In this document: positions 1 to 64,000 of the stretch, in pieces
Numbering within the stretch: the first letter of the stretch is position 1
How the letters are laid out: every line of letters begins with the position of its first letter
DNA from: an uncultured Nitrospina sp.
GTDB taxonomy: Bacteria > Nitrospinota > Nitrospinia > Nitrospinales > VA-1
Direction: 5' to 3'
Length of the DNA stretch: 64,000 nucleotides
NCBI GenBank assembly: GCA_937891765.1
Contig: CALAGQ010000001.1
Location: forward strand, 14,864-78,863
Position numbers and translations under genes: made by a program
The notes under the pieces: model-generated
Databases searched by the model: none
The model's input: only the letters and a program-made list of their open reading frames with translations
Told to the model about the DNA's origin: nothing

Positions 1-549
1 GGTGTTTTTATCGGTGTGGTGGAATGGTTTGTCCTGGCCCTTGATCTGAAGTTGTGTGTCTTCATCATAACTGAAGCTGTTGGCATCGTGGACGGTGATC
101 TTCAGGTCATAACGAATGGTTTTGAATTCCCGATCAAGAAACTGGTTGGAGCAAATGCCGTATGTTGCTGATCCCACCTCGGCGGATAATTGGAATTCTT
201 TCGCATCCGGTTCCACCGTACCGCCTGCGATCACAGTCACTCCACGCGGTACGATGAAACATCGCAGTACCTGTTTTTCTGCCGGGTCCCAAAGCCAGTA
301 TCCCAACTCTTCGTGAAAAGGATTTTCCCCATCCAACCGCCATGCCGTGGTCGAATACCTGAGTCCGTATAGAGTCTGCGAGTGGTTATTGACCGGATCA
401 AAAGGTTCCAGCACCAGCCGTTCGCGATATTTATTGTTCTCGATTTCCCGAGGGTTTTCGTCGGGGGCGATATCGTCCCCCTTGTCGCCTTCCCAAATAC
501 CTGCCAGTGGGGCCAGAGGCCCAAGGTTTGCTATCAGTTCTTCACTCAT
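1..549 (-). CDS. lipocalin-like heme-binding beta-barrel (DUF1794/nitrobindin-type) protein, partial (C-terminus lies beyond window start)
   Basis: Absent from the ORF track because there is no stop inside the window. My reverse-complement translation from the ATG at 549-547 reads MSEELIANLGPLAPLAGIWEGDKGDDIAPDENPREIENNKYRERLVLEPFDPVNNHSQTLYGLRYSTTAWRLDGENPFHEELGYWLWDPAEKQVLRCFIVPRG and stays open to position 1. The LxPLxxLxGxWxG start and the GYWLWD block recall DUF1794; the family call is from memory. Confidence 0.5.
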   Translation of the reverse strand, partial: MSEELIANLGPLAPLAGIWEGDKGDDIAPDENPREIENNKYRERLVLEPFDPVNNHSQTLYGLRYSTTAWRLDGENPFHEELGYWLWDPAEKQVLRCFIVPRGVTVIAGGTVEPDAKEFQLSAEVGSATYGICSNQFLDREFKTIRYDLKITVHDANSFSYDEDTQLQIKGQDKPFHHTDKNT

Positions 550-699
550 GATGGTTCCTCTATTTTAGCGGGGTTGATTTAAATGTGATTAATAATCACA
601 ATTTTTGCTGATGAAATCAATGCAAGAATCCTGATTTGAAATAAGGGAATAAAGGATGATAGGTTATAGTCCCGCTAATTCGAAACTGGAGAAAGTGAA

Positions 700-2313
700 A
701 TGAAAAAGGTAGTGATTGCCGACTGGAGTAGTCTGAAAGATCGTGAACCTTCTTATGCTTTGGTGGCGAACGTGGACTTGGTCGTTGTTCGTTACGATGA
801 CGAGGTGTCGGTTTTATACGGGCGATGTCTTCATCGTGGCGCGTTGTTGGCGGATGGACATATCCAGGGCCAAAATATCATGTGCGGCGTTCATTCCTGG
901 GATTTTAAATACGAAACCGGTGTCAGTGAATATGACAATAAGGAAAGACTCGCCAAGTTTTCAGCTTGGGTCGAGGATGGCCATGTGCTGGTGGATGAAA
1001 CGGAAATTTTTGAATGGGAGAAAGAACACCCGCAGCCCTATCAACGCGACAATTATCTGGGACTGTATGCAGACACACATGGGACAGATGATGAGCCTTA
1101 TACCGGTTATATTCAGAAACTGGCAAGAGAGGGTTTGGCGAAACTAGGACATCACGGCCGTATTGGTGCGATGGGCGTTCCCCGGCACGAGCTTCCAAAA
1201 TGGGAGGACATCCAGTTCGTCACGGCACAACTGGCGACCATGCCTTTGTTGGATGATGAACCGGTCGGCACAGAAACTGTGATCGGTCCCGGCGCACAAA
1301 AACCGCTAAAACTGGATATTCCTTTATTTGTTTCTGATATGAGTTTCGGGGCGCTTTCCGAAGAATCCAAAATCGCCTTGGCAATGGGTGCGGAAATGGC
1401 GGGAACCGGTATCTGCAGCGGGGAAGGTGGAATGCTCCCCGAAGAGCAAGCGGCCAACAGCAGATATTTCTACGAACTTGCCTCCGGTCGATTCGGATAT
1501 TCGATGGATAAAGTCAAACAATGTCAGGCGTTTCATTTTAAAGGGGGGCAGGGTGCCAAGACCGGCACCGGCGGTCACTTGCCCGGACAGAAAGTGAAGG
1601 GCAAAATCGCTGAGGTGCGTGGATTGAAAGAAGGGCAAGACTCAATTTCTCCACCGCGTTTTCCCGACTGGACAGATATCAAACCGATTAAGGAATTTGC
1701 CGACCAGGTTCGCGAGGCAACGGGCGGAATTCCTATCGGATACAAACTCTCCGCTCAACATATCGAAAAAGATATTGACGCGGCATTGGAGGTGGGAGTC
1801 GATTACATCATCCTCGATGGACGTGGTGGCGGAACGGGAGCTGCGCCGCTTCTTTTTCGCGACAATATTTCCGTGCCCACCATTCCGGCTCTGGCGAGAG
1901 CAAGGCGGCATCTCGATAGTCTGGATCGAAAAGACGTGACTTTAATCATCACGGGTGGATTAAGAATCCCCGCCGACTTCGCCAAGGCTCTTGCTTTAGG
2001 AGCAGACGCGATTGCCCTGTCCAACTCGGCCTTGCAGGCCATCGGTTGTATTGGAATGCGAGCCTGCAATACTAATAACTGTCCCGTTGGTATCGCCACC
2101 CAGAAAGATCATTTGAGGCAAAGGTTGGTCGTTGAAGAATCTGCCAAGCGTCTCAAAAACTTTTTTCAGGCGTCCGTTGAATTGGTAGAAGTGATGGCGA
2201 GAGCTTGTGGTCATAGACATATCAATGAACTTGAACTCAATGACCTGACGACCTGGAACCGGAGTATGGCCGACCTGTCGGGGGTTTCTTATGGTGGTGT
2301 GAGCAATACCTGA
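700..2313 (+). CDS. Rieske [2Fe-2S] domain fused to a glutamate-synthase-like FMN/Fe-S oxidoreductase domain
   Basis: 537-aa ORF. The N-terminus has Rieske ligand boxes CLHRG and CGVHSW. The rest has GltB central-domain-like blocks (SGEGG, KGGQGAKTGTGGHLPG, ILDGRGGGTGAAP, CNTNNCPVGIATQ). A GGAG Shine-Dalgarno lies about 9 nt upstream of the ATG. Confidence 0.8.
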   Translation: MKKVVIADWSSLKDREPSYALVANVDLVVVRYDDEVSVLYGRCLHRGALLADGHIQGQNIMCGVHSWDFKYETGVSEYDNKERLAKFSAWVEDGHVLVDETEIFEWEKEHPQPYQRDNYLGLYADTHGTDDEPYTGYIQKLAREGLAKLGHHGRIGAMGVPRHELPKWEDIQFVTAQLATMPLLDDEPVGTETVIGPGAQKPLKLDIPLFVSDMSFGALSEESKIALAMGAEMAGTGICSGEGGMLPEEQAANSRYFYELASGRFGYSMDKVKQCQAFHFKGGQGAKTGTGGHLPGQKVKGKIAEVRGLKEGQDSISPPRFPDWTDIKPIKEFADQVREATGGIPIGYKLSAQHIEKDIDAALEVGVDYIILDGRGGGTGAAPLLFRDNISVPTIPALARARRHLDSLDRKDVTLIITGGLRIPADFAKALALGADAIALSNSALQAIGCIGMRACNTNNCPVGIATQKDHLRQRLVVEESAKRLKNFFQASVELVEVMARACGHRHINELELNDLTTWNRSMADLSGVSYGGVSNT

Positions 2314-2326
2314 TCGTGCGACGGTG

Positions 2327-2689
2327 CTATTTGCGGCTAGTGGATTTTTCATTTCCAACGGGCGCGACAATGATCACCCCGCGCATGATGGCCGGGTGCA
2401 GTGCACAGAAATAATCGTAGAAACCTGCCTTGTCGAAGGTGAACTCAAACTCTTTTTTGACAAACGGGGCGTTGAACTTGTCATCCGGCATGGGAGCTTT
2501 TCCACTCGTCACCGCATGCAGAAGTTCTTCCGTGTTGACCCACCGTGCCGTATCGCCTTTCCTGATTTCCAGTACCGCAGGAATGAACGTCGATTTGATG
2601 ATTTTCACTTCCACCATTTCCGCCTAGCCTTGTTGCGTCCCGAGAAGAAGAGATAAAATAATGCCAGTGAAGCGCAGAACTTTTTTCAT
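2327..2689 (-). pseudogene. plastocyanin/amicyanin-family cupredoxin; signal peptide and mature domain separated by an in-frame TAG
   Basis: The track ORF 2327-2617 encodes a cupredoxin with Cu ligands (H in LLHAVTSG; C, H and M in FCALHPAIM). In the same frame upstream, ATG at 2689 gives MKKVLRFTGIILSLLLGTQQG, then TAG at 2626-2624, then AE-MVEVKI. The ATG at 2689 overlaps the upstream gene's stop as ATGA. Confidence 0.55.
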
Positions 2690-3045
2690 TGCGGACCTCC
2701 GGTATCGGGCGGATTGGCGGCGCAACGAAATCCAATATTATAGTGTTTCAACGTTGGCGGGTACCAGTAGCGCGAGGCGGATTGTAGAAAAAAAGCTTCA
2801 TCTTCAAAAGAGCCGCCGCGAAGAATGAAAAATTGCCCAGTCGTCGGTCCTAACGGATTGTCCTCCGGTTCCTCGACGATGAATTCTTCGCTCCCCATAA
2901 TGAAGCAGTTGGCTTCGATCCGTATCATATCCGCGATGCTTGAAGTTTGTGCTTGCATCGGAGTCGAAACGGCAAGGAAGAATAAAATGGAAAACCATCC
3001 CATGCGCTTTTTGAAGATGTGATTTTGAAGTGAGGCCAGTTTCAT
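2686..3045 (-). CDS. short secreted FGE-sulfatase (SUMF1) family domain protein, apparently lacking the central part of the domain
   Basis: 119 aa. It has a hydrophobic signal-like N-terminus (WFSILFFLAVSTPMQA), an N-terminal FGE block (IRIEANCFIMGSEE) and a C-terminal block (LRGGSF...SASRYWYPP...IGFRCA). Only about 40 aa lie between the two blocks. Confidence 0.45.
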   Translation of the reverse strand: MKLASLQNHIFKKRMGWFSILFFLAVSTPMQAQTSSIADMIRIEANCFIMGSEEFIVEEPEDNPLGPTTGQFFILRGGSFEDEAFFLQSASRYWYPPTLKHYNIGFRCAANPPDTGGPQ

Positions 3046-3118
3046 AATGTCTTTTTCAAGTGTGACAATCCGCGCTGCCTGTTCGCCCGTAGAAATTACA
3101 CTGAAATTGGTTTAGTAA

Positions 3119-3733
3119 TCAGTGGGTAAGAAAATTTTTAACAACTTCTTTAGCACCCTTTAAAATTGATACCCCATCTCCAACTAGCAAGGCCTCAAAT
3201 TCATAATCCATCAGTTGATTCAAGCCGGCCTTGGCTTTCGCGGGGTCCTGATATTTGTCAGGAGGCAACATATTTACCGTGCCTGGAACCTTGCCGATTA
3301 AAGCATCTCCGAGAATCATAATTTGTTGATCTTTTATATAAAAAGCCGTTTCGCCTGGGGACTTTTGATGTTCTAATTGAATCGCCTGAATGCCGCAGAA
3401 CAAAACATCCCCTCCTTTAAAGGTTCTGTCTGTAGGTGTCTCTAACCCTTCCTTGTCCCGCGCATTCACCCAAACTGGGACAGAGAATCGATTTTTTAAT
3501 AAATTGCTGGTTCTTTCATGGTGAACATTGGTCAACAATATTCCTTTTATGGGGCAGGATAAATGGCTATCAATTAGGTTCATTAATTCTGCCTCACCAT
3601 CTTTCCCTAAGCTAGGAGGGTCTATAATAACGGACTCGCCATTTCCAATTATCAGGAAACCATTAAAATCCAGTTGTTTTTCTTCGGAGTATTCGCTCCA
3701 GCTATATAAATCAGGCAGAATTTCTTTGATCAT
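3119..3733 (-). CDS. MBL-fold (metallo-beta-lactamase superfamily) protein with a degenerate metal motif
   Basis: 204 aa. The layout is MBL-like (VIIDPP..., LLTNVHHERTS in place of HxHxDH, later GDAL and VGDG). Its start overlaps the upstream DUF932 gene's stop as ATGA. Confidence 0.45.
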   Translation of the reverse strand: MIKEILPDLYSWSEYSEEKQLDFNGFLIIGNGESVIIDPPSLGKDGEAELMNLIDSHLSCPIKGILLTNVHHERTSNLLKNRFSVPVWVNARDKEGLETPTDRTFKGGDVLFCGIQAIQLEHQKSPGETAFYIKDQQIMILGDALIGKVPGTVNMLPPDKYQDPAKAKAGLNQLMDYEFEALLVGDGVSILKGAKEVVKNFLTH

Positions 3734-4617
3734 AATGCCAATGCCAGTTCGAGGGCTCGTGTCTTGAGTTTAGCGTTAGAGCCAAACCAAGCCTGCCGCA
3801 GGCGGGAGTCCTGACTATTTCCGAGATGATGGTCGATAGTGTGGGTCACAGCGTTTAGCAAGCTCCATGCTGTCATATTGGCGGGTTGCTGCTCCGATGC
3901 ATGGGAGAGGGTCTCTATCGCCCGCTTGGTGTTCTTCTCCGCGAGTTCTTCCACTTCTTTCTCCCCAATGGTGGAAACATTCTTAATGGTTTCCGGCTGG
4001 AAGACATTAAACATAAATCTCCATGCTGTCGGTTCATCCACATTTTTATCTGTCAGGCGTTGAGCATCTGCGGCAAAAGCAGAAATCGCTTCGCGCCCCA
4101 TACCGGTGATGGCGATGGTTTTTTTTATCATGTCATCGTCAAATTTTTGTGGCTTCTGGTTTATGAATGGGAAGGCGGGGTTAAACGTTCGTCTGAAAAT
4201 ATTTTTAATATGAGATTTCGCTTTCGAGGCGATTTGTAGCATATTGCAACCATTCTCCCGTACGGCGATGAACTGGATCTCAATTTTTTCCCGACTTTCA
4301 TCGCGAGATGCCAGCAGGACATAGCTTGTCACCTTGTCCTCTCCTCCCAAAATAAAGTCTTCGTTTAATCGAGCTAGAGCCCAAAGAATTCTCGCGCCAT
4401 CGAGACTGCCGATGGTTTCGATGTCGGCCTCACCCGCTTCGAAAAATCCCTTAAAGAATCTTAGGGTCTCTTGATTGCCATAAGACTTGGGCCGTTGAGA
4501 AGGAATTTTAGAAACCTCCCAATCGAGTTTGGCCTTGTATAACATTTCCCGGCTGGAGAAATTAGCTTCGACTGCCACGCCAATTCCGTGCCAGGGTTTT
4601 TGGTTTATTGTGTTCAT
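3730..4617 (-). CDS. DUF932 family protein (family usually seen on phages, plasmids and ICEs)
   Basis: 295 aa. The N-terminal PWHGIGV...AKLDWEVSK and C-terminal LNAVTHTIDHH...AWFGSNAKLKTRALELAL blocks match my recollection of DUF932. Confidence 0.55.
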   Translation of the reverse strand: MNTINQKPWHGIGVAVEANFSSREMLYKAKLDWEVSKIPSQRPKSYGNQETLRFFKGFFEAGEADIETIGSLDGARILWALARLNEDFILGGEDKVTSYVLLASRDESREKIEIQFIAVRENGCNMLQIASKAKSHIKNIFRRTFNPAFPFINQKPQKFDDDMIKKTIAITGMGREAISAFAADAQRLTDKNVDEPTAWRFMFNVFQPETIKNVSTIGEKEVEELAEKNTKRAIETLSHASEQQPANMTAWSLLNAVTHTIDHHLGNSQDSRLRQAWFGSNAKLKTRALELALAL

Positions 4618-4678
4618 TTTAATAGTTCAGAAAAATATGCGTGAATATTGATAAATGTGGATTCCAATGATATCAGCT

Positions 4679-5464
4679 TTACTTGCTTAAAACACTTTTT
4701 CGGGCTCTTTGAATCAATGCGTCAACGATCAAATTATGATGGCTGAGGCAGGGGGCTTTGAGAAATTCGGTATCCGGGTATTTTTTCTGAAAAGTGTCGG
4801 CAAGGGCATGCACGCGTTTGACCCAGACTCCGGTAAACAAAAAAAAGGGAAATAGTATGACACGGCGAAATTCTTGTGGCTTGAATTTTTCGTCTTCCAG
4901 TGAATATTGCGAGGTCCCGGCAAAGCAGATAACAGTTTTGCTGAATCCCAGCTCTTCCCCCAGCCATGAAAGTTTTTTTTCGACTTGTGCGTTGAAGTCT
5001 TTGTCGCGGCTTCCATGGCCAACGATCATTAGCAAGGTCTCTGCCCGGGGAATGGATTTTGAGGAAAGTTTTTCGCCTTCCTCGATGCGTCCTTGGCAGA
5101 CTTCCATGACCTCAGGTTGCATTGCCAGAGGCTCTGAAAAAATCAGATTGATCTCCGGATGATCCCGGAATGCTTCGCCGATAGTCTTCGGGATATCTTT
5201 TTGCGTATGTTCGCCGGAAAATAAAATGCCAGGTATTACAATAATGTTCTTAATGCTGTTTTGATGGCAAGCGGACAAAGCTTCGGTGGCTGTGGGTTTG
5301 GCAAAATCCAAAAAACCGCCCTCGGTGATGTGGCAGAAGTTTCTTTCGCGCAGTTTTTGCCACAAGGTCAGGAACTGCTGATTGCCTTCCGGGTCCCGAC
5401 TGCCATGCCCTAGAAGGCAGAGGGCGTAGGAGTCGGGGAGTTTATCATCCGTAAAAATAGCCAT
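4679..5464 (-). CDS. cbiX: two-domain sirohydrochlorin chelatase (CbiX/SirB family)
   Basis: 261 aa with a duplicated chelatase signature: LLGHGSRDPEGN in the N-terminal half and MIVGHGSRDKDFN in the C-terminal half. Confidence 0.7.
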   Translation of the reverse strand: MAIFTDDKLPDSYALCLLGHGSRDPEGNQQFLTLWQKLRERNFCHITEGGFLDFAKPTATEALSACHQNSIKNIIVIPGILFSGEHTQKDIPKTIGEAFRDHPEINLIFSEPLAMQPEVMEVCQGRIEEGEKLSSKSIPRAETLLMIVGHGSRDKDFNAQVEKKLSWLGEELGFSKTVICFAGTSQYSLEDEKFKPQEFRRVILFPFFLFTGVWVKRVHALADTFQKKYPDTEFLKAPCLSHHNLIVDALIQRARKSVLSK

Positions 5465-5541
5465 GCGAGATTGCTTATCCGGTAGAATAAAGGTTCTTTA
5501 TATAATAACCGAGCCCATGAATAAAAAGTGAAAGGAATCTC

Positions 5542-6330
5542 ATGACTCCATTCTGGCCTTTGCCTGAAAATGACCCTTGGTCCACCCCTTTTGCACAATT
5601 GTTGATGCATAAACTGCAGTTGCAACCGGGAGACTCGGTGCTGGACATCGCCGCCGGGGGAGGGGTCCCGGCATTTCATCTGGCGGAACAGGTGGGGCCT
5701 GAAGGAAGCGTTCTGGCTATTGACATCCATCAGGCTCAGGTACTTCGTTCTCGATCGATTCAAGGCCAGCATTTGCCTTGGTTGCAGTTTGAGGTGGGGG
5801 ATATGCGTTTTTTGCCACCGACGCTCCCCAGTTTTGATCGCATTACCGGCAACCTTTCTTTCATGTTTTTTCGCCCGAATCGTTTTGAAGCCCTCAGCAA
5901 TCTGATCCGATTCTTAAAACCGGGTGGACAAATTGTGCTGACGTTTCCCTCGCTGGGAACGTTCGACTCTTTATGGGACCTCGTCGACGCGGAGATGAAG
6001 CGAAGAAACCTGATAAAAGAACGAAAGGCATTGATTGAGTATCTGGAGGAACGTCCTTCCGCCAATCAGGCAAAGCAGTGGCTGGAGGAACTGGATCTGG
6101 AACAGGTCGAGGTGACAGAATGGCCGTTGGAAATTTTTACCCGCTCGGGTCGGGATTTCCTTGAGCATCCGCTTTTGCGCGGTGGATTTCTGGATGATGT
6201 TTACGAATGTTTTGAAGATCAGAGTCTGGCGCATGAATTTATGGATGATATCTCTCGAGATACCAGTAGTTTCACTCCCTTGTTGGCGCAAAGATGTGCG
6301 ATGTCCGGTTTTGTTCCTGCCCAAAAATAA
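5542..6330 (+). CDS. class I SAM-dependent methyltransferase
   Basis: 262 aa. SAM motif I is VLDIAAGGG, followed by an acidic loop (LAIDI) and a motif-post-I-like LKPGG. Confidence 0.7.
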   Translation: MTPFWPLPENDPWSTPFAQLLMHKLQLQPGDSVLDIAAGGGVPAFHLAEQVGPEGSVLAIDIHQAQVLRSRSIQGQHLPWLQFEVGDMRFLPPTLPSFDRITGNLSFMFFRPNRFEALSNLIRFLKPGGQIVLTFPSLGTFDSLWDLVDAEMKRRNLIKERKALIEYLEERPSANQAKQWLEELDLEQVEVTEWPLEIFTRSGRDFLEHPLLRGGFLDDVYECFEDQSLAHEFMDDISRDTSSFTPLLAQRCAMSGFVPAQK

Positions 6331-6380
6331 CGCAGTCCAAAAAGAGCCCGATTTTTTACGCATTAATGGTAGGATCGTGT

Positions 6381-6719
6381 ATGGATGATGAAGGTAGAGC
6401 GAAACTTAAAAAGAAAATCGTTGACGAGATTGAGGTGCAAAAGCACTTGATAGAAACTTTCACCACAACCTCCAAGCCGGTTGCTCCAGACAATGCCATA
6501 GGCCGTCTCACCCGAATGGAGGCGATCAGCAGTCAGGGCATTAGTGAGGCTTCGTTGGCTTCGTCGAAGGCGAAACTGTACAAGCTTGAAAAAGCCCTGA
6601 GCAAGGTGGACTTGCCGGATTTTGGAATCTGCGCCCGTTGTGCCAACCCGATTCCAGAAGGCCGCATCATGCTCATGCCGGAAAATGTTCTGTGCGTATC
6701 CTGCGCGGAAAAAAATTAG
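6381..6719 (+). CDS. DksA/TraR-family C4 zinc-finger protein
   Basis: The C-terminal CARCANPIPEGRIMLMPENVLCVSC is a CxxC-x17-CxxC finger preceded by a coiled-coil-like region. The track ORF starts at 6294 and overlaps the previous gene. I prefer ATG 6381 (AGGA upstream); ATG 6366 is also possible. Confidence 0.7.
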   Translation: MDDEGRAKLKKKIVDEIEVQKHLIETFTTTSKPVAPDNAIGRLTRMEAISSQGISEASLASSKAKLYKLEKALSKVDLPDFGICARCANPIPEGRIMLMPENVLCVSCAEKN

Positions 6720-6749
6720 CCACCCATCATTGCGAACAGGATCACTGTA

Positions 6750-7799
6750 TTGACTCAACAGGCCCATGAAAATTTTCAGCAGGAGGATTTCCAGATAGGC
6801 AGGGTAAGAGAGTTGGTGAAAGATCTCTTTCTGCCTAACCCCATTATTTACTGGTTGGATTTTTTATCTAGCGCCATTCTGGGGTGGGGCGCTTTTGTTC
6901 TTGCCCTCATGGCTCCGGTTTTTTCTTCCCGGCAAATATTTTTTGTGGCTCTTTCATGTCTGGCTTTGTATCGCGCGGTTTTATTCATCCATGAAATTGT
7001 TCATTTCAAAAAGGGCGCCTTCAAGGTATTTCGTTGGGTCTGGAATATATTTTGCGGTTTTCCTCTTATGGTTCCCGTTTTTCTTTATCAGTCCGTTCAT
7101 TTCGATCACCATAAACAGAATTTTTATGGAACCGAAAAAGATGGGGAATATTTCCCCTTCGCTTTAAAGGGGAGGAAATGGATTGTCATCCATATTCTTT
7201 TTTCTTTTTTGGTCCCGATTATATTTTTGGTGCGATTTTCTGTTTTGACCCCACTGTCTCTGGTCAATAAAAGGCTGAGATCATTTCTGATGGCGAGGAT
7301 GTCGGCGCTGATCATCGACATGGATTATCGGCGTCCAGAGTCTTCCTGGAAGAACACGGAAGATTGGAAAATTCAGGAGTTTTTGGTGTGTCTTTTTGCT
7401 TGGGCATTTCTGGGGGCCATTCTGGCGAAAACTATTCCTGCGATGACCCTGTTCCTGTGGTATTGTGTTGGGGCGTTGATTTTTATGGTTAATTCCATTC
7501 GAACCCTGGGGGCTCACCGCTATCAAAACCCCAAGGAAAATGCGATGAGCTACCCCAGCCAAATGCTGGACTCGGTCAATATCCCTGGCAATAGATGGAT
7601 GACTCCTTTATGGGCGCCGGTGGGTCTTCGCTTTCATGCGACGCATCACCTGTTTCCCGATCTGCCTTATCACGCATTAGGAGAGGCGCATCGACGACTG
7701 ATTCGGGATCAGGGCGAGAACTCCTTATACGGTCAAACCGTTTGCTCGGGATTGCTTCCAACTCTGGGCCAGTTGTGGAAGCATGCTGCCGCTGGCTAA
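6750..7799 (+). CDS. membrane fatty-acid/sphingolipid-type desaturase family protein
   Basis: 349 aa and polytopic. It has three His boxes: HEIVH, HFDHH and HATHH. The start codon is TTG. Confidence 0.75.
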   Translation: MTQQAHENFQQEDFQIGRVRELVKDLFLPNPIIYWLDFLSSAILGWGAFVLALMAPVFSSRQIFFVALSCLALYRAVLFIHEIVHFKKGAFKVFRWVWNIFCGFPLMVPVFLYQSVHFDHHKQNFYGTEKDGEYFPFALKGRKWIVIHILFSFLVPIIFLVRFSVLTPLSLVNKRLRSFLMARMSALIIDMDYRRPESSWKNTEDWKIQEFLVCLFAWAFLGAILAKTIPAMTLFLWYCVGALIFMVNSIRTLGAHRYQNPKENAMSYPSQMLDSVNIPGNRWMTPLWAPVGLRFHATHHLFPDLPYHALGEAHRRLIRDQGENSLYGQTVCSGLLPTLGQLWKHAAAG

Positions 7800-7848
7800 A
7801 ACTATAGATCCTGGTTTAAATTTCTTATAAATTTCTGGTGAGAAACTT

Positions 7849-9180
7849 ATGACAAAACCTTTTACCCTGCTCGATGAACTTGAAAGTGACGATGGAGAAC
7901 CTTCTCATTTAAAGAAAAGTAAAATCACCTCTTTATTGAAGAAGAAGTTTGATTTTGAAAATTCCCACCTGCGCCCCCCCAATAGTAAAGACAAAGGGAT
8001 ACTGGCAAAATGTTTTGGCTATTTTGCCCCAGAGCAGGCCAAGGAACTGGGGATTTATCCGTACTTCAGGGCAATCGAGGAAATTGATGGCTGCCATGTT
8101 GTCATTGACGGCAAGCCCGCCATTTCCATTTCCACCAATAACTATCTCGGATTGGCCCAGGACCCTCGCGTGGTTTCCACGGCTCGAGATGCATTGGAAA
8201 AATTTGGTATTGGTTGTACCGGCAGCCGTTTTCTTAACGGTACTTTCAATCTGCATAAGACCTTGGAAAGTGAGCTTTCCTCTTTCTTGGGCCGAGAAGA
8301 TACCATTGTCATGTCCACTGGGTTCCAGGCCAATCAAGGAACTATTGCCTGTTTGTTGGGAAGAAAGGATGTGGCATTTTCGGATCGTGAAAACCATGCC
8401 AGTATTTACGAAGGGTGTGGCGTGGCACCGGGGAAGACCGTTCGCTATCAGCATAATGATATGGATCATCTGGAATATTATTTGAAAAAATATTCAGATG
8501 TTGAAGGCAAGATAATTATTACCGACAGTATATTCAGTATGAGCGGCGATATTGCCAACCTTCCGGCTATTGTGAAACTCGCGAAAGACTACGGAGCCAA
8601 CGTCATGGTTGATGAAGCTCACGGCCTGGGTGTCATGGGTGAAAGTGGCAGGGGCGTTGCCAGTTACTACAATCTGGAAGACGAAATAGATATTTATATG
8701 GGAACGTTTTCCAAAAGTCTGGGCTCCATCGGCGGATTTATTTCTGCAAAGTCCAAGATCACAGAGTTCATTCGCCATAAAGCCTCGGCATTTATTTTTA
8801 CTGCGGCCCTGCCGCCGGCATCGGTTGCCGGGGTCATTGCGGGTTTGGATATCATGATCAATGAGCCGGAACGCATCGAAAAGTTGCGGGAAAATACTGC
8901 TTATATAAAAAGAGGGTTTTTTGATATGGGCTTTCAGGTGAATAACAATTCTATTCCTATCGTCCCCATAAAAATAGGGGAAGAAGCCCTCACGCTTTAT
9001 TTGAACAGACTCCTTTTTGATGACGGTATTTTTGCCGGGGTTGCGGTTTCTCCAGTTGTTCCACCTCTCAATGCCATGATACGGACCAGCTATACCTCTG
9101 TCCACGACCAAAAGGATCTTGATAAAGTTCTTAGTTCTTTCAGGAAACTGGGAACAAAGCTCGGCATCATCCCCAGATAA
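7849..9180 (+). CDS. PLP-dependent alpha-oxoamine synthase, serine palmitoyltransferase-like
   Basis: 443 aa. Motifs include YPYFR, NNYLGL, GSRFLNGT, DEAHGLG and GTFSKSLGSIGG (PLP lysine). From memory, GSRFLNGT resembles Spt more than BioF or Kbl. Confidence 0.8.
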   Translation: MTKPFTLLDELESDDGEPSHLKKSKITSLLKKKFDFENSHLRPPNSKDKGILAKCFGYFAPEQAKELGIYPYFRAIEEIDGCHVVIDGKPAISISTNNYLGLAQDPRVVSTARDALEKFGIGCTGSRFLNGTFNLHKTLESELSSFLGREDTIVMSTGFQANQGTIACLLGRKDVAFSDRENHASIYEGCGVAPGKTVRYQHNDMDHLEYYLKKYSDVEGKIIITDSIFSMSGDIANLPAIVKLAKDYGANVMVDEAHGLGVMGESGRGVASYYNLEDEIDIYMGTFSKSLGSIGGFISAKSKITEFIRHKASAFIFTAALPPASVAGVIAGLDIMINEPERIEKLRENTAYIKRGFFDMGFQVNNNSIPIVPIKIGEEALTLYLNRLLFDDGIFAGVAVSPVVPPLNAMIRTSYTSVHDQKDLDKVLSSFRKLGTKLGIIPR

Positions 9181-9182
9181 TA

Positions 9183-10304
9183 ATGGGTTTTAAACTCGTA
9201 AAGGTTGAAACCCATCAGGATCTGAACCGGTTCGTCCGCCTTCCCTGGAAAATTTATAAAGACCAGCCCTGCTGGGTTCCTCCCCTTATTCAGGAACGTA
9301 AAAAGTTTCTGAATCCCGACATCAATCCGTTTTTCGAACATGCGGAAGCCGATCTTTTTCTAGCGGTGGATGACAATGGGTCACCGGTAGGAAGGATCGC
9401 TCTGGTTCATGATCGGAGCTACCAAGACCTTCATTCAGAATCGGTCGCTATGTTCGGGTTGTTTGAAGCGGTGGATGACCCAATCCTCTCCCGTCTTTTA
9501 CTGGACAAGGCTTATCAATGGTGTGAGGAAAGAGGGCATGCCCGGCTTATGGGGCCGATGAACTTGTCGACCAACCATGAGTGCGGCTTGATGATAGAGG
9601 GGTTTGACTCTTCCCCCATGTTCGGCATCCCTTATAACCCGGAATATTATGGCGAACATTTTGAGGCGTGGGGCTTACAAAAAGCTAAAGACCTCGTGTC
9701 TTTCAGGTTGGATTTGGTTAAGGTTCCTGATTATCTGGAGCGTGCCGCGACAAAATTAAAAAAAAGGAATCACTTCAACGTCAGGCCTTTGGATCTGGGC
9801 CAATTTGAAAAGGAAATTTCTGTTCTTTGGGATGTCTATAACTCGGCATGGGGGCTAAACTGGGGATTCGTTCCCATGACTCAAAAAGAGTTTAAGTTTT
9901 CTGCAAGGGAAATGAAATCCTTCATACATCCTGAGTTTTGCTTGATTGCTGAAGTCAACGGTGAGCCGGCGGGTTTTTCTCTGGCTCTTCCCGATGTTAA
10001 TCAGGTGCTTAAGAAAATGGACGGCAGTCTGTTCCCCTTTGGCTGGGCCAAGTTCTTATTGAATAAAAAGAAAATTGACACTTACCGGGTGCTGACTCTC
10101 GGGGTGAAGAAAAAATACCGCAGGCTGGGCATTGATGCCTGGTTCTATTATGAAACCATCAGGTTGTTTATAGAAAAAAATATAAAATGGATTGAGATGT
10201 CCTGGTTGCTGGAGGATAACAAAGGCATTATCGAACCGATGCACCGAATAGGGGGAACTATTTATAAAAGACATCGCATCTATGAACGCTTTATCACACC
10301 TTAA
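9183..10304 (+). CDS. GNAT-fold acyl-CoA N-acyltransferase-like protein (candidate bacterial ceramide synthase)
   Basis: 373 aa. It starts 3 nt after the Spt-like stop. The C-terminal KKKYRRLGIDAWF resembles the GNAT acyl-CoA-binding motif. The functional assignment rests on gene context only. Confidence 0.5.
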   Translation: MGFKLVKVETHQDLNRFVRLPWKIYKDQPCWVPPLIQERKKFLNPDINPFFEHAEADLFLAVDDNGSPVGRIALVHDRSYQDLHSESVAMFGLFEAVDDPILSRLLLDKAYQWCEERGHARLMGPMNLSTNHECGLMIEGFDSSPMFGIPYNPEYYGEHFEAWGLQKAKDLVSFRLDLVKVPDYLERAATKLKKRNHFNVRPLDLGQFEKEISVLWDVYNSAWGLNWGFVPMTQKEFKFSAREMKSFIHPEFCLIAEVNGEPAGFSLALPDVNQVLKKMDGSLFPFGWAKFLLNKKKIDTYRVLTLGVKKKYRRLGIDAWFYYETIRLFIEKNIKWIEMSWLLEDNKGIIEPMHRIGGTIYKRHRIYERFITP

Positions 10305-11277
10305 AGGTACCACGGCGCTGGTTACTGGCGCTAATGGTTTCATTGGTAGCCATCTGGTGGATCAGCTGTTGGCTTTGGGTTGCAAGGTTCATGGACTGGT
10401 GAGGGAATCCTCTGACCTCAAATGGTTGGATGCTTCGAAGGTTCATCTTCACAAGGTGGATCTGGCACGGCCGGATTTCATCGTCCCTGCTTTGGAGGAG
10501 TTGGACTACATTTTTCATTGCGCAGGATTGACCAAGGCAAAATCCCGTTCTGGTTATTTTCAGGTCAATGCCACTGCCTGTTCAAACTTGTATGAGCAAT
10601 GCCAGAAACGTGGAGGCCGGATCAAAGGCATTGTTCATCTTAGCAGTCTGGCGGCAACCGGTCCCAGTCCACACGGCGGCCTCGTTGATGAGACCACCCC
10701 TTGCAGACCCGTGACTTTTTACGGGCAGTCCAAACTTGCGGGAGAAGAAATTGCCGTTTCTCAGTCACTCCCTGTCACCGTTATTCGTCCCCCTGTAGTG
10801 TATGGTCCTCGGGAAGAAAACTTTTTTAATTTCATCAAATTGATCCAGAAAGGTTGGGGACTGCAAATTGGCAAGGCGGGTAAAGAGCTTTCCCTGATTT
10901 ATATTGCTGATCTGGTGCAGGCGATGCTTCGGGCTTGCCACCCTTCCAAACAGGCCAGTTATTTTGTTACAGACGGTCGTGTGTATGCTTGGGAGCAGGT
11001 CGCAAAAGAGTGCGCCCGCATTATGAATGTCAGGATGAAAACGCTGAAAGTTCCTGAGGGGGCACTGATTCCTGTAGCTCTGTTCTTTGAGATGTTGGCT
11101 CGCTTCAGTTCCAAACCGGTGCTGTTTGACCGGCAGAGGATGATTGATATCCGGGAAAGCTCATGGTCCGCGTCACCGGCAAAGTTTTTCAAGGCGTTTG
11201 ACTTTGAACCTCAGTATGAGCTGAGTCGAGGGCTGGCCGAGACGATCAACTGGTACCAACAAGAAAAATGGTTATAG
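10282..11277 (+). CDS. NAD-dependent epimerase/dehydratase-family SDR (candidate ceramide/3-ketosphinganine reductase)
   Basis: 331 aa. Rossmann motif VTGANGFIGSHL and catalytic YGQSK (YxxxK). It overlaps the previous gene by 23 nt. Confidence 0.8.
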   Translation: MNALSHLKGTTALVTGANGFIGSHLVDQLLALGCKVHGLVRESSDLKWLDASKVHLHKVDLARPDFIVPALEELDYIFHCAGLTKAKSRSGYFQVNATACSNLYEQCQKRGGRIKGIVHLSSLAATGPSPHGGLVDETTPCRPVTFYGQSKLAGEEIAVSQSLPVTVIRPPVVYGPREENFFNFIKLIQKGWGLQIGKAGKELSLIYIADLVQAMLRACHPSKQASYFVTDGRVYAWEQVAKECARIMNVRMKTLKVPEGALIPVALFFEMLARFSSKPVLFDRQRMIDIRESSWSASPAKFFKAFDFEPQYELSRGLAETINWYQQEKWL

Positions 11278-11281
11278 TAGA

Positions 11282-12127
11282 ATGAGTAATACTTCAGGGC
11301 GAGCACCCATAGATCTGGTGGAGCCGGTCAATCGTTATATTCAGGACCCGATTGCGAAACAGATTGTAGGTTTTTTGATAAACACTCCGGTGACTCCCAA
11401 TCAGGTGACCTATTTTTCTGTTCTGGTGGGTTTTGCATCCGGTTACGCGTTCAGCTTTGCCAACCCGCTATCTCTGATTATTGGGGGGATATTGCTGGAA
11501 GTCACTTTGGTGCTGGATTGCGTAGACGGGCAACTGGCCCGGGCCAAGGGCATGGCCAGTGATTGGGGCCGGTTGATTGATGGCATCGCCGGTTACTTTG
11601 CCTACCTTGCGGTGGTGGTTGGACTCATCAAGGGTTTTCCGGAATACGGACAAGTCCTGAAAATCATTGCGGGACTGATTATAGTGAGGGCCATCTCTTA
11701 TGATTATTGCAAGCAAAGTCTGGTCACCTTGCTATTGCAAGGCTATGATGGTGTGGAACGAGAAATTCAAAACACCCGCCAAAAGCTTCGGACAAAAATG
11801 TCAGGCGTGTTGGTGCTTTATTTTTATTATATGCAAGTGCAGCAATTATTTTTTCGTGGTCAATGGAGTTTTTTACGCCTTGCGGAAACGGAGAGTCGAG
11901 ACCTGCAACAGGACTTGACCTTTGAGGAACGCAAAGCTTGCTATGAGAAAATAAAAATTTTATTGTTGCTTTGGCGTTGGAATGGACTCGACCTGCCACT
12001 TTTTTTATTGGCCCTGTTTGCTGTTCTTGGAATCCTTTCAGCCAACCTGATCCCCTTTGCCTGTGTTATGGCAGCTCAATATTTTTTGACTTTAATGGTG
12101 CACCATTATTTTGTCCGGAAAATTTGA
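11282..12127 (+). CDS. CDP-alcohol phosphatidyltransferase family protein
   Basis: 281 aa and polytopic. DCVDGQLARAKGMASDWGRLIDGIAG fits D-x2-DG-x2-AR-x8-G-x3-D, but the final canonical Asp is replaced by Gly. Confidence 0.7.
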   Translation: MSNTSGRAPIDLVEPVNRYIQDPIAKQIVGFLINTPVTPNQVTYFSVLVGFASGYAFSFANPLSLIIGGILLEVTLVLDCVDGQLARAKGMASDWGRLIDGIAGYFAYLAVVVGLIKGFPEYGQVLKIIAGLIIVRAISYDYCKQSLVTLLLQGYDGVEREIQNTRQKLRTKMSGVLVLYFYYMQVQQLFFRGQWSFLRLAETESRDLQQDLTFEERKACYEKIKILLLLWRWNGLDLPLFLLALFAVLGILSANLIPFACVMAAQYFLTLMVHHYFVRKI

Positions 12128-12147
12128 ATTTCAATAAGCGGGCCTGT

Positions 12148-12414
12148 TTATTTCACGCCTTTTCTCCTGAACGATCCTTTTATCATGCGGTAAGTCCCCC
12201 CTTCATGAGCCAGTCCTATCCGGTTGCCACATTCCATGCAGGACAATGCGGGAAGCTCTGATTTTCTAGTGATGGATTTTAATCGCGCAAGGGAATTGGG
12301 TTCGGTGATACGGTCGAGATAAAGTTTTGTCAATTGTCCCGACCCTTTTTTCTGGTATCGAAGCATAAAAGCCCCGCACTGACCACATAGAATATCGATG
12401 GTCTGACTTGCCAT
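12148..12414 (-). CDS. small zinc-ribbon protein, function unknown
   Basis: 88 aa with CGQCG near the N-terminus and CMECG near the C-terminus. Confidence 0.4.
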   Translation of the reverse strand: MASQTIDILCGQCGAFMLRYQKKGSGQLTKLYLDRITEPNSLARLKSITRKSELPALSCMECGNRIGLAHEGGTYRMIKGSFRRKGVK

Positions 12415-12561
12415 TCACTCATCCTCTCAGGTTTCTCAGAAAAATATAACCAGCATACATGCGCGATATGTTGGCGTAAAGCCAGATCAGGTATTCACCT
12501 TGGTGCGGGGTTGACAAGAAAGCCAGAGCATTTTATTTTGTAACGGAGATTAGTCATCTGT

Positions 12562-12837
12562 TTGGGGGTTGTCGTGAAAGCGATCTATGAGAAAGGCTTG
12601 GTGGAATATAAGAAAGCGGTGAAGAAAAATCCGCAGGATGCCAACGCCTATTTTAATATGAGCAAGGCTTTTGACGGTCTGAATGAAGGGCGCAAGGCAA
12701 TTCTGGCGGCCCGTAAGGCGCAACAGATTTGGGAGGAGAAAAAGGATTCTGAAAACAGCATCAAAGTTCGCAAGCGCTTGCGTGACCTCTATAAAAATTA
12801 CAACTTGAACCCGCAGGAATTTGACCTTCCCCGGTAG
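12562..12837 (+). CDS. small TPR-like protein, function unknown
   Basis: 91 aa. It contains one TPR-like helix pair (NPQDANAYFNMSKAF). The start is uncertain (TTG 12562 or GTG 12574). Confidence 0.3.
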   Translation: MGVVVKAIYEKGLVEYKKAVKKNPQDANAYFNMSKAFDGLNEGRKAILAARKAQQIWEEKKDSENSIKVRKRLRDLYKNYNLNPQEFDLPR

Positions 12838-12964
12838 CCCCTTGACTCATTGGCCCTACGCCTAGTAGTTGCCAGGGGAGGCAGATAGCAATGACCCGTC
12901 AAGCCGAGACAACTTCTTGTTAGCCAGAAATAGTTATTGCCAGTTGCCACCGGTCGCTGGCCGG

Positions 12965-14023
12965 CTAGCAACAGGCGCCGTTGCCGTTGGTGGCGGAGAT
13001 GCCTTCCTGGGCTTGGGGTGTGCTGCAGTCAAAAGGTCCGTAGTGAGTTGAGAAATCTCCAGTGACATTAAAATGCTCGCCGAACCGGGTTTCACTCAGC
13101 ATCTTGCTAGTATTGCCACAAACCGGTACGGGAATTCCAGTCTGGAAATAATGATGGTTATCCAGAGTAAACCCGTGCGGGAATTCAGGGATGCTACCTT
13201 TGTAATAGGCGACATGGCCGAAGTTCTCGCAAATATCTTCGAACTCACACTTGAAGCTACGCACGGTCATGGAATAAAAGTCGATCATGCCGGCCTTGCG
13301 TTGGATGTCCTCGTTATTGAGAGTGAGCGGGTTTTTGGAAACCACCCGGTAATCGTGAGAACCTGCGTTTCTCAGCATACGCCTGAAGTCCTCTATGTAG
13401 AGGGCACCACCCAGGCATTCGCCGAGCAAGATCGGGTCGGTGGTCAGGGGCTCTGGCACCCGTCGTCCGGTAAAAACATCTGAGAGATACAGTTCTCCAC
13501 CGGGTTTGAGAACCCGGAAAATTTCACGAAATACACTTTCCTTGTCGGGAGACAGGTTGATCACGCAGTTGGAGATAATTACATCTACGGAATTGTCTTC
13601 AAGGTTAGCCGAAGTCAGGTCTTCAATCCAGCCTTTACGAAAATCGACGTTAGGTTTTTCCAGGTTAAAATTTTGCGTATGAAAATCGATATGCTTTCTC
13701 GCAACCGCTAGTTGCTCATCGGTCATGTCGATGCCTATGACCATGCCATCAGGGCCTACCACTTGAGCCAGGAGGTAGCAATCGCGTCCGGAACCGCAAC
13801 CGAGGTCCACCACAGTTTTTCCGTGAAGACTTGAAGGGAATGTGGAGGCGCAACCATAAAATCTGGACTGCACTTCCTCATGTATGTTTTTCAAGTATGG
13901 GCGCAGATAAGCAGGCATGGTGTCTGCCGCACAACAAGCACTGGTCTGAAGGTCATTTTTGGTTTTAAGAATTTTTCCGTAATAATTTTGAACGTCTTGA
14001 AGAATTTTGGAACGGGTATTCAC
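12965..14023 (-). CDS. arsM: arsenite S-adenosylmethionine methyltransferase
   Basis: 352 aa. It has the N-terminal YYG...SACCA cysteine pair, SAM motif DLGCGSGRDC and a Cys-rich tail ending GACC. The overall layout matches ArsM/AS3MT as I recall it. Confidence 0.8.
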   Translation of the reverse strand: MNTRSKILQDVQNYYGKILKTKNDLQTSACCAADTMPAYLRPYLKNIHEEVQSRFYGCASTFPSSLHGKTVVDLGCGSGRDCYLLAQVVGPDGMVIGIDMTDEQLAVARKHIDFHTQNFNLEKPNVDFRKGWIEDLTSANLEDNSVDVIISNCVINLSPDKESVFREIFRVLKPGGELYLSDVFTGRRVPEPLTTDPILLGECLGGALYIEDFRRMLRNAGSHDYRVVSKNPLTLNNEDIQRKAGMIDFYSMTVRSFKCEFEDICENFGHVAYYKGSIPEFPHGFTLDNHHYFQTGIPVPVCGNTSKMLSETRFGEHFNVTGDFSTHYGPFDCSTPQAQEGISATNGNGACC

Positions 14024-14451
14024 TCTCTATCTCCTGGAAATTGCTAAGCAACAGTCCGGGTTTTCGCGGCTCTGCTGTCTTGAATCGAGCGTAGTTAAGC
14101 TATTCTATATAAAATTCGTTATATATTAAAACTTTTGTCGGGTTTCATGAAAAACCCTTACAGAGAGCCCGACTTTTTTAAAGAAGGCTGATTGTGTAAC
14201 ACATTGATATAAAAGATTTTGCCTGACAACTTATTCTATGTGGCCGTTGCAGCGGATTTTTAACTAGAAGGGGGAACGTGTGAAGGTTGCCGAAGTTACC
14301 AAGGCCTTATATTCTGCCACAAGCAGGCATCAAAACTCTTGTATCAGCACAGCAAGATGAAAGGTTTCGTCCTTGATTTTAAATGGAACGTGAAATTTAG
14401 GCATTCCATTGATCTTTATGTCCAGAGAATGGTTTTCTCCCATGCAAGCTG

Positions 14452-14655
14452 TCAACTAACTTCATCTTCTTCGAGAAGGTTTTCTGCGATTCCACGTTCT
14501 ATAATTTCATCAGCGAGATCCCCATATCCTCCGTCATAGTCATCTACATTTTGTTCGTCAAAATCATCAAAATAGATGCCATGATCACCTTCGCACCATT
14601 CCCTTATAGGATGGCTGAATCGCAACACTTTTTGCACAGCTTCCAGTTTTTCCAT
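14452..14655 (-). CDS. small acidic hypothetical protein
   Basis: 67-aa ORF with a very acidic C-terminal half. There is no recognisable family. Confidence 0.25.
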   Translation of the reverse strand: MEKLEAVQKVLRFSHPIREWCEGDHGIYFDDFDEQNVDDYDGGYGDLADEIIERGIAENLLEEDEVS

Positions 14656-14971
14656 TTTCAGATATCAGCTAGGTTTGTGGGTCTGTAAAAGAATTCAGTT
14701 TAAGGCCAGTAGAATTTTTTCATTATTCGCGGTTTTTAGTATCTGGTAGGGCTGGGTTCTGGGGCGTTCCATTCCGTCTCTTAAGCGGAGCACCTCTTTA
14801 AGGGTGAGGGGCCGGGCTCTCATTCTGGAACGCCCATCAGGGTAAAAAGAGAGGGTTTTCATTTTTTTTGCGGTCCATTGTTTATAGATACCATTTTTAG
14901 ATGCAAAATATCCCTCGAAGTCTTAAAAAATTAGAGAAGAATAATAAAATAATTTGAAAAAATTAAGGGGG

Positions 14972-15358
14972 TTAATCGAGAGAGGAGATGTCATTTTGTG
15001 AATAAGGGCAGGTATCGGTTTTCACCCGGCCATTTTTCGCTAAAACAGAGCAGATATACGATTTTCCGCTACCTACCGTCCACTTTTTCTGATTATGGCG
15101 GACAGCCCAGACATAGATTTCCTTTTCGGTGGCTATGGCCGCTCGTCTTGCAGCTTTCCGGTTAGTGTGGGGGAATTGGCGAGGGATGCCTTTCCACCCT
15201 ATGACGAGGGTCCTTCCATCTACCCGATACCATTCTACTTCTGGGATATCACCGAGAAACTTTACGCCCTCAATCACAGCGCTTTCGATGGAATTGGCGT
15301 AAGCAAAATTGAGAGGCATTGAAAGAAATAAACTGGCTAACAGAATGGATTTGAGCAT
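14972..15358 (-). CDS. secreted hypothetical protein
   Basis: 128 aa with a clear signal peptide (MLKSILLASLFLSMPLNFAYA). Confidence 0.4.
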   Translation of the reverse strand: MLKSILLASLFLSMPLNFAYANSIESAVIEGVKFLGDIPEVEWYRVDGRTLVIGWKGIPRQFPHTNRKAARRAAIATEKEIYVWAVRHNQKKWTVGSGKSYICSVLAKNGRVKTDTCPYSQNDISSLD

Positions 15359-15528
15359 GGTTTCTTGTCTGGTTTACAATAAAGCGGCTAATGGAACGTA
15401 TTATCTAGAAATAAACGATTTGCGATTAAGAGTCAAAGCTAATTGTGCCAATAATCGATATAAAATTTAACAACATACGGGGGTTATAAAAAAAATATTG
15501 GCAAGTCGGAGTGTTTTTTGGCTGGGGG

Positions 15529-17067
15529 TTAGGCTTTAAACCCGATCGCTCCCTGAAACTGGGTGTCCGTGGTGTCGGCAGAGTCCATTGTGGCTCCTGT
15601 CAGGTCGGCACCTATGAACAGGCTATCACTCATTTTAGCTCCTGTAAAATTCGCCGAGTCCAGCTTTGCATTGGAAAAGTCAGCATGTTCCAAGTCAGCC
15701 CGCCGCAAATCCACCTGTTTCAAGTTGGCGTTCTGCAAATTGGCGTTTCTCAATTTTGTTCCTGCCATATCCGCACCTTCCAGGTTGACCTTTTCCAGAT
15801 GCGCTTTTTGAAGATTGGCTCCAGTCAGGAAAGCATTTTTCAAGTTGGCATCTGTCAAAATGGCTTCGGTCAGGTTGGCCCGGCTGAGGTCAGCCCCTTC
15901 CAGAATGGCTTCATTTAATTCTGCTCCGGTCAAGTTGGCCCCGCTCAAATCTGCTCCGGTCAAATCAACTTGCGTTAATTTGGCCTTGGTCATCCGCGCT
16001 CCACTCAATTGGGCGCCATTTAATTTAGCCTGGTTCAGTTTGATGCGATCTAAATTGGCACCGGTCAATTTCGTCCCAACTAGATTAGCGTCGGTCAGGT
16101 CTGCGATATTTAAATCCGCTTCGGACAAATCGGAATCCCTAAGGTCCGCTCTCCTTAGTATGGCACCGTTTAATTTAGCACGTCTCAAATCTGCGTTGTG
16201 AAAGCTGGCACCAGTGAGATCCGCTCCGGTGATGTCGGCGCGGGTGAGTTGGGCACCGGCAAAATTTCCTCCTGCGAGTTTTGCTCCTTTGATCAAGGCG
16301 CGGGTGAGGTTTGCGGATTTAAAGTTTGCCTCAAAAAAGACTCCCATACTCAACCGGGAATCAGTGAAATCAGTACCCTCAAAGTCAGCACCATTGAACC
16401 GGGCCCGACTCAGGTCGCTATCGGTTATTTTGGCGCCCTTCAGGTTTGCCCGCGAAAAATCAGAGTTGCTGAAATCGGTATCCTTGAGATTGCATTTGAC
16501 TAGCTTGGTTTCCATGGACTTGGACCTTCTGAAATTTGCCCTTTCCATATTGGATTCGCTGAAATCGGTTCCCAAAAGTTTGGCGCCTTGAAGGTTTGCA
16601 GCCTCCATATTGGCATGGGTCATCACGCCTTCCAGACAACTTATATTTTCCATATCCGCGTCACTGAGGTTAGCCTGATCCAGATTGGCTTGATCCAGAT
16701 TCGAATCCGTGAGCGTGCAATTGGACAGATTAGTATTTTTTAAGCTGGTTTTTTGCAGGCTGATGCCGAGAAAATTAAGTCCCGAAAGATCCAGTCCTGA
16801 GAGGTCTTTTCCCTCAAAAACACTTTCCAGGCCGGGTTCTTCATCTTCTACAACTTCTTCCTCTGCAGCTTCATCAGTTTCAGCAGCTTCATCAGTTTCA
16901 GCAGCTTCACCTTCCTGAGCGTCGTCAGGGTTTTCCTCTTCCTCGCTGACAGCTTCTTCAATTTGGGGCGCATCATCTATGAATTCGTCTTCCTCTTCCC
17001 GGGATGCGAGCAGCGCAGCGTATTCTTCCAACTTCTCTTCAATTTCTTCGCGTGTGAAATCAGCCAT
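15529..17067 (-). CDS. pentapeptide-repeat protein with an acidic N-terminal tail
   Basis: 512 aa. After about 90 acidic residues, almost the whole protein is consecutive A(D/N)LxX pentapeptides (for example ANLSDADMENI, ADLTGASFHNADLRRAKLNGAILRRADLRDSDLSEADL). Confidence 0.9.
   Translation of the reverse strand: MADFTREEIEEKLEEYAALLASREEEDEFIDDAPQIEEAVSEEEENPDDAQEGEAAETDEAAETDEAAEEEVVEDEEPGLESVFEGKDLSGLDLSGLNFLGISLQKTSLKNTNLSNCTLTDSNLDQANLDQANLSDADMENISCLEGVMTHANMEAANLQGAKLLGTDFSESNMERANFRRSKSMETKLVKCNLKDTDFSNSDFSRANLKGAKITDSDLSRARFNGADFEGTDFTDSRLSMGVFFEANFKSANLTRALIKGAKLAGGNFAGAQLTRADITGADLTGASFHNADLRRAKLNGAILRRADLRDSDLSEADLNIADLTDANLVGTKLTGANLDRIKLNQAKLNGAQLSGARMTKAKLTQVDLTGADLSGANLTGAELNEAILEGADLSRANLTEAILTDANLKNAFLTGANLQKAHLEKVNLEGADMAGTKLRNANLQNANLKQVDLRRADLEHADFSNAKLDSANFTGAKMSDSLFIGADLTGATMDSADTTDTQFQGAIGFKA
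16865..16911. repeat. 18-bp in-frame tandem repeat (about 2.6 copies) inside the pentapeptide-repeat gene
   Basis: gcagcttcatcagtttca occurs at 16865 and 16883, with a partial copy at 16901. On the minus strand it encodes the reiterated EAAETD peptide. Confidence 0.8.
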
Positions 17068-17355
17068 TGAGTCCTTCCTGAACGATCAAAGATGTTTTAA
17101 AGGGTGTCTCTAATAATTCGACACCCTATGTCTGGCAATGAGTAAAGTAGAGAAACTATCCCAGCTTGGCCCGGAACGCAAGCCAGAACCGCCTATTTGC
17201 GAAAATTCTTTCAGGAAAACAAAGGGATGCGGGGCTCATGGGCTGTTTTGTGGAGAAAAGGGGCTTGGGATAAGGGCTATAATATAAAGAGACCCTTTGG
17301 TAAAGGGAAATTTTATGAGCCAGCCCGAAAGCAGGGCTTGCCTCTGGAAGCACCT

Positions 17356-19179
17356 ATGGAAAGTACAAACGACAAGCCGGTCTTGATCTATGACGGGGAT
17401 TGTGGGTTTTGCCGTTTATCGGTAGCGCACTGGAGTCCTCTTACAGAAGACGCAGTGGTTTACCGATCTTCTCAGGAGGCAGGCGACAATTACCCGCAGA
17501 TTTCTCCCGAACATTTTGCATCCTCTGTCTATTTTGTCGATCCTGATGGGAGTTTTTGTTCAGGAGCCCAGGCCGTTTTCAAGACCCTGGCTTATGCCCC
17601 TAACGGGAAGTGGTTTCTCAGGGCTTATGAAAAGGTGCCGGGATTCGCCTCGGTTTCAGAATGGGGTTACAGGCAGGTTGCCGAAAAGCGAAATTTTTTC
17701 AGCACTCTCACTCGCTGGGTTTGGGGGAGCTGCATAGAGGCACCAACTTGGTTTCTGGCCCGGCGTGTGTTTCTCTTTCTACTCGGCCTGATTTATTTGC
17801 TGGCCTTTTTATCTCTTTGGACTCAAATCGAAGGACTGGTCGGACAAAAAGGCATTCTTCCGGTCGAGGCGTATTTAAAAAATGCGGCGACAGATTGGGG
17901 GACGGAACGTTTTTGGCAAACACCCACCTTGTTCTGGCTCCATGCAGGGGATGGGTTTTTGCAGGCAGTCTGCCTGCTTGGTGCGGGTGCTGGTTTGTTG
18001 GTCATGGTAAACCGCGCAGTGGGCTGGTCTCTACTGATCGCATGGGGATGTTACCTTTCGCTTTTCCATGTGGCGCAACCTTTTTTAGGGTTTCAATGGG
18101 ATACCCTGCTTCTTGAAACGGGGCTCCTGGTGCTCTTTCTGGTTCCCTGGGCTGGCGAGGCATCCCCGCCGTCACGGTTAATTCTTTTTCTCTTTCGGTT
18201 TTTGTTGTTCCGCGTCGTTTTTTCTTCCGGGCTGGTCAAGATAATCAGTCAGGATTCAACCTGGAACGATTTCACCGCACTCTATTACCATTATGAAACT
18301 CAGCCGCTTCCAACATGGATAGGTTGGTACGCGCACCAGTTGCCGCACGGGTTCCAGGAGTTTTCAGTCGCCTGTATTTTTGCCATTCAGCTTGGGGTGG
18401 TGTTTTTGATATTTGCTCCCCGGCGCGTTCGTTACCTGGGTTGTGCCATCCTAGTTTTTCATCAGGTTCTAATTTTCCTGACTGGCAATTATTGTTTCTT
18501 TAATATATTGACCCTGGCCTTATGCTTGCTTTTGCTGGATGACTCGGTTTATTCCAAGTGGCTTCCGGTGAAGGTTACGGGCCTGAACATTACAAAATCA
18601 GTTCCTGTCTGGAAGAAAAGAATTTTTACGGGAGTGGGGGCAGGGGCAGTGGCGATTTCCCTCATGCTCTATACGGTTCCCTTGCTTGTCACCTCCGGTA
18701 ATTACCCTACTATTTATACTTCCATTGCCAATGCAATACGTCCCATGCACCTGTTCAATTCTTATGGCCTGTTTGCAGTGATGACAACATCAAGGCCGGA
18801 AATCATTATTCTGGGAAGTGATGACCGCGAGAACTGGTTCCCTTATGAATTCAAATGGAAGCCGGGTGATGTGACGAAAAAGCCGGAATTTGTCGCCCCG
18901 CACCAGCCCCGGCTGGATTGGCAAATGTGGTTCGCCGCTCTCAGCAATTATGAGAGGAACCCCTGGTTGATCCAGTTCATGATCCGCCTTTTGCAGGGCT
19001 CGCCTTCTGTGACCACTTTGCTGGAGAAAAACCCTTTCCCAAATAATCCTCCAAAATACACGCAGGCGGTGGTCTACGATTACCGGTTTACGGACTCTGA
19101 AACCCGCAACCGGGATGGCTCCTGGTGGACTCGAAAACTTCTTCGCCCCTACACCCCCATATTGCAGTTGCCAGAATAA
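17356..19179 (+). CDS. DCC1-like thiol-disulfide oxidoreductase (DUF393) fused to a lipase-maturation-factor (LMF1) family membrane domain
   Basis: I chose the start at ATG 17356 (MESTNDKPVLIYDGDCGFC). The DCC motif is DGDCGFC. The polytopic remainder contains the LMF-like GFQWDTLLLETGLL block. The track start at 17197 adds 53 low-complexity residues. Confidence 0.7.
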   Translation: MESTNDKPVLIYDGDCGFCRLSVAHWSPLTEDAVVYRSSQEAGDNYPQISPEHFASSVYFVDPDGSFCSGAQAVFKTLAYAPNGKWFLRAYEKVPGFASVSEWGYRQVAEKRNFFSTLTRWVWGSCIEAPTWFLARRVFLFLLGLIYLLAFLSLWTQIEGLVGQKGILPVEAYLKNAATDWGTERFWQTPTLFWLHAGDGFLQAVCLLGAGAGLLVMVNRAVGWSLLIAWGCYLSLFHVAQPFLGFQWDTLLLETGLLVLFLVPWAGEASPPSRLILFLFRFLLFRVVFSSGLVKIISQDSTWNDFTALYYHYETQPLPTWIGWYAHQLPHGFQEFSVACIFAIQLGVVFLIFAPRRVRYLGCAILVFHQVLIFLTGNYCFFNILTLALCLLLLDDSVYSKWLPVKVTGLNITKSVPVWKKRIFTGVGAGAVAISLMLYTVPLLVTSGNYPTIYTSIANAIRPMHLFNSYGLFAVMTTSRPEIIILGSDDRENWFPYEFKWKPGDVTKKPEFVAPHQPRLDWQMWFAALSNYERNPWLIQFMIRLLQGSPSVTTLLEKNPFPNNPPKYTQAVVYDYRFTDSETRNRDGSWWTRKLLRPYTPILQLPE

Positions 19180-19237
19180 ACAGCATTTTTGGTCATTTTA
19201 AAATGACTCATTATCAGGCAGAGGCTATCTGCTTGGA

Positions 19238-19771
19238 TTGCTTGGGAAAAAGATGCGCCGCGGCACTGAAGTGATTGATACGGGGGGAAATCCGGAGGCG
19301 ATCATAAAGAAAGCCAAAGAGCTGAAACTCCAACCGGGAAAAATCCTTTTAACTCACGCCCACTTTGATCATGCTGGCGGATTAGAACTTCTGGATCAGG
19401 CTTATAACTGTCCCGCATGGATCGATGAAAAAGAACCTCGCCCCTCAGGCAGTCGTGATTTGAAGTTTTTGCAGGATGGCGAATCTATAAAACTGGGCAA
19501 TTTAAATATAGAAGTTCTGTTCACGCCGGGTCACACTTCCGGCGGAGTGTCTTATAAAATCCACGACTCGGTTTTTTCCGGTGATGCTATCTTCGCCGGT
19601 TCCATGGGACGCGCCAACTCTTCGTGGTCCGAATTGCACGACTCCATCACCCAAAGACTTTTGACCCTGCCAGACCACACACGCCTTTTCCCCGGCCATG
19701 GTCCCGCCACCACCGTTGGCGAAGAAAAACACCACAACCCCTTCTTCTCCACTCGGCGTGGGGCCAACTAG
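19238..19771 (+). CDS. MBL-fold hydrolase (glyoxalase II-like); N-terminus short or uncertain
   Basis: Motifs: THAHFDHAGG (HxHxDH), TPGHTSGG, SGD and PGHG. The only in-frame start is TTG 19238. The frame opens right after TAA 19199-19201, so the usual first beta-strands are missing. Confidence 0.65.
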   Translation: MLGKKMRRGTEVIDTGGNPEAIIKKAKELKLQPGKILLTHAHFDHAGGLELLDQAYNCPAWIDEKEPRPSGSRDLKFLQDGESIKLGNLNIEVLFTPGHTSGGVSYKIHDSVFSGDAIFAGSMGRANSSWSELHDSITQRLLTLPDHTRLFPGHGPATTVGEEKHHNPFFSTRRGAN

Positions 19772-20007
19772 CAATAGCTCTTTCTGCTGGCAACAGTTTG
19801 TCTCGGCTTAACGAGCCCTTTCTATTTGCTACCCTCGCCACTCGGCGTGGGGCCGATAAAAACACAGTCCATCAAACACCTGGATTGCTTCGTCGCCTTC
19901 GGCTTCTCGCAAAGACGACCATAGGATGCGGGTTTTTACTGAGTCCAGCGTCACGCTGGCGCCGAGTGGAGGCTTGCGATTCGGCGGGTTGGGGGTATAT
20001 TTCAGGT

Positions 20008-21540
20008 ATGGATCCTGAAAAAGTCAACTACCACTATTGTGACGATCTTTCCACTTCTCCCTGGCCTGAGGGAACACGGGTTCTTGTCACCGGGGCAACC
20101 GGGTATGTGGCGCATCGGTTGATTCCTGAACTGGTATCAAGAGGTTATATCGTCCGCTGTATGTACAGGAATAATAGTTGCCCATCGCTTTTGACGCATC
20201 CTCGCGTCGAACATGTTTATGCGGATTGTTTGAACCGAGAAGAACTGTTACCCACCTTGAAGGATGTTGACTACGCCTATTACCTGATTCACAGCATGAG
20301 GTCGAAGAAAGAAGAGTTCATAGAAAAAGATCAGATAGCCGCGAAAAACTTCCGGGACTCAGCGGAACATCATGGCGTGAAGCGGATTATTTATCTGGGT
20401 GGGTTGGGAGAAAAAAATGATCGCATGTCTCCGCATCTCAGAAGCCGGAGAGAGGTTGGCATTATATTGTCACAAGGTTCCATCCCGGCTATCCGGGTTC
20501 GGGCGGCCATTATCATTGGTGCCGGAAGCGCGTCTTATGAATTGATGAAGTCACTGGTCATGAACAACCGCTTCATTCCATTTTTACCGGAGTTCAATTC
20601 CTTGTGCCAGCCTGTCGCGATTCGAGATGTTATTAAGTATCTGGTGGGTGTGATGGAGACTCCAGATTTGGGTTCACGTGTTTTCCCGATCGGCGGTAAA
20701 GATGTGTTGCCCTACAAGGAATTGATTTTGCGCTTCGCCAAAATCTTGAATCGTCGCATTCGTTTTATTGATGTTTCATGGGTTCCTATACCCGTTGACT
20801 GGATGTGCCGAATTTATGCTTACTGGCTTCATTGCTTTATTTCTATCCCGGTAAATATTACTTCGCTTTTACTGAGCAGCCTTAAAACCGATGTGGTGTG
20901 CGGGAATGACGAAATCTCAACAATCCTTCCCTTTGAACCGCTGGACTTTGTGACAGCCGTGCAATGGGCTCAAGAGAAGGAAAAAAGTTCGAGGGTATTT
21001 TCGCATTGGAGTGATGTTCCGCCTGAAAATATGAGTGACCTTTTGCCCCTGTGCGAGTTTGAGTCATCCGAGTTCATTATTGAAGAGCATGAAATAGATA
21101 TTCCAGTTGCTCCTGAACATGTTTTCCCAGTAGTTTGCCAGATCGGCGGCAAGTATGGCTGGAACCATGCCAACATCCTTTGGGAAATTCGCGGTCTCAT
21201 TGACCGCCTCTTGGGGGGGGTGGGGTTGCAACGGGGCCGGCGCGATCCGACAGATCTTCGCGTTGGGGACTCGGTAGACTTCTGGAGAGTGGAAAGGCTG
21301 GAACCCAACCGCGAACTGCTGCTGAGGGCGGAAATGATCACTCCCGGCTTGTCCTGGCTCGAGTTCCAGCTCAACCCGGATCAGAACGGGGGAACCCGTT
21401 TGACGTTGAAGGCACATTTCATTCCCAAACCTTTTTGGGGGAATCTTTATTGGACGGTTTTATCAACCTTCCACGCCTATATTTTCAAGGGAATGCTGGA
21501 GTTTTTTAAGAAAAAAAGTCTGCAAACAACCGCGAATTAA
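20008..21540 (+). CDS. NAD(P)-binding atypical SDR domain fused to a DUF2867-like C-terminal domain
   Basis: I chose the start at ATG 20008 (MDPEKV...), followed shortly by VLVTGATGYVAHRL. The C-terminal third (GLSWLEFQL...LTLKAHF) recalls DUF2867. The track ORF start at 19624 overlaps the previous gene. Confidence 0.65.
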   Translation: MDPEKVNYHYCDDLSTSPWPEGTRVLVTGATGYVAHRLIPELVSRGYIVRCMYRNNSCPSLLTHPRVEHVYADCLNREELLPTLKDVDYAYYLIHSMRSKKEEFIEKDQIAAKNFRDSAEHHGVKRIIYLGGLGEKNDRMSPHLRSRREVGIILSQGSIPAIRVRAAIIIGAGSASYELMKSLVMNNRFIPFLPEFNSLCQPVAIRDVIKYLVGVMETPDLGSRVFPIGGKDVLPYKELILRFAKILNRRIRFIDVSWVPIPVDWMCRIYAYWLHCFISIPVNITSLLLSSLKTDVVCGNDEISTILPFEPLDFVTAVQWAQEKEKSSRVFSHWSDVPPENMSDLLPLCEFESSEFIIEEHEIDIPVAPEHVFPVVCQIGGKYGWNHANILWEIRGLIDRLLGGVGLQRGRRDPTDLRVGDSVDFWRVERLEPNRELLLRAEMITPGLSWLEFQLNPDQNGGTRLTLKAHFIPKPFWGNLYWTVLSTFHAYIFKGMLEFFKKKSLQTTAN

Positions 21541-21557
21541 AACAGGATAAAGACCTA

Positions 21558-22844
21558 ATGTTCATTAATGATGGCGATACAGTTTGTGTTGTGGGTGGAG
21601 GCCCCGGCGGGTCGGCCTGTGCCATGACGCTCTTAAAAGAGGCTCGGCGGTTTGGCAGAACGATAAATGTGGTGGTGCTGGAGCATAAAATTTTTTCCGA
21701 AGACCGTCACCATAACCAGTGCATCGGCGTGCTTTCTCCGCCTTTCGAAGATATTCTGAAAAATGAATTGGATCTGACTTTGCCGGAGAGCCTGGTGGTC
21801 AATGAGATTGCGGGCTATCGCCTGCATTCTGATTTGCTGAGTCTGGATTTGATCGGAGAAGAATATGGCCGGTCGGCTTCTGTGAGACGTTCCAGGTTTG
21901 ACGCCTTCATGCTCGAAGAGGCTAAGAAGGCAGGCGCTCAGGTGATTCATAACCGTGTGACAGCGATTGAAGTCAATCCTGATGAGGTGTTGATTTATAC
22001 GGATGGCGAAAACATCAAGAGCGCCATCGTGGTCGGGGCTTTTGGCCTGGATGATGGAACTTGCAGAGTCTTTGAGCAGGGCACTCCTTACCGGCAACCG
22101 GACTTTTTGAATACTGTGATCACGCGTCTTTATCCTGGTAAGGAATTCATGCAAAGCATGGACTGCACCATCCAGGCTTTTCTGCTTTCCCATCCGGGTT
22201 TGGAGTTTGGCGCGGTCACTCCCAAGGGCGATCATATTTCCATCAATATCGCGGGCCGTAAGGTGACATCAAATATTATGATGGAGTTTTTGCGCTCGGC
22301 TCCGGTGCAACGTTTTCTTCCGCCCCATCAAAGGCGCGAAAAACCGCTCAACTATTATAAGGGCAGGTTTCCCATCGCCCCGGCGCGAAACTTATTTGGC
22401 GACCGTTATGTCACGATCGGCGACTCTGCCGGACTCATGCGGCCTTTCAAAGGCAAGGGCATTAACTCGGCCATCAATACCGGCATTTATGCCGCCCGTT
22501 CCATCATGCAGCATGGCGTCTCTAAAAAAGCATTTGCTGAAAACTATTACCGGGACTGCCGGGTGTTGACCGAAGACCTTCCCTATGGACGCGCCGTACG
22601 GGTTTTGACCAATCTGGCGACACGGTTCAAGTTCATGGATCACATGATTGCGGTGGCCGCAGAAAGACCCGACTTCATGAAAGCCATGTTCAGCAGTGTT
22701 TCCGGTCATGACCCGTATAAAAAGATCATCATGGAAACGGCGAGCCTGTCATTATCGCTCACTTTCGCGCAAAAGATTTTGGGGCATTTTGTATTTCGTC
22801 AACAGGCCCATCTTCCTGTAAAAAGTGCCAGTCCGGCTGTGTGA
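21558..22844 (+). CDS. FAD-dependent oxidoreductase, geranylgeranyl-reductase family
   Basis: 428 aa. It has the dinucleotide motif VCVVGGGPGGSACA and a later GD motif (TIGDSAGLMRPFKGKGI). Confidence 0.75.
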   Translation: MFINDGDTVCVVGGGPGGSACAMTLLKEARRFGRTINVVVLEHKIFSEDRHHNQCIGVLSPPFEDILKNELDLTLPESLVVNEIAGYRLHSDLLSLDLIGEEYGRSASVRRSRFDAFMLEEAKKAGAQVIHNRVTAIEVNPDEVLIYTDGENIKSAIVVGAFGLDDGTCRVFEQGTPYRQPDFLNTVITRLYPGKEFMQSMDCTIQAFLLSHPGLEFGAVTPKGDHISINIAGRKVTSNIMMEFLRSAPVQRFLPPHQRREKPLNYYKGRFPIAPARNLFGDRYVTIGDSAGLMRPFKGKGINSAINTGIYAARSIMQHGVSKKAFAENYYRDCRVLTEDLPYGRAVRVLTNLATRFKFMDHMIAVAAERPDFMKAMFSSVSGHDPYKKIIMETASLSLSLTFAQKILGHFVFRQQAHLPVKSASPAV

Positions 22845-22897
22845 CATTGTTTCCCAAGAGTTCCTGTGATACGCTCCTTTTTTCTCAATGGAGCTTC

Positions 22898-24067
22898 ATG
22901 AAAAGACATCACGCAATAATTATATTCCTGATGGTTTTTGTCCTGCTCGGGTGCCCGCCGCCGCCCAAGGCCCGGAAAAAAATGCCGCGCATTTTTGCCC
23001 TGAGCTATTCCATGGAGGCGAGACGAGAACCTTCCTACCTCATTACTGATGATTTTAACCGCGACAAAGTTCCAGATTTGGTTGTGGCCAACAGCGGCGA
23101 TCATTCCTTTTCATTTTTTAAGGGAGTCGGTGACGGGACTTTCCTGGATCAGCGTGTTTTTCAGACCGGTAGAGATCCCATTTGTCTGGATTCGGGAGAT
23201 TACAATGATGACGGTTACACAGATGTCGCGGTGCTCAATTATGCCGACCAAACTATTGAAATATTTTTGAACACCCGACTGGGAAGCTTTCAGAAAACAG
23301 CCCAGCTTCTTAAGCCCGGCAAAATTCCCATCAACATGGCGTCCGGCGATTTTAATGGGGACGGAAAAATCGATCTGGTTGTCACCCTGCGTTTTTCAAA
23401 TGTGGCGATCATAATCGGAAAAGGCAATGGATTTTTTGACAAACCTTCTTCCATGGATGTTAAGGGTTCACCCACTGCAGTTGTGGTTGGCGATTACGAT
23501 AAGGATGGAAAAGCAGATGTCGCGGTGGCTTTGGCGGGTAACGGCAATAAAGGCGTTCAGGTTCTCTGGGGCAAAGGCGATGGAACATTTGAAGGTTCAA
23601 AAGCTTTTAAAGGCGGGAAGCAAGCGCTCTCTCTGGTCAGCTTGGATGTGAATAATGACGGGTTACTGGATTTTGTGACCTCCAGCAACTCTTTGCATTC
23701 CTTGACCACGCTTATAAATAATGGCGACAAAACCTTTAAGTCCTTAAAGGATTTTGCCTCGGGGAATTTCCCAAAATTTGTCGTGGCGGCCGATTTTACC
23801 GGCGATGGCTTGCAGGATATAGCCGTCTCCAATTCCACCGATGACATGATCAGTGTCTCTCTAGGCCGGGGAGACGGGACCTTCACCTATCCTCCTATCT
23901 ACCACCGGGTCGATGAACATCCGCAGGGCATGGCGGTGGCAGATTTTAATGGTGATGGTTTTCCGGACATTGCCGTCTCCAGCCGGGATAAAAATCTCAT
24001 CGACATCCTCAGTAAGAAAAACATGATCAACCCAAAACCCGACCTTCCAGAACCCAAATCCCCTTAA
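22898..24067 (+). CDS. FG-GAP/VCBS-repeat lipoprotein
   Basis: The start at ATG 22898 gives MKRHHAIIIFLMVFVLLGC (lipobox). About seven repeats of DFNxDGxxDL or GDYDKDGKADV type follow. Confidence 0.8.
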   Translation: MKRHHAIIIFLMVFVLLGCPPPPKARKKMPRIFALSYSMEARREPSYLITDDFNRDKVPDLVVANSGDHSFSFFKGVGDGTFLDQRVFQTGRDPICLDSGDYNDDGYTDVAVLNYADQTIEIFLNTRLGSFQKTAQLLKPGKIPINMASGDFNGDGKIDLVVTLRFSNVAIIIGKGNGFFDKPSSMDVKGSPTAVVVGDYDKDGKADVAVALAGNGNKGVQVLWGKGDGTFEGSKAFKGGKQALSLVSLDVNNDGLLDFVTSSNSLHSLTTLINNGDKTFKSLKDFASGNFPKFVVAADFTGDGLQDIAVSNSTDDMISVSLGRGDGTFTYPPIYHRVDEHPQGMAVADFNGDGFPDIAVSSRDKNLIDILSKKNMINPKPDLPEPKSP

Positions 24068-24701
24068 CCCCTGTGGTATCTTTTCGCTTTCCTTTACCCG
24101 TGCTGGGCATGAAATTTATGGTTGGAGATAGCAGGCATTCCCCGAAGGGGTAGATCCAGGGTTCTGGATTTATGCCTTTTTAAAAACGATGCTGATTGCT
24201 GAAAACTCTCTGACCAGATTCATTTGACGACATACAGATCTCGCAATTCATCTTCCGCAAAATCCAGCAACCTCACATAGTATCCCTTGTGGCATATTTC
24301 CTTGCGGGGATTTTTTGTGATGTTGGCTTTGATCCCGGTTTTTTCAAGGTTATTACTTTCGATTAGAAGCTTTCGTCGATTACTGTTCCCGTAGGCTTCT
24401 GTTTATGGAAACTCAAGTAAGGTAGATCTGTTTCGAATTCAGACCGAACCCACACACCTGAAATTCAAATCTCCTGTTGATTATGATCGAATAATTTTTG
24501 CATAAAAATAACGTACTTGTTGGCAGCTTCCAGAGCTGTGTCCATTTCCTCTATATTTTGAATCTGAACAAGCATGCTCATGAGCGAACTCCTTAATAAT
24601 CTGTTGACTCCTGAAATATATGTCGTGTATTCTGCTTCTTCTATTTGCCGGTGCGCAAGTTGAAATTTTAAATTTATTGCATTTCCCCATTAGGATTGAG
24701 A

Positions 24702-24995
24702 ATGAGCACAAGAAAAATGGCTACCACGTCATGGACTTTTTTGACGAATCATGCACATGTCTTGTTGTGCCTGGCCCAAAATCCATCTGAACGGATTCGA
24801 GATATAGCTGCGGAGGTTGGAATTACGGAACGCGCGGTTCAGCGTATTATCGTTGAGCTTGAAGCTGACAGGTATTTGGAGCACATTCGTGATGGGAGGA
24901 GGAATGTGTACAAGGTTCTTAGTCGCAAGCCTCTGCGGCATAGTGTTGAGAAGCATCGACAAGTACATGACCTGATTAAGCTAATTAAAAAATGA
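24702..24995 (+). CDS. winged-helix transcriptional regulator (MarR/ArsR-like HTH)
   Basis: 97 aa from ATG 24702 (AGGA 6 nt upstream). The HTH segment is IRDIAAEVGITERAVQRIIVELE, followed by a wing (GRRNVYKV). It lies 200 nt upstream of dabA on the same strand. Confidence 0.65.
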   Translation: MSTRKMATTSWTFLTNHAHVLLCLAQNPSERIRDIAAEVGITERAVQRIIVELEADRYLEHIRDGRRNVYKVLSRKPLRHSVEKHRQVHDLIKLIKK

Positions 24996-25196
24996 TTTGA
25001 ATCAGGTTGTAGTGCTGGTATATGACCATCCTCGATGAAGCTTGAAACAAACTTAACCAATTAATTAATCTTACAAAATAAGAGATACTTTTAATATGGA
25101 AAACAATGATTCGGATAATAAAAGCGAACTTAGCGAAGTGTTCTCATTTATGAGGAGTACGCTGAAGAACTCGATGCGATAGGTAAATCCTTCTAT

Positions 25197-28100
25197 ATGA
25201 ATACTATTTCAGTGAAGCCTCTTTCCCCAGAAGATCGTGATCGGATTCGGCAAATTGTATTGAACGCCAGTGAGCCAATTGCGCCGTTTTGGCCCATGCG
25301 GACTATGGTCGCGCAGAATCCCCTTCATGGATTGGAATATCTGCCGTTTGATCAGGCTGTTCGAAAAGGCAAGGACCTCCTTGGTGGAAATGGGTATCTT
25401 GCGAATGAGGAGTATCGTCAACTTTACCGAAATGGTCGTATTACCAAAGAAAGTTTTAAGCGAGCTTTTTCCAGGGTTGGGCCTCGCCCAGAGGGGCAGG
25501 TTCCTATTGAAGTTGGAAGTCGAAAGATTATCCCCAAAGATGTTTGGCAATTATACTTACTTTTTGGCTTCGAGGGATTGCCATTATCCCTCTTGGAATG
25601 GGAGTTGAGCGGTGGTGGAGCTATAAAACAGTTTCGGCAAGATCTCTCCGAGGAATCCCGAAAAAAAATTATTGAACAAACCATCAAAGAAGGTGAACAG
25701 TTTCGGGAAAATCCAGAAGAGGCCTACCTGATAAATTTATGGGAGAGTGTGTTAACCACCTTCGGGCTATCTGATTTTCATGCTTCATCTCAAATACCTG
25801 AGGATTCGCATTCGCAAACTTCTGCACCCATTTCCTTGTCGCCTCAACGGACCATTAGCGATTGGGTTGATGGTTTAACTGAGGGTGGGGTGGTCGACCA
25901 AATCAATAATCAACTCATCAAATGGGTGACGGCGTTTCTCGATGAAGGATTAGCCGGCTGGGAAATGCCTGGCCGAGAAGAAGGTTTCTACCATGTATGG
26001 CGGAACCTGGCGCAGAAAGATTTTTCGGGGCGGCTTCTCGGGATTACAGATTTCGCCCAAAAAGTTCATAGCCTTCCTGCAACTCCAGAGGAGACGATCC
26101 GTTCCAGCTTGTACCAACTCGAAATTCCTCAAGAACAATGGGAAAATTATCTCTCAAGGCAACTATCATTATTACCAGGCTGGACACGATACATACGGTG
26201 GCTCGGGGAACACCCAACATACCATGCGCAACAAAAACATCCCATTGACACCACACAATATCTGGCCGTCCGTTTATTTTATGAAGTGGAGTTGACCAAC
26301 ATTAAGTGCCATCAAGAATGGGGAATTGATGGGACCGTTTCTACCCTGACGGCATATTGGAATGATCGACCCGAAGAATACCACCAACAAATTGGGCATG
26401 GAGGTCAATCTGGGGATCCAACCAAACAGATGAAATGTCGACATGCTTGGCGATTATTCCACTTGGCACAGTTTCTTGAATTATCTCCAGGAGAAGTTCA
26501 TGATCTCTCGCTTACTGATGCCCAGATGTTGTTGCAATGGTTAGATCACTTTCCTGCTGATCAACATGGGCAGGTATGGATTGAGGCGTACGAAGATTCC
26601 TTTCGAGAGGAGATGCTAAGAAATATTTCAGCGCATCGCGGAACGGTACCAGAATTGGAAACTCATCCCCATGCACAACTAGTCTTTTGTATCGACGTAC
26701 GTTCTGAATCATTTCGTCGCCATATTGAAGCCCAGGGTTCCTATGAAACGTTTGGGTTTGCAGGGTTTTTTGGCATTCCCATTAGCCATCAAGCTTTTGA
26801 TAGTGATCAACGTGGCGATTTATGTCCGGTGTTATTGACTCCTAACCATGCGGTGACGGAAACACCTCGGTCGGGAGAAGGAGCGGCCTTAGAAAAATAT
26901 TTTTCTGGTACTCGCTGGCACCAACTGGGGCACCATCTTTTTCACGATCTGAAGCATCATCCTATTGGGTCGATGATGATGATTGATGTATTGGGGTTCT
27001 TTTTTAGTCTGGGGTTGGTGGGCAAAACCTTGTTCCAAAAAATATTTCGTGCAATGACCTCTACTATCCAGAGTGGGTTGACACATAGGGTTCCAACCCA
27101 GATTTCAATTTCGACGCCGCCTGATCCTCAAAATCCCAAAATCGGAGAAGTGAATGCAGAAGGGATTCCTGACGGGCTTGCTCAAGGATTTTCTCTTTCT
27201 GAGCGGGCGACATTTATTGAAAATAGTTTGCGTACTATGGGGCTCACCAAAAATTTTGCGCGGTTGGTGTGCCTCTGTGGCCATGGAAGTGAGACGGACA
27301 ACAATCCCTATTATGGGGCGTTAGATTGCGGGGCTTGCGGGGGAGCGCCGGGAGATGCAAATGCGCGAGTTTTTGCCACGATGGCCAATGAACCTGAAGT
27401 TCGTCGCATTCTCAAGGAAAAAGGATTGCCGATTCCTGATGACACCTGGTTTCTTCCGGGGAAACATAACACGACGACTGATCGGGTCGAGTTTTATGAT
27501 CTAGAGGAATTGCCTGATTCGCACAAAAAAGATTTGCAGGCGTTGAACAAGGGCCTTGAAGAAGCTGGTGCGAAGCAGGCTCTTGAGCGATGCCATCGTA
27601 TTCCCAGTGCTCCGACTGAAATTTCTCCAGAGCAGGCTTTTGTTCATGTAGATGAACGCAGTTGCGATTGGGCGAGTACTCGACCGGAATGGGGATTAGC
27701 GGGCAATGGAGCGTTTCTCATTGGAAGACGAAAACTAAGCAAAGGATTAGATTTAGGCGGTCGGTCTTTTTTGCATTCTTATGATCCTGTTGATGATCCC
27801 CAGGGAGCCATCCTCGAAAAAATCATGACGGCGCCATTAATTGTCGGCGAGTGGATTAGCACAGGCTATTATTTTTCTGCGGTTGATCCGTGGGCGTATG
27901 GAAGTGGAAGTAAGGTGTTACACAATGTCGTTGGAGGAGTTGGGATGATGCTCGGGACCCAAAGTGATCTGCAAATGGGATTCCCCCTGCAGACGATCAA
28001 TAACGGGGACACTCACTATCATGAGCCCATGAGACTCTTAGCTATCATCGAACAGACGCCAAGTGTAATCTCATCTATCATTCAAAAACACTCGATTCTT

Positions 28101-28211
28101 CAACAGTTGTTTCATAATCAATGGCTTAATCTTGTGGCCTTGGATCCCCATACATTTGAGTTTCATCGGTATAATTCGAATGCTACGTGGGAAACGGTTC
28201 TTGTCCCTTAA
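25197..28211 (+). CDS. dabA: DabA (DUF2309) - carbonic-anhydrase-like subunit of DAB-type inorganic carbon pumps
   Basis: 1004 aa. The N-terminal [22 protein letters not shown] is typical of DUF2309. The putative Zn ligands are conserved: C498/D500 in FCIDVRSE (nt 26688-26696) and H696/C711 in [23 protein letters not shown] (nt 27282-27329). Confidence 0.9.
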   Translation: [1004 protein letters not shown]

Positions 28212-28349
28212 TTAGACATACAATGGAAGATAGGCGCTTGGACTACTACAAGAATACGGATGCTTCATTCCAAGTTTCCGGCTGGTTTTTTTTATAGGAA
28301 AAGTCGAGTAAACTGATGCTTTTCGGTCAAACCCGTATCTAATAATTTT

Positions 28350-28856
28350 ATGGCAACTCGATCTAGACCCATTTCTTCAAGATTCCTGTTTTTAAAAGCC
28401 ATGGCACTGTTTGTGTTTTGGGTTTTGATTTCTGCAAGCTTTGAATGGATTCATCTTGGTTTGGGGCTTGTTTTTTCCTTCGCCGTGGCCTGGATCAACT
28501 CTGGCCATTCACTTTTTGTTCCGAAATTTCGTTTGTGGCTCAGAATCCTCCTTTACCTTCCATGGCTTTTTTATAAGATCATTGAAAGCAGCCTTTATTT
28601 GTCCAAGCTTATTTTGCATCCTGCGCTTCCCATTGATCCTCAGTTGGTTTCTGTGGATTCAAAACTGCGTCACCACGCAGCCGTTGTTCTTCTCGGTAAC
28701 TCCATTACGTTAACCCCTGGAACGATTACCGTAGAGGTTGACAGTAATAAACTCATTGTTCACGCAATGGATAAGGTTTTAAGCGAAGATATTGAAAGTA
28801 AGCAGATCGAATCTAAAATTGCTGATATATTTAAGGACGAGGAACCGGATCTATGA
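28350..28856 (+). CDS. mrpE: Mrp/Mnh antiporter subunit E
   Basis: 168 aa with two N-terminal TM helices. It contains the MnhE-like block NSITLTPGTITVEVD...LIVHAMD. Its stop overlaps the next start as ATGA. Confidence 0.75.
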   Translation: MATRSRPISSRFLFLKAMALFVFWVLISASFEWIHLGLGLVFSFAVAWINSGHSLFVPKFRLWLRILLYLPWLFYKIIESSLYLSKLILHPALPIDPQLVSVDSKLRHHAAVVLLGNSITLTPGTITVEVDSNKLIVHAMDKVLSEDIESKQIESKIADIFKDEEPDL

Positions 28857-29119
28857 CAACTTTCTTTTTCTACGTTATGGTGCTGTTGGCTATTCTCATT
28901 GGTGCTTATCTGTACCGTGTCTTGCAGGGTCCCACAATTTTTGATCGTGTGTTGGGTCTCAATGGTATTTCCACCAAGGCAATTATTTTGTTTATTGTCA
29001 TAGGAACTTATTCTGAACGAGTCAATATGTTTATTGACATCTCGACCGGGTATGCCCTGATAAATTTAGTCGGAGCGCTTGCCGTGGCCAAATATTTGGA
29101 ACAAAAGGGACTTCCTTAG
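28853..29119 (+). CDS. mrpF: Mrp/Mnh antiporter subunit F
   Basis: 88 aa with three TM helices and the MrpF-like block GPTIFDRVLGLNGISTK. Confidence 0.8.
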   Translation: MTTFFFYVMVLLAILIGAYLYRVLQGPTIFDRVLGLNGISTKAIILFIVIGTYSERVNMFIDISTGYALINLVGALAVAKYLEQKGLP

Positions 29120-29120
29120 C

Positions 29121-29420
29121 ATGGACATACTTTCCATCATTTTTATAGTAGCGGGCTTATTTTTTATGATTGTTGCTGCGATTGGTGTGGTTCGATTACC
29201 TGATGTGTTTAGCCGTTCTCATGCCGTATCATTAACAGACTCCTTAGGTGCCTTTTTGATGTTAGTTGGAATCGCCTTCCATGAGGGGCTGGGTAAAAAT
29301 ACACTGAAAATTCTAGTGGTGTTGGCCTTGTTGTATATTCTAAATCCAGTCATTGCACATGCCACGATTCGCGCGGCTTTCCGGTCTGGTGTAAAACCTT
29401 GGCAAAAGAAATCCTCATGA
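29121..29420 (+). CDS. mrpG: Mrp/Mnh antiporter subunit G
   Basis: The start at ATG 29121 is 1 nt after the mrpF stop. The block AAIGVVRLPDVFSRSHAVSLTDSLG matches the MnhG signature (RLPD..R.HA). Confidence 0.8.
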   Translation: MDILSIIFIVAGLFFMIVAAIGVVRLPDVFSRSHAVSLTDSLGAFLMLVGIAFHEGLGKNTLKILVVLALLYILNPVIAHATIRAAFRSGVKPWQKKSS

Positions 29421-29947
29421 TCTTTCCATTTGAAATTCCTTTACTCCTTCTCCTGCTTGTTACCGCCGCCGGTGCCATCCTGGTTAAGGATTTGATGAGT
29501 GCCGTTCTACTCTTGGGCACTTACAGTTTTTTCCTGTCGTTGGTATGGGGATGGTTTGGAGCAGTAGATGTCGCCTTCGTGGAAGCCGTCGTAGGAGCAG
29601 GATTAGGTACGGTTTTGTTTCTATTAACTCTATTTGGTACTGCTCCCAAAGACACTCGGCTTCATCGTCCTCCTCCTTCTCTGTTAACGTTAATTGTTTT
29701 TCCCCTCTTGGGGTTTCTTTTGCTCTATGCCGCGAGCGATCTTCCTGAATTTAGGGACCCGAGTTCTCCAGCAAGTGTTCATATTTCGCCGACCTATCTT
29801 GAGCAGAGTTATCAGGATACCCACACTCCGAATGTTGTCACTGCGGTACTGATGGACTATCGATCGCTTGATACGATGGTCGAAACCGTAGTGATTTTTG
29901 CGGCGGGCATTGCTTGTATTTTACTGCTTAGGAGGCAAGTAAAATGA
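29417..29947 (+). CDS. DUF4040/MrpA-C-terminal-like plus MnhB-N-terminal-like membrane subunit (MbhD/E-like)
   Basis: The start at ATG 29417 overlaps the mrpG stop as ATGA. The GAVDVAFVEAVVGAGLGTVLF and NVVTAVLMDYRSLDTMVETVV blocks are typical of the MnhB/DUF4040 region. Confidence 0.7.
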   Translation: MIFPFEIPLLLLLLVTAAGAILVKDLMSAVLLLGTYSFFLSLVWGWFGAVDVAFVEAVVGAGLGTVLFLLTLFGTAPKDTRLHRPPPSLLTLIVFPLLGFLLLYAASDLPEFRDPSSPASVHISPTYLEQSYQDTHTPNVVTAVLMDYRSLDTMVETVVIFAAGIACILLLRRQVK

Positions 29948-30396
29948 TACGCCAACACGACAGTATTATCGTACATACCTTAGGGCGCTTTGTTATCCCG
30001 GTGGTCCAAATTTTTGGTTTATATGTGTTGTTTTTTGGGCAATACGGACCAGGCGGAGGCTTTGTGGGTGGGGTGATTCTAGGTTCGAGTATGATTTTAT
30101 CGGTCTTGATTTTTGGTCATGACGCTTCCCGGAGTCAAATTGTCAAAAAGGCTTTGCATGCTGATGGGGTAGGGCTGCTGATCTTCGCGGGTGTAGGTGG
30201 CTTGTGTATGATTGGAGGAGGAGAGTTTCTCAATTATGCAAATTTGGAAATTCCAGGTTTGGAAACTGCTTCTCGAAGATCTTTGGGGATCGTACTCACG
30301 CAAATCGGTGTGGCAGTAGATGTTGCGGTAACAGCCATTTCTATTGTGTTCAGTTTGTCTGCTGAAGAAATTATCGAGGATTCAATAAATGGTTGA
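29944..30396 (+). CDS. mrpB: Mrp/Mnh antiporter subunit B
   Basis: 150 aa with a GPGGGFVGG block and four TM helices. It overlaps its neighbour as ATGA. Confidence 0.7.
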   Translation: MIRQHDSIIVHTLGRFVIPVVQIFGLYVLFFGQYGPGGGFVGGVILGSSMILSVLIFGHDASRSQIVKKALHADGVGLLIFAGVGGLCMIGGGEFLNYANLEIPGLETASRRSLGIVLTQIGVAVDVAVTAISIVFSLSAEEIIEDSING

Positions 30397-30766
30397 TGCA
30401 TTTTTAGCAGTTTTTCATCGACCCAATTTTTTGACATTTGTCATCCTTTTTCTGTGGGGCTTTTATGTCATGGTTACGCGATACAATCTCGTAAAGAAAC
30501 TCATCGGGATGTATTTGGTGCAAACCAGCGTGATTTTTTTCCTAGTATCTATTAGCGTGAAGAAGGGCGCGACTGTTCCCGTGCTCTTGTCAATCACGGA
30601 GCCGGTGCAAGCGGCCAGCTATGCGAATCCGTTACCTCATGCACTGACGCTGACTGCTATTGTGGTTGGCGTGGCGACCACCGGCGTGGGTTTAGCCCTG
30701 TGCGGGGCAATCTATCGAAAATATGGAAGCCTTGACGAACAAGAAATTCTTGGAAAATTAGAATGA
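30389..30766 (+). CDS. mrpC: Mrp/Mnh antiporter subunit C (NuoK-like)
   Basis: 125 aa with three TM helices and the NuoK/MnhC-like block RYNLVKKLIGMYLVQTSVIFFLV. It overlaps mrpB by 8 nt. Confidence 0.75.
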   Translation: MVDAFLAVFHRPNFLTFVILFLWGFYVMVTRYNLVKKLIGMYLVQTSVIFFLVSISVKKGATVPVLLSITEPVQAASYANPLPHALTLTAIVVGVATTGVGLALCGAIYRKYGSLDEQEILGKLE

Positions 30767-32232
30767 GTCACCAACTTCCCGCAATCCTATTTCTTCTCCC
30801 ATTGTTTGCAGCTATTTCCATGCCAGTGGTTTGTCTAAAACACCATCACTGGAGCCAGTCAATTTCTGTGGCAACTCTCTCGGCTATGGTGCTGGTCTCT
30901 ATTTTGAATCTCCATAACGTCATTCATCATGGAGAAGTGCGGTATGTGTTTGGTGGGTGGGCTGTGTCCCTCGGCATTGAGTGGGTGGCTGATGGATTAG
31001 CAAGTGTCATCTTAGTGTTAATGAGTGCCTTATGTTTACTGGGTGTAATATTTACTGGACCCGCCTCCCCAAAGAATCTAGGTGGCCGAATCGTTCATTT
31101 TCACACGTTGATTTTATTATTGATGTCCTCTTTGACCGGCATTGTTTTCGCCGGGGATTTTTTCAATCTGTTCGTGTTTTTAGAAGTTGCAGCCATCTCG
31201 AGTTATGCGCTTATTGGTGCAGCTGGAGGGAGAGCGTTGTTTGCAGCCTTTCGCTATCTTATATTGGGAACCATTGGTGCCTCCCTTTTTCTTTTAGGGA
31301 TGAGTTATCTCTATGCGGTGACGGGCACACTGAATATGTCTGATATGGCCGACAAACTTCCTTTGTTGCTAAGCTCTAAAGCTCTAGTAGGTGGACTGCT
31401 TTTTTTGTTTATTGGTTTGGGGATCAAGATGGCCTTAGTCCCGTTTCATTCTTGGTTGCCCGAAGCCTATACTTATGCTCCTGATTCCATTTCCCCTATC
31501 CTAGCTTCACTCGTCACCAAAGTAGCGCTATTGGTGTGGATCAGAATACTCTATTGGGTCTTTAATGCGTCAAATATCATTAATGATATTCCGATTTTGC
31601 TACTGGTGGAAGTTGTTGGAGCATTAGCGGCGGTCATAGGCGCAAGTCTGGCCTTGGCTCAGCGGGATCTTAAAACGATGTTCGCTTATGGAGGGATTTC
31701 GCACATCGGCATCATTCTCATTGGAATCAGTCAAGGCAACCCCACCGGGTTTGTCGGAGGGGTTTTTTATTTATTGAATGATTCCGTTATGCAAGCGGGC
31801 TTGTTTTTTTTAGCAGGCGTCGCGTTTTGTCAGTATGGGGTCAGAGCTATTGATGACATAGGGCGTGTTGGGAAAGAAGCACCCTGGCTCACTGGGTCTT
31901 TAATTATTATGGCCTTCGGCATGATTGGCCTGCCTCCGACGGGTGGTTTTTTTGGCAAATGGTACATCATTCTTGGAGCGTTAGAAGCGGGCAATTATGT
32001 TTCGGTCGCTGCGGTGGTGCTCTCCACGCTCTTGACGCTTGCCTACTTCATTAAACTGTTTGAGGGCATTTTTCACCAAACATCAACTCGATTGGACGTT
32101 CAGTTTGGTGAAATTCCCCTCTCATTTAAACTGACTCTGGGAGTTACGTCCGTAGCTATCATTATTCTTGGTTTATTCAGTTCTCCCATTATTCAACTGT
32201 TGTTGAATCACGCTCTGCCACCAACTCTTTGA
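30763..32232 (+). CDS. mrpD: Mrp subunit D / NuoN-M-like antiporter-like subunit
   Basis: 489 aa and polytopic. It has proton-conducting-transporter blocks (FLEVAAISSYALI, GIKMALVPFHSWLPEAYTYAP, DLKTMFAYGGISHIG). It overlaps mrpC as ATGA. Confidence 0.85.
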   Translation: MSHQLPAILFLLPLFAAISMPVVCLKHHHWSQSISVATLSAMVLVSILNLHNVIHHGEVRYVFGGWAVSLGIEWVADGLASVILVLMSALCLLGVIFTGPASPKNLGGRIVHFHTLILLLMSSLTGIVFAGDFFNLFVFLEVAAISSYALIGAAGGRALFAAFRYLILGTIGASLFLLGMSYLYAVTGTLNMSDMADKLPLLLSSKALVGGLLFLFIGLGIKMALVPFHSWLPEAYTYAPDSISPILASLVTKVALLVWIRILYWVFNASNIINDIPILLLVEVVGALAAVIGASLALAQRDLKTMFAYGGISHIGIILIGISQGNPTGFVGGVFYLLNDSVMQAGLFFLAGVAFCQYGVRAIDDIGRVGKEAPWLTGSLIIMAFGMIGLPPTGGFFGKWYIILGALEAGNYVSVAAVVLSTLLTLAYFIKLFEGIFHQTSTRLDVQFGEIPLSFKLTLGVTSVAIIILGLFSSPIIQLLLNHALPPTL

Positions 32233-32240
32233 GAGGAATT

Positions 32241-34421
32241 ATGGCTCTTTTCGTCCTCATTCCCTTGCTTCCCTTTTTGGCTTCTCTCATTCTTCTGCTT
32301 GGGGGACGTCGTTGGGGTGAGAACGGTCACCGAATTGGGATTCCTGCCATCGGTATCTCTTTTGGGTTATCAGTTGCCGCTTTCATTGAAGTGTGGAGAA
32401 ATGGACCATTTACTGTTTCTCTTTATCGCCTCTTTCAATCTGGTTCCTTAACCATTGATTTAACTCTGTTCGTTGACCAACTGACGGTTTTGCTTTTGCT
32501 CTTGGTTACAGGAGTAAGTGGGGTTGTGCATGTGTATTCCTCTCGTTACATGATAGGAGAGTCCCGATATAATCGTTTTTTTGCCGTCATTGCCTTGTTT
32601 ACTTTTTCTATGATTTTGTTGGTCATGAGTGGCAATCTTTTGATGACGTTGATTAGCTGGGAAGTCATGGGGATCTGTTCCTATCTGCTAATTTCTCACG
32701 CAGCAGAACGTCCTTCAGCTTGCAGGGCGGCCACCAAAGCTTTTCTCGTTAACGCAGTCGCGGATGTCTGGTTCAGTTTTGGCATCATTCTAACCTTTTT
32801 CACCTTTGGTACACTCGATATCCAGACTATTCTTCTTCAGGCTGAAGGTATGCAGGACTACACCATCAATATCTTAGGGTGGATGGGCTTGGATCTTAAT
32901 ATCTATCCTGTGGCGCTTATTCCCTTCTTCCTCTTTATAGGGGCTATGGGAAAATCAGCACAAATACCATTTCACGTTTGGTTACCCGGGGCGATGGAAG
33001 CTCCGACTCCGGTCTCGGCGCTTATTCATGCGGCTACTATGGTGAATGCGGGTCCGTTTTTGTTAGTGCGCTTGAGTCCGTTGATTGTCCTTTCTCCCTA
33101 CGCCATGACTTTCATTGTCATTATTGGTGCCACTACCGCGGTATTTGCTGGGATAGTTTCCTTGACTCAATCGGACATCAAAAAGATTTTGGCCTATTCC
33201 ACAATTAGTCAAATCGGATTCATGGTTATGGCCTGTGGTTTGGGCGCGTTTGCAGTTGCAATTTTCCATCTTCTTGCCCATGGGTGCTACAAAGCGTTCT
33301 TTTTTCTATCTACTGGCAATGCGTTGCGATCAGTGGAACAGGGACTTGGGCATGGTGACCATGAACACCATGTCTCTGAGGGCATGGGGATCTTATATGG
33401 CGGGGCCTTGTTGTTGGCGTTAATCCCGCCGTTAGTTCTGTTCTCAGGATCATATGAATATTTGTGGGGGGTCACGGGGTTTGCTTCTGCAGCGATCGGA
33501 TTCAAAATCATTGGCTTGATTACAGTATTTGTGACTTCTCAATATCTTTTTAAAAACGTCACTTCGCTTTTTGCTCACGATCCAAAGACGTACTGGCTCG
33601 CTTCAGGACAAAATAGTTTGGAGAAACAATCTGTACGACGCCAGTTCTTAAATGGCTCCATTTTAACTGGTCTTTTTCTAACTACGGTTTTTGCAGGTGG
33701 GCTCTTGACTCTGTTTTGGAGTTGGTTCGCCAACTTTCTTGCACCGGCTTTGACCCTTCCAGGGGTCAAGTTAGCTGAAGGTACAGTCGAGCGCGGCTTT
33801 CCTTTTTGGCTTGTTGTTTCTCTTGGCGTGGCAGTGGCGGGGTGGGTCTATGCATACTCCACACAGGTACGATCTCAACATCAGATATCCAGAACAAATG
33901 GGAGAAGCAATCGATTGTATGTCTTTTTTTGGAATAAAGGATACTTTGATGAAATCTATGATGTCTATCTGGTAACCCCAACCATTAAGTTCGCACACTG
34001 GCTGTGGCGAACTATTGATATAAGGGGTATAGATCATTTCATCCATTCTATCGCGACTTATTCTGTGTGTTTTGCCGGGTGGCTGTGGCGAATTATTGAT
34101 ATAAGGGTGATAGATCATTTCATCCATTCTATCGCGACTTATTCTGTGTGTTTTGCCGGGTGGCTGTGGCGAATTATTGATATAAGGGTGATAGATCATT
34201 TCATCCATTTTTTCGCGGCTAATTCTGTTTATTTTTCCCGGTGGTTATGGCGAACGGTTGATATTAATTGGTTGGAGCGGAAAGTGGGGCATGCAGCAGA
34301 AAAAATTAATGATTCGGGGCAATTACTGAAAGAAATTGAACCCCGTACCATCCAACATCAGTTATTTGTAATGATATTTTGGTTAGTTGCGATGACTTTT
34401 CTATTGTATAACATGCTTTAA
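32241..34421 (+). CDS. NuoL/MrpA-N-terminal-like antiporter-like subunit (DabB-type candidate) with an expanded lateral-helix region
   Basis: ATG 32241 is preferred (GAGAGGA Shine-Dalgarno) over TTG 32229. NuoL hallmarks are present: WEVMGICSYLLISH, GAMGKSAQIPFHVWLPGAMEAPTPVSALIHAATMVNAG, DIKKILAYSTISQIGFM and YFDEIYDVYLVTP. The C-terminal region contains the 27-aa tandem repeat. Confidence 0.85.
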   Translation: MALFVLIPLLPFLASLILLLGGRRWGENGHRIGIPAIGISFGLSVAAFIEVWRNGPFTVSLYRLFQSGSLTIDLTLFVDQLTVLLLLLVTGVSGVVHVYSSRYMIGESRYNRFFAVIALFTFSMILLVMSGNLLMTLISWEVMGICSYLLISHAAERPSACRAATKAFLVNAVADVWFSFGIILTFFTFGTLDIQTILLQAEGMQDYTINILGWMGLDLNIYPVALIPFFLFIGAMGKSAQIPFHVWLPGAMEAPTPVSALIHAATMVNAGPFLLVRLSPLIVLSPYAMTFIVIIGATTAVFAGIVSLTQSDIKKILAYSTISQIGFMVMACGLGAFAVAIFHLLAHGCYKAFFFLSTGNALRSVEQGLGHGDHEHHVSEGMGILYGGALLLALIPPLVLFSGSYEYLWGVTGFASAAIGFKIIGLITVFVTSQYLFKNVTSLFAHDPKTYWLASGQNSLEKQSVRRQFLNGSILTGLFLTTVFAGGLLTLFWSWFANFLAPALTLPGVKLAEGTVERGFPFWLVVSLGVAVAGWVYAYSTQVRSQHQISRTNGRSNRLYVFFWNKGYFDEIYDVYLVTPTIKFAHWLWRTIDIRGIDHFIHSIATYSVCFAGWLWRIIDIRVIDHFIHSIATYSVCFAGWLWRIIDIRVIDHFIHFFAANSVYFSRWLWRTVDINWLERKVGHAAEKINDSGQLLKEIEPRTIQHQLFVMIFWLVAMTFLLYNML
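33999..34268 (+). repeat. 81-bp (27-codon) in-frame tandem repeat, about 3.4 copies, inside the NuoL-like gene
   Basis: Unit starts (tggctgtggcgaa...) fall at 33999, 34080, 34161 and 34242. By hand alignment, copies 1 and 2 differ at 3 of 81 nt. Copies 2 and 3 are identical for 45 nt and then differ at 8 positions. Copy 4 is partial. Confidence 0.95.
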
Positions 34422-34549
34422 TGAGTTACCGACTTGTATTCCTAAATTTATAAAAAATGGGTCTGGTTGAAAATGGCCTTACGTCATTTTTCTTGTGCTA
34501 ACTTGAAAAGCAAGGAGTTTACTGCTTTCGTGGGACGGAGATTTTTTAA

Positions 34550-36019
34550 ATGGCTCTATTGATGGATCATCTGATTAGCTGGATGATTGTCGTTCCTTTT
34601 TTAGGAATCGTCATTCTGGCATTTTTGCGTGATGAAGAATCGATTCGACGAATTGCCCTTGGCATCACAATGGTGGAGGTTCTCCTTTCGCTGATACTCT
34701 GGAGGAGTTTCGATTCCACTTTGCAAGGCATGCAGTTCGTGGAGCGCTTGGAATGGATGCCCACGTTTAATATTCAGTATGCGGTTGGTGTTGATGGTAT
34801 TAGTATTCTTATGGTGATACTCACAGCCCTTCTTTGTCCACTCTGTGTCCTTTGTTCGTGGACGGGAATTACAACACGAGTACGAGCCTATCTCTCGCTG
34901 ATCTTGTTAGTTGAAGGTGCCATGATTGTGGTCTTTACCGCCCTGGACCTTTTCCTGTTTTTCATGTTGTGGGAACTTACAATGATTCCCATGTATTTCA
35001 TGATTATTCTCTGGGGTGGGCCGAATCGTATTGCTGCTGGGCTTAAATTCGTTTTGTATAGTCTAACAGGAAGCTTACTGCTACTGGTGGGAATATTGGG
35101 TGTTTATCTTAATGGGGGACATACCTACGATCTTTTGGTGTTAACTGAACAAACTTATTCTTCCAGCACGCAATTCTGGTTATTCTTGGCGTTCTTTCTG
35201 GCTTTTGCTATAAAAATGCCAATGGTTCCCTTTCATACGTGGCTCCCTGACGCCCACTCCGAAGCTCCTACGGCTGGCAGCGTGATTTTGGCTGGAGTGC
35301 TCTTGAAAATGGGAGGATATGGGTTTTTGCGTTTTTGTTTACCTATGTTTCCAGAGGCTTCGGTGAATTTCGCCCCATATATTTTGTGGTTGTCGGTTAC
35401 AGCCATTATCTATGGTGGGTATATGGCCTTGGCACAGTCTGATCTTAAAAAGCTCATAGCCTATTCTTCAGTTTCCCACATGGGTTTTGTTACTCTCGGA
35501 ATTTTTGTGTTCAATAGCCAAGGTATCCAAGGCGCTGTCTTGCAAATGTTTAATCACGGGATTACTACTGCAGCCTTATTTATTTGTGTTGGACAATTGT
35601 ACGAGCGCACTCACAGTCGAGCGATTTCCGACTACGGCGGCTTGCATAATTCCATGCCAAGATTTGTCACATTGTTCTTTTTGTTTTCAGTCGCCGGCTT
35701 TGGGCTACCAGGCACCTGTAATTTCATTGGTGAATTTTTGGTCTTAGTCGGAGTTTCCTATGTCAACTTTGCCATGGTTCTTATCTCTATGGGAGGTATT
35801 GTTTTAGCTGCTGCATATATGTTGTGGATGCTCCAAAGGGTGGCGTTGGGAGAACCATCGACAGAAGCCGCCAAAGTGCTCCCTGATATATCGAATCGGG
35901 AATTGGCTACGCTGATTCCATTGGCTATCCTCGTATTGTGTATTGGATTGTATCCCGGACCATTGATGGAAGTGATGAATGCGAGTGTGATTCACCTCAT
36001 CCAATCTGGCGTAAATTAA
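34550..36019 (+). CDS. NuoM/MrpD-like antiporter-like subunit
   Basis: 489 aa. NuoM hallmarks are present: FFMLWELTMIPMYFMI, AFAIKMPMVPFHTWLPDAHSEAPTAGSVILAGVLLKMGGYGFLRF and DLKKLIAYSSVSHMGF. Confidence 0.85.
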   Translation: MALLMDHLISWMIVVPFLGIVILAFLRDEESIRRIALGITMVEVLLSLILWRSFDSTLQGMQFVERLEWMPTFNIQYAVGVDGISILMVILTALLCPLCVLCSWTGITTRVRAYLSLILLVEGAMIVVFTALDLFLFFMLWELTMIPMYFMIILWGGPNRIAAGLKFVLYSLTGSLLLLVGILGVYLNGGHTYDLLVLTEQTYSSSTQFWLFLAFFLAFAIKMPMVPFHTWLPDAHSEAPTAGSVILAGVLLKMGGYGFLRFCLPMFPEASVNFAPYILWLSVTAIIYGGYMALAQSDLKKLIAYSSVSHMGFVTLGIFVFNSQGIQGAVLQMFNHGITTAALFICVGQLYERTHSRAISDYGGLHNSMPRFVTLFFLFSVAGFGLPGTCNFIGEFLVLVGVSYVNFAMVLISMGGIVLAAAYMLWMLQRVALGEPSTEAAKVLPDISNRELATLIPLAILVLCIGLYPGPLMEVMNASVIHLIQSGVN

Positions 36020-36111
36020 AATTTGCCTCATAAATATAAGATCTTGCCGTAAGACTTGAGGATTGGAAGTTAATAAGAATCGCTAGCTCCTCCCCAAAGT
36101 TTGATGATTTA

Positions 36112-36300
36112 ATGGAAAATATAAATACAAAATTAGTGGTAGCGGCCATTCCGCTTAGAGAACGGGCGCATCTGTCACTGGTTCTTTTAAGCAATGAGCT
36201 GGATAGCGATGAACTGGACTACGATATGGCAGACGATGATTCAGTTTATCCCCAGATAATTGAGTGGTACCGGAAAAGGTTCCCGGGTGAAAGAATTTAA
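36112..36300 (+). CDS. small acidic hypothetical protein
   Basis: 62-aa ORF with no Shine-Dalgarno and no family. It sits in the AT-rich region. Confidence 0.2.
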   Translation: MENINTKLVVAAIPLRERAHLSLVLLSNELDSDELDYDMADDDSVYPQIIEWYRKRFPGERI

Positions 36301-36859
36301 GCTGTAAAAAAGTAAATTAAAATTTAGTAATTTTCTTTGCAATAAGTAGATAAGTCATTTAAATCCTAAAAATTCCCCATAAAAAAAGGCCGCTCATGAC
36401 AGAGCGACCTTAAAATATTTTTCTCCATAGCCTTCCCGTTTCCACAGGAAGCATTCTCGAAAAGGCTAAGAATTAAATAAATTTTGTGCATAGCAAAGTC
36501 ACTTTCCAAAATGTCTTAGAAAATAGAGGGCTAGAATTTTGACAGTTGCTATAAACTATTGATTTGTTGAGAAAGTGAAGAGGCTACTTGGTGGTTGTAG
36601 TTTTTCTCTCACGCCGTTACCCAATTATTTCTATGAAACCAATTCAAAAGAGTACAGATCACTTGATTTTTTGTCTCTCTTGATTGCAATCAAGTGAGCG
36701 ACTGTAGCCAAAACTGTAGCCAATTATTTCAGAATTAGTAGGACAATAGGGTGAAATACCGAAATTTCACTGATTGGAAAGGAAGCTGACAACGACCAAG
36801 ATAACGCTTTATCAATAGTTTATAAAAGTTGATAAAATTTAGAGGAAAACTCCTGACAG

Positions 36860-36905
36860 GAATGGCATTCAAGAGGTCAGGGGTTCGATCCCCCTCAGCT
36901 CCACT
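36860..36905 (+). repeat. tmRNA/tRNA-Ala-type 3'-end-like element (intact T-arm plus CAGCTCCA acceptor strand), direct-repeat copy 1 (att-like)
   Basis: The sequence is gaatggcattcaagaggtc-AGGGG-TTCGATC-CCCCT-CAGCTCC-A-ct. The T-stem is a perfect 5 bp with a TTCGATC loop. The acceptor 3' strand is identical to that of E. coli tmRNA. A strong terminator follows. I found no matching 5' acceptor strand (GGGGCTG) upstream. Confidence 0.5.
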
Positions 36906-36917
36906 TAGATATGAAAA

Positions 36918-36949
36918 GGGTTAACTCGAAAGGGTTGACCCCTTTTTTT
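36918..36949 (+). terminator. intrinsic terminator
   Basis: gggttaac (36918-36925) pairs with gttgaccc (36934-36941), with one G-U pair and an 8-nt loop. A T7 run follows at 36943-36949. Confidence 0.75.
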
Positions 36950-37008
36950 GTGGATTGTATGGTAAATGTATAGTGGGGTTTAATTGAGTTGAGAAAGATT
37001 TAAATTGA

Positions 37009-37197
37009 GCTACAACTTACTGGGGCAGGTTAATCCCACGCGATGATTCGCAGACCGTTTTGGAATGGACTTACAATCCACCCATTTCTCCCTGGCTCTC
37101 GGTGCAACCTGATATTCAATACCTGATAAATCCGGGAACCAACCCAACGATAGACAATGCTCTGCAACTTGGTTTTAAATTTGAGACTGTATTTTAA
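37009..37197 (+). pseudogene. C-terminal fragment of an OprB-like (carbohydrate-selective) porin gene
   Basis: The frame is open only from 37009 and has no start codon. It reads ATTYWGRLIPRDDSQTVLEWTYNPPISPWLSVQPDIQYLINPGTNPTIDNALQLGFKFETVF*. The QPDxQYxxNPG...F terminus recalls the OprB family. Confidence 0.4.
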
Positions 37198-37310
37198 TTG
37201 GTTTTAATTATTAGATACTCTATATGAGACTAAATTTTCTTGCCATTTATAATGAAGTAATTTTGATTTCATTAGAACCAGAATTTTTATTAAATAGCTA
37301 GAGGGATCCA

Positions 37311-40300
37311 ATGTTTGAAAGGGAAAAATCGGTTTTAAAAGCTACTCCTGATGGGCAACCCAAAGTGTCCCGCAAAAAGAACCGTCTACACCTGCTTTAT
37401 TTCTTAATGGCCGCCTTTGATTTGTTAACCATTTCTGGCAGCTTATATTTGAACCATGAAATCATGCAGATCTATAATAATTCCCTGAAGAGCAATGAAG
37501 TCTGGGCGGCACGTCAGGCCTATTTTTCGTATCTTGGGGAGATAGCCTCTTCAGTCAACGCCCCGGGAAACGATATATTTGAAACTCGGAACACAAGCTA
37601 TGAAAAGAAAAGGTTAGATAAGGCTATGGCCTTATTTGAAAAGAAATATAAAAAAGGCGAGCAGGATATTTCACAAAATATCCCACCCAGCGAGTCCAAG
37701 GATCTCCTCAGGGAAATGAAAATCGTTCAAAGTGCTGTTTATGATATGTCTGAATCCACAATCGATATTTTTAAACACTTCGACCTCAAAGATATGATAA
37801 CAGCAGGAAAAAATATGGCGATTATGGATCGGCATTACTACCTGGTAACTACACATTTGGCATTACTGGCAAGTAAAATCCGCACCATCCAAAAACTAAA
37901 TTTTGATGAACAAGTAAAAATCGCAAATCAGTTCAAAAAATATGAATATTTGATAGGCGGATTTATCCTATTGATGGTTTGCCTAGCGTTGTTCTATGGA
38001 AACATGATTTTTAAGCGTTTTCTTGAAAAGGAGATCGAAAAAAACGAAGATTTGGATAAAATCAAACAAGTGTCCAATGCGTTGCAGCATAATCAGTTAT
38101 TGAAAGATATTGCTATTATCTCAAATCAAGCCAAAAGACAAAATGAAGCAACACAGAAATGTATTGACTTAATATGTGAAACCATAAAGTGGCCTGTCGG
38201 CCACTTTTATTTGGTAGATAAAAACTCTAACCGCCTTACTTCCACAGAAATATGGCATATGGAGAACGCTGAGAAGTTTAAGGTATTTAAAGAGGTTACT
38301 GAAAAAACCTCCTTTGATATTGGGGTTGGCTTGCCGGGTCGTGTTTGGGGAAGCGGAGAACCAGCATGGATTGTTGATATAACTCAAGACTTAAACTTCC
38401 CAAGAGCAAAAATTGCAGTCGAAATTGGCGTTCGAGGAGCTTTTGCGTTCCCAATAATGGTAGACAAAGAAATTATAGCTGTGATGGAGTTTTACTCAAC
38501 TCTACGAGAAGAACCTAATGAAAGCCTACTAGATATAATGTCATCAATAGGTGTCCAGATGGGGAGGGTGTTCGAGCGCAAGCAGGCGGAAAATAAGCTA
38601 CTTGATGCCCATAACAACCTAGAGAGTCTGGTCAAGATGCGAACTGGTGAACTGAACTTCCAGAAAATGGCCATTGATGAGCACGCCATCGTCAGCATCA
38701 CCGACATCAAAGGAAACATCAACTACGCCAATGACAAGTTTTGTCATATCAGTGGTTATTCCCGTGATGAACTTATGGGGAAAAATCACCGTATATTGAA
38801 ATCTGAGGAGCACCCGCCAGAATTTTATGAGAATATGTGGAAAACTATTTCTAGCGGTAAGCCGTGGCATGGCGATATCAAGAACAAGAACAAGAGCGAG
38901 GGGCATTATTGGGTTCGTACAACCATTATTCCGAACTTAAACTACGATGGAAAACCCTTCCAGTACATTGGTATCCGCACCGAAATCACGGAAAGCAAAA
39001 ATCTAGAGAAGCAATTAATCCTATCCAAAGAAGAAGCCGAAAAAGCCAATCAGGCTAAGTCCCTGTTCCTCGCTAATATGAGCCACGAGATACGCACCCC
39101 CATGAACGCTATTCTTGGTTTTTCCCAGATTCTACTTAGAAAAAAAGATTTGGACAAGGACACAAAAGACGCCCTCGGAACCATCGATACCAGCGGAAAG
39201 AATCTCCTGGCTATGATTAACGAGATTCTGGATATATCCAAAATAGAGGCAGGAAAGATGAAGTTGAATATCTCCGACTTCGACCTCAAGCATTTGGTTG
39301 ATCATCTTTCAAAATTGTTTGAGCTTCGCTGCCAGCAAAAAGCGTTAGAGTGGAATATTACTGAGTTTGCTAACTCGGTTTTGGTTCGAGGCGATGAGAT
39401 CAAATTACAACAGACTCTGGTCAACCTTCTGGGCAATGCTGTCAAATTTACTGACTCGGGGAAGGTTGAGCTTGCTGTAACCCCTTTGGATAATAACCAA
39501 TTTAAGTTTGATGTTATCGACTCTGGAAAGGGTATTCCCCTTGAAGCTCAAGATAAGATTTTCGATGCGTTTCAGCAGGATGACCAGGGAGAAAAAAAAG
39601 GTGGCACGGGCCTTGGACTAGCTATTTCCAAGAAACAGCTGGAACTCATGGGATCAGATTTGCTCTTGAAATCAGAGATCAATAAAGGTGCACATTTCTA
39701 TTTTACCCTGACTCTTCCACCAGCTGAAAAAGAAGTCCTAGAAGATAGAGGAGAAAAATACAGATACGTCACGCATTTAGCCCCGGAGTGTAAAGTTAAA
39801 GCGCTGGTTGTGGATGATGTCAAAGAAAACAGGGATGTGCTTGCAAAATTATTGTCAAGTATTGGCGTTGAAATAATAGAGGCAGAAAACGGGCAAGTAG
39901 CCGTGGAAAAGGTTAAAGAACATCTGCCCGATATCGTGTTCATGGACTTGCGCATGCCGGTCATGGGTGGTGAAGACGCCACCAAACTGATCATAGGGGA
40001 GTTTGGCAGCGATCGCATTAAAATCGTAGCGATTACAGCGTCTGCCTTCGATCGTCGGCGGGGATATTATATAGAAATGGGATTTCATGAATATATTTCA
40101 AAACCGTTCAAGACGGAAGAGATATTCAAGGGCCTCAATGAACTTCTTGGCGTTGAGTATGTTTATGACGATGACGAGATTTCTCAAGAAGAATCATCCT
40201 CAATAAAAGAACTAGACCTAACTCGAATCTCCATACCAGAAGACCTATATGAAAGGATGATGAAATCCGCTGAGTCGTACAGCGTAACGGAACTCGAAAG

Positions 40301-40433
40301 AAATTTAGCAGAGTTAGGTCAGAATAGCGAAGTCCCAGGGCAATTAGTCGAACACTTAAAACAATTGTTGGGGAAATACGATATGGAGGCGATTCTCAAA
40401 GTATTGGAAAGCGTGTCCAAAACCAAGGCTTAA
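37311..40433 (+). CDS. hybrid sensor histidine kinase/response regulator (TM - GAF - PAS - HisKA - HATPase - REC)
   Basis: 1040 aa. It has an H-box (MSHEIRTPMNAI), an N-box (LLGNAVKFT), G-boxes (DSGKGIP, GGTGLGLAIS) and a receiver domain (KALVVDDVKENR...DIVFMDLRMPVMGG...SKPF). A GAF-like and a PAS-like segment precede the H-box. Confidence 0.9.
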   Translation: MFEREKSVLKATPDGQPKVSRKKNRLHLLYFLMAAFDLLTISGSLYLNHEIMQIYNNSLKSNEVWAARQAYFSYLGEIASSVNAPGNDIFETRNTSYEKKRLDKAMALFEKKYKKGEQDISQNIPPSESKDLLREMKIVQSAVYDMSESTIDIFKHFDLKDMITAGKNMAIMDRHYYLVTTHLALLASKIRTIQKLNFDEQVKIANQFKKYEYLIGGFILLMVCLALFYGNMIFKRFLEKEIEKNEDLDKIKQVSNALQHNQLLKDIAIISNQAKRQNEATQKCIDLICETIKWPVGHFYLVDKNSNRLTSTEIWHMENAEKFKVFKEVTEKTSFDIGVGLPGRVWGSGEPAWIVDITQDLNFPRAKIAVEIGVRGAFAFPIMVDKEIIAVMEFYSTLREEPNESLLDIMSSIGVQMGRVFERKQAENKLLDAHNNLESLVKMRTGELNFQKMAIDEHAIVSITDIKGNINYANDKFCHISGYSRDELMGKNHRILKSEEHPPEFYENMWKTISSGKPWHGDIKNKNKSEGHYWVRTTIIPNLNYDGKPFQYIGIRTEITESKNLEKQLILSKEEAEKANQAKSLFLANMSHEIRTPMNAILGFSQILLRKKDLDKDTKDALGTIDTSGKNLLAMINEILDISKIEAGKMKLNISDFDLKHLVDHLSKLFELRCQQKALEWNITEFANSVLVRGDEIKLQQTLVNLLGNAVKFTDSGKVELAVTPLDNNQFKFDVIDSGKGIPLEAQDKIFDAFQQDDQGEKKGGTGLGLAISKKQLELMGSDLLLKSEINKGAHFYFTLTLPPAEKEVLEDRGEKYRYVTHLAPECKVKALVVDDVKENRDVLAKLLSSIGVEIIEAENGQVAVEKVKEHLPDIVFMDLRMPVMGGEDATKLIIGEFGSDRIKIVAITASAFDRRRGYYIEMGFHEYISKPFKTEEIFKGLNELLGVEYVYDDDEISQEESSSIKELDLTRISIPEDLYERMMKSAESYSVTELERNLAELGQNSEVPGQLVEHLKQLLGKYDMEAILKVLESVSKTKA

Positions 40434-40637
40434 CCCTTACGCCCATAAAAGAAGAGGCTGTTAATGTTGCGGACAAGACCCTTCCTAAAACTGTACGGAA
40501 ATTGATCTTCCCGATATCAGTGGACAGTCAGTACCAGTGACTACTCACTAGAAATTCTGAAGTCCAACTCCTCCAGGCTCAGAAACAAATACAACCAAAT
40601 ACCACGAACCAAGACGAAATGAAGAGTGCTCGTGCTT

Positions 40638-40683
40638 GAATGGCATTCATGAGATCGCGCGTTCGATCTCCCTCAGCTCCACT
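40638..40683 (+). repeat. tmRNA/tRNA-3'-end-like element, direct-repeat copy 2 (degenerate T-stem)
   Basis: gaatggcattcatgagatcgcgcgttcgatctccctcagctccact matches copy 1 at 40 of 46 positions (hand count). Four of the six mismatches fall in the T-stem (three on the 5' arm, one on the 3' arm) and destroy its pairing. Confidence 0.5.
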
Positions 40684-40932
40684 CTTAGCCAGAGTGGCGG
40701 TGTGTGTCTGCAGTAATAAATTGTCGGTGGAAATGCCCCGCCTTTTTTGTTTTGGGATGGGTGTTGTATGTCATGGTTCCTAAAAAGGGGGCTCTCCAAA
40801 TATGGTTTCCCTGTTACAATAACAGGATCAACTGGTTTTCCTGTGGCTTAGACATTGTTACTTTCAACCTGAATTAAAGCTGTCGGGTGAAAGTGATTTG
40901 TTCCCGCTAATTTTGCACATTGGAGATAGTGT

Positions 40933-43314
40933 TTGTTAAAATATTTCGATTATTTTCTTGAGAAAAAGAAGAGAGAATACGATCAGCGTCCTTCTACGCC
41001 TTATCCTCACTACCTCCAGCCCATTTTCTCTTCTCAAGATAGAAAATTTTCTGCTGATCCAGAGATAGTGAACAAGATTCCTAAAGTGTTGCAGGATTTG
41101 CGGCATTTTTTAGGCGAACTCGGTAAAATGTCGATACCTTTCCATGAGTATCAAAAGAAAAAAAATCAATTCATCCAGAAGGTTTGTGAGGCCAACGAGA
41201 TTTTATATGCCGTGGCGTGGAATGAGGCTGTTCTTGATCCTGAATTTCGTGAATTGGTTTTTCAGACAAAAATTGGGCGTGGTTATCAAAAGCCCCGTAA
41301 CCGTCCCAGAGTTCTTATTGACCGGGAGAATGTTTCCGCCAGTCTGCTGGAAAAGAAAATTGTTATCGATTTGCCCAATGATAAATTGCTCGTTCTCCCG
41401 GAAAACCTGGAAGGCAGAACCATCCTCTCCGTTGTGCGTCACGGAGCCTCGAAAGGAAACTCGGCAGACTATAAAATTGGTTCTCTTTACCGCAATTTTC
41501 TGTTGCGGCCTCAGGGATTTGACCGGGCAAAGCGGATAGGAGAAGAATTTGCCAAGATGATTCGTCACGCCAATCTGGCGGTAGAGATGAAAACCTCGGT
41601 TCATTATCTTAAAACCAAAAACCAACCTGTGTATGTCAGCCGATCTCCCAATACCCGGCAATTGGCAGGGGCCATCCGTTCCGTGTTGCAAGACCAGAGT
41701 GGATACCGGGATCGGAGACCGATGACTCATCACGATGCCTTGGATTCCCAGAATTTTGGTCTCTTGACAGGCGAATCTAAGGAAGAGGAGTTGAGCCAAA
41801 TGTGCCGGTGTTTAAACATGTCGGAACAGGATGCCAAAAAAGTTTTGAAAGACCCTCTTTATTGCTATCCCGGGGGCGAAACTTTTTATGAAAATTATCT
41901 TTCTACAATAGAGGGCGCTCATGATATTGCCGAAAACCATCTAGGTTCACATGTTTCCTTATTTACTCATTCGAGCATGATGAGAGCCTTGATGATTTAT
42001 CTGGATATGCGTCCGTTTACCGAGGCGTATAACGAGTATATGTCCTATCAGGAGAGGCAGGATAATGTCATCCTTTTGATTTACGATGAGGGGACATTCA
42101 GCAGTTACTCTTGTGCCGTGGGCCTCTCCAAGGAGGAACTGCAGGCCCGCGAGAAAGAGGAGAAGGAAGGTAAAGACCATGAAGACCACTTGCGGAGCAT
42201 CATAGAAATCTCGCGTTCTGAGGTCAGGCGAATTGCCATGATCACCTCAGGAGGGGACTCGCCGGGAATGAACGCCGTTTTAAAAAGCTTCATTGATAAA
42301 TGCCTGTCGTTAGGGGTCACTCCTTATATTTACAGGAAGGGCATCGAAGGAGTTCTTAAGAATGACGGGCAGGAATATACGGAAGAGGCGCAAAGACGGT
42401 TGCTGGCGACACCCGGAAGTGTGATTCAATGCAACAAACGCTTTAAGCTCATAGAGCAGGAAGGGGCAGAGTTTAAAGCCATTGCAAACCTTCGGAAAAA
42501 TAAATGTGACGCCCTGATAATTGTTGGTGGGGATGGGTCGGTCCGGTTGAGCGATAAACTATTTCAGACGGGATATCCGGTGGTTGCCTTACCCGGAACC
42601 ATTGACAACGACCTCCCGGTTTATTGCCTGGGTTTTGATTCTGCGCTGAACGCTACCATTAATCTTATCCAGATGCTGGAATGGACCAGTCGCTCCATGG
42701 AGCGGGTGCATTTAGCCGAGGTTTACGGTGCCGGATCTGGACACTTCGCTCTTACATTGGCGCATGCCGTTAATCCCCAAGCCGTGCTAGTGAATGAGAT
42801 GAAAGATATAGGAATTGATATCGATGATTTCATCGATAATTATTTAGTGGATAAGCTGACTCTTGGCCTCAAAAGTAAAGACAAAAGCCATATTGTGATT
42901 GTCAGTGAAATGATAAAGCATCGTTATATGATTGATCCCAAAGGAGGCGTCAGCGGCTTAAGTCAAGTCCTGGAGTCGAAACTACGAAAAAAGGGATTGG
43001 AGGTAGAGGCCCGGGAAAGTGTTTTCGCTCACTTACAAAGGGGAGCCCCTGTAGGACGGTTGGACCGGGAATATGGACAGGATCTGGGACGCGAAGCGGT
43101 ACTACGAATTAAAACCGATATTGGAAAATTTGCAGGCAAACTATTGGGAAAGGAATACCCAAGTAGCGATCTCTGGGTCACCTTCCCCCTAAACAATTTG
43201 CCCAAACGGCAATTTCGCTGGGATATCTATAAGGAAATTAATAGGCCTCTTATTCAGGAACAAACCTGGCCCGACAAGTTTTACCAGTTTTTTAATCGAA
43301 AGAATCCCTCATAA
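40933..43314 (+). CDS. fusion protein: unknown N-terminal region + histidine phosphatase (PGAM/FBPase-2 superfamily) domain + PfkA-type (ATP-PFK family) kinase domain
   Basis: 793 aa with a TTG start. The phosphatase has an RHG motif at aa 169-171 (VVRHGASKGN) and a second catalytic His in LFTHSSMMRAL (aa 346). The PFK family motifs are MITSGGDSPGMNA, IIVGGDGS, PGTIDND and HLQRGAPVGRLDR. The canonical MGR motif reads YGA. Confidence 0.8.
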   Translation: MLKYFDYFLEKKKREYDQRPSTPYPHYLQPIFSSQDRKFSADPEIVNKIPKVLQDLRHFLGELGKMSIPFHEYQKKKNQFIQKVCEANEILYAVAWNEAVLDPEFRELVFQTKIGRGYQKPRNRPRVLIDRENVSASLLEKKIVIDLPNDKLLVLPENLEGRTILSVVRHGASKGNSADYKIGSLYRNFLLRPQGFDRAKRIGEEFAKMIRHANLAVEMKTSVHYLKTKNQPVYVSRSPNTRQLAGAIRSVLQDQSGYRDRRPMTHHDALDSQNFGLLTGESKEEELSQMCRCLNMSEQDAKKVLKDPLYCYPGGETFYENYLSTIEGAHDIAENHLGSHVSLFTHSSMMRALMIYLDMRPFTEAYNEYMSYQERQDNVILLIYDEGTFSSYSCAVGLSKEELQAREKEEKEGKDHEDHLRSIIEISRSEVRRIAMITSGGDSPGMNAVLKSFIDKCLSLGVTPYIYRKGIEGVLKNDGQEYTEEAQRRLLATPGSVIQCNKRFKLIEQEGAEFKAIANLRKNKCDALIIVGGDGSVRLSDKLFQTGYPVVALPGTIDNDLPVYCLGFDSALNATINLIQMLEWTSRSMERVHLAEVYGAGSGHFALTLAHAVNPQAVLVNEMKDIGIDIDDFIDNYLVDKLTLGLKSKDKSHIVIVSEMIKHRYMIDPKGGVSGLSQVLESKLRKKGLEVEARESVFAHLQRGAPVGRLDREYGQDLGREAVLRIKTDIGKFAGKLLGKEYPSSDLWVTFPLNNLPKRQFRWDIYKEINRPLIQEQTWPDKFYQFFNRKNPS

Positions 43315-43494
43315 CTCTGTCTGTCCGCAGGGTTGAAAGGGAAAATCAGGTCTGGTTCCTGTGGAGCTGTTGCACTTCAAACTTGAATCCACCAGAAATA
43401 AGTCAAGAGAGAAAAGAGGTGCGCCCGCTTTTTTGGGTATACTCCCCGCTGAATTACGTGTCACGGTAAGCTGTTCACAAGAAAAACCCGCATA

Positions 43495-43744
43495 ATTAGG
43501 ACATTCCCGGTATTCATGCTATTCTACCCAAGCATTAAGAGGGGTTGTTCATTTGTAGTTTAAGTTAGTTCCTTCTAGTTTCTCGCCCAGAGCAAACCTA
43601 AAAAATATTATTAGGCGCAGTAGACCACGCAATACCCGGTTTATTCTCGAAGTGTTTTTCTGAAAGTTCTTACCTCACTCCAACCCAATTTAAAATTAGG
43701 GATCAAATTATTCGCTTTTTCTGGATAAGTGCTTCTGCTAAATG
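43495..43744 (+). promoter_or_regulatory. paralogous copy of the csp 5' leader (cold-shock-type long 5' UTR), upstream of sulP
   Basis: It aligns by hand along its whole length with the reverse complement of 47440-47700. Shared blocks: attaggac, catgcta, gggttgtt, ttgtagt, ttccttctagtttctcgcc, tcgaagtg, aaagttctt, ccaacccaatttaaaa, ttttctgga and ATGGCAG. Confidence 0.55.
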
Positions 43745-43991
43745 GCAGGGGACCATTTATTGTCCAGTGGGAAGAATAAAAGCGTTGAACACAGACCACC
43801 TCTCAGGCGAGGAAAATAGAATAGGCCATCCTCCGCCATCATAAAACCTTATAAAGACCTGAATAAAATTTCCTGCAGAAAATTAATTCTGCGAGGCTCC
43901 TTTTGTATTTCTGTGAAAGGGCTTGGTTGTTTGGTTGAGTTCTTTTATTGTGTGAAACCTTTTAAGCGGATTTTTTTAAAAACATTATTAT

Positions 43992-45482
43992 ATGATCTCT
44001 CTTTCACTCTCTTATTTGAAACATAACTGGCTGGGCAATATGCGCAACGATGTGCTTGCGGGCATGGTTGTCGCGCTGGCTCTCATTCCTGAAGCGATCG
44101 CCTTCTCTATCATTGCAGGTGTTGACCCCAAGGTGGGTTTGTATGCTTCATTCTGTATTGCTGTTGTCATTGCTTTTATCGGTGGTCGTTCCGGCATGAT
44201 CTCCGCCGCAACGGGTGCCATGGCACTTGTCATGGTTTCACTTGTAAAAGAGTATGGGCTGGAATACCTTTTAGCGGCAACCATCCTGACAGGAATTTTG
44301 CAGATCATTGCGGGTTTATTCAAGTTAGGCTCCCTTATGCGGTTTGTATCACGTTCGGTCGTGACAGGATTTGTGAATGCCTTGGCCATTCTGATTTTCA
44401 TGGCACAACTGCCCGAATTCAAAGGCGCAGGAATCCAGATGTATGGAATGGTCGCTCTCGGCCTGGCAATTATTTATATCTTTCCACGTTTCACAAAGGC
44501 TGTACCATCTCCGCTGATTAGCATCATAACCATCACGGCAATCAGCATTTATTTTGGAATGGATCTGCGTACAGTAGGGGATATGGGAGAGCTTCCTTCC
44601 ACCTTCCCGATCTTTCTTTTACCTGACATACCGCTTAATCTGGATACTTTGCGGATTATTTTCCCCTATTCACTGACCCTGATGGCTGTAGGTTTGCTGG
44701 AGTCACTCATGACAGCAACCATTGTCGATGACCTGACGGATACGCCCAGCAACAAAAATCGTGAGTGTGCCGGACAAGGCATTGCCAATATAGTAGCTGG
44801 TTTTTTTGGAGGCATGGCGGGCTGTGCGATGATCGGGCAATCGGTGATTAATATTAAATCGGGCGGGCGGGGTAGACTATCAACGCTTTTCGCCGGACTC
44901 TTTCTTTTATTTTTGCTTTTAGTTTTGGGGGAATGGGTGAGCCAGATTCCGATGGCCGCGCTCGTTGCCGTCATGATAATGGTTTCGATTGGGACATTTA
45001 GTTGGTCGTCTTTTAAAAATCTAAAAACTTATCCTAAAACCTCCAGTCTGGTCATGATAACCACTGTTATTGTCGTCGTCATGACGCATGATTTGGCAAT
45101 CGGTGTGTTTGTGGGTGTCTTGACGAGTTCACTGTTTTTCGCTCGCAGAGTGTCGCGATTATTAAAGATCGAATCACATCTGTCGGAGGCAAAAGACAAG
45201 CGGACCTACCATATTTATGGGCAGGTCTTTTTTGCTTCCGCTGACACATTTTCAAATTCATTCGATTTTAAGGAAGTTGTTCAAAATGTCACCATTAATC
45301 TCAGCGGAGCTCATTTCTGGGACTTGTCTGCTGTCGGTGCATTGGATAAAGTCGTTATGAAATTTCGTCGTGAAGGAACTGCAGTTCATCTGATTGGTAT
45401 GAATAAGGCGAGTGCTACAATTGTTGATCGTCTGGGAGTGCATGATAAGCCGAATGCGCTTGACCTCATGCCTGAACATTAA
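43992..45482 (+). CDS. SulP-family inorganic anion transporter with a C-terminal STAS domain
   Basis: 496 aa. The N-terminal [24 protein letters not shown] is the SulP signature region. The protein is polytopic, and the C-terminal roughly 110 aa are STAS-like ([13 protein letters not shown]...HLIG). Confidence 0.9.
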
Positions 45483-45495
45483 GAGGAATAAAAAA

Positions 45496-46350
45496 ATGGC
45501 GAAAATATTAGTATGTATTGATGGGTCGATTTATGCAGACAATCTTTGTGCCCATGCGGCCTGGGTTGCCAAACGCATAAATGCTGAAATTGATCTTCTT
45601 CATGTTTTGCGCCGTCCCTCAGACTATCAGGCACCGACAGACCACACCGGGTTAATGGGGCTTGAGGCACGCAGTCACCTTCTGGATGAATTAACTAGGG
45701 TGGATGAAGAGCGGGGTCGTTTTGATCAGGAAAAGGGGAAAATCATTCTTGAACATGGCGCCAAAATCCTGAAAGAAGCAGACGTCGAAACAATAAACCT
45801 TCTCCACCGGCGTGGTAGCCTGGTTGAAACAATTCAAGAATTTGAAGGTACTGTCGAGATGATCTTCATGGGCAAGCGTGGCGAACATGCGGATAGGAGT
45901 TCTCTTTTTCTTGGCTCAAATCTGGAAAAAGTGGCACGCGCCATCCACAAACCTCTCTTTATTGGTTCTTCCGTTGTGCGTCCGATCAGACGCTTCTTGG
46001 TTGCCTATGATGGTAAAGCCAGCGCGCATAAAGCGATCGACTACATTACCAGACACCCCCTGCTAAATAAAGATTTGGAGTGCCATTTGCTGGTTGTTGA
46101 AAGTGCAAAAGGCAACATCGAAACATCAGAAGCCGAGCAAACTTTACGCAAGGCAGGGTTCACCGTCATACTCAAGACCGAACAAAACCATCATGCCGAT
46201 CAGGCAATATCTTCTTACGTGGTGGAAAATGAGATCGATCTTCTGATCACAGGAGCATACAGCCATTCGCGCGTGCGTAGCCTCCTGCTCGGAAGTACAA
46301 CCGCATCACTGATCAAGGCCTGCAAAGTACCGCTGTTACTATTCCGATAG
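45496..46350 (+). CDS. tandem-domain universal stress protein (UspA family)
   Basis: The start is at ATG 45496 (MAKILVCIDGS). There are two Usp domains: the first ends MGKRG and the second ends ITGAYSHSRVRSLLLGSTTASLIKACKVPLLLF. Confidence 0.85.
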   Translation: MAKILVCIDGSIYADNLCAHAAWVAKRINAEIDLLHVLRRPSDYQAPTDHTGLMGLEARSHLLDELTRVDEERGRFDQEKGKIILEHGAKILKEADVETINLLHRRGSLVETIQEFEGTVEMIFMGKRGEHADRSSLFLGSNLEKVARAIHKPLFIGSSVVRPIRRFLVAYDGKASAHKAIDYITRHPLLNKDLECHLLVVESAKGNIETSEAEQTLRKAGFTVILKTEQNHHADQAISSYVVENEIDLLITGAYSHSRVRSLLLGSTTASLIKACKVPLLLFR

Positions 46351-46865
46351 AAGATGCAGTTTCTTTTTTCCTATTTTCCATGTCGGTAATCGCAATCCCC
46401 GCTAATTGCTGATCATCTAACCAACATTTTCTGATGAAGAGCTAAATGCGGTTGGCCAAAATGTCTGGATTTAGCCACGGGGTGTTGTTAAATAACTCTG
46501 GACGACGAGGTGGTTTCAACTCGATTTGTAAATCCAAAAAAAGAGCTGTTTACTATATAAAAACTACTGTGTTATTTATTTGTCCGATAATCAGTCTGCG
46601 GGAGATTGCGGGAGAAACCCTGAAATTTTCCCCTTGTAGGTATTTCAGGGATCTGGGTCAAGAGACATTTTGAGAGGCATACTGAGCAGAAAATGCAGAA
46701 ATATGATAAATAGATTTCCGTTTTCAGGAAAACCAAATAAACTAAAAAGGATGGAACCTTTGAAATCATTTGAAGTTGACTTGGCGATACATTGTCACGC
46801 TCTGCGGGGTTCTGCGTTTAGAAAAAACTTATTAACGTATTTTTTTATTAAGTAAAGGAGACTTT

Positions 46866-47027
46866 ATGGATAGTTTGAAAAGAATAATAATCGCTCTTGT
46901 TTTGATGGTATCGGTAATCGCCTTGGTAGGTTGCGGGGAAAAAGGCTCTGCTGAAAAGGCTGGAGAAAAACTGGATAAAACCATGGAAGATGCTGCGAAG
47001 AAAGCGAATGACTTGCTAGGGAAATAG
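46866..47027 (+). CDS. small lipoprotein (53 aa), function unknown
   Basis: Below the track's size cutoff. An AAGGAG Shine-Dalgarno sits 7 nt upstream. The product is MDSLKRIIIALVLMVSVIALVGCGEKGSAEKAGEKLDKTMEDAAKKANDLLGK, with lipobox LVGC. The terminator at 47091 follows. Confidence 0.55.
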   Translation: MDSLKRIIIALVLMVSVIALVGCGEKGSAEKAGEKLDKTMEDAAKKANDLLGK

Positions 47028-47090
47028 CAGACATCGTTATTGATTGTGATGGAAGCTTTTCATGCTCTAAATATCATCTTGAATACAAGG

Positions 47091-47119
47091 GGCTTGGCCA
47101 TTTGGCCAGGCCTTTTTTT
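47091..47119 (+). terminator. intrinsic terminator
   Basis: ggcttggcc/ggccaggcc forms a 9-bp stem (one G-U pair) with loop attt, followed by a T7 run. The exact reverse complement of this hairpin recurs at 47150-47171 and serves the minus-strand csp gene. Confidence 0.75.
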
Positions 47120-47141
47120 GTATCGCCATCGAAGGGGGGAA

Positions 47142-47172
47142 AATAAAAGGGCCTGGCCAAATGGCCAAGCCC
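47142..47172 (-). terminator. intrinsic terminator for csp (minus strand)
   Basis: On the minus strand it reads gggcttggccatttggccaggccc followed by ttttatttt. It lies 65 nt downstream of the csp stop. Confidence 0.7.
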
Positions 47173-47238
47173 TTTTACATAAATTATGGAACGGACTCCG
47201 GCAGAGTTAAAAATCTACCGGATAGTGTCCTGAGTTTC

Positions 47239-47439
47239 TTATTTGGGCACCACTTGAGTGGCTTGTGGACCTTTCTGGCCCATACCTTCTTCGAACTCGA
47301 CCGCTTGGCCTTCTGTAAGAGTCTTAAAGCCTTCCCCTTGAATTTCTGAGAAATGAACAAAGAGATCTTTGCCGCTCTCGGACTCGATGAATCCATAACC
47401 TTTTCCTTCGTTAAACCATTTTACTGTTCCTACTGCCAT
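47239..47439 (-). CDS. csp: cold-shock protein (CspA family)
   Basis: 66 aa from ATG 47439: [52 protein letters not shown]. It contains the RNP1 (KGYGFI) and RNP2 (VFVHF-like) motifs. The track ORF extends into the leader. Confidence 0.95.
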
Positions 47440-47700
47440 AATAAATACTCTCCTGCAATTGAACGGGAACACACTCCAGAAAATCTGGATAAGTTTTTCC
47501 CTATTTTTAAATTGGGTTGGTTTGATGCAAGAACTTTTAGAACCACTTCGATAAAAAACCCAACTCACTTTAGTCTGTTAAACCAAAGTGTTTTTACAGG
47601 TCTGCTCTAGGCGAGAAACTAGAAGGAATCAAATTACACTACAACTAAACAACCCTTGTTTACCGAATCAGGGTAGCATGGATATTGGGAAAGTCCTAAT
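47440..47700 (-). promoter_or_regulatory. long csp 5' leader (about 260 nt)
   Basis: This is a non-coding stretch between the csp ATG and a TATATT box at about 47704-47709 (minus strand). It is homologous to 43495-43744. Confidence 0.5.
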
Positions 47701-47907
47701 AATATATCTAATGAAATAGTAAAATTAGCTGAAAAACGACCCAAATAGGCCCTTATTGTGCTCTGTGGCTGATTTATGGGTAAGATTAAAAAATTATAAT
47801 TTTAATCTCCTTGTAATCTTGCCCACGCATGTTAGCCTGATGATATCTCCTCTGGGTGATCCCCCTTGAGGCAGGACATCAAAATATCGTAAAGGACTTT
47901 ATATGCT

Positions 47908-47933
47908 CCACTCCTTTTTGGGGTGGTTTTTTT
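47908..47933 (+). terminator. intrinsic terminator with no annotated upstream gene (orphan sRNA end or leader attenuator)
   Basis: ccactcc (47908-47914) pairs with ggggtgg (47920-47926) across a ttttt loop, followed by T7. Confidence 0.6.
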
Positions 47934-47980
47934 GTGCCAATTACATCAGGGGATAAACAGGTTAAAGTGAGGTCATTTAT

Positions 47981-48166
47981 ATGCATGAAGTTAAGGTGTA
48001 CGACAGCTCCGGAAATTTAAAAAAAGTGATCTCGGTAAAAAAATTGAACATTCGGTCAAAAAAGCAATTGGACTTTCCTTCTCTTTTCAAGAAGAATAAA
48101 AGAACCGGTAGACCACTGGCAAAACCTGCTAAGATGCCAACGAAAGCTAAAGCGTCACAACTTTGA
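47981..48166 (+). CDS. small basic hypothetical protein
   Basis: 61 aa and lysine-rich. A GAGG Shine-Dalgarno lies about 10 nt upstream. It ends 18 nt before rpsU. Confidence 0.35.
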   Translation: MHEVKVYDSSGNLKKVISVKKLNIRSKKQLDFPSLFKKNKRTGRPLAKPAKMPTKAKASQL

Positions 48167-48184
48167 AAACAGGAGTCCCCTACT

Positions 48185-48391
48185 TTGCAAGTCACCGTTT
48201 ATCAGAATCAGGTCGAACGGGCGTTGAAGGGTTTAAAACGCCAACTCAATAAAGAGGGTTTGTTCAAAGAACTCAAACGCAGGCGATTTTATGAAAAGCC
48301 GTCGGTTAAGAAAAAACGCAAAATAAAAGAAGCCAAAAAAAAGCGTAAGATGGCGATGCGGCGGCAGCGTTCTGCCTGGCACCAGATGTAG
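48185..48391 (+). CDS. rpsU: 30S ribosomal protein S21
   Basis: 68 aa with a TTG start and an AGGAG Shine-Dalgarno. The sequence VTVYQNQVERALKGLKRQLNKEGLFKELKRRRFYEKPSVKKKRK is the S21 consensus pattern. Confidence 0.9.
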   Translation: MQVTVYQNQVERALKGLKRQLNKEGLFKELKRRRFYEKPSVKKKRKIKEAKKKRKMAMRRQRSAWHQM

Positions 48392-48442
48392 AGGCCGCAA
48401 GATAGCCTCTGTTCTTGATCTTTCAGTTTTGCAGAATAAAAC

Positions 48443-48482
48443 AAAAGGGCTCAGCGATTTTCGCTGAGCCCTTTTGTTTTTG
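48443..48482 (+). terminator. intrinsic (bidirectional-looking) terminator after rpsU
   Basis: A 10-bp stem gggctcagcg/cgctgagccc (48447-48456 and 48462-48471) has a 5-nt loop. It is flanked by an A-run on the 5' side and ttttgttttt on the 3' side. Confidence 0.85.
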
Positions 48483-48631
48483 TAATATTGTGGATGGGGC
48501 TTCCGGCGGGTACGCTTTGGCCGCGAAACAAATGAAGAAACAACTTGCTGGAAATTGAAAATTTAAATTTATTCTGATTTGGCGGCAGAACTGAATAAAG
48601 ATCACATTGAAAACGGAAGGCTATTGGCGTT

Positions 48632-49219
48632 ATGAACAGTTTGGTATTGATGATGGTGCTGACTTGGGCGATGCCCTCGTTGACATGGGCTGGTTATCAG
48701 GAGGCCACAGACGCGTTCGATCGTGGCGATGCCCAAACTGCATTGAAAGAGTTTCAAGCTCTTGCGGATAGTAACGATGCCAGGGGCCAGTATGGTCTGG
48801 GGATCATGCACGATCTGGGAGAAGGGGTCCCGCAAAGTTCGGAGCAAGCGGCAAAGTGGTACCGGCTTGCCGCCGAGCAGGATTACGCAGACGCTCAGAA
48901 TAATCTCGGTGTGATGTATGAAAATGGAGAAGGCGTTTCCACGAATTATGATGAAGCCATGAAATGGTACCGAAAAGCGGCAGAATTGGGAAACAAGGAC
49001 GCCCTCAACAATATTGGGGTGATGCATATGACGGGAGTTGGTGCTCCAAGGGACTTCGTGAAAGCCTGTATGTGGTTCAGCATAGCGGGAAAAGGTGACC
49101 CTGACGCGGTGAGCAATAAGAACTATCTCCTGAAAAGAATGACACCGGAAGAAATCGTGCAGTCTGAAAACCTGGCGCAGGAATGGTTGCAAATTCGAAA
49201 ACAGGAAAAAAGGAATTAA
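48632..49219 (+). CDS. secreted Sel1-like repeat (SLR/TPR) protein
   Basis: 195 aa with a signal peptide. It has four SLR units of the type A.KWYRLAAEQDYADAQNNLGVMYENGEGV. Confidence 0.85.
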   Translation: MNSLVLMMVLTWAMPSLTWAGYQEATDAFDRGDAQTALKEFQALADSNDARGQYGLGIMHDLGEGVPQSSEQAAKWYRLAAEQDYADAQNNLGVMYENGEGVSTNYDEAMKWYRKAAELGNKDALNNIGVMHMTGVGAPRDFVKACMWFSIAGKGDPDAVSNKNYLLKRMTPEEIVQSENLAQEWLQIRKQEKRN

Positions 49220-49266
49220 AAAAGGGATTAATAGAAAGGCTCCGGAATGGATTGCGGAAATTTTAA

Positions 49267-50061
49267 GTGTTGAAAAAGTATTTTTTAAAAATCGTTTTGG
49301 CTGCTTTTTGTGTTGGGTGCCTGAGTTGTGGGCAGGGTTTTCAAGAAACCCAAAACCCCCGCCTCGTCATTGCCATTGACGCGACGTTCGTCCCAATGTC
49401 ATTTTTAAATGATCAGGGGGAACTGGATGGATTTGAGGTGGACCTGATTAAGGAGGTCGTGAAAAATGCCGGGTTCGATTATGAACTGGTTAATGTGGAG
49501 TGGGGTGGATTGTTTGGAGGGTTGATCACTGAAAAATTTGATTTGGTGATCAGTTCAATAACGATTCTTGAAGAAAGAAAAAACCGTATGGCTTTCAGCA
49601 TTCCCTATCTGCAGAGCGGGGTCGCCGTGCTGGTCCGAAAGGATATCGAGAATGTCGATAGCCTGGAACAGCTTGCTGAAATAAAAGCCACGGTCGGAGC
49701 CCAGATCAACACGACTTCTTATTATTTTTTGCAAAAGTATGAAGGTATGAAAATCAAGACCTATGAAAAATTTGGCCATGCGGTTATTGATATGGCCAAT
49801 AAGGGTAATGATGGAGTGGTCGGGGACTCAGTTCAGGTGAATTATTATTTCAATGAAAATAAGGAATTGACCCAAAACGCCAGGTTTCTGGGTTCCAGAA
49901 TGACCTCGGAGAATTATGGTATTGTCTTGCGTAAAGAAAATCTTGAGCTGAAACAAAAAATTGATACCAGCTTGAAGGGACTTCTTAAAAACGGAACGGT
50001 TCAAAAGCTGCATGGCAAATGGAACCTGGGGGATTTTTCCGTGGTGCCAATGCCTGAATAA
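49267..50061 (+). CDS. periplasmic substrate-binding protein, family 3 (polar amino acid ABC-type), lipoprotein
   Basis: 264 aa with a GTG start and a Cys-containing signal region (FCVGCLSCG). It has SBP_bac_3-like blocks (GFEVDLIKEV, DLVISSITILEERK, FSIPYLQSG). Confidence 0.8.
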   Translation: MLKKYFLKIVLAAFCVGCLSCGQGFQETQNPRLVIAIDATFVPMSFLNDQGELDGFEVDLIKEVVKNAGFDYELVNVEWGGLFGGLITEKFDLVISSITILEERKNRMAFSIPYLQSGVAVLVRKDIENVDSLEQLAEIKATVGAQINTTSYYFLQKYEGMKIKTYEKFGHAVIDMANKGNDGVVGDSVQVNYYFNENKELTQNARFLGSRMTSENYGIVLRKENLELKQKIDTSLKGLLKNGTVQKLHGKWNLGDFSVVPMPE

Positions 50062-50152
50062 AAACCTGCTTCCCAAGCTGAAAAGGTTGGAGCTGACCCA
50101 AATATTCCTGTGAAAATCAAAGTGATTAAATCCAGATTTTTTTTCAAGATAT

Positions 50153-50350
50153 TTATAGTTCTTGATTTTTGCAGGTTTTGTCGAGAATGAAATATAGAGG
50201 ACAAAATCCGGTGAGGGCACTTTGAACAAGTGTGACTCCCAATATGCCTGGTACCAGCAACCAAATCGGATCAATCCAGTAGCCCATCGCGGCTCCAATC
50301 GTCACAACTGCTCCGACAATTCCATCATGAATACGTCTTTTGGTATTCAT
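50153..50350 (-). CDS. DUF2892 (YgaP-like) small membrane protein
   Basis: 65 aa with two TM helices. It ends with the family-typical SALTGFCPLYFIL. Confidence 0.65.
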   Translation of the reverse strand: MNTKRRIHDGIVGAVVTIGAAMGYWIDPIWLLVPGILGVTLVQSALTGFCPLYFILDKTCKNQEL

Positions 50351-50460
50351 ACAACCTCCTAGTTTGTGTTCAGTAGAGTATAAAACATTTATCCTTCAAC
50401 GGCTTTAATTTCCCCATGAGTGTTGCGGAATCGACAAGAGGCAATGGAGAGTGTGGAAAA

Positions 50461-51750
50461 TTAGCTTAGGACCAGTGCTCCGGCGATGCAACCGGTGAGG
50501 ACAGTTGCGAGAAATGCTGTCCATAAGGCGCGTGCGCCTGTCACTGTAATGTCGCGGGCTCGGGATGGGGCCAACACAGTCAAGCCACCAATGAAAATTC
50601 CCATACTGGCGAGATGCACAAAACCGCATAACGCATAAGTTAGAATGGTTACAGATCGAAGGGTAAACGGCGCAGGATCAGCAGCCTGAGCCATTGCCAA
50701 AGCGAAATAGGCAGACACTTCTGTTTCTATAAACCGTGATCCTAAAATCTGGCCAGCCAGTTGCCATTCCTCAGGCCGCAACCCCATGAGGACGGAAAAG
50801 GGTATAGTCAGCCAGCCCAGCAGGTTTTGTACAGAAATATCTAATGATTCAGCGAGTACCAGATCCACTAAAGATTCCAGGCCAAGCACCACGATCAATA
50901 CAGTGGCAATTCCCACAGCCATTTTGACTCCTTGAGCACCTCCATCGATCAAGGCGACCATAAAGTTAGAAAGTTCTTCGCCATCACTTTCTATTTTTGG
51001 TAATTTCTTCAAACTTTCAGGCACCTTCAACTCCGGTAATGAAAGCTTGCTGGCAATAATGGCGCAGGGGATGGATATCAATGAAGCGGAAACAAGATGG
51101 CCTGCGATTTGGGGGAAAATATCGCGTAGTGCGATAACATAAATTCCCATGACAGTGCTGGCCACGGTTGCCATCATGCAGGTCATCAGAGTGAGAAGTT
51201 CGGAGTGGGTCATCTTTATAAGGTAGGGCCGGATGGTTAAGCCGGATTCAATGCCGACAAAAATATTAGCGGCGGCAGATAAAGATTCAGCTCCAGATAA
51301 TGCCAGCAGGCGGTAAAAGATACGGGCAAAAAACCGGACCACTACCTGCATTATTCCCAAGTAGTACAACCCTGAAATGACTGCTGAAAAGAAAATTACT
51401 GAGGGGAGCACCTGAAATGCGAGGATGAATCCTACAGAAGGTGTGCCATCTGACAGGGTTTGTCCCGGGCCTATGGCGAGAGGTCCAAGAAGAAATAAAG
51501 CCCCCTTCTGGGAGGCGGTGAGGATAGCCACCAGCCCGTCATTAATCCACCGTAAAGCGGCCCGAGACCATGGAACCCAAAACGCCAGCACTCCCAAAAC
51601 CCAGGCCAGCGCTATGCTTCCCATGATGGTTTTCAGGTTGATCTTTTGCCGACTGCCGGTAGCCCAAGCGATGAAAGCTACCAGAAAAAAGCCGACAAGA
51701 GATATTATACGGTAAAGAGTTTCATCCATTTTCGCATTTTCCCCGGTCAA
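50461..51750 (-). CDS. nupC: NupC/CNT-family nucleoside transporter
   Basis: 429 aa and polytopic. It has CNT blocks (FQVLPSVIFFSAVISGLYYLGIMQ, SGAESLSAAANIFVGIESGLTIRPYL, MTHSELLTLMTCMMATVASTVMG). Confidence 0.85.
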   Translation of the reverse strand: MTGENAKMDETLYRIISLVGFFLVAFIAWATGSRQKINLKTIMGSIALAWVLGVLAFWVPWSRAALRWINDGLVAILTASQKGALFLLGPLAIGPGQTLSDGTPSVGFILAFQVLPSVIFFSAVISGLYYLGIMQVVVRFFARIFYRLLALSGAESLSAAANIFVGIESGLTIRPYLIKMTHSELLTLMTCMMATVASTVMGIYVIALRDIFPQIAGHLVSASLISIPCAIIASKLSLPELKVPESLKKLPKIESDGEELSNFMVALIDGGAQGVKMAVGIATVLIVVLGLESLVDLVLAESLDISVQNLLGWLTIPFSVLMGLRPEEWQLAGQILGSRFIETEVSAYFALAMAQAADPAPFTLRSVTILTYALCGFVHLASMGIFIGGLTVLAPSRARDITVTGARALWTAFLATVLTGCIAGALVLS

Positions 51751-51886
51751 TATTTTTTGGGCATCAGCTTAGCATTGATTAAAACTTTTTAAAGGGTTTA
51801 GAAAGTAATTATCAGGATACCCTTTTGGTCACGAGCAGGATATTATATTATAGACGGACTAATTATTGTTTGAGTGAAACGAAACT

Positions 51887-52864
51887 TTGAAAAAGAAACC
51901 TTTCATATTTTTACTGTGGGCTTTTGCGGCTGGATTGTTTTATCTTTGCCTGCAATCGATTGATCTGGGCCGGGCGTGGAACGAAATTATCCGAGCAGAT
52001 CCTTCATGGTTACTTCTGGCGATTTTTTTCAATGCCTGCATTTTGGGGGTTTGGGCTTCGCTCTGGTACCTGCTCCTGCCGCAAAAAATTTCAGTTCCCT
52101 TTGTCAGGATTTTTCAAGCGAACTCTTTTATGTCCACATCCTGCAACACGATTCCTTTCCCTGGTGGGCATGCGGTCGGGGTCATGGCTTTGGCCCGAAG
52201 GGCAGAGGTGGGGCACACTGTAGCCCTGTCAGTATTAGCGCTCGATCAACTCATGGAAGGCTTCGCCAAAATTTTTGTTCTGACTTTGGTCGCAATTTTC
52301 GTTCCTCTTCCGGAGCGAATGGGACAGGCGATACTGATTTTTGTAATTGTCATAGGTCTTTTTGCTTCGATCATGTTTTACATGGCTCATAAGAAACCGC
52401 GCGTTCGGGAAGGGCAAGAAATCAAATCATTTACAGGCAAGATCAGAACCTTGGTTTCACGCTGGTCTGTTCATCTGGAAGTTTTAAGAGATGTGCGAAC
52501 TTTCAGTTCAGGCCTTCTGCTGGCTCTTGTAATGATGCTTGCGCAGACTCTGGGAATCTGGGCGGTACAAAAAAGCCTGGGTTTGGACCTTCCTTTATGG
52601 GCCCCCATTTTGGTCATGGGCGCTTTGAATCTGGCGACGGTTTTACCGATCACTCCTGGAAACTTTGGCATCTATGAAGGAACCGCTTTTCTGGTTTATC
52701 AATTTTGTGGGCTCGCTCCCGAGGCTGCTTTAAGTTTGGCCCTCCTGCAACATCTTTGCTTTCTAGTTCCCATGGTGGGGACAGGTTATCTGGTACTTTT
52801 ATTTCTGACCTCTGCTCAAAAGCAAAGCCTTTCAAAAGCAGAGTGGGTCTCCGACAAAACATAG
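51887..52864 (+). CDS. UPF0104 / lysylphosphatidylglycerol-synthase-TM-region-like (flippase-like) membrane protein
   Basis: 325 aa with a TTG start and about 8 TM helices. The N-terminal layout (W..I....P.WLLLAI..N) and the PITPGNFGIYEG block are typical of UPF0104. Confidence 0.65.
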   Translation: MKKKPFIFLLWAFAAGLFYLCLQSIDLGRAWNEIIRADPSWLLLAIFFNACILGVWASLWYLLLPQKISVPFVRIFQANSFMSTSCNTIPFPGGHAVGVMALARRAEVGHTVALSVLALDQLMEGFAKIFVLTLVAIFVPLPERMGQAILIFVIVIGLFASIMFYMAHKKPRVREGQEIKSFTGKIRTLVSRWSVHLEVLRDVRTFSSGLLLALVMMLAQTLGIWAVQKSLGLDLPLWAPILVMGALNLATVLPITPGNFGIYEGTAFLVYQFCGLAPEAALSLALLQHLCFLVPMVGTGYLVLLFLTSAQKQSLSKAEWVSDKT

Positions 52865-53329
52865 CAAAGTTTTTGTCTCGAATAGAATTAAATTATTTCT
52901 TAAATAGGTTGAAATTTTGATGATTATTTATATTTTGGTGGATAGTGACCAGTAAGAAACGAAACGCTTTAGAAGATGTCACCAGCATATATTGATTGTT
53001 AGTAAATGTTGTATTTGGTGGGCTTGGGGTAAAGATTTTGTAAGCAGTTTTACCTCCAGAGTTAATCTATAAGCGGGATTTTGCGCTTCTTAAAGTAAAT
53101 ACTTTGGTGCTATACTTTCGCCCGATAATGGGGTTTCTAGTGTCAATGTAAGTTGGTTTGTGAGCTTGTTAACTGGATAAGTCAATGTTCAAGATCCGCG
53201 ACGAGCTAAGGGCTTATTTTATTTAGCTCGGTAAAAACCTTGGCAGAAATTGGGACCCAGGTAAAAATTGGGAAGGTTCGTTGGATAGCTTGATTGGCCT
53301 TGCCGCTAAAATGTAGGAGGTTAACTGTT

Positions 53330-53530
53330 ATGGCAGATGGAAAAGTTAAATGGTTTAACGATAGTAAGGGTTATGGGTTTATCGAGTCTAGTGATGGGGA
53401 AGATTGTTTTGTCCATTTTTCTGAAATTCAAGGGGAAGGCTTTAAGACTCTTACAGAAGGCCAAGCGGTCGAGTTCGAGAAAAGCATGGGAGAAAAGGGG
53501 CCTCAGGCATCCAAAGTAATACCCAAATAG
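53330..53530 (+). CDS. csp: cold-shock protein (CspA family), second paralogue
   Basis: 66 aa from ATG 53330 (AGGAGG Shine-Dalgarno): [52 protein letters not shown]. Confidence 0.95.
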
Positions 53531-53549
53531 ATTTTTTTGAGAATTGAAG

Positions 53550-53581
53550 CCAGCGGAGCAATTGCTCCGCTGGTTTTTTTG
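53550..53581 (+). terminator. intrinsic terminator after csp
   Basis: A 10-bp perfect stem ccagcggagc/gctccgctgg (53550-53559 and 53564-53573) has loop aatt and is followed by T7. Confidence 0.9.
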
Positions 53582-53636
53582 TGGCTGTTTTCATTCCATA
53601 ACCGGAAACTCTATTCGAGTTGCCATGATGCCAAGG

Positions 53637-54638
53637 TTATGGCACCTCATTAGTTTTTGAAGCGACAACGAGCAGGTTGAATCCATATCCGGCAATATCG
53701 AACAGAGGGCCGCAGTAGGTCAGTGGATTGACGGCATTTTTAAGATCGCGTTTGACGGAGAACAAAAATTTTCCGAATTTGTCGTTCGGCTTATTTGAGT
53801 CCTTGAAGGGAATGGTGTTGTTGCGATTGAAAAGTCCTTTCTTGGCTTTGTTGGTTGTTATGTAGTCAATTTTGAAGCCGGCCTTTTTTAAAATTTGTTC
53901 CAACGAGTTTCGAGAAAAGAAATAAATATGCTGATTCAACTTATAACTAAGCCACTGTTCTTTAACGAAAATTGAGTTCTTAACATTTGGTGTCCAGATT
54001 ATCAGGAGCCCTCCTGGTTTTGTAGCACGATTGATTTTTTCTAAGCAAGCCAAAGGATGTCGGACATGCTCAATCAGATCCCACAAGGTCACGACATCGA
54101 AAGTTTGGGGTTGAAAGGGTAGGTCATTATCCAATGACCCCTGTTGAACCTGATGTAGGCCGAGGTTATCTTGAGCATACTGGACATATTCGGGAAGCAG
54201 TTCCAGTCCATGTCCTTTCCATCCTTTGTCCAGAGCGCATTTAACAAAAAATCCAGCCCCACACCCAATATCCAGCAGGTTTCCCTTGTTGGGTTTGAAA
54301 CGATCGATAAATTTTAAGCGGGAGTGATAGAGTTTTGAAAAGGACTTCTCCCTTTTTTCCCGCTCAAGAATATATTGTGAAAAATGTCCCTGGCTGGGAT
54401 CCTCGCCGACCATTTCAGACCGATATGAGTTTTGCATGATAGATGGATCTGGCAGGGGGTTAACAAATTCCAAGTGGCAATGTTCGCAATGGACAATGAG
54501 GGTTCCATCTTCCCGGTAAAGCACAGGACGAAACTGGTTATTACCGCAGCACTCGCAGGGCAAGCGTTGCGAACGTGTGGCTTGAAAAACAGTATCTCTA
54601 GAATTCATCTTCTGAGTATTTGTTGATGCGGATTGCAA
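53637..54638 (-). CDS. class I SAM-dependent methyltransferase with an N-terminal zinc ribbon
   Basis: 333 aa. The zinc ribbon is CECCGNNQF...CEHCHLEF. SAM motif I is LLDIGCGAGFF. A post-II block reads FDVVTLWDLIEHV. Confidence 0.75.
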   Translation of the reverse strand: MQSASTNTQKMNSRDTVFQATRSQRLPCECCGNNQFRPVLYREDGTLIVHCEHCHLEFVNPLPDPSIMQNSYRSEMVGEDPSQGHFSQYILEREKREKSFSKLYHSRLKFIDRFKPNKGNLLDIGCGAGFFVKCALDKGWKGHGLELLPEYVQYAQDNLGLHQVQQGSLDNDLPFQPQTFDVVTLWDLIEHVRHPLACLEKINRATKPGGLLIIWTPNVKNSIFVKEQWLSYKLNQHIYFFSRNSLEQILKKAGFKIDYITTNKAKKGLFNRNNTIPFKDSNKPNDKFGKFLFSVKRDLKNAVNPLTYCGPLFDIAGYGFNLLVVASKTNEVP

Positions 54639-55078
54639 GCATTGAAAAATCGAGTGAGCCGTTCTGCAATATTCTGAGCCACCCTGACCAAAAATCGAGG
54701 TGGTCCTGTTCTATTTCTGAAAAAATAGTGTCTTCAAATTTCGAATTACAGGGTAAGTTATTTGGTATTGGTTTGCAACTTTCCATGGCGTAGAAGTGGA
54801 GAGAGCAGGTATTGGACGGATTGAATTTTTTGACTTGTGCTTGAGCCAGAATAAATCGTGGTCGGCTATTACTCATTCATTTGAATACGTAAGGTGGCAC
54901 ATGGAAAAATTTGATTTTTTGATGTTCCTGGGATTATCTAGTAACATAGTAGATCTCGACTTTTAAGGCTAGAAGCCCATTTCTTTTCCTTGCGACTCGG
55001 GCCTAAAGGGCAAAAGACAGAGGAGTCTAAATTGAATAGAACATCTTATTTGCCAACTCAAAAACCAGAGGTGAGTTC

Positions 55079-56515
55079 ATGACCAGAAGTGCTTTCACGC
55101 CAAATGCTGGAGACAGCATTATTGTACGCTTGAAAATTGGAGGTCAGACTAAGGGGTTTTCTGAAGTGACAGCTCGAATTGCAGAACTCGATGGACACAT
55201 TGGGGCGATAGATCTGGTTCGTCCTCTTTCTCAAGGGGCTTCAATCCGGGACATTAGCATCTACACTTCAGGCGCGAATCATGGTGAGGAAATTGTTGAG
55301 GCCTTGAAAAAGGTGGAGGGCGTAGAAGTCATCCACTATTCCGACCGTACTTTTCTTTTACATTTGGGAGGGAAGATAGAGGTCGTCAGCCGTAAAAGTC
55401 TGAAAACCCGGGATGATCTTTCCATGGCTTACACTCCTGGTGTGGGTCGCGTTTGTACCGCGATTCACAAGGATCCTGAACTGGTTTATAAGTTGACGAT
55501 GAAAGGCAACACGGTTGCCATTGTCACCGATGGTTCGGCGGTTCTGGGGCTGGGCAATATCGGCCCGGGGGCTGCAATGCCGGTGATGGAAGGCAAGGCG
55601 ATGCTATTTAAGGAGTTCGCCGGAATCGATGCCTTCCCCATATGCCTGAACACCTCCAGCGTGGATGAAGTGGTGAACACCGTCCGGGCCATTGCGCCTG
55701 GTTTTGGCGGAATCAATCTGGAGGATATTGCAGCACCTCATTGTTTTGAGATTGAAAGAAGATTGCAGGAGGAATTGGATATCCCGGTTTTTCATGACGA
55801 CCAGCACGGAACGGCGGTTGTGGTTTCCTCTGCATTGATCAATGCCTTGAAGCTTTTGCGCAAAAAACCTGAAGACATCAAGGTTGTGGTTCTGGGTGCC
55901 GGAGCCGCCGGAACCGCCTGCACTAAAATGATCAAACAACTCAACGTGAGTAACATCATTACCTGTGACCGCAAGGGGGCCATTCATAAATTCCGCGATG
56001 ACCTCAATGAAGCCAAGCAATGGTTTGCCGACAATACCAACCCTGATGGACTAAAAGGGAGTTTGAGTGAGGTCATTGCCGGAGCCGATATGTTTCTCGG
56101 CGTTTCGGGTCCTCGTCAATTGACGGTTGAGGACATAAAGAAAATGGCCAAAGATCCTGTGGTTTTTGCACTAGCCAACCCGGTCCCGGAAATTTTGCCT
56201 GAGGAGGCAGGGCCTCATGTGGCGGTCATGGCAACAGGCAGAAGTGATTACCCCAACCAGATCAATAATGTTTTATGTTTTCCCGGTCTTTTCAAGGGAG
56301 CCTTGGATTGCATGGCCACGCATATCAATGAGGAAATGAAAATGGCCGCGGCGTATGCGATTGCGAATTGCATTGAGGAAGAACATTTGCAGCCGGAATA
56401 CATCATCCCAAGTGTGTTCGACGCCAAGGTGGTGGAGAATGTCTCTGCCGCAGTGATTGCAGCCGCCAGAGAAACAAAGGCGGCGCGAAACAGAAGTAGA
56501 AGTCAGTTTGAATAG
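55079..56515 (+). CDS. NAD(P)-dependent malic enzyme with an N-terminal ACT-like domain
   Basis: 478 aa. Malic enzyme blocks are present: LSMAYTPGVGRVC, VAIVTDGSAVLGLGNIGPGAAMPVMEGKAMLFKEFAGIDAFP, FGGINLEDIAAPHCF, FHDDQHGTA and VVLGAGAAGTA. The first roughly 80 aa are ACT-like. Confidence 0.9.
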   Translation: MTRSAFTPNAGDSIIVRLKIGGQTKGFSEVTARIAELDGHIGAIDLVRPLSQGASIRDISIYTSGANHGEEIVEALKKVEGVEVIHYSDRTFLLHLGGKIEVVSRKSLKTRDDLSMAYTPGVGRVCTAIHKDPELVYKLTMKGNTVAIVTDGSAVLGLGNIGPGAAMPVMEGKAMLFKEFAGIDAFPICLNTSSVDEVVNTVRAIAPGFGGINLEDIAAPHCFEIERRLQEELDIPVFHDDQHGTAVVVSSALINALKLLRKKPEDIKVVVLGAGAAGTACTKMIKQLNVSNIITCDRKGAIHKFRDDLNEAKQWFADNTNPDGLKGSLSEVIAGADMFLGVSGPRQLTVEDIKKMAKDPVVFALANPVPEILPEEAGPHVAVMATGRSDYPNQINNVLCFPGLFKGALDCMATHINEEMKMAAAYAIANCIEEEHLQPEYIIPSVFDAKVVENVSAAVIAAARETKAARNRSRSQFE

Positions 56516-56674
56516 AGGGTTCAATAATAAATAAAAGGGTGTAAATGTAAAAGGCATTGACGACCAACTTCATTTCCCAACAGGGATCAGGCTGTGTATA
56601 CTTGCGTTGGTTTCTTTTGATGTCTTCCTTTAAGGTTTTATGATTTTGCCCCGCGCGCCTTCAACGCTTCGTGT

Positions 56675-59071
56675 ATGAAAACAGTTCTTAGTTGGTGTTT
56701 CCAAAAAATTACCCGCCGTTATCCCGGCACTCTACTGATTCTGGCAATTCTTCTAAGCGGAATATCTATCTATTGGGCCAGTGGTTTAAGCTTCAACCCC
56801 CGGATGGATAATCTTCTTCCTCAGGATTTACCATTAATCAAAGAATTTAATGAAGTGGTTGCCAAAACCGGCGGGTCTGGCCCGCTTGTGGTTGTCCTGG
56901 AACAGTTGAACCCTGTCCAGGCTGATGAAGTGATTGGTAAACTGGCGCGGGCTCTGGAAAAAGTTCCCGGAACCTATTTTGTCGATTCGCAAATACCCGA
57001 ACAGTTTTTAAAAAACCGTCAACTCCTGTTAATTCCCAAGACAGAGTTGCTTCAGCTTGAGTCTCTGGTCGCGGAAGCGATTGACTATGCGCGAGGTCAA
57101 TTCGGAGGATTTTTTGGGGAAGATGAACTTTTCAATCCGATTAAACTGCAAACGCTTGCCGACCGGTACGATATCTTTGAAGACGTCAACCCTTACCATA
57201 AAGGGAAGATGGCAAATAATTTTTATATCTTTGTCAAACCCAAGGGAACGGTCACCGACACAGATTTTACCGAGCAATATGTCCGATCCATTCAAGAGGC
57301 GATTGACCAGACTGGGCTTGAAAAAGATATCCCCGACCTGACTATCAACCTTACAGGTTCGCTGATTGTGCGGCTGGAAGAAAACCAGTTCATCCAAAGC
57401 GACCTTAAGAAGTCAGCTGTGCTCGCGGCCCTGTTGGCAAGTTTTATCATCCTTGTCTATACCCGGTCCTGGTTTTCCATACCGCTCATCATTTTCCCCT
57501 TGTTGCTGTCATTGTCTTACACCTTTGCCTTGACGCGCCTGTTCATCGGCCACCTGAATATAATTTCCGGTTTTCTGGTGGCTATATTGATGGGGCTGGG
57601 GATCGACTATGGCATTCACCTTTATATTCGTTTCAAGCAGGAACTGCTGAAAGGTAAGAGCATTCCCGATGCTACAGAACTGGTTGTGACTCAGGTGGGG
57701 CGGTCCGGGTTGATCGCGATGCTGACCACGATGAGTGTTTTTTCAATCTTAAGCTTTTCGGATTTTCAGGGATTCTCGGAGTTCGGGAAAATTGCTACGC
57801 TGGGTATCGTCTGTGCTTTTTTCAGCTACTACTTCATTTTTCCGGCGCAGGCTTTGTTTTATGACAAAATTCATTGGTTGAGAAAACCCAGGCCCAGGTT
57901 GTTCACCTTTAAAATTGCCAACCTGTATTTCACAACGCCCTATTTTCTTTCGGCCATGTTCCTATTTTTAATGATTGCGAGTTTGTTTTTTCTTCCCGGA
58001 CTCAGGTTTGAATATGACTTCCAGAAACTTAGGGGGGAGTCCCCCGCCAGTGAGTATGAGACGGTCACCACGGATGATTTCGGCTTTGCCTTTTCCCCTA
58101 CTTTGATTCTGACGCATGAAAAGAAAAACCTGTTTGAAATTCATACAGCTCTGGAGGAAATCAAGCACAAGGGTGGAGAACAGACCATCATAGGCATGCA
58201 GTATTCTTTAAATATGTTCAGCCGCGAGGAGTATGAATCGAAGAAGGATGCGATTCTTCGGATTCGTAAAATGTTTTTGGATAACGAGGACATCATTAAA
58301 TTTTCGCTGGGAAATGATCGGTATGAAAATTTTAGGAAGCTGGTGAATGCCGAGCCGTTTGACGAAAAACGAGTACCCCCTAATTTGCAGAAAAAACTCC
58401 GTGCCGGGGATGATTATCTGGTTGTGTTGCTTTCTCCTGCAGATAAAAACTTTTTTCATGTCGAAAATATTTATCAGTTGGAAAAGGAAGTGGCGGAATT
58501 GAAACGCATGATGGCGGAAAAAAATATTGAAACTTCTGTGTTGAATGAAAACCTGATAGCCGCCAAAATACTGGATTGGGTTAAGGAGAAGGGGCCGGTG
58601 GCAATGGCTATCGCTTTTGCGATGGTTTTCCTCATTCTTTTAGTGGATCTTCAGAGTATTCGTTTGGCGGTCATCACTTTCCTGCCTCTTTTTACCGGTC
58701 TGGTCTTGACCGGTGCGCTCATGTCTGTTTTTAATGTGAAACTGAATTTCATCAATATTGTCATGCTCCCTTCTATCGTCGGAATCATGATTGACCATTG
58801 CATATACCTCAGTCACCATATACTGGATTATTCCAAAGGCGCTTCCCTCAAGTCGCTACAGGAAACAGGGAGCTCCATTATATTGTCGGCCTTAACCAGT
58901 CTTGCCGGTTATGCCAGTTTGAATATTGCTCACCATCAAGGGATCAGGTCTATTGCCTCGGTGGTGGAACTGGGAATAATAACCTGCACCATCTGCGCCC
59001 TGTTCATGCTTCCGGCTCTGTTTGAGCTTCGTAAAAGCAGGTCTTCATTTATTCGCTTTAAAAAGGATTAA
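56675..59071 (+). CDS. MMPL/RND-superfamily exporter (two 6-TM bundles; HpnN-like size class)
   Basis: 798 aa. It has two hydrophobic blocks, each preceded by a large periplasmic loop. SSD/MMPL-like motifs are GLGIDYGIHLYIRF and IVGIMIDHCIYLSHH. Confidence 0.75.
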   Translation: MKTVLSWCFQKITRRYPGTLLILAILLSGISIYWASGLSFNPRMDNLLPQDLPLIKEFNEVVAKTGGSGPLVVVLEQLNPVQADEVIGKLARALEKVPGTYFVDSQIPEQFLKNRQLLLIPKTELLQLESLVAEAIDYARGQFGGFFGEDELFNPIKLQTLADRYDIFEDVNPYHKGKMANNFYIFVKPKGTVTDTDFTEQYVRSIQEAIDQTGLEKDIPDLTINLTGSLIVRLEENQFIQSDLKKSAVLAALLASFIILVYTRSWFSIPLIIFPLLLSLSYTFALTRLFIGHLNIISGFLVAILMGLGIDYGIHLYIRFKQELLKGKSIPDATELVVTQVGRSGLIAMLTTMSVFSILSFSDFQGFSEFGKIATLGIVCAFFSYYFIFPAQALFYDKIHWLRKPRPRLFTFKIANLYFTTPYFLSAMFLFLMIASLFFLPGLRFEYDFQKLRGESPASEYETVTTDDFGFAFSPTLILTHEKKNLFEIHTALEEIKHKGGEQTIIGMQYSLNMFSREEYESKKDAILRIRKMFLDNEDIIKFSLGNDRYENFRKLVNAEPFDEKRVPPNLQKKLRAGDDYLVVLLSPADKNFFHVENIYQLEKEVAELKRMMAEKNIETSVLNENLIAAKILDWVKEKGPVAMAIAFAMVFLILLVDLQSIRLAVITFLPLFTGLVLTGALMSVFNVKLNFINIVMLPSIVGIMIDHCIYLSHHILDYSKGASLKSLQETGSSIILSALTSLAGYASLNIAHHQGIRSIASVVELGIITCTICALFMLPALFELRKSRSSFIRFKKD

Positions 59072-59078
59072 GAATTAG

Positions 59079-59357
59079 ATGGATCGGAATTTTGCTAAAT
59101 CATTGCAATCGGGCGGAATTATTTTTGTGTTCTTTTTATGGGTTGGTTGTGCCGAAGACCGCAAGTTCGAAGACTTCGCCCATGAAGATAGTGGTAAGGC
59201 AGAACAGGAATTTCTGCAGGATTCCAGAAGATGTACGGCGGAAAAAGACAAGTTCAGCCACAAAATCCAGGGCCGCGAACTTGGATTCGAAGGCGAGCAT
59301 ACGGGATACCTGGGTTGCATGAAGCTGAAAGGCTGGAGCCAGAAAAAAACTTCTTGA
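59079..59357 (+). CDS. small lipoprotein, function unknown
   Basis: 92 aa with signal and lipobox (IIFVFFLWVGC). It starts 8 nt after the MMPL stop. Confidence 0.45.
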   Translation: MDRNFAKSLQSGGIIFVFFLWVGCAEDRKFEDFAHEDSGKAEQEFLQDSRRCTAEKDKFSHKIQGRELGFEGEHTGYLGCMKLKGWSQKKTS

Positions 59358-59591
59358 ACTACCTGTTTCCCCGGGCTCATTGAATGATGGCGGCGGGTTG
59401 ATGAATCAGGTGGCACATTTTGCAGGAGTTCGTAGAGATGTGCTCCATCATCTTCTAAAATAATTTTGCGTCGGGAGTTCCGGAAGCGAAAGACTTCTTG
59501 ATTGCCCGAAAGGAAGGAAGAGTAAAATGAAACCTGCGATGGTCGGGAATTTAGGTTTCATTTGCCATGTCCGTGTATTTCAGGACTGCAT

Positions 59592-59810
59592 TTAATTGGA
59601 TTTGATTCGATAGAAGGTGTCGCCCAATTGGAAGAAACTCCCGCTTCGTACGACATTGCAAAACGTGTGAGCCTGGTCATCGTTCAGATTTTTCAACACC
59701 TGTTCCAGCAAGTCAGGATAGGAAATATCTTCCCAGAAGAAAAAATCGAACGATCGTTCCAGGGGAAATCCGGAGATATCTTCCATTTCAACATTATGTT
59801 TGTCTTTCAT
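59592..59810 (-). CDS. hypothetical protein
   Basis: 72-aa ORF with no family recognised. Confidence 0.25.
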   Translation of the reverse strand: MKDKHNVEMEDISGFPLERSFDFFFWEDISYPDLLEQVLKNLNDDQAHTFCNVVRSGSFFQLGDTFYRIKSN

Positions 59811-59959
59811 AGTTTTCAGGCACCCACTTTGCGGCCAAATTGAACGGGCCTATTCTATTTAAAGGCAGCTATTTCACGCAAACGATTTTTCGAGGTTGTC
59901 ATCTCCTGCAAGCTCTGCTACTTTCGCAAGGTTCCTGAAAACATCGTACAGGTTTTATT

Positions 59960-60739
59960 ATGCTATTAGTTATTGATGTCGGCAACTCCAATAATGTGAT
60001 TGGCTTGTTTTCCGGCAAAAAGCTCCTGACTCATTGGCGGATTCGTACAGAATGGAACCGGACAGCCGATGAGTACTGGGTTTTGATCAAGGAATTTATT
60101 CTGCTGAACAATGTTGAGACAGAAACTATTGATGACATTGTTCTCGCCTGTGTGGTTCCTCCTCTGGTTCCCATTCTGCAAGACATGGCCCGGAAATATT
60201 TTTCCTGCGAGCCGCTGGTGGTGGGGCCGGGTATTAAAACGGGAATTTCCATCCTTTACCATAACCCTGCCGAAGTGGGTGCTGACCGGATTGTCAACTC
60301 GGTGGCAGCATTCGAGAAATTTGGGGGGCCATTGATCATTGTGGATTTTGGCACTGCAACGACCTTCGATGTGGTATCGAAGAAAGGAGAATATCTTGGA
60401 GGAGCCATTTTCCCGGGGATTCAGATTTCTCTGGAAGCCCTGTTCAAACATACCGCCAAACTGCCGCGAATCGAAATGGTGGTTCCGGAAAATGTCATTG
60501 GAAAATCAACAGCGGAAAGTATTCGTTCCGGCGCAGTTTATGGGTTTACGGGAATGGTTGAATCTCTGGTTCGACAAATTAAAAGTGAATTGGGGCAGAA
60601 CGCGCATGTGGTGGCCACAGGGGGAATTGTTGACTGGGTGGCCTCAAAAACAACGGTTATTGATACGCTAGATCCGTTTTTAACTTTGGAAGGGTTGCAG
60701 ATCATTTATGAAAAAAATCAACCGGAGAAGCTGAAGTAG
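59960..60739 (+). CDS. coaX: type III pantothenate kinase
   Basis: 259 aa. CoaX hallmarks are present: MLLVIDVGNSN, PAEVGADRIVN, IVDFGTATTFD and ATGG. Confidence 0.9.
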   Translation: MLLVIDVGNSNNVIGLFSGKKLLTHWRIRTEWNRTADEYWVLIKEFILLNNVETETIDDIVLACVVPPLVPILQDMARKYFSCEPLVVGPGIKTGISILYHNPAEVGADRIVNSVAAFEKFGGPLIIVDFGTATTFDVVSKKGEYLGGAIFPGIQISLEALFKHTAKLPRIEMVVPENVIGKSTAESIRSGAVYGFTGMVESLVRQIKSELGQNAHVVATGGIVDWVASKTTVIDTLDPFLTLEGLQIIYEKNQPEKLK

Positions 60740-60835
60740 GCAAGAAAACACAGGCTATGCCAGACTTGAGATTTGCAGCTAGAGGAGGAGACTGAAACCT
60801 GAAAAGTCTGAAATAACCTGTGTTTAAGGTTTGCG

Positions 60836-61084
60836 TTAAGCTTTTATAGCCCCAGATCCCTTTTGAATGAACAGGCGCACCATCCGGGGATCGTCTTCGA
60901 TATCTGAAATTTTACATCCTTGATTTTTTGCCCATTTGGAAAAGGCTTCGGTCATATTTCTTTTTTTATCGACAATGAGTTCCAAGATTCCGTTTTTCTT
61001 GATACGGGTGAACTCTTTTGAAGCCAATTGCAACGCGCTGAAAAACGAAAGCCCGCGTATATCGATTGTTTTAAAAGTTTCCAT
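60836..61084 (-). CDS. TusA/SirA-fold protein lacking the catalytic Cys motif
   Basis: 82 aa. DIRGLSFFSALQL replaces the canonical D.RGL.CP.P motif. The rest is TusA-like (LELIVDKK...AFSKWAKNQG). Confidence 0.45.
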   Translation of the reverse strand: METFKTIDIRGLSFFSALQLASKEFTRIKKNGILELIVDKKRNMTEAFSKWAKNQGCKISDIEDDPRMVRLFIQKGSGAIKA

Positions 61085-61431
61085 TTTTTATCTCTCCCTT
61101 TTTCAGCTCAGGCCTTGATCTGCCCGAACAACTTAAATTGTTTTAAAGGCATTCTATAAAATCAAGATTAAGGAACTGTTAATCTGGAATTAATTTTTTT
61201 TAATTCTTTGGGCAGAGCTCCCGTGAAATTGGAGGGTAATATTTTGAAATTAAGAGAGTTATTTGATTTTAGCGGCTGACAGAGAAAAGCGGCAAATGTG
61301 CCCCTGGAAGCGCCAGTTTTTCTGGCCCGTTTTCCGTTGAGCTTGGGAAAGACAAGCTGTTAGTATGAGTAGCGTTTCCCCCACAAGTAGGAGAGACAGG
61401 GTTTTTTTTTGATAGTTTTCAGGAGATAAAA

Positions 61432-62376
61432 ATGGGCATTGTTCGCGGTGGAGATTCGGAGTATGAGGAGCACGAACCCTCTTTTGAGGAGAAATCAGCC
61501 AAATGGCAGGCTACCCTTCAGCCTCTGCTGGAAGAAGACCCCAGCGTGCTCAAGCTTTCTGGGAAATATATTTCCAACGATGATGTAAAAATTATTTGCG
61601 ATTATGAGGGACTCAAAAATGTTCGGGTTCTTGATCTTGCGGACAATCAGATCAGTGACGAAGCGTTACCCGTTCTTTTTGAATCGGAAAATTTAGCCCA
61701 ACTTGAAGAACTTTATTTGGGAATTAATTTCCTGATAGGCCAGGGGTTGACAGACATTGCCTGTTCCAGTCAGATCAAATTGAAAAATTTAAAAATACTG
61801 GTCATTTCTGATAACCGCCTCACCGATGCATCTGTGGCAGATTTTATTCGGTCCAAAAATTTCCCCAATTTGGAATTTTTGGATGTGGGGTGGAATGAGG
61901 CCGGTAATGAAACAGCGAAAGCGCTTGGGGAGACAACGTCTTTTCCCGGATTGAAAACGCTGATCTTGGAACGCAGTTATATTGAGATTGAAGGTCTGAA
62001 AGAAATGATTCAGGGAGACCTGATGGATCAACTGCAGGAACTGAATCTTTCAGCCAATAAGTTTAAGGATGAAGCTGTTGTGGTGCTTGTCTCGGCTCCG
62101 AAATGGAAGGCTCTCAAAGTTTTACGGCTTTCGCAGAATAGGTTTGGCGATGTAGGGGCCAAGGCCTTGGGAGAATCTACCGCGCTGGCCGGGTTGACGC
62201 AACTTTATGCCGGGAGAAACTATTTCGGTAACGAAGGGGCGCAAGCGATCCATGAAAGTAAAGTCCTGACCAGCCTGACAACGCTTGTTCTTAAGGAAGG
62301 TGTGGAAGAAGATGCGGGGCTGGTCAATTACTCCCGTCCAGAACTGCTTCGCCCTGATGATCCCAATTCCATTTGA
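61432..62376 (+). CDS. ribonuclease-inhibitor-type leucine-rich-repeat protein
   Basis: 314 aa with about nine 28-aa LRRs of the type L..L.L..N.IGDEGAKAL. Confidence 0.8.
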   Translation: MGIVRGGDSEYEEHEPSFEEKSAKWQATLQPLLEEDPSVLKLSGKYISNDDVKIICDYEGLKNVRVLDLADNQISDEALPVLFESENLAQLEELYLGINFLIGQGLTDIACSSQIKLKNLKILVISDNRLTDASVADFIRSKNFPNLEFLDVGWNEAGNETAKALGETTSFPGLKTLILERSYIEIEGLKEMIQGDLMDQLQELNLSANKFKDEAVVVLVSAPKWKALKVLRLSQNRFGDVGAKALGESTALAGLTQLYAGRNYFGNEGAQAIHESKVLTSLTTLVLKEGVEEDAGLVNYSRPELLRPDDPNSI

Positions 62377-62385
62377 CACGGTTGT

Positions 62386-63084
62386 TTAGAAAACTTTAAG
62401 TTTTTCCAGTTTGGTGAGTTTTGGTGAATTTTTTAAAGCGGCTTTGGCCTCGTCAGACTTAACCCGATTGCCTCCCAGATGCAGGTAGGTCAGGTTGCTG
62501 AGATTGTCTGAATTGGCGATGGCCAACGCGCCTTCGTCTCCGGCCCGGTTATCCACCATATTCAGATACTCTAGTTTTGTCAGCACCGAAGACTGGGCGA
62601 GGGCTTTGGCTCCCTCTGCGGTGATGCCGTTACATTCCAGGTTCAGGGTCACCAGTTCTGAGAACACTTCTGACTCGGCTATTATTTTCGCGCCCTCATC
62701 TCCGAGATTGTTGGAACCCAAATGCAGGTCGATGATTTTGGGCAGGTAAGGGGACTCGGCGAGAAGTTTCATTCCGTCCGGCCCAAGCTGATTATGGGTG
62801 AGGATCATGCTGGAGATGGTTTTGATGAAAGGGAAGTTGGCGATCATTTCAGCGAGGTTCTTGCCGTGGTCTTCCTCAATTTTTCCGGTTTTGGAAAACA
62901 GGTAGGCATCCTGAATTTTAAGAACTTTTTTATCCTTAATATTTTCGAAAAGGATTTTTTCCTTGGGCGAAAGGTTTTTTCCTTCGCCACCATAGTTTTC
63001 TCCGTCGTTGCACAACTCCTCCCAATTCTTGACCTTGTCTTCTTGCATAGTGTTTAGCGGGACAACCTCTTGTGTTTCGCGCAA
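62386..63084 (-). CDS. ribonuclease-inhibitor-type leucine-rich-repeat protein
   Basis: 232 aa (TTG 63084). The alternative ATG 63048 avoids overlap with the upstream gene. It has five RI-type LRRs (LHLGSNNLGDEGAKIIAES, LNLECNGITAEGAKALAQS). Confidence 0.8.
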   Translation of the reverse strand: MRETQEVVPLNTMQEDKVKNWEELCNDGENYGGEGKNLSPKEKILFENIKDKKVLKIQDAYLFSKTGKIEEDHGKNLAEMIANFPFIKTISSMILTHNQLGPDGMKLLAESPYLPKIIDLHLGSNNLGDEGAKIIAESEVFSELVTLNLECNGITAEGAKALAQSSVLTKLEYLNMVDNRAGDEGALAIANSDNLSNLTYLHLGGNRVKSDEAKAALKNSPKLTKLEKLKVF

Positions 63085-63512
63085 CCTCCCTGATTGCCCA
63101 TGTCACAGGCTTTCAGATAAAATTGCAACGCCTTTTTCTGGCGGCCTTCCTTATAGTTCAGGGTTCCCAGGTTGAAACAGGATGGGTCCTCCCCTGCGTC
63201 ACAGGCCTTGGTGAACATTTTTCGCGCTTCTTTAAATTCCTTGCTATAAGGTGTTCCTTTCATGAGTGTGAGAATGCCACCATTGGTGCACCCTGTCATA
63301 TAGCCTGCATCACAGGCCATGACGTAAAACTCAAGAGCTGTCTTATTGTCTCGCTCAAGAATGCGATAGCGTTCTCCCATATTAAAACATGCTGTTGAAT
63401 TCCCTTTTTCACACAGTGCTCTTTTTTCTGCGGTCTCTTTATCATCGCCAGCCCAGACTCCAGATGTCTGGATAAAAATAGTCAATACAGTTAAAAGTAT
63501 AATTTTTTTCAC
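63054..63512 (-). CDS. secreted cysteine-rich Sel1-like repeat protein (Hcp-like)
   Basis: 152 aa with a signal peptide. It has four SLR units, each bracketed by Cys pairs (CEKGNSTACFNMG, ACDAGYMTGCTNGG, ACDAGEDPSCFNLG, ACDMGNQGGCA). Confidence 0.8.
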   Translation of the reverse strand: MKKIILLTVLTIFIQTSGVWAGDDKETAEKRALCEKGNSTACFNMGERYRILERDNKTALEFYVMACDAGYMTGCTNGGILTLMKGTPYSKEFKEARKMFTKACDAGEDPSCFNLGTLNYKEGRQKKALQFYLKACDMGNQGGCAKHKRLSR

Positions 63513-63770
63513 AATTGGCCCTTTCCCTGCTGAATGGTTTGCCCAAGAGAATGTGAAAAATGGGTTCTCTAAGAAACCAGATTATACCATAGCGGGTTCG
63601 CGTAATAAGAAAAAGACAGTCCTGTCTTGAATAAGGTTTCGTTTGCATCGGCAGAAATATTGCTTTACTCTTTTTGCGCTATTGAAAATAAAGCTTTTTA
63701 GAGAATCGGGCTTCGTCAGGGCAACTAAAAGGAACCTTGAGAAGTCTGCACCCATATAGGATACAGGCCG

Positions 63771-64000
63771 TTGAATATTGTCATGCTGGGTTACAGGGGA
63801 ACCGGAAAATCGGTGATTGCAAAAATTCTTTCTAAAGAACTGGGGAGAAAACTGTATCGGATGGATGATTTGATTGTCCAAACTGCCGGGAAATCCATCC
63901 CCGAGATTGTGAAGCAGGAAGGTTGGCCTGGTTTTCGTAAACTGGAATCAGCTGTTGTGGGTCGGGTGGTCGGGGAAGCTCAAGACAGTGTCATTGATTG
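63771..64000 (+). CDS. aroK: shikimate kinase, partial (runs off the window end)
   Basis: Absent from the track. My translation from TTG 63771 reads (M)NIVMLGYRGTGKSVIAKILSKELGRKLYRMDDLIVQTAGKSIPEIVKQEGWPGFRKLESAVV. It has a Walker A motif (GYRGTGKS) and the AroK D-D/E.I motif. ATG 63783 is an alternative start. Confidence 0.75.
   Translation, partial: MNIVMLGYRGTGKSVIAKILSKELGRKLYRMDDLIVQTAGKSIPEIVKQEGWPGFRKLESAVVGRVVGEAQDSVID

Follow-up and report, generated by a model that had tools for sequence, protein, structure and literature searches.

DAB systems usually pair DabA with a single membrane partner, DabB. In the DAB2 structure, Zn is held by a Cys2His set and a water molecule that is positioned by an Asp-Arg dyad, and in both the DAB2 and DAB1 structures a hairpin of DabA is wedged into DabB. 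DAB1 is a DabA/DabB/DabC trimer whose third subunit already occupies the NuoM position. Bicarbonate supply is the demonstrated output of DAB/Mps systems, since by this means they rescue carbonic-anhydrase-free E. coli, as described along with the DAB structures and in PMC6689103. In solved Mrp antiporters, a lateral helix connects the pump modules with the C-terminal domain. Mbh, which works with a single antiporter-like subunit, has its lateral helix supplied by a separate subunit, MbhI.

Here we describe a locus in which DabA is encoded not with a single DabB but with a nine-gene, ion-translocating Mrp/complex-I-like membrane machine that includes a NuoM. The dabA-Mrp-nuoL-nuoM operon, conserved in at least six bacterial phyla, suggests a multi-subunit inorganic-carbon pump of a kind not yet described. 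In papers on Nitrospira, the mrp-nuoL-nuoM part is annotated as a salt or pH antiporter, namely a Mrp of group 3 to which NuoL/M-like subunits have been added; none of the papers searched links this part to DabA. An earlier note on this DNA knew of no description of the architecture; its mrp-nuoL-nuoM part is nonetheless described. In Nitrospira marina, none of six samples showed a proteomic signal for mrpE to nuoM, which counts against the model proposed below.

Gene content of the locus

The window, by which we mean the whole stretch of 64,000 nucleotides analysed here, derives from a Nitrospina-like nitrite oxidiser. Ten plus-strand genes, from dabA to a nuoM-like gene, occupy positions 25197-36019, where the earlier note had placed them, and the profile-HMM annotation for which it had called returned every subunit identity above the Pfam gathering score. 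All Pfam matches listed for these ten genes pass that score; NCBIfam models were judged by their own cut-offs.

25197..28211, + strand: dabA, 1004 aa, beta-carbonic-anhydrase-like catalytic subunit; PF10070, 877 bits, residues 23-977
28350..28856, + strand: mrpE, 168 aa; PF01899 (MNHE), 112 bits; same position in all cluster loci
28853..29119, + strand: mrpF, 88 aa; PF04066 (MrpF), 48 bits
29121..29420, + strand: mrpG, 99 aa; PF03334 (MnhG), 78 bits; TIGR01300, 80.5 bits, cut-off 63
29417..29947, + strand: free-standing MrpA C-terminal domain (DUF4040; A'), 176 aa; PF13244 MbhD, 58 bits, and PF20501 MbhE, 37 bits
29944..30396, + strand: mrpB, 150 aa; PF04039 (MnhB), 79 bits
30389..30766, + strand: mrpC (NuoK-like), 125 aa; PF00420 Oxidored_q2, 81 bits
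30763..32232, + strand: mrpD, antiporter-like pump module 1, 489 aa; PF00361
32241..34421, + strand: NuoL-like subunit, pump module 2, 726 aa; PF00662 and PF00361; TIGR01974, 458 bits, cut-off 407.5
34550..36019, + strand: NuoM-like subunit, pump module 3, 489 aa; PF00361; TIGR01972, 619 bits, cut-off 264

PF00361 matches three proteins of the cluster at 191, 191 and 271 bits, in line with the three antiporter-like subunits previously counted. Distances between neighbouring genes also proved to be as described before: 138 nt from dabA to mrpE, then -4 (E to F), +1 (F to G), -4 (G to A'), -4 (A' to B), -8 (B to C), -4 (C to D), +8 (D to nuoL) and +128 nt (nuoL to nuoM). For three genes the mechanical ORF list gives upstream TTG starts (29079, 29399 and 32229); independent gene calls on identical contigs, together with homologues, back the ATG starts at 29121, 29417 and 32241 that the earlier note had used. 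Among the 40 window ORFs scanned with Pfam, which include most of those 150 aa or longer, there were no hydrogenase, NuoB/C/D/H/I or ferredoxin-module genes, again as claimed. No DabB-type gene adjoins dabA, and by the ORF list and Pfam the sole NuoL-type protein with PF00662/PF00361 is the cluster's own.

Judged by these matches, the Mrp subunit set is complete, with E, F, G, a free MrpA C-terminal domain, B, C and D, joined by NuoL and NuoM. The DUF4040 protein aligns to MrpA residues 606-761 (7d3u) and 638-797 (7qru) and scores 163 bits against NF009159 (NCBIfam cut-off 141). MrpA is thus split, the DUF4040 protein corresponding to about residues 606-797 and the NuoL-like protein to the N-terminal domain, and for this reason the NuoL-like gene is not simply extra. 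Of the "two extra antiporter-like subunits" proposed earlier, only NuoM is, on these alignments, supernumerary relative to canonical Mrp; the NuoL-like subunit replaces the MrpA N-terminal domain and is the presumed equivalent of DabB.

Zinc site of DabA and its membrane interface

Window DabA aligns to the solved DabA2 chain 9rd0_A (E = 1e-111), and its C498, D500, R502, H696 and C711 fall on C351, D353, R355, H524 and C539 of that chain. The four Zn-site residues named previously were all found at their positions (Cys498, 26688-26690, TGT; Asp500, 26694-26696; His696, 27282-27284; Cys711, 27327-27329), and Arg502 is present too; the role given to Asp500 needs refinement, as with R502 it would form the dyad that positions the water. 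The Zn-site residues are invariant in an alignment of 29 cluster-type and 39 pair-type DabAs. By homology, then, the Zn site C498/H696/C711 and the D500-R502 dyad are intact. The membrane-inserting hairpin, located by sequence and motif comparison at about residues 589-613, is hydrophobic and carries a conserved acidic residue, Asp597. Given that the corresponding hairpin is wedged into DabB in the known structures, DabA is expected to need a membrane partner.

At DabA position 706, where Thermocrinis albus has the residue bonding to DabB H328/R331, a Glu occurs in 33 of 39 pair-type DabAs but in none of the 29 cluster-type proteins. DabBs carry 'IHxAR' after TM11 and have no TM5 Glu; in the cluster NuoL-like proteins the TM5 Glu is present and 'IHxAR' is absent. 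Residue comparison thus indicates that the interface is remodelled on both sides. Neither the cluster DabA nor its NuoL-like partner retains the residues of the canonical DabA-DabB polar contact, which speaks against an ordinary DAB pair beside an ordinary Mrp. In searches of solved structures (PDB), the NuoL-like subunit scored up to 276 bits with complex I NuoL, 137 with DabB2 and 131 with MrpA. By these scores DabB is not a nearer relative of the NuoL-like subunit than complex I NuoL is, and the subunit is without the DabB contact motif, which counts against a model in which DabA docks onto it.

Membrane arm

A Lys/Glu relay is, as judged from alignments, kept in all three antiporter-like subunits, invariant or nearly so. 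MrpD, whose best solved relatives are MbsH, MrpD and MbhH (165-174 bits), has E141, K222, K253 and K399, with relay residues kept in 26-28 of 28 proteins. The NuoM-like subunit, which scores 441 bits with complex I NuoM, has E142, K222, K253 and E395 (kept in 22-23 of 23). E141, K238, H347 and K351 are present in the NuoL-like subunit, along with Y405-E406 in TM12, a position where complex I NuoL presumably has Lys-Asp. The cluster nuoL and nuoM are not stray complex I genes, since Nitrospina gracilis also encodes a separate nuoA-M operon and a nuoN.

Within the small-subunit module, the DUF4040 protein is 68-74% identical across phyla, and its D51, E56, D147, D152 and E156 are invariant in the family. 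MrpF keeps D31-R32 (alignment to 7qru_F and 6cfw_B) and MrpB the gate Phe, F40 (alignment to 7qru_B). Along the Na+ path proposed for Bacillus pseudofirmus Mrp, MrpA E687 is replaced here by Gly, with a Glu one turn earlier, MrpB D121 by Ser/Tyr, MrpB His34 by Gln33 and MrpF Asp38 by Asn37. With several acidic residues of that path changed, Na+ translocation is not to be assumed.

The NuoL-like subunit has a long lateral helix, encoded in part by a repeat, as well as an anchor helix at its C terminus.

33999..34254, + strand: 81-bp tandem repeat inside nuoL, 3.2 copies, 92% matches (Tandem Repeats Finder)

Each repeat encodes a 27-aa lateral-helix unit (WLWRxIDIRxIDHFIHSIATYSVCFAG). The number of units across the family is 2-5, with lengths quantised in 27-aa steps. 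The helix exceeds the span of NuoM plus MrpD by 1-4 units and differs in length between close relatives; this excess and variability is left unexplained by a single complex and counts against it.

Conservation of the gene order

Across six phyla (Nitrospinota, Nitrospirota, Acidobacteriota, Binatia, Pseudomonadota, both alpha and gamma, and Planctomycetota), 29 genome loci share the one-strand order [sulP]-dabA-mrpE-F-G-mrpA(C-terminal part)-B-C-D-nuoL-nuoM, so that the conserved synteny proposed as a test in the earlier note extends well beyond related genomes. In most lineages the first gene of the operon encodes a SulP family transporter, and it lies -1 to +43 nt from dabA in 13 of the 20 loci with both genes called. 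In six lineages (L031, L054, L056, L063, L064 and L075) dabA overlaps mrpE by 4 nt, and mrpD stop and nuoL start lie 5-45 nt apart in 20/24 loci. The nuoL-nuoM pair is inverted relative to the remaining genes in L065.

In the DabA tree, Mrp-linked proteins are monophyletic and stand apart from those of ordinary DabB-DabA pairs; their sister group includes L011 (Methylococcaceae), a dabA-nuoL-nuoM-nuoM locus without small Mrp subunits. The converse test took the MrpA C-terminal subunit as bait in 80 metagenome loci, of which the 40 with at least 1.5 kb upstream were informative. All 40 had dabA upstream, its 3' end was visible in seven loci with shorter flanks, and there was no counter-example. 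The ten cluster proteins diverge in parallel across lineages. Comparative genomics thus shows the genes to be inherited together, as one set, in six phyla.

Proposed complex and alternative explanations

The ten genes probably encode one membrane complex, a DAB-type, energy-coupled (vectorial) CO2 hydratase in which a complete Mrp/Mbh-like arm replaces DabB. The data support the earlier proposal that DabA may dock onto a full Mrp-like antiporter; physical docking, ion specificity and the requirement for the small subunits are what we infer. DabA would be seated on the NuoL-like end of the arm, with NuoM in place of the half-sized DabC of DAB1; MrpD and the small-subunit module would continue the chain, and the long lateral helix of NuoL may strap it together. 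Cations running down their gradient through the arm would bring about conformational and electrostatic changes at the buried DabA site, and these would gate CO2 entry and the release of bicarbonate and a proton. Through such gating, CO2 that had diffused in would be trapped as cytoplasmic HCO3-. The coupling ion could be H+, Na+ or both. In the Mrp direction, H+ would enter through the three pump modules and Na+ leave through the small-subunit module, and in SulP-headed operons the extruded Na+ might also feed Na+/HCO3- symport.

It is rather unlikely that the operon encodes two machines that make no contact, namely a DAB1-like trimer of DabA, NuoL-like and NuoM subunits and a separate one-pump MrpE-F-G-A'-B-C-D Na+/H+ antiporter of Mrp/Mbh type. 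The two would be co-expressed because of a common ion cycle, in which Na+ is extruded to serve SulP/BicA-type Na+/HCO3- symport and pH is balanced against the proton from CO2 hydration. L011 indicates that a DabA/L/M unit can stand alone, the DAB1 trimer and the inversion in L065 agree with this, cyanobacteria and Nitrospira have Mrp or NhaB genes clustered with bicA to run a Na+ cycle, and Mbh, whose structure 6cfw matches here, manages with its one antiporter-like subunit. However, the Mrp part alone would be without an MrpA N-terminal domain or lateral helix, and the locus has no MbhI-like gene; nuoL follows closely on mrpD, dabA adjoins mrpE, not nuoL, and accompanies 40/40 small-subunit modules of cluster type. 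Moreover, the NuoL lateral helix is longer than that of complex I, although to span just NuoM a shorter one should suffice.

Quite improbable is a different role for the same complex, in which it would not be a carbon-concentrating pump for autotrophy but would acidify the cytoplasm, extrude Na+ or act on the membrane potential under saline or alkaline conditions. DabA would then turn metabolic CO2 into protons and bicarbonate for buffering, the role at first put forward for MpsAB of Staphylococcus aureus. Carriers include Bryobacterales and other Acidobacteriota, Binatia, Phycisphaerae and Rhodospirillaceae, many of them presumably heterotrophs. MpsAB serves heterotrophs, and in Nitrospirales the mrp-nuoLM cluster occurs mostly in marine lineage IV and in haloalkalitolerant strains and has been read as an adaptation to salinity or pH. 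Against this, the demonstrated DAB/Mps output is bicarbonate, Nitrospina and Nitrospira are rTCA autotrophs, and most lineages have the SulP transporter at the head of the operon. Such a role would touch physiology, not mechanism, and is compatible with the single-complex model.

That an ordinary Mrp lies fortuitously beside a DabA served by an unlinked DabB elsewhere in the genome, as the 138-nt gap and the constant annotation of the Mrp part alone as an antiporter might suggest, is highly improbable and, so far as comparative genomics allows, refuted by the six-phylum synteny, the 4-nt overlaps, the monophyletic DabA clade, the 40/40 converse test and the lack of the DabB-contacting Glu in cluster-type DabAs.

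Upstream candidate regulator and the dabA-mrpE gap

Two further features flank dabA.

24696..24995, + strand: small winged-helix HTH protein, 99 aa; weak Pfam HTH matches
28212..28349, + strand: dabA-mrpE gap, 138 nt; weak hairpin, T-run and TATAGGAA motif

No consensus terminator or promoter was called in the gap, and it has no Rfam match. Alignment and folds show the T-run and TATAGGAA motif to be conserved in Nitrospinaceae and related Nitrospirales. The conserved T-run/TATAGG element could be a terminator or a promoter, which makes a separate mrp promoter possible in the window. This element and the gap itself, which in some Nitrospirales measures 457-1900 nt, count against the single-complex model. 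The HTH protein is a candidate regulator of the locus; in three loci of Actinobacteriota and Chloroflexota (L050, L058 and L080), homologues scoring 92-94 bits are encoded upstream of dabB-dabA pairs, in divergent orientation.

Gene content of the cluster

Ten consecutive genes on the forward strand, headed by dabA and closed by nuoL- and nuoM-like genes, had been described in the earlier note, and the open reading frames, together with Pfam and NCBIfam profile searches of all ten, bear out this description. The gene junctions agree exactly with the values first read from the sequence, and the residues assigned to the zinc site of DabA (C498, D500, H696 and C711) sit at the codons claimed for them.

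Features of the window, with coordinates, strand and description
24696-24995, +, HTH protein of 99 aa, upstream of dabA
25197-28211, +, dabA (PF10070, 877 bits)
28350-28856, +, mrpE
28853-29119, +, mrpF
29121-29420, +, mrpG
29417-29947, +, DUF4040 (MbhD+MbhE) gene, read as the MrpA C-terminal domain
29944-30396, +, mrpB
30389-30766, +, mrpC, NuoK-like
30763-32232, +, mrpD
32241-34421, +, nuoL-like (PF00662+PF00361; TIGR01974, 458 bits against a cut-off of 407.5)
33999-34254, +, 81-bp tandem repeat inside nuoL (3.2 copies, 92% matches)
34550-36019, +, nuoM-like (TIGR01972, 619 bits against a cut-off of 264)

DabA, for which NCBIfam holds no matching model, aligns through C498, D500, R502, H696 and C711 to C351, D353, R355, H524 and C539 of 9rd0_A, a solved DabA2 chain (E = 1e-111), and both the Cys-His-Cys zinc site and the Asp-Arg dyad are invariant across the clade of Mrp-linked DabAs. 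A hydrophobic segment at residues 589-613, with the motif ..MMMID597VLGFFFS.., is a candidate membrane-inserting hairpin carrying an acidic residue; judged by motif position, Asp597 would be the counterpart of Glu444 in DabA2.

All seven Mrp subunit families are encoded together (E, F, G, the A C-terminal domain, B, C and D), with a NuoL-type protein replacing the N-terminal domain of A. Solved MrpA chains match the DUF4040 protein over their residues ~606-761 and 638-797, and MbhD/E and MbsD/E align to it as well; on these alignments it is a free-standing MrpA C-terminal domain. MrpD has MbsH, MrpD and MbhH as equally close relatives. The 726-aa NuoL-like protein reaches 276 bits against complex I NuoL, 137 against DabB2 and 131 against MrpA, and by its sequence stands in for the MrpA N-terminal domain. 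The last gene of the cluster encodes a complex-I-type NuoM (441 bits in the PDB search, with complex I chains as the top matches). Read from these similarities, the membrane arm is a hybrid of an Mrp/Mbh small-subunit module with MrpD, a complex-I-type NuoL and one supernumerary NuoM. Homologues of DabA and the NuoL-like protein at 72-100% identity are named Nitrospinaceae, Nitrospina and Ca. Nitronauta, names that assign the window to a nitrite oxidiser resembling Nitrospina.

As first noted, hydrogenase, NuoB/C/D/H/I and ferredoxin-module genes are absent from the 40 window ORFs (most of at least 150 aa) scanned against Pfam. The scanned window ORFs likewise contain no NuoA/H/J/N or Q-module genes, and no NiFe-hydrogenase-like or NuoB/C/D/H/I-like module was found in the scanned flanking ORFs of five related loci.

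Linkage of dabA to the mrp genes

For a forward survey, diverse DabA representatives were aligned, one genome per GTDB species was scanned, and 79 loci (designated by L-numbers) were annotated with the window proteins. dabA occurs in two contexts among them, the classical dabB-dabA pair (pair-type) and the full [sulP]-dabA-mrpE-F-G-A'-B-C-D-nuoL-nuoM cluster (cluster-type), where A' is the free MrpA C-terminal domain. The synteny seen in the window recurs in order and strand in 29 loci, some of them clipped by contig ends, from genomes named Nitrospina and Nitrospinaceae; Nitrospira, Nitrospirales and Nitrospirota; Bryobacterales, Acidobacteria and Terriglobia; Binatia; Arenicellaceae, Gammaproteobacteria and Pseudomonadota; Rhodospirillaceae; and Phycisphaerae. 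Where present, the gene heading the operon often abuts dabA (-1 to +43 nt); its product belongs to the SulP transporter family, and two of the three examples scanned include a STAS domain. A neighbour-joining tree of 71 DabAs groups every Mrp-linked DabA into a single clade, distinct from those of the pair type. Divergence between lineages runs in parallel in all ten proteins; in comparison with the Rhodospirillaceae, for instance, DabA is 54%, the MrpA C-terminal subunit 68% and NuoM 67% identical.

For the converse test, MrpA C-terminal subunits of six lineages, which share 68-74% identity between phyla, were aligned and used as bait on metagenome contigs; the test covers the best 80 of 195 confirmed relatives, that is, the close family of the bait. 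Among these 80, dabA lies on the same strand upstream of mrpE in all 40 contigs with at least 1.5 kb of upstream sequence, a constancy that sets the module apart from CPA3 antiporters; the 3' end of dabA is visible on seven shorter contigs, and the other 33 end too early to judge. No bait module without dabA was found among the informative contigs of this set.

Two further arrangements were observed. In a Methylococcaceae locus (L011, 9881-18375), dabA is followed by nuoL and two nuoM genes; small Mrp subunits are absent and sulP is divergent. The DabA of this locus belongs to the group sister to the Mrp-linked clade, and two lateral-helix units are present in the NuoL; the locus may be an intermediate or a reduced form of the Mrp-linked system. 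In five Nitrospirales loci (L004, L005, L007, L046 and L069; minus strand, ~1400-6500), a split cluster-type dabA and mrp fragments adjoin an intact dabB-dabA pair, and these fragments resemble copies of the Mrp-linked system in decay. Mnh genes are missing from sponge-derived lineage IVb genomes, according to one paper.

DAB systems in the literature comprise two or three genes. The COGNAT study recorded nuoL downstream of ybcC (dabA), in the vicinity of NuoM and SulP genes. In the searchable full-text literature, no paper linking DabA/DUF2309 to Mrp genes was found; the closest descriptions are that of COGNAT and those of mrp-nuoLM in Nitrospira.

Contacts between DabA and its presumed partner

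The cluster shares with H. neapolitanus DabA2-DabB2 (DAB2, 9rd0) and S. aureus MpsAB a DabA homologue with the Cys2His zinc site and Asp-Arg dyad, an acidic membrane hairpin, and a NuoL-type (PF00662 + PF00361) subunit in the locus. It differs from them in co-encoding eight further membrane subunits and in lacking a DabB-type partner: no protein of that type (~550 aa, TM5 Glu lost, 'IHxAR' present) was found adjacent to dabA in the window. The sole NuoL-type gene of the locus lies 4 kb downstream of dabA, and its 726-aa product, with a long lateral helix, has the TM5 'WE' and lacks 'IHxAR'.

In the published DAB1 structure, DabB has short cytosolic helices that are missing from NuoL, and on them H328 and R331 form bonds with E704 and D708 of DabA. 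At DabA position 706 (window numbering), Glu is present in 33 of 39 pair-type sequences (NNP[YF]E[SA]ALDC) and in none of the 29 cluster-type sequences, which carry Tyr, Phe, Ala or Ser instead. On the partner side, most DabBs have 'IHxAR' after TM11, a motif that the cluster NuoL-like proteins lack; these proteins keep the 'WE' of NuoL-type TM5 (24/24), whereas pair-type DabBs have Gln, His or Leu for the Glu. The hairpin acid, read from the alignment without a tally, is Asp (..ID597VLG..) in the window and most cluster-type DabAs and Glu (..VMVE..) in most pair-type DabAs. On these alignments, both sides of the canonical DabA-DabB contact are changed together. Such a joint change argues against an unlinked DabB partner, and it also means that the docking surface is not readable from the DAB structures.

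The lateral helix of the NuoL-like subunit

Translated, the 81-bp repeat (33999-34254) gives 27-aa units of the C-terminal lateral helix, WLWRxIDIRxIDHFIHSIATYSVCFAG. On a contig whose DabA is identical, the NuoL-like protein is one unit shorter (699 as opposed to 726 aa), and the units arose recently by tandem duplication. Paracoccus NuoL has ~88 aa between the YFDEIY motif and its C-terminus; across the cluster family the distance is 105, 116, 132, 160 or ~187 aa, equivalent to 2 to 5 units of 27 aa. It is 105-106 aa in 24, 128-133 aa in 93 and 154-159 aa in three of 120 Nitrospinaceae-type representatives, with the N. gracilis isolate in the longest class.

In 2M complex I, a 26-aa lateral-helix insertion accompanies one extra pump subunit. 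Nitrospira 2M complex I and Manganitrophaceae Complex_I_3 share this insertion per extra pump, and the cluster helix grows by a similar 27 aa; its unit number, however, varies from 2 to 5 at constant gene content, and we rejected the idea of one unit per pump subunit. If the helix is taken as continuous, its amphipathic phase turns by ~180 degrees between successive units, which suggests that the helix is broken between them. An AlphaFold2 model of the NuoL-like protein from 38 aligned close homologues had a mean pLDDT of 43 and a pTM of 0.37, values at which the course of the lateral helix is not readable.

Pump modules and proposed ion path

The relay residues of all three pump subunits are invariant or nearly so in the family: E141, K222, K253 and K399 in MrpD; E142, K222, K253 and E395 in NuoM; and E141, K238, H347 and K351 in the NuoL-like protein. 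The last has Tyr405-Glu406 in TM12, at a position where we take Lys-Asp to be the expected pair in complex I NuoL. The small subunits were checked at the positions suggested to carry Na+ through B. pseudofirmus Mrp. Equivalents of MrpA D678, D771, D776 and E780, together with MrpB Phe41 and MrpF Asp32-Arg33, are kept. MrpA E687 is replaced by Gly, with an invariant Glu four residues earlier, and MrpB H34 by Gln, MrpB D121 by Ser or Tyr and MrpF D38 by Asn. With kept and changed Na+-path residues mixed in this way, ion specificity is not fixed by sequence.

Relation to known systems and competing explanations

Cyanobacterial NDH-1MS and MS' use CupA and CupB to hydrate CO2 on an antiporter arm built from NdhF3/D3 or F4/D4. 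They share with the cluster the concept of a CO2-hydrating peripheral protein on a complex-I-type arm with NuoL- and NuoM-type subunits for inorganic-carbon uptake. To our knowledge, CupA and CupB fall outside the DabA family. The drive of CupA/B is believed to be redox, by way of the electron-transfer module of NDH-1; the scanned ORFs of the window contain no NuoB/C/D/H/I genes, and the drive of the cluster must therefore be an ion gradient.

The arms of Mbh and Mbs/Mbx (6cfw, 6u8y) have the same order of subunits, MbhA-H corresponding to MrpE-F-G, MbhD/E, MrpB, MrpC and MrpD of the cluster, and the cluster's small subunits score equally against Mbh/Mbs and Mrp. These systems also share the idea of an Mrp module that serves a peripheral catalytic module. 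Unlike them, the cluster has no hydrogenase or NuoB/C/D/H/I-like module, its lateral helix comes from a full NuoL and not from MbhI, and its peripheral enzyme would be carbonic-anhydrase-like.

With Mrp antiporters (CPA3; 7qru, 6z16, 7d3u) the cluster has in common the seven subunit families, the MrpD relay and the kept residues of MrpA, B and F named above. It departs from them in its split MrpA, whose N-terminal half is replaced by a complex-I-type NuoL after mrpD; in an extra NuoM, giving the order E-F-G-A'-B-C-D-L-M; and in the four changed residues of the proposed Na+ path.

Overall, the evidence supports a DAB-type vectorial carbonic anhydrase on a multi-subunit Mrp/complex-I-like arm, with assembly, docking and coupling ion as predictions. 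The earlier proposal of DabA docked on an Mrp-like antiporter is supported at the level of a gene set that is conserved, inherited together and remodelled in its partner contacts. We lean towards a single complex, in which the Mrp-like arm would serve DabA as its DabB.

That a DAB complex can extend along an antiporter chain is seen in DAB1 of Thermocrinis albus (DabA-DabB-DabC), where DabC takes the position of NuoM helices beside NuoL. DabC is half-sized, has hydrophobic residues at the relay positions and is thought to be structural. The cluster NuoM, in contrast, is full-length with all four relay residues, and is accompanied by MrpD and the complete small-subunit module. The main rival to a single complex is a DabA-NuoL-NuoM trimer working beside a separate one-pump Mrp antiporter, the two joined with SulP in a common Na+/H+ cycle; set against the presence of dabA with the small-subunit module in every informative contig of the close family, we consider this unlikely.

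A second alternative concerns physiology more than mechanism. Papers on Nitrospira list mrpE-F-G-A-B-C-D with nuoL- and nuoM-like genes after them, interpret the set as a group-3 Mrp that confers tolerance of salt and alkali, and leave the upstream gene unmentioned. The annotated mrpE-to-nuoM order of these loci (NSPALKALI_v1_30027-30035 and NMARINA_v1_3866-3858) is that of the cluster, and all fetched Nitrospirales loci with this order carry dabA upstream. A role in pH and Na+ homeostasis, and not in carbon concentration, appears to us less likely still. In a proteome table for N. marina, mrpB-G, nuoL and nuoM of the cluster went undetected in six samples in which other NuoL/M proteins were seen; this fits, as weak evidence, a co-regulated, conditionally expressed unit.

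Chance adjacency of dabA and the mrp genes is excluded as far as comparative genomics allows. We also rejected displaced complex I genes as the origin of nuoL and nuoM. N. gracilis has nuoA-M and nuoN in separate, complete nuo operons, so that the cluster genes are not stray complex I genes, and they travel with mrp in six phyla.

A possible redox-free relative of complex I

A joint reading of these observations, to which we give an even chance, is that the cluster encodes a redox-free relative of complex I, in which DabA replaces the hydrogenase or quinone module of Mbh and complex I. DabA would sit on a full Mrp-type arm with three pump modules and a possible Na+ path, and Na+/H+ exchange would either drive CO2 hydration or be coupled to it. 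The architecture of the arm would be set, or at least followed, by its count of 27-aa lateral-helix units, and the whole would be a chemotroph counterpart of cyanobacterial CupA/NDH-1MS.

If true, this would be the first Mrp antiporter with a non-redox catalytic peripheral arm. DAB/Mps pumps are widespread, and how ion flow is coupled to one-way CO2 hydration, with H+ or Na+ as the coupling ion, is debated. The cluster family, in which nature has joined DabA to a whole Mrp arm whose three pump modules are intact and whose Na+-path module is modified, gives a new handle on this question and ties together Mrp antiporters, complex-I evolution and carbon-concentrating mechanisms. It also re-annotates a cluster read as a salt/pH antiporter in Nitrospira genome papers, and bears on carbon acquisition by marine Nitrospira and by Nitrospina, described as the major marine nitrite oxidiser. 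Carbon-fixation engineering seeks compact CO2-uptake modules, for which this family is another candidate.

Intergenic regions and flanking genes

The 138-nt gap between dabA and mrpE (28212-28349) contains a weak hairpin, a run of 5-8 T and a TATAGGAA-like motif, elements that are conserved in Nitrospinaceae and some Nitrospirales and recur in the corresponding gap of L044, L051, L043 and L060. In the window, this gap may hold an attenuator or a second, internal promoter. In other phyla dabA and mrpE show translational coupling, and a 4-nt overlap joins the dabA stop to the mrpE start in L031, L054, L056, L063, L064 and L075. A promoter and terminator scan of 24000-37400 was uninformative, with promoter-like sites fewer than in shuffled sequences and none in the dabA-mrpE gap, and Rfam gave no match in the gaps at 28212-28349 and 34422-34549.

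Directly after nuoM, gene calls on identical contigs include a 62-aa ORF (36112-36300, +) that matches nothing in Pfam and is missing from more distant cluster loci. Further into the AT-rich 1.3-kb gap after nuoM, a weak tmRNA-like Rfam match (36782-36906, +; 18.7 bits against a gathering score of 47, E = 4e-4) precedes a terminator-like hairpin (36918-36941). ARAGORN found no tmRNA or tRNA anywhere in the window, and the match is probably not a real ssrA.

The genes flanking the cluster encode a small HTH protein, an FG-GAP protein, a hybrid histidine kinase, a PFK-type protein, a SulP/STAS transporter and a Usp protein. Homologues of the HTH protein (24696-24995; 92-94 bits) lie divergently upstream of dabB-dabA in Solirubrobacterales, Conexibacteraceae and Chloroflexia (L050, L058 and L080), and the 99-aa protein may belong to a DAB-associated regulator family. 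The similarity of the histidine kinase (37311-40433) is to generic kinase domains, and it was not counted as part of the system. PAS/GAF histidine kinases are often encoded just downstream of dabA or of the cluster (L014-L016, L023, L024, L027, L028 and L075), again with similarity in generic kinase domains; all of these loci except L075 are Nitrospira dabB-dabA pairs. Beyond the kinase gene lies a 793-aa fusion of His_Phos_1 and phosphofructokinase (PFK) domains (40933-43314, +), which is unusual for a bacterium. The SulP/STAS transporter and a tandem-Usp protein (43992-46350, +) are encoded 8 kb downstream of the cluster. This SulP is distantly related (74-97 bits) to the operon-heading SulP of other phyla, and the same SulP/STAS-Usp pair adjoins the cluster in the Nitrospinaceae locus L051.

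What the first reader, a model, noticed from the sequence alone, without database searches (positions are those of the whole stretch)
33999..34268. Near-perfect 81-bp in-frame tandem repeat triplicates the start of the NuoL lateral helix
Seen in sequence:
- Repeat units start at 33999, 34080, 34161 and 34242. The period is exactly 81 bp (27 codons) and the repeat is in frame.
- By hand alignment, copies 1 and 2 differ at 3 of 81 nt. Copies 2 and 3 are identical for 45 nt and then differ at 8 positions. Copy 4 is partial.
- The peptide units are WLWRTIDIRGIDHFIHSIATYSVCFAG, WLWRIIDIRVIDHFIHSIATYSVCFAG, WLWRIIDIRVIDHFIHFFAANSVYFSR and WLWRTVDINWLERK.
- The array sits directly after the conserved YFDEIYDVYLVTP motif and before the last predicted TM helix (LFVMIFWLVAMTFLLY).

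Established knowledge: in NuoL/NdhF the segment after FDxxYxxxFVxP (D-x3-IDG-xVNG...) begins the long amphipathic lateral helix HL, which runs along the neighbouring antiporter-like subunits. Complex I variants with an extra NuoM are reported to carry a correspondingly longer HL (Chadwick et al. 2018).

Inference: the repeat multiplies the HL-start module. Two extra 27-residue helical units would add roughly 80 A at 1.5 A per residue. That would be enough to reach across additional subunits in this three-antiporter-subunit cluster. The near-identical DNA copies imply a recent or concerted duplication. They also raise the possibility of copy-number variation or assembly collapse.
Basis: partly seen in the sequence, partly recalled or inferred. 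Interest (0 to 1): 0.75.

Follow-up and report, generated by a model that had tools for sequence, protein, structure and literature searches.

The report
Variable-length lateral helix repeat in NuoL-like protein
An 81-bp in-frame tandem repeat really does lengthen the surface "strap" helix of a NuoL-like membrane subunit; the same 27-residue module is present in 1 to 4 extra copies across the whole protein family, but its number does not follow the number of pump genes next to it.

Summary
An 81-bp in-frame tandem array of 3.2 copies lies at 33999-34254, inside a 726-aa NuoL-like gene (32241-34421).

The repeated 27-residue unit is the conserved start module of the lateral helix HL, between the YFDEIY motif and the last transmembrane helix (TM16).

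- **Not strain-specific as a feature.** All 228 relatives examined carry extra modules: 26 have one, 149 two, 46 three and 7 four. None has zero. Ordinary NuoL has none.
- **Recent origin of copy 2.** It is a chimera: head of copy 3, tail of copy 1. That is the product of unequal crossing-over in a two-unit ancestor. Alleles identical elsewhere lack exactly these 81 bp.
- **Real, not misassembled.** The three-unit gene is 100% nucleotide-identical in two further assemblies.
- **Recurrent.** Near-identical adjacent units occur in many lineages.
- **Under selection.** Old, diverged units keep the motif W-L-W-x3-D-x3-I-D at 93-98%.

The gene sits in a conserved 10-gene cluster, DabA-MrpEFG-MbhD/E-MnhB-MrpC-MrpD-NuoL-like-NuoM-like, found in five phyla. 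That cluster always has three antiporter-like genes, whatever the module count. The simple "longer helix for more encoded subunits" reading is therefore not supported.

Verdict: a new, multi-copy, length-polymorphic variant of the known ~26-aa HL insertion. What the extra length does is unresolved.

The parts
32241..34421 (+). Gene for the 726-aa NuoL-like / DabB-like antiporter-like subunit that carries the repeat. An alternative TTG start lies at 32229.
   Evidence: - ORF list.
- Pfam PF00662 and PF00361.
- PDB sequence hits to NuoL/ND5, E = 6e-81.
- AF2 model: pLDDT 79.7, pTM 0.80. Best fold matches are complex I NuoL chains.
- Orthologues start at MALF.
33942..33980 (+). YFDEIYDVYLVTP, the conserved motif that opens the lateral helix (residues 568-580).
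   Evidence: - Y568 and P580 are invariant, and D570, E571 and Y573 invariant or nearly so, in 145 relatives.
- Aligns to YFDEIYEFIFVRP of Paracoccus NuoL, 8qby_L.
33999..34079 (+). HL module 1 (unit A): WLWRTIDIRGIDHFIHSIATYSVCFAG.
   Evidence: -.
- Present in the 2-unit alleles P0001 and P0350.
34080..34160 (+). HL module 2, the recent extra copy. It is a chimera of the head of unit B (positions 0-48) and the tail of unit A (positions 30-80).
   Evidence: - Difference pattern between copies.
- Exactly these 81 nt are missing from L084, which is otherwise 100% identical.
- P0350 is 100% identical in protein outside this unit.
34161..34241 (+). HL module 3 (unit B): WLWRIIDIRVIDHFIHFFAANSVYFSR.
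34242..34361 (+). Terminal, diverged module plus the rest of HL (WLWRTVDINWLERKVGHAAEKINDSGQLLKEIEPRTIQHQ). This is the counterpart of the single canonical HL of ordinary NuoL.
   Evidence: - After removing n x 27 aa, family C-termini are about 78 aa (counted from the Y of YFDEIY) against 72-80 aa (from the F/V of the FD/VDxxY motif) in ordinary NuoL.
- AF2 helices 649-672 and 675-688.
34362..34409 (+). Last transmembrane helix (TM16 equivalent): LFVMIFWLVAMTFLLY.
   Evidence: - Eisenberg hydrophobicity 0.6-0.8, against 0.25-0.36 for the units.
- AF2 helix 702-725.
34029..34209 (+). Two overlapping copies of a 100-nt exact repeat at offset 81 (34029-34128 = 34110-34209). This is the substrate for further unequal recombination or slippage, and for assembly collapse.
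25197..36019 (+). Context: the 10-gene cluster.
- DabA 25197-28211
- MrpE 28350-28856
- MrpF 28853-29119
- MrpG 29079-29420
- MbhD/E-like 29399-29947
- MnhB 29944-30396
- MrpC/NuoK-like 30389-30766
- MrpD 30763-32232
- NuoL-like 32241-34421
- NuoM-like 34550-36019
   Evidence: - Pfam assignments.
- The same order and content in Nitrospinota, Planctomycetota, Bryobacterales, Pseudohongiella and Nitrospirota loci.

Best explanation
**What it is.** The array is an in-frame, variable-number tandem repeat of the 27-residue start module of the lateral helix HL. HL is the cytoplasmic, membrane-surface helix that links TM15 to TM16 in NuoL/MrpA-type subunits and braces the neighbouring membrane modules.

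**How the array changes (shown).**
- New copies arise by unequal crossing-over or replication slippage between existing 81-bp units.
- In this window a two-unit allele (A-B) became A-(B head/A tail)-B very recently.
- The same kind of event has happened repeatedly across the family, which holds 1 to 4 extra modules.

**What each copy encodes (inferred).**
- Each module encodes one further helical segment with the signature W-L-W-x3-D-x3-I-D.
- The segments lie at the membrane surface, not across the membrane.
- HL grows by about 40 Å per module if helical. In this protein that is about 137 residues (~200 Å) in place of the usual ~55-60.

**Function (inferred, least certain).**
- Old modules stay under purifying selection and lengths stay quantised, so the extra length is used. 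The most likely use is as a longer brace or spacer.
- Such a brace would reach past the two neighbouring antiporter-like subunits, over the Mrp small-subunit block of this DabA-Mrp-type complex.
- The exact number of modules is only loosely constrained. The newest copy in this window may be nearly neutral.
For: **Repeat anatomy**
-.
- The module is homologous to the canonical HL start.
- Distance from the FD/VDxxY motif to the C-terminus (counted from the Y of YFDEIY in the family): 72-80 aa in ordinary NuoL; about 105, 132, 160 or 186 aa in the family. The steps are 27 aa.
- Copy-number distribution among 228 proteins: one extra 26, two 149, three 46, four 7.

**Recent origin and reality of the allele**
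- Copy 2 is chimeric.
- P0350 is 100% identical in protein outside the missing unit.
- L084 is 100% identical in DNA apart from an exact 81-bp gap.
- The three-unit gene is 100% nucleotide-identical in two other assemblies. Twelve contigs carry it.

**Recurrence**
- Adjacent units are 100% identical in P0336, P0313 (three in a row) and P0276. They are at least 93% identical in eight further proteins.
- The N. gracilis isolate genome has its own 81-bp array of 3.1 copies.

**Selection**
- 155 old units keep W1 98%, L2 95%, I/V/L11 94%, D/E12 97%, S/T22 93%.
- Across all 490 units: W1 97%, L2 95%, W3 98%, D7 93%, D12 90%.
- Bryobacterales and Pseudohongiella keep the length (159 and 155 aa) although their middle units have decayed.

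**Surface helix rather than transmembrane**
- Unit hydrophobicity is 0.25-0.36, against 0.6-0.8 for TM16.
- AF2 gives helices 569-618, 625-645, 649-672 and 675-688 with short breaks.
- Both odd and even copy numbers occur. That would flip the topology of TM16 if the units crossed the membrane (inference).

**Known role of HL**
- HL braces the complex and connects the TMH7s on the cytoplasmic side (PMC7419157).
Against: - AF2 confidence over units 2-3 and the stretch just before TM16 is low (pLDDT 39-63). I could not inspect coordinates, so straight versus folded-back geometry is unknown.
- No multimer model or structure of the complex exists.
- A 27-residue period is 7.5 turns of an ideal helix. 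Successive modules would face opposite ways unless the predicted breaks reset the phase.
- Module number (1-3) varies with constant gene content. The one 4-module locus is cut off upstream but has only one NuoM-like gene downstream. A fixed docking geometry is hard to reconcile with this.
- Between units A and B of this window, codon changes are 9 nonsynonymous to 1 synonymous. This fits relaxed constraint on the unit tail.
Confidence: 0.6

Rival explanations
1. Strict ruler. Each extra module accommodates one extra antiporter-like subunit in the assembled complex, as proposed for 2M complex I. On this reading the window's protein would strap 5 neighbours, either through multiple copies of the NuoM-like or MrpD subunit or through subunits encoded elsewhere.
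For: - The ~26-aa HL insertion is published as the correlate of a second NuoM (PMC9040806 citing Chadwick 2018).
- In my control, no locus with a 0-extra NuoL has a second nuoM.
- All four Chloroflexi loci with one extra module and readable downstream genes have two nuoM: L014, L063, L083 and L044.
- 27 aa x 1.5 Å is about 40 Å, roughly one subunit width (from memory).
Against: - The cluster has exactly three antiporter-like genes with 1, 2 or 3 extra modules. The 4-module locus L087 has only one NuoM-like gene downstream.
- Alleles that are 100% identical elsewhere differ by one module.
- Several complex-I loci have 1-2 extra modules and only L-M-N in cis: L016, L032, L033, L040, L066, L069, L075 and L085.
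- Yu et al. also report insertions without extra pumps.
Confidence: 0.12
2. Tolerated slippage product. The third copy in this window, and other very recent copies, are neutral or slightly deleterious length polymorphisms of a surface helix. They have no function of their own.
For: - The copy is absent from alleles identical elsewhere.
- Two extra modules is the modal state, in 149 of 228 proteins. Three and four are rarer.
- Many identical adjacent units occur at the tips of the family.
- The 100-nt exact repeat makes gain and loss easy.
Against: - Three-module arrays with units only ~40% identical to each other are stably kept in whole clades, for example P0130 and P0248-P0255.
- Old units retain the motif.
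- Length is retained even where unit sequence decays.
- The allele recurs in 12 contigs.
Confidence: 0.25
3. Assembly artefact. The extra copy was created by the assembler.
For: - The 100-nt exact repeat at offset 81 forms a cycle in de Bruijn graphs with k below 100. Copy number is therefore ambiguous for short k.
Against: - The 3-unit form contains a junction absent from the 2-unit form: B-head variants at unit positions 28-29 joined to A-tail variants at 49-51, about 20 nt apart. It cannot be built from 2-unit reads with k of 21 or more (inference).
- The gene is 100% nucleotide-identical in two independent SPAdes assemblies at ~20-24x coverage, and 12 contigs carry it.
- Collapse of 3 units to 2 is the likelier artefact.
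- The isolate genome of N. gracilis has 3 modules.
Confidence: 0.03
4. The units are transmembrane segments or hairpins that add helices to the membrane domain.
For: - The second half of each Nitrospinaceae unit (FIHSIATYSVCFAGWLW) is fairly hydrophobic.
Against: - Each unit carries conserved D7, R9, D12 and R/H13.
- Mean hydrophobicity is 0.25-0.36, well below TM16.
- Nitrospirota units are Gly- and polar-rich.
- Copy numbers 1, 2, 3 and 4 all occur. This is incompatible with a fixed TM16 topology if each unit crossed the membrane.
- The unit is homologous to the surface helix HL of solved NuoL structures.
Confidence: 0.03
5. Docking or oligomerisation scaffold. The repeated modules bind the large cytoplasmic DabA subunit or link neighbouring complexes. 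Copy number would then tune spacing or valency rather than the number of pump subunits.
For: - The family is always found with DabA in the same operon.
- The NuoL-like subunit has lost LysTM12/Asp, as DabB has, so it is the probable DabA partner.
- Mrp forms dimers through MrpE (PMC7419157).
Against: - In the DAB2 structure DabA engages DabB through a membrane-inserted finger at TM12-14. There DabB has only a short HL (PMC13144422).
- There is no direct evidence for HL-DabA contact.
Confidence: 0.08

Closest known systems
Lateral helix HL of complex I subunit NuoL / Nqo12 / ND5
   Same: - Same position, between TM15 and the last TM helix.
- Same opening motif (Y)FDxxYxxxxVxP followed by xLWxxxDxxxIDGxxN.
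- Whole-protein fold matches NuoL chains, TM-score 0.64-0.71 normalised to the target.
- GluTM5, LysTM7 and the TM8 His/Lys are kept.
   Different: - Three additional 27-aa modules: 158 aa from YFDEIY to the end, against 72-80 aa.
- LysTM12/Asp are lost.
- The gene is not in a nuo operon but in a DabA-Mrp cluster.
NuoL of '2M' complex I and MrpD2 of Ca. Manganitrophaceae Complex_I_3, with a ~26-aa HL insertion (Chadwick et al. 2018, as summarised in PMC9040806)
   Same: - An insertion of one ~26-27-aa stretch at the same place in HL.
- In my data the insertion is visibly a tandem duplicate of the (W)FDxxxIDGxVNG module, for example in L064, L040, L014 and L074.
- In Chloroflexi loci it goes with a second nuoM.
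   Different: - Here there are 1-4 extra modules rather than one.
- There is DNA-level near-identity between copies, and strain-level length polymorphism.
- There is no extra antiporter-like gene in the cluster.
MrpA of Mrp (CPA3) antiporters
   Same: - The cluster holds MrpC, D, E, F, G and MnhB homologues.
- MrpA braces the complex with HL running from TMH15 to TMH16 (PMC7419157).
   Different: - In MrpA the C-terminal domain is fused after TM16. Here the protein ends after TM16, and an MbhD/E-like gene is separate.
- There is an additional NuoM-like subunit and a DabA gene.
- HL is much longer.
DabB of DAB (DabA/DabB) vectorial carbonic anhydrase complexes
   Same: - Encoded with a full-length DabA (PF10070, E = 2e-263).
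- LysTM12/Asp are replaced, as in a canonical DabB.
- DabB is NuoL-like (PMC13144422).
   Different: - DabB2 has 15 TM helices and only a short HL, residues 499-527. The canonical DabB next to the cluster in L003 ends soon after the VDLVY motif.
- This protein has a very long HL plus TM16.
- It lies seven genes away from dabA.
- By sequence it is closer to NuoL (E = 6e-81) than to DabB2 (E = 6e-39).
In-frame variable-number tandem repeats (VNTR / contingency-type repeats) in bacterial proteins
   Same: - The period is a multiple of 3.
- Copies are near-identical.
- Gain and loss occur by unequal recombination or slippage.
- Length differs between otherwise identical alleles.
   Different: - It sits inside a conserved polytopic bioenergetic membrane subunit, not a surface adhesin or antigen.
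- Units are under purifying selection for a structural motif.
- No evidence of phase-variable switching.

Membership tests
NuoL/MrpA-type antiporter-like subunit (PF00361 + PF00662) | Pfam Proton_antipo_M and Proton_antipo_N domains above the gathering score | tested here: met
   PF00361 at 191.4 bits (cut-off 21.5). PF00662 at 56.8 bits (cut-off 24.5).
NuoL/MrpA-type antiporter-like subunit (PF00361 + PF00662) | NuoL fold with lateral helix and a C-terminal anchoring TM helix | tested here: met
   - AF2 pTM 0.80.
- Best Foldseek hits are NuoL/ND5 chains aligned over 650-690 columns.
- The HL motif aligns to 8qby_L residues 614-660.
- Confidence over the extra modules is low.
NuoL/MrpA-type antiporter-like subunit (PF00361 + PF00662) | Conserved charged residues of the proton path, including LysTM12 | tested here: not met
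   - GluTM5 (WEVMG), LysTM7 (GAMGKSAQ) and TM8 (FHLLAHGCYKAF) are present.
- The TM12 motif GFFSKDEIL is replaced by LFSGSYEYLW.
DabB (DAB complex membrane subunit) | Encoded together with DabA (PF10070) | tested here: met
   - DabA is the first gene of the same cluster.
- The association is conserved in 8 loci from 5 phyla.
- The two genes are not adjacent: seven genes lie between them.
DabB (DAB complex membrane subunit) | 15 TM helices with only a short HL and no TM16 | tested here: not met
   - About 137-residue HL region plus a terminal TM helix.
- DabB2 has a short HL, residues 499-527 (PMC13144422).
- The L003 DabB ends soon after the motif.
2M-type complex I NuoL | About 26-aa insertion in HL | tested here: met
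   Three 27-aa modules beyond the canonical length.
2M-type complex I NuoL | A second NuoM, giving a fourth pumping subunit in the complex | tested here: not met
   Only MrpD, the NuoL-like and one NuoM-like gene are in the cluster, here and in all relatives. Genes elsewhere in the genome were not examined.
2M-type complex I NuoL | Part of a nuo operon with quinone- and redox-module genes | tested here: not met
   The cluster holds DabA and Mrp-type small subunits. No NuoB/C/D/H/I homologues lie between 25197 and 36019.
In-frame VNTR | Head-to-tail repeat with a period divisible by 3, and copy number differing between otherwise identical alleles | tested here: met
   - Period 81.
- P0350 and L084 are identical except for one unit.
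- A 672-aa allele lies in the same 90% cluster.

The most novel reading that the evidence does not exclude
The number of HL modules sets how many membrane modules one lateral helix straps together. Those modules could be extra copies of the NuoM-like or MrpD subunit, the Mrp small-subunit block, or a second protomer.

On this reading, unequal crossing-over in an 81-bp repeat acts as a genetic 'gear shift'. It would change the ion-to-CO2 stoichiometry or the oligomeric state of a previously undescribed DabA-Mrp machine between closely related strains.
Probability: 0.1. Interest if true: 0.85.

Novelty: new variant of a known kind. Interest (0 to 1): 0.6.

Why it matters
The role of the lateral helix in complex I and Mrp-type machines is usually described as a brace (PMC7419157). 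As I recall, without checking it here, the alternative of a moving coupling rod has also been debated, and so far it has been probed mostly with engineered insertions and cross-links.

This family offers a natural length series. The same 10-gene complex carries 1, 2, 3 or 4 extra 27-residue modules, including pairs of alleles identical except for one module. That makes the length dependence of assembly and activity directly testable.

It also shows that the published ~26-aa HL insertion is one instance of a general mechanism: tandem duplication of the HL start module. HL length is not a reliable predictor of the number of pump subunits encoded in cis.

Finally, the host cluster joins a DabA CO2-hydrating subunit to a full Mrp-type module. 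My term searches of the held library found no paper describing such a cluster.

Tried and rejected
- **First AF2 run.** It used 65 closely related orthologues and gave mean pLDDT 54.5 with the C-terminus below 50. I discarded it in favour of a 145-sequence alignment (pLDDT 79.7). Even then units 2-3 score 39-63.
- **Foldseek against the PDB**. It only confirms the NuoL fold.
- **Chadwick et al. 2018** (PMC6194058) is not held. Its claim is cited second-hand from PMC9040806.
- **Literature searches** for DabA together with MrpA/MrpD/MnhD, or for Nitrospina with DabA/DUF2309/Mrp, found nothing describing this cluster. Two searches failed on term length.
- **Hydrophobic moment.** It is only moderate, at most 0.46. 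Amphipathicity is suggestive, not decisive.
- **Covariation of module number with gene content.** Tested and rejected for this family.
- **Minus-strand ORF 33771-34208** (145 aa, itself repetitive). I take it to be the mirror image of the repeat, not a gene.
- **P0166 and P0222**, hits with many matched stretches in the representative search, are unrelated repeat proteins.
Full report
**1.

Tandem Repeats Finder reports a single strong array at 33999-34254. It has period 81, 3.2 copies, 92% matches, no indels and score 421. The four unit starts (33999, 34080, 34161, 34242) are all in frame with the ORF.

- Copy 1 differs from copy 2 at 3 of 81 nt.
- Copy 2 differs from copy 3 at 8 of 81 nt, all at unit position 49 or later.
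- The fourth unit is diverged, with 44-48 differences.

A consequence is a 100-nt exact repeat at offset 81: 34029-34128 equals 34110-34209.

The likely start codon is ATG 32241 (726 aa), because the orthologues begin MALF. I use 726-aa numbering below.

**2. What carries the repeat**

The ORF has Pfam Proton_antipo_N and Proton_antipo_M domains. Its best solved relatives by sequence are NuoL/ND5 chains of complex I, E = 6e-81 for 8qby_L. DabB2 (6e-39) and MrpA (5e-37) follow at a distance.

A second AlphaFold2 run with 145 diverse relatives gave mean pLDDT 79.7 and pTM 0.80. Foldseek places that model with NuoL chains.

The gene is the ninth of a tightly packed 10-gene cluster: DabA, MrpE, MrpF, MrpG, an MbhD/E-like protein, MnhB, MrpC/NuoK-like, MrpD, this NuoL-like protein and a NuoM-like protein.

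In an alignment with enterobacterial NuoL the protein keeps GluTM5, LysTM7 and the TM8 His/Lys. The TM12 motif GFFSKDEIL is replaced by LFSGSYEYLW. A canonical DabB shows a comparable replacement. In the DAB2 structure, a membrane finger of DabA supplies the missing acidic residue at this place (PMC13144422). The protein is therefore plausibly the DabA partner. This step is an inference.

**3. What the unit is**

The first unit follows YFDEIYDVYLVTPTIKFAH. It aligns with the segment VLWKGGDGAVIDGTINGVA that follows YFDEIYEFIFVRP in Paracoccus NuoL. That is the beginning of the lateral helix HL.

In about 50 ordinary NuoL genes recovered by a genome scan, the distance from the FD/VDxxY motif to the C-terminus is 72-80 aa. 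In this family, counted from the Y of YFDEIY, it is quantised at about 105, 132, 160 or 186 aa. That equals a canonical-length C-terminus of about 78 aa plus 1, 2, 3 or 4 times 27.

The fourth, diverged unit of the window plus what follows it is thus the counterpart of the canonical HL. Units 1-3 are extra modules.

Over 490 units the consensus is W-L-W-[RQ]-x-[IV]-D-[IV]-[RK]-[GV]-I-D-R-[FA]-[VI]-x-[GS]-I-[AG]-x-x-S-V-x-[FL]-A-[RG]. Conservation is W1 97%, L2 95%, W3 98%, D7 93%, I11 85% and D12 90%.

**4. The repeat is family-wide and dynamic**

- **Within Nitrospinaceae.** All 120 best relatives of the window protein are Nitrospinaceae sequences, with lengths clustering at ~672, ~699 and ~726 aa.
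- **Beyond Nitrospinaceae.** A search seeded with a distant member added Nitrospirota and other sequences of ~670, ~696, ~724 and ~751 aa.
- **Distribution.** Among 228 proteins, 26 have one extra module, 149 two, 46 three and 7 four. None has zero.
- **Recent duplications in many lineages.** Adjacent units are 100% identical in P0336, P0313 (three in a row) and P0276. They are at least 93% identical in P0270, P0266, P0124, P0279, P0259, P0007, P0002 and the window.
- **Isolate genome.** Nitrospina gracilis has its own 81-bp array of 3.1 copies at 81% matches.
- **Positional orthology with some turnover.** Between proteins, identity is A-A 0.571, B-B 0.528 and A-B 0.495. Within a protein, A-B is 0.556. 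Thirty of 148 proteins exceed the 90th percentile of foreign comparisons. The arrays are therefore partly old and stable, with some conversion or turnover.
- **Selection on old units.** Units less than 50% identical to any sister unit (n = 155) still keep W1 98%, L2 95%, I/V/L11 94%, D/E12 97%, S/T22 93% and A/G/S26 96%. Positions 3 and 7 were used as a register filter and are not counted.
- **Length conservation.** In Bryobacterales and Pseudohongiella the middle units have decayed in sequence, but the overall length (159 and 155 aa) is kept.

**5. Origin of the extra copy in this window**

Copy 2 equals copy 3 over unit positions 0-48 and copy 1 over positions 30-80. This is exactly the product of unequal crossing-over, or slippage, between units A and B of a two-unit array: A-B becomes A-(B head/A tail)-B.

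The predicted parent exists.
- P0350 (699 aa, seen on 18 contigs) is 100% identical to the window protein over residues 1-586 and over the last 59 residues. It lacks only this unit.
- The contig L084 is 100% identical in DNA over the aligned region apart from an exact 81-bp gap.

The three-unit allele is not an assembly product.
- It contains a head-B/tail-A junction that the two-unit form lacks. The distinguishing bases lie about 20 nt apart (inference).
- Twelve public contigs carry the exact protein.
- The gene is 100% nucleotide-identical in two further assemblies, ERZ890510 and ERZ890250, at ~20-24x coverage.

The reverse artefact, collapse of three units to two, cannot be excluded for the two-unit contigs. 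The cause is the 100-nt exact repeat.

**6. Surface helix or membrane segment**

- Unit hydrophobicity on the Eisenberg scale is 0.25-0.36. The last helix scores 0.6-0.8. The hydrophobic moment reaches 0.46 in the second half of each unit.
- AF2 predicts helices 569-618, 625-645, 649-672 and 675-688, with short breaks at the [IV]-D-[IV]-R part of the units, and then TM16 at 702-725.
- Confidence is 71-79 up to about residue 610 and only 39-63 beyond. I could not inspect coordinates.
- Independent of any model, copy numbers 1, 2, 3 and 4 all occur. Segments that cross the membrane would invert the last helix with every odd change.

I conclude that the modules are surface (cytoplasmic) helical segments, like the HL they derive from. 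[quoted passage not shown]

**7. Does length follow subunit number?**

The published idea is that a ~26-aa HL insertion accommodates a fourth pumping subunit (PMC9040806 citing Chadwick et al. 2018).

My control on ordinary nuo loci partly reproduces it.
- Every locus with a canonical-length NuoL and readable downstream genes has just L-M-N.
- The four Chloroflexi loci with one extra module and readable downstream genes have two nuoM (L014, L063, L083, L044).
- Seven Acidobacteriota, Bacteroidota and other loci with one extra module have only L-M-N in cis: L016, L032, L033, L040, L066, L069 and L075.
- A NuoL with two extra modules (P0202, L085) also has only L-M-N in cis.
- Yu et al. also note insertions in complexes without extra pumps.

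In the present family the test is clean. The same 10 genes, with exactly three antiporter-like genes, accompany 1, 2 or 3 extra modules.

| Locus | Taxon or source | Extra modules |
|---|---|---|
| L003, L007 | Nitrospinota | 1 |
| L084 | metagenome contig, allele near-identical to the window's | 2 |
| L005 | Planctomycetota | 2 |
| L009 | Nitrospirota | 2 |
| window | the window itself | 3 |
| L001 | N. gracilis | 3 |
| L006 | Bryobacterales | ~3 (by length; middle units decayed) |
| L008 | Pseudohongiella | ~3 (by length; middle units decayed) |

The four-module allele (L087) is cut off upstream but has only one NuoM-like gene downstream.

A canonical HL already spans two neighbours, so three encoded antiporter-like subunits need no extension.

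**8. Most likely mechanism**

*Shown.* The array is an in-frame VNTR of the HL start module. It is generated by unequal recombination or slippage, is present throughout the family and is maintained by selection at the motif level.

*Inferred.* Each module adds one helical segment of about 40 Å to a cytoplasmic surface strap.

*Inferred, weaker.* Every family member has at least one extra module, and length is conserved even where sequence decays. The complex therefore probably needs a strap longer than that of complex I. A plausible reason is that the strap must run beyond the NuoM-like and MrpD subunits, over the Mrp small-subunit block (MrpC, MbhD/E, MnhB, F, G, E). The exact number of modules is only loosely constrained, and the newest copy in this window may be nearly neutral.

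*Unresolved difficulty.* A 27-residue period is 7.5 helical turns. Successive modules can present the same face only if the predicted breaks reset the phase.

**9. Comparison and novelty**

The closest known thing is the ~26-aa HL insertion of 2M complex I and of MrpD2 in Ca. Manganitrophaceae.

What is new here:
- The insertion is a duplicate of the HL start module.
- It can be iterated up to four times.
- It is length-polymorphic between otherwise identical alleles.
- It occurs in a DabA-Mrp cluster with no extra pump gene.

I rate it a new variant of a known kind. The host cluster itself, conserved in five phyla, did not turn up in my term searches of the library. It deserves its own study.

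Noticed in passing
window 25197-36019; also L001, L003, L005, L006, L007, L008, L009: A conserved 10-gene cluster joins a full-length DabA (PF10070) to a complete Mrp-type set (MrpE, F, G, MbhD/E-like, MnhB, MrpC, MrpD) plus NuoL-like and NuoM-like subunits. The gene order is the same in Nitrospinota, Planctomycetota, Bryobacterales, Pseudohongiella and Nitrospirota. No paper found by my term searches of the library describes a DabA-Mrp cluster.
   Followed up: partly
window 32241-34421, residues ~395-410: The NuoL-like subunit has LFSGSYEYLW where NuoL has GFFSKDEIL. LysTM12/Asp are therefore lost, as in DabB, while GluTM5, LysTM7 and the TM8 His/Lys are kept. This suggests it is the subunit that receives the DabA membrane finger.
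   Followed up: partly
L003 14627-21261: In a 1-module relative, a second, canonical DAB operon lies directly downstream of the DabA-Mrp cluster. It comprises a DabB of ~564 aa, a 408-aa protein without a Pfam hit, a DabA of 1088 aa and a P-II protein.
   Followed up: no
window ~33836-33839 (G-run in GCGGGGTGGG): Two database alleles in the same 90% cluster (P0355, P0359; 577 aa) read as a 1-nt loss in this G-run. That shifts the frame and ends the protein before the lateral helix. They are either sequencing errors or HL-less pseudogene alleles.
   Followed up: no
window 33771-34208, minus strand: A 145-aa minus-strand ORF with its own internal repeat (…PQPPGKTHRISRDRMDEMIY… twice). I take it to be the mirror image of the 81-bp array, not a gene.
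   Followed up: partly
window 24696-24995; L001 2598-2894: A small HTH protein sits just upstream of dabA. It is 99 aa here; in N. gracilis the 98-aa counterpart has MarR_2/HTH_24 hits. It is a candidate regulator of the cluster.
   Followed up: no
L085 185-2491 (P0202, 768 aa): A complex-I-type NuoL in a nuoK-L-M-N context carries two extra HL modules without an extra nuoM in cis. Several Acidobacteriota loci carry one extra module likewise (L016, L032, L033, L040, L066). HL extension without a cis-encoded extra pump subunit is therefore widespread.
   Followed up: partly
P0313, P0336, P0276 (proteins): Some Nitrospirota-type relatives have two or three adjacent HL modules that are 100% identical in protein. 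These are even more recent expansions than the one in this window.
   Followed up: partly

What the first reader, a model, noticed from the sequence alone, without database searches (positions are those of the whole stretch)
40933..43314. Histidine phosphatase fused to a divergent PfkA-type kinase: a possible bacterial kinase/phosphatase analogue of PFK-2/FBPase-2
Seen in sequence:
- A single 793-aa ORF has three parts. The first roughly 160 aa are an unknown region.
- The second part is a histidine-phosphatase core. It has RHG at aa 169-171 (from nt 41437) and a second catalytic His at aa 346 in LFTHSSMM.
- From about aa 432 (nt 42226) there is a PfkA-family domain with intact ATP and catalytic motifs (SGGDSPGMNA, GGDGS, PGTIDND, HLQRG...DR).
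- The fructose-6-phosphate-binding MGR motif reads YGA, and the GGT/SxR loop reads PGSVIQCNKR.

Established knowledge: eukaryotic PFK-2/FBPase-2 joins a kinase to a histidine-phosphatase domain to set fructose-2,6-bisphosphate levels. Its kinase domain is unrelated to PFK-1.

Inference: this protein pairs opposing activities on one chain using a PFK-1 fold. The altered sugar-phosphate pocket suggests a substrate other than F6P, or a regulatory metabolite cycle. I am not aware of a characterised example.
Basis: partly seen in the sequence, partly recalled or inferred. Interest (0 to 1): 0.55.

Follow-up and report, generated by a model that had tools for sequence, protein, structure and literature searches.

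The report
Phosphatase–phosphofructokinase fusion of nitrite oxidisers
A real, conserved but uncharacterised 793-residue protein of nitrite-oxidising bacteria joins a histidine phosphatase to a modified phosphofructokinase-type kinase, and in Nitrospira its gene almost always sits next to pyruvate kinase, so it probably helps control glycolysis.

Summary
ORF 40933..43314 (+) encodes 793 aa with three parts: a family-specific helical N-domain, a divergent His_Phos_1 domain (RHG 169-171, His346), and a PfkA-type domain (Pfam E=5e-58).

It is not an assembly artefact. The same architecture occurs in Nitrospina/Nitrospinota (71-89% identity), in Nitrospira/Nitrospirales (about 32-35%, full length) and in one Desulfobacterota MAG. 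A scan of 185,579 species genomes found 237 confirmed loci.

Across 110 full-length relatives both catalytic cores are invariant:
- Phosphatase: RHG and the second His.
- Kinase: SGGD, GGDGS, the catalytic Asp (Asp127 in E. coli PfkA), Arg72, Glu222, His249 and Arg252.
- Arg171 of the MGR motif is Ala in all 110, and the PEP/ADP allosteric arginines are gone.

Published gene tables list separate canonical pfkA and fbp genes in N. gracilis and N. marina, so this looks like a paralogue. A 771-aa "pfkA_2" is detected in the N. marina proteome.

New here: pyruvate kinase is directly adjacent in 50 of 57 Nitrospira-type loci, in three different arrangements.

Most likely it is a bifunctional kinase/phosphatase acting at the F6P/FBP (or related ketose-phosphate) step. 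Substrates are untested. I found no paper that describes it.

The parts
40922..40925 (+). Shine-Dalgarno-like GGAG, 7 nt before the TTG start codon
   Evidence: Read directly from the sequence. The start is consistent with homologue N-termini.
40933..43314 (+). Whole gene: 793-aa histidine-phosphatase / PfkA-type kinase fusion (stop codon included)
   Evidence: Full-length homologues exist in Nitrospinota and Nitrospirales.
40933..41412 (+). N-terminal family-specific domain (aa 1-160). It is helical to about aa 120, followed by short strands. Conserved Ala95-Trp96-Asn97, Arg124-Pro125 and Arg131.
   Evidence: - No Pfam or NCBIfam hit.
- pLDDT about 90.
- Invariant residues listed.
- The same AWN-type motif can be read by eye in the N-terminal parts of stand-alone relatives P0173, P0190 and P0203. 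No alignment was made, and the profile matched P0203 only in its phosphatase part.
41413..42129 (+). Histidine-phosphatase (branch 1) domain, aa 161-399. Key residues: Arg169-His170-Gly171, Asn176, Ser238-Pro-Asn-Thr-Arg242, His330, Thr345-His346-Ser347, Arg351.
   Evidence: - Pfam His_Phos_1 at 30.5 bits, above the gathering score of 21.7.
- Foldseek top match PhoE 1h2e (TM 0.75), then PGMs, TIGAR, PspA, CobC and GpgP.
- RHG and His346 are invariant in 110 of 110 sequences.
42130..42225 (+). Long charged helical linker (aa 400-431)
   Evidence: Predicted helix 400-427. pTM drops from 0.83 for the N-half alone to 0.54 for the full length, so the relative domain orientation is uncertain.
42226..43212 (+). 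PfkA-type kinase domain, aa 432-760.
- Kept: SGGDSPGMNA, Arg503 (=Arg72), GGDGS, Asp558 (=Asp127), Glu659 (=Glu222), His700 and Arg703 (=His249 and Arg252).
- Changed: Tyr598-Gly-Ala600 in place of Met-Gly-Arg171.
   Evidence: - Pfam PFK E=4.7e-58.
- Alignment to B. stearothermophilus PFK.
- Foldseek matches 1pfk and 6pfk at TM 0.87-0.88.
- Conservation tables.
43213..43311 (+). C-terminal tail (aa 761-793). The final ~20 residues (aa 774-793) have pLDDT below 50 and are poorly conserved, while Phe761 and Trp763 are invariant.
   Evidence: pLDDT below 50 for aa 774-793. Invariant residues.

Best explanation
The gene encodes a lineage-restricted bifunctional enzyme of chemolithoautotrophic Nitrospinota and Nitrospirales.

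**Shown**
- It is one continuous, conserved protein.
- A protein of matching length and annotation is detected in the N. marina proteome.
- It consists of (i) an N-terminal helical domain plus a divergent histidine-phosphatase domain, a pairing that also appears without a kinase in a few metagenomic proteins, and (ii) a C-terminal PfkA-fold domain.
- The PfkA domain keeps the ATP-binding and catalytic residues. It has lost Arg171 of the MGR motif and the PEP/ADP allosteric arginines.

**Inferred**
- The PfkA domain is an active ATP-dependent sugar-phosphate kinase working at, or next to, the fructose-6-phosphate/fructose-1,6-bisphosphate step.
- The phosphatase domain, acting through a phospho-His170 intermediate, removes a phosphate from that product or a closely related bisphosphate.
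- One polypeptide would then set the level of a sugar bisphosphate, as PFK-2/FBPase-2 does in eukaryotes, but built on a PFK-1 fold.
- These organisms fix CO2 by the reverse TCA cycle and store glycogen. Such a switch could keep glycolysis and the neighbouring pyruvate kinase off during autotrophic, gluconeogenic growth and on during glycogen use. From textbook knowledge, many pyruvate kinases are feed-forward activated by FBP.
- The exact substrate and the reciprocal control of the two activities are not known.
For: - **Real and conserved:** full-length homologues at 71-89% identity (Nitrospina type) and about 32-35% (Nitrospira type). A third lineage occurs in Ca. Desulfatibia. There are 237 confirmed loci in 185,579 species genomes, and the named ones are essentially all Nitrospinota or Nitrospirales.
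- **Kinase likely active:** SGGD, GGDGS, Asp127, Arg72-Phe73, Glu222, His249 and Arg252 are invariant in 110 of 110. The fold matches PfkA at TM 0.87-0.88.
- **Phosphatase likely active:** RHG and the second His are invariant. The phosphatase C-terminal half is the best conserved segment of the protein, at 52-55% identity to the Nitrospira consensus. The fold matches PhoE, PGM and TIGAR.
- **Not the housekeeping enzyme:** the N. gracilis gene table lists a separate 364-aa pfkA and a class-1 fbp (PMC3578206 supplement). N. marina has pfkA_1 (418 aa), fbp, and a 771-aa 'pfkA_2' (PMC8115632 supplement). All NCBIfam PFK models score below cut-off.
- **Expressed:** N. marina pfkA_2 gives 46-55 spectral counts against 4-5 for pfkA_1 in control cultures.
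- **Linked to glycolysis:** pyruvate kinase is immediately adjacent in 50 of 57 Nitrospira-type loci with both flanks available. The arrangements are 23 divergent upstream, 22 co-directional downstream and 5 convergent, and two PK types are involved.
- **Phosphatase module appears self-contained:** stand-alone N-domain-plus-phosphatase proteins exist.
Against: - No biochemical data exist for any member.
- Arg171, which contacts the transferred phosphoryl group in PfkA, is Ala in all members.
- In the Nitrospira type, Arg162->Ser/Thr, Arg243->Lys, Asp129->Asn and PGMN->AGAG. The kinase could therefore be weak, re-targeted or purely ligand-binding.
- The canonical proton-donor Glu column of branch-1 phosphatases holds Ser272, with Asp/Glu one residue earlier. 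The second phosphate-binding Arg (Arg242) is Arg in only 67 of 91 Nitrospira-type clusters.
- Sequence-only searches find no solved His-phosphatase.
- Nitrospina-type genes, including this window, are not next to pyruvate kinase: 0 of 11 adjacent, with one case at 2.1 kb.
- Nothing shows that the two domains act on the same molecule.
- The identity of N. marina pfkA_2 with this family rests on length, annotation and its PK neighbour, not on a sequence comparison made here.
Confidence: 0.4

Rival explanations
1. It is simply a glycolytic ATP-dependent 6-phosphofructokinase, the partner of pyruvate kinase in a pfk-pyk unit. The N-terminal phosphatase-like module would be regulatory or act on an unrelated substrate, not in opposition to the kinase.
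For: - Databases annotate it as 6-phosphofructokinase.
- PK adjacency is seen in 88% of Nitrospira-type loci. From my own knowledge, pfkA-pyk operons are classic in Firmicutes.
- In the Nitrospina type all F6P ligands except Met169 and Arg171 are kept.
- The nearest non-fusion relatives are ~320-aa canonical PfkA.
Against: - Arg171->Ala in all members.
- Scores are far below the NCBIfam PFK equivalog cut-offs, e.g. 155.8 against 371.
- Separate canonical pfkA genes are listed for N. gracilis and N. marina.
- The strict invariance of RHG and His346, and the high conservation of the phosphatase domain, argue that it is an enzyme in its own right.
Confidence: 0.25
2. The PfkA-like domain no longer catalyses. 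It would be a nucleotide or sugar-phosphate sensing module, like the regulatory C-terminal half of eukaryotic PFK-1, that controls the N-terminal phosphatase, which is the only enzyme.
For: - The phosphatase half is the best conserved part.
- Kinase-site residues drift between lineages: Arg162, Arg243, Asp129 and the PGMN loop in the Nitrospira type, and Asp12->Val and His249->Arg in the Desulfatibia protein.
- Arg171 is lost.
- The phosphatase module exists alone elsewhere.
Against: Catalytic Asp127, Asp103 (GGDGS), Arg72-Phe73, Thr/Ser125, Glu222, His249 and Arg252 are invariant in 110 sequences spanning about 32% identity. This would be unusual for a pseudo-enzyme.
Confidence: 0.15
3. The two domains catalyse consecutive steps on a substrate other than F6P. 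One option is sedoheptulose-7-P to sedoheptulose-1,7-P2 and back. Another is phosphorylation at one position and dephosphorylation at another, giving a net phosphate shift.
For: - The pocket is altered.
- PPi-PFKs that accept sedoheptulose-7-P carry substitutions of Arg162 (PMC10339645), and the Nitrospira type has Arg162->Ser/Thr.
- From my own knowledge, yeast SHB17, a histidine phosphatase, is a sedoheptulose bisphosphatase.
Against: - The Nitrospina type keeps Arg162.
- PK adjacency points to glycolysis rather than pentose metabolism.
- There is no direct evidence for any substrate.
Confidence: 0.15
4. The long ORF is an artefact: a missed stop or frameshift has joined two neighbouring genes.
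For: None found. A few database entries are split or truncated (P0123, P0127, P0131, P0132), but the ones I read show frameshifted tails typical of assembly errors.
Against: The same uninterrupted architecture and junction occur in more than 100 clusters from independent assemblies, including complete genomes of N. watsonii, Nitrospira YTPLAS18 and Ca. N. bockiana. A 771-aa product is detected in the N. marina proteome.
Confidence: 0.01

Closest known systems
Eukaryotic 6-phosphofructo-2-kinase/fructose-2,6-bisphosphatase (PFKFB1-4)
   Same: One chain carries a sugar-phosphate kinase and a branch-1 histidine phosphatase. The PFKFB phosphatase domain appears among the structural matches of the N-half (3qpu, 2axn, 1bif).
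   Different: - The kinase here has the PFK-1 (PfkA) fold, not the P-loop 6PF2K fold. There is no PF01591 hit.
- Domain order is reversed, with the phosphatase N-terminal.
- There is an extra N-terminal helical domain.
- It is bacterial.
- Substrate and reciprocity are untested.
Bacterial ATP-dependent 6-phosphofructokinase PfkA (E. coli 1pfk, B. stearothermophilus 6pfk/4pfk)
   Same: - Fold matches at TM 0.87-0.88.
- The ATP-type Gly104 and Gly124 are kept.
- SGGD, GGDGS, TIDND with Asp127, Arg72, Glu222, His249 and Arg252 are kept.
   Different: - Only 26-37% identical.
- MGR becomes YGA or MGA: Arg171->Ala in all members.
- Allosteric Arg21, Arg25 and Arg154 are not kept.
- It carries a 430-aa N-terminal extension.
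- It scores below the NCBIfam cut-offs.
Broad-specificity branch-1 histidine phosphatases (PhoE 1h2e, TIGAR 3dcy, H. thermophilus PspA 4ij6, CobC, GpgP Rv2419c, dPGM)
   Same: Fold matches PhoE and PspA at TM 0.75. The motifs RHGxxxxN, SxxxR and THxxxxR are present.
   Different: - Very divergent. Sequence and profile searches of the PDB find nothing.
- Ser occupies the usual Glu proton-donor column.
- Family-specific motifs are KDPLYCYPGG and Y-x-E-x-QDN.
- In the few relatives I read, it comes with an N-terminal part carrying the AWN-type motif.
pfkA-pyk gene pairs of Firmicutes (from my own knowledge; not checked here)
   Same: A PFK-family gene lies next to pyruvate kinase in 50 of 57 Nitrospira-type loci.
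   Different: The orientation varies (divergent, co-directional, convergent). The PFK gene carries the phosphatase fusion. The pairing is absent in the Nitrospina type.

Membership tests
Phosphofructokinase family A (Pfam PF00365, PfkA type) | Significant match to the family profile, and the PfkA fold | tested here: met
   Pfam E=4.7e-58 and 197 bits against a cut-off of 30.9. Foldseek matches 1pfk and 6pfk at TM 0.87-0.88.
Phosphofructokinase family A (Pfam PF00365, PfkA type) | ATP-site and catalytic residues: Gly11/Asp12 loop, Arg72, Asp103 (GGDGS), Thr125, Asp127 | tested here: met
   Present in the window protein and invariant in 110 of 110 relatives.
Phosphofructokinase family A (Pfam PF00365, PfkA type) | Met169-Gly170-Arg171 (MGR) motif at the sugar / transferred-phosphate site | tested here: not met
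   It reads Tyr-Gly-Ala here. The position is Ala in 110 of 110 fusion proteins, against Arg in 106 of 117 canonical PfkA.
ATP-dependent 6-phosphofructokinase equivalogs (NCBIfam TIGR02482, NF002872) | Score at or above the curated cut-off | tested here: not met
   155.8 against 371.35 (TIGR02482), and 188.8 against 253 (NF002872).
ATP-dependent 6-phosphofructokinase equivalogs (NCBIfam TIGR02482, NF002872) | F6P 1-kinase activity | not testable with these tools
   Needs an enzyme assay.
Histidine phosphatase superfamily, branch 1 (Pfam PF00300) | Profile match above the gathering score, and the fold | tested here: met
   30.5 bits against 21.7. Foldseek matches PhoE 1h2e at TM 0.75 with E=7.5e-9. 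Most Nitrospira-type members carry no precomputed PF00300 hit.
Histidine phosphatase superfamily, branch 1 (Pfam PF00300) | Catalytic RHG histidine and the second histidine | tested here: met
   Arg169-His170-Gly171 and His346 are invariant in 110 of 110.
Histidine phosphatase superfamily, branch 1 (Pfam PF00300) | Second phosphate-binding Arg and a Glu proton donor | tested here: inconclusive
   Arg242 is present here and in all Nitrospina-type proteins, but in only 67 of 91 Nitrospira-type clusters. The usual Glu column holds Ser272, with Asp/Glu271 one residue before.
6-phosphofructo-2-kinase/fructose-2,6-bisphosphatase (PFK-2/FBPase-2) | N-terminal 6PF2K (P-loop) kinase domain | tested here: not met
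   No PF01591 hit. The kinase is PF00365 and is C-terminal.
6-phosphofructo-2-kinase/fructose-2,6-bisphosphatase (PFK-2/FBPase-2) | Synthesis and hydrolysis of fructose-2,6-bisphosphate | not testable with these tools
   Needs assays.

The most novel reading that the evidence does not exclude
Nitrite-oxidising, reverse-TCA autotrophs have independently built a PFK-2/FBPase-2-like switch from a PFK-1 fold and a histidine phosphatase. One protein makes and destroys a sugar bisphosphate signal (FBP or an unconventional bisphosphate). That signal gates the neighbouring pyruvate kinase, and so sets the direction of carbon flow between CO2 fixation with glycogen storage and glycolysis.
Probability: 0.2. 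Interest if true: 0.8.

Novelty: new variant of a known kind. Interest (0 to 1): 0.55.

Why it matters
Nitrospina and Nitrospira carry out most nitrite oxidation in the oceans, soils and wastewater plants. They fix CO2 by the reverse TCA cycle while storing glycogen, and how they avoid futile cycling between gluconeogenesis and glycolysis is unknown.

This protein appears close to a signature of those clades and, by length and annotation, is detected in the N. marina proteome. It is gene-linked to pyruvate kinase and combines two potentially opposing activities, so it is a concrete and easily testable candidate for that control point.

It also bears on genome interpretation. It is auto-annotated as '6-phosphofructokinase' although it fails the curated PFK thresholds. 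Statements that glycolysis is 'complete' or that 'PFK is lacking' in these genomes may depend on how this gene is read.

If both activities act on one metabolite, it would be a convergent bacterial counterpart of PFK-2/FBPase-2.

Tried and rejected
- **Frameshift or fusion artefact:** rejected on conservation of the architecture.
- **Sequence-only PDB searches with the N-half:** neither the single sequence nor an 8-sequence profile gave any significant hit. Only structure prediction plus Foldseek identified the fold.
- **Fold of the first ~160 aa:** Foldseek hits were dominated by the phosphatase, so this domain could not be assigned. I therefore could not inspect the sugar pocket or the domain contacts.
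- **Conserved operon around Nitrospina-type genes:** none found in the window, L003, L010 or L012-L018. Recurrent but inconsistent neighbours are a hybrid histidine kinase upstream (window, L006), SulP (window, L005) and an aminotransferase (L003, L005).
- **Automatic clustering of all flanking ORFs:** swamped by shadow ORFs overlapping the fusion and PK genes. Only PK adjacency was scored.
- **RNA elements in the window:** no tRNA, tmRNA or Rfam family, including the 500-nt upstream gap.
- **Literature:** no paper mentions this fusion. The search for Arg171 mutagenesis data found nothing usable.
- **Great Lakes Nitrospira:** I tried to link MAG GL140_6 (L039) to the paper reporting Great Lakes Nitrospira as 'lacking phosphofructokinase', and could not confirm the link.
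- **SixA-like phosphohistidine protein phosphatase acting on the upstream hybrid kinase:** considered and dropped, because the neighbour is not conserved and the fused partner is a PfkA domain.
Full report
**1. Observation**

The ORF at 40933..43314 on the + strand is real: 793 codons from a TTG start. A GGAG lies 7 nt upstream. The N-terminus matches Nitrospina homologues that begin MLKYFDYFLE.

Pfam places a PFK domain (PF00365) at aa 433-723 with E=4.7e-58. It places a His_Phos_1 domain (PF00300) at aa 168-366 with 30.5 bits, above the gathering score of 21.7.

There is one correction. The 'PGSVIQCNKR' loop still ends in the conserved Arg-Phe, equivalent to Arg72-Phe73 of E. coli PfkA. This Nitrospina protein also keeps Arg162, Arg243, Glu222, His249 and Arg252. 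The unambiguous pocket change is therefore Met169->Tyr and Arg171->Ala.

**2. Not an artefact; who has it**

A search of 5.8 billion proteins returned 129 significant relatives.
- Nitrospina/Nitrospinota proteins are 71-89% identical over the full length. They include the complete genome of N. watsonii.
- About 90 Nitrospira clusters are 31-35% identical over 86-97% of the length and measure 763-790 aa. They include complete or large genomes.

The window is therefore from a Nitrospina-like organism.

A profile of the N-terminal half was searched against 1.84 billion representative proteins. It found only 88 hits, nearly all of them fragments of this family. One further full-length lineage turned up: 'Candidatus Desulfatibia', 785 aa, 29% identical over 690 aa. 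A few proteins carry the N-domain plus phosphatase without any PFK part (P0173, P0190, P0203, P0219).

A scan of one genome per species (185,579 species) confirmed 237 loci. Of the 80 returned, 7 were Nitrospina/Nitrospinota. The rest were Nitrospira, Nitrospirales, Nitrospiraceae or Nitrospirota, including one labelled Ca. Manganitrophaceae and one 'uncultured bacterium'.

**3. Anatomy and conservation**

I aligned 110 full-length sequences, 19 of Nitrospina type and 91 of Nitrospira type.

Phosphatase domain:
- Invariant: Arg169-His170-Gly171, Ser173, Ser238-Pro-Asn240, Thr345-His346-Ser347 and Arg351.
- Near-invariant: Thr241 and His330.
- The C-terminal half of this domain is the best conserved stretch of the protein, at 52-55% identity between this protein and the Nitrospira consensus.

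Kinase domain:
- Invariant: Ser439-Gly-Gly-Asp442, Gly445, Arg503-Phe504 (=Arg72-Phe73), Asp534-Gly-Ser536 of GGDGS, Asp558 (=Asp127, the catalytic base), Glu659 (=Glu222), His700 and Arg703 (=His249 and Arg252).
- Position 171 is Ala in all 110. Among 117 canonical ~320-aa PfkA proteins it is Arg in 106.
- The arginines of the PEP/ADP allosteric site (Arg21, Arg25, Arg154) are not kept.
- The Nitrospira type also has Arg162->Ser/Thr, Arg243->Lys, Asp129->Asn, and AGAG in place of PGMN.

Weak points on the phosphatase side:
- The column that normally holds the Glu proton donor holds Ser272, with Asp/Glu one residue earlier.
- Arg242 is Arg in only 67 of 91 Nitrospira-type clusters.

All NCBIfam PFK models score far below their cut-offs. 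After the family itself (633 bits), the next PFK-domain relatives are ordinary PfkA at 145 bits or less.

**4. Structure**

AlphaFold2 with a 69-sequence alignment gave mean pLDDT 80.7 and pTM 0.54 for the full length. For aa 1-436 alone it gave pLDDT 82.9 and pTM 0.83.
- The C-terminal domain superposes on bacterial PfkA (1pfk, 6pfk; TM 0.87-0.88).
- The N-half matches branch-1 histidine phosphatases with no preference for one specificity. The matches are PhoE 1h2e (TM 0.75), phosphoglycerate mutases, TIGAR, H. thermophilus phosphoserine phosphatase, CobC, GpgP and the PFKFB phosphatase domain.
- Residues 1-120 form a confident helical domain with no assignment.
- A long charged helix (aa 400-427) links the halves. 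The lower full-length pTM means their mutual orientation is not defined.

**5. Context**

In this window the gene stands alone. It lies between a hybrid histidine kinase (37311-40433) and a SulP/STAS transporter (43992-45482), with a terminator-like hairpin at 40726-40742 in the 500-nt upstream gap. Nitrospina-type loci share no conserved neighbour.

Nitrospira-type loci are different. Pyruvate kinase is immediately adjacent in 50 of the 57 loci that have at least 1.8 kb on both sides. It is upstream and divergent in 23, downstream on the same strand in 22, and downstream and convergent in 5. The kinases are of two kinds, about 66-70% or about 36% identical to the L001 kinase.

Adjacency that survives rearrangement is good evidence of a functional link. 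It ties the protein to glycolysis.

**6. Literature**

- The N. gracilis genome paper lists a separate 364-aa pfkA and a class-1 fbp. It states that glycogen is stored and can be catabolised by the EMP pathway (PMC3578206).
- The N. marina paper lists pfkA_1 (418 aa) and a 771-aa 'putative 6-phosphofructokinase' pfkA_2, whose neighbouring gene is pykF.
- In the N. marina proteome, pfkA_2 gave 46-55 spectral counts in controls and 19-38 under low oxygen. pfkA_1 rose from 4-5 to 11-21 (PMC8115632 supplement).
- I equate pfkA_2 with this family on length, annotation and neighbour, not on a sequence comparison.
- No paper in the library discusses the fusion.
- A study of C. thermocellum PFKs notes that PPi-PFKs accepting sedoheptulose-7-P have Arg162 replaced (PMC10339645). 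That is a lead for the Nitrospira type only.

**7. Interpretation**

*Shown:*
- The protein is conserved and lineage-restricted.
- It combines a self-contained N-domain-plus-histidine-phosphatase module with a PfkA-fold domain.
- Both catalytic cores are under strong constraint.
- Published gene tables list canonical pfkA and fbp genes in related genomes.
- In Nitrospira it is linked to pyruvate kinase.

*Inferred (confidence about 0.4):* both domains are active and work on the same node. A kinase makes, and a phosphatase removes, a sugar bisphosphate at or near the F6P/FBP step. The protein would then act as a glycolysis/gluconeogenesis switch in reverse-TCA autotrophs that store glycogen.

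*Rivals:*
- A plain glycolytic PFK with an accessory module (0.25).
- A sensor-type pseudo-kinase controlling the phosphatase (0.15).
- Two consecutive steps on another ketose phosphate such as S7P/SBP (0.15).
- An artefact (about 0.01).

**8. Comparison and novelty**

The protein works like PFK-2/FBPase-2 in domain logic only. It is not a member of that family: it has no 6PF2K domain, the order is reversed, and the kinase has the PfkA fold.
- It belongs to the PFK family A superfamily by fold and profile. It fails the MGR motif and the curated equivalog thresholds.
- It belongs to the branch-1 histidine phosphatases by fold, Pfam score and the RHG and His residues. The proton donor is unresolved.

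I rate it a new variant of known kinds. The architecture is present in databases under a generic PFK name, but I found no paper that describes or characterises it. Interest is 0.55. Specialists in nitrifier physiology or central-carbon regulation would find it notable, and it is directly testable, but substrate and mechanism remain inference.

Noticed in passing
window 25197-36019: A DabA gene (PF10070, E=2e-263, 25197-28211) is followed by an MnhE-like Na+/H+ antiporter subunit (28350-28856) and three Proton_antipo_M (NuoL/M/N / MrpA/D-like) genes (30763-36019). This suggests a DAB-type inorganic-carbon uptake component embedded in an Mrp-like multi-subunit cluster, rather than the usual two-gene dabAB.
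   Followed up: no
Nitrospira-type loci L001, L009, L011, L019-L091: Two clearly different pyruvate kinases (about 66-70% and about 36% identical to the L001 kinase) each sit next to the fusion gene in different Nitrospira lineages, in three gene orientations. The association has therefore been kept, or re-made, through rearrangements.
   Followed up: partly
proteins P0173, P0190, P0203, P0219 (metagenomic, short contigs): These are stand-alone relatives of the phosphatase domain without a PFK domain. They share the motifs SPNT/SENT, LxSQxFG, YxYPxG, THSS/DHSG and KExQD. In P0173, P0190 and P0203 an AWN-type motif is also readable upstream. P0190 ends in a short extra C-terminal region instead of PFK. 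Their taxonomy and context are unknown.
   Followed up: partly
L039 (Nitrospira sp. isolate GL140_6_metabat_96_sub, 3.9-kb contig): This MAG carries the fusion gene with pyruvate kinase downstream. A paper on streamlined Great Lakes Nitrospira states that they 'lack phosphofructokinase' (PMC9239080). If this MAG belongs to that group, the fusion escaped the PFK call. I could not confirm the link.
   Followed up: partly
window 37311-40433 and L006 3479-5833: A large hybrid histidine kinase lies directly upstream on the same strand as the fusion gene, both in this window (GAF-PAS-HisKA-HATPase-REC) and in one Nitrospira locus (DUF4118-PAS-HisKA_3-HATPase-REC). This is not seen in the other loci examined and may be coincidence.
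   Followed up: partly
window 40434-40932: A 500-nt non-coding gap lies before the gene, with a terminator-like hairpin plus T-run at 40726-40742. No tRNA, tmRNA or Rfam family matched.
   Followed up: partly
window 700-2313: An ORF combines an N-terminal Rieske [2Fe-2S] domain with the FMN-binding 'Glu_synthase' conserved region. This is an unusual pairing.
   Followed up: no
window 17197-19179: A 660-aa ORF carries a DCC1-like thiol-disulfide oxidoreductase domain followed by lipase maturation factor domains (LMF1, LMF1_C). From my own knowledge, LMF1 is best known from eukaryotes.
   Followed up: no
L089 (Candidatus Manganitrophaceae bacterium GW715_bin.13): The fusion family also occurs in a MAG labelled as a member of the manganese-oxidising Nitrospirota family. 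The family is therefore not strictly tied to nitrite oxidation.
   Followed up: no
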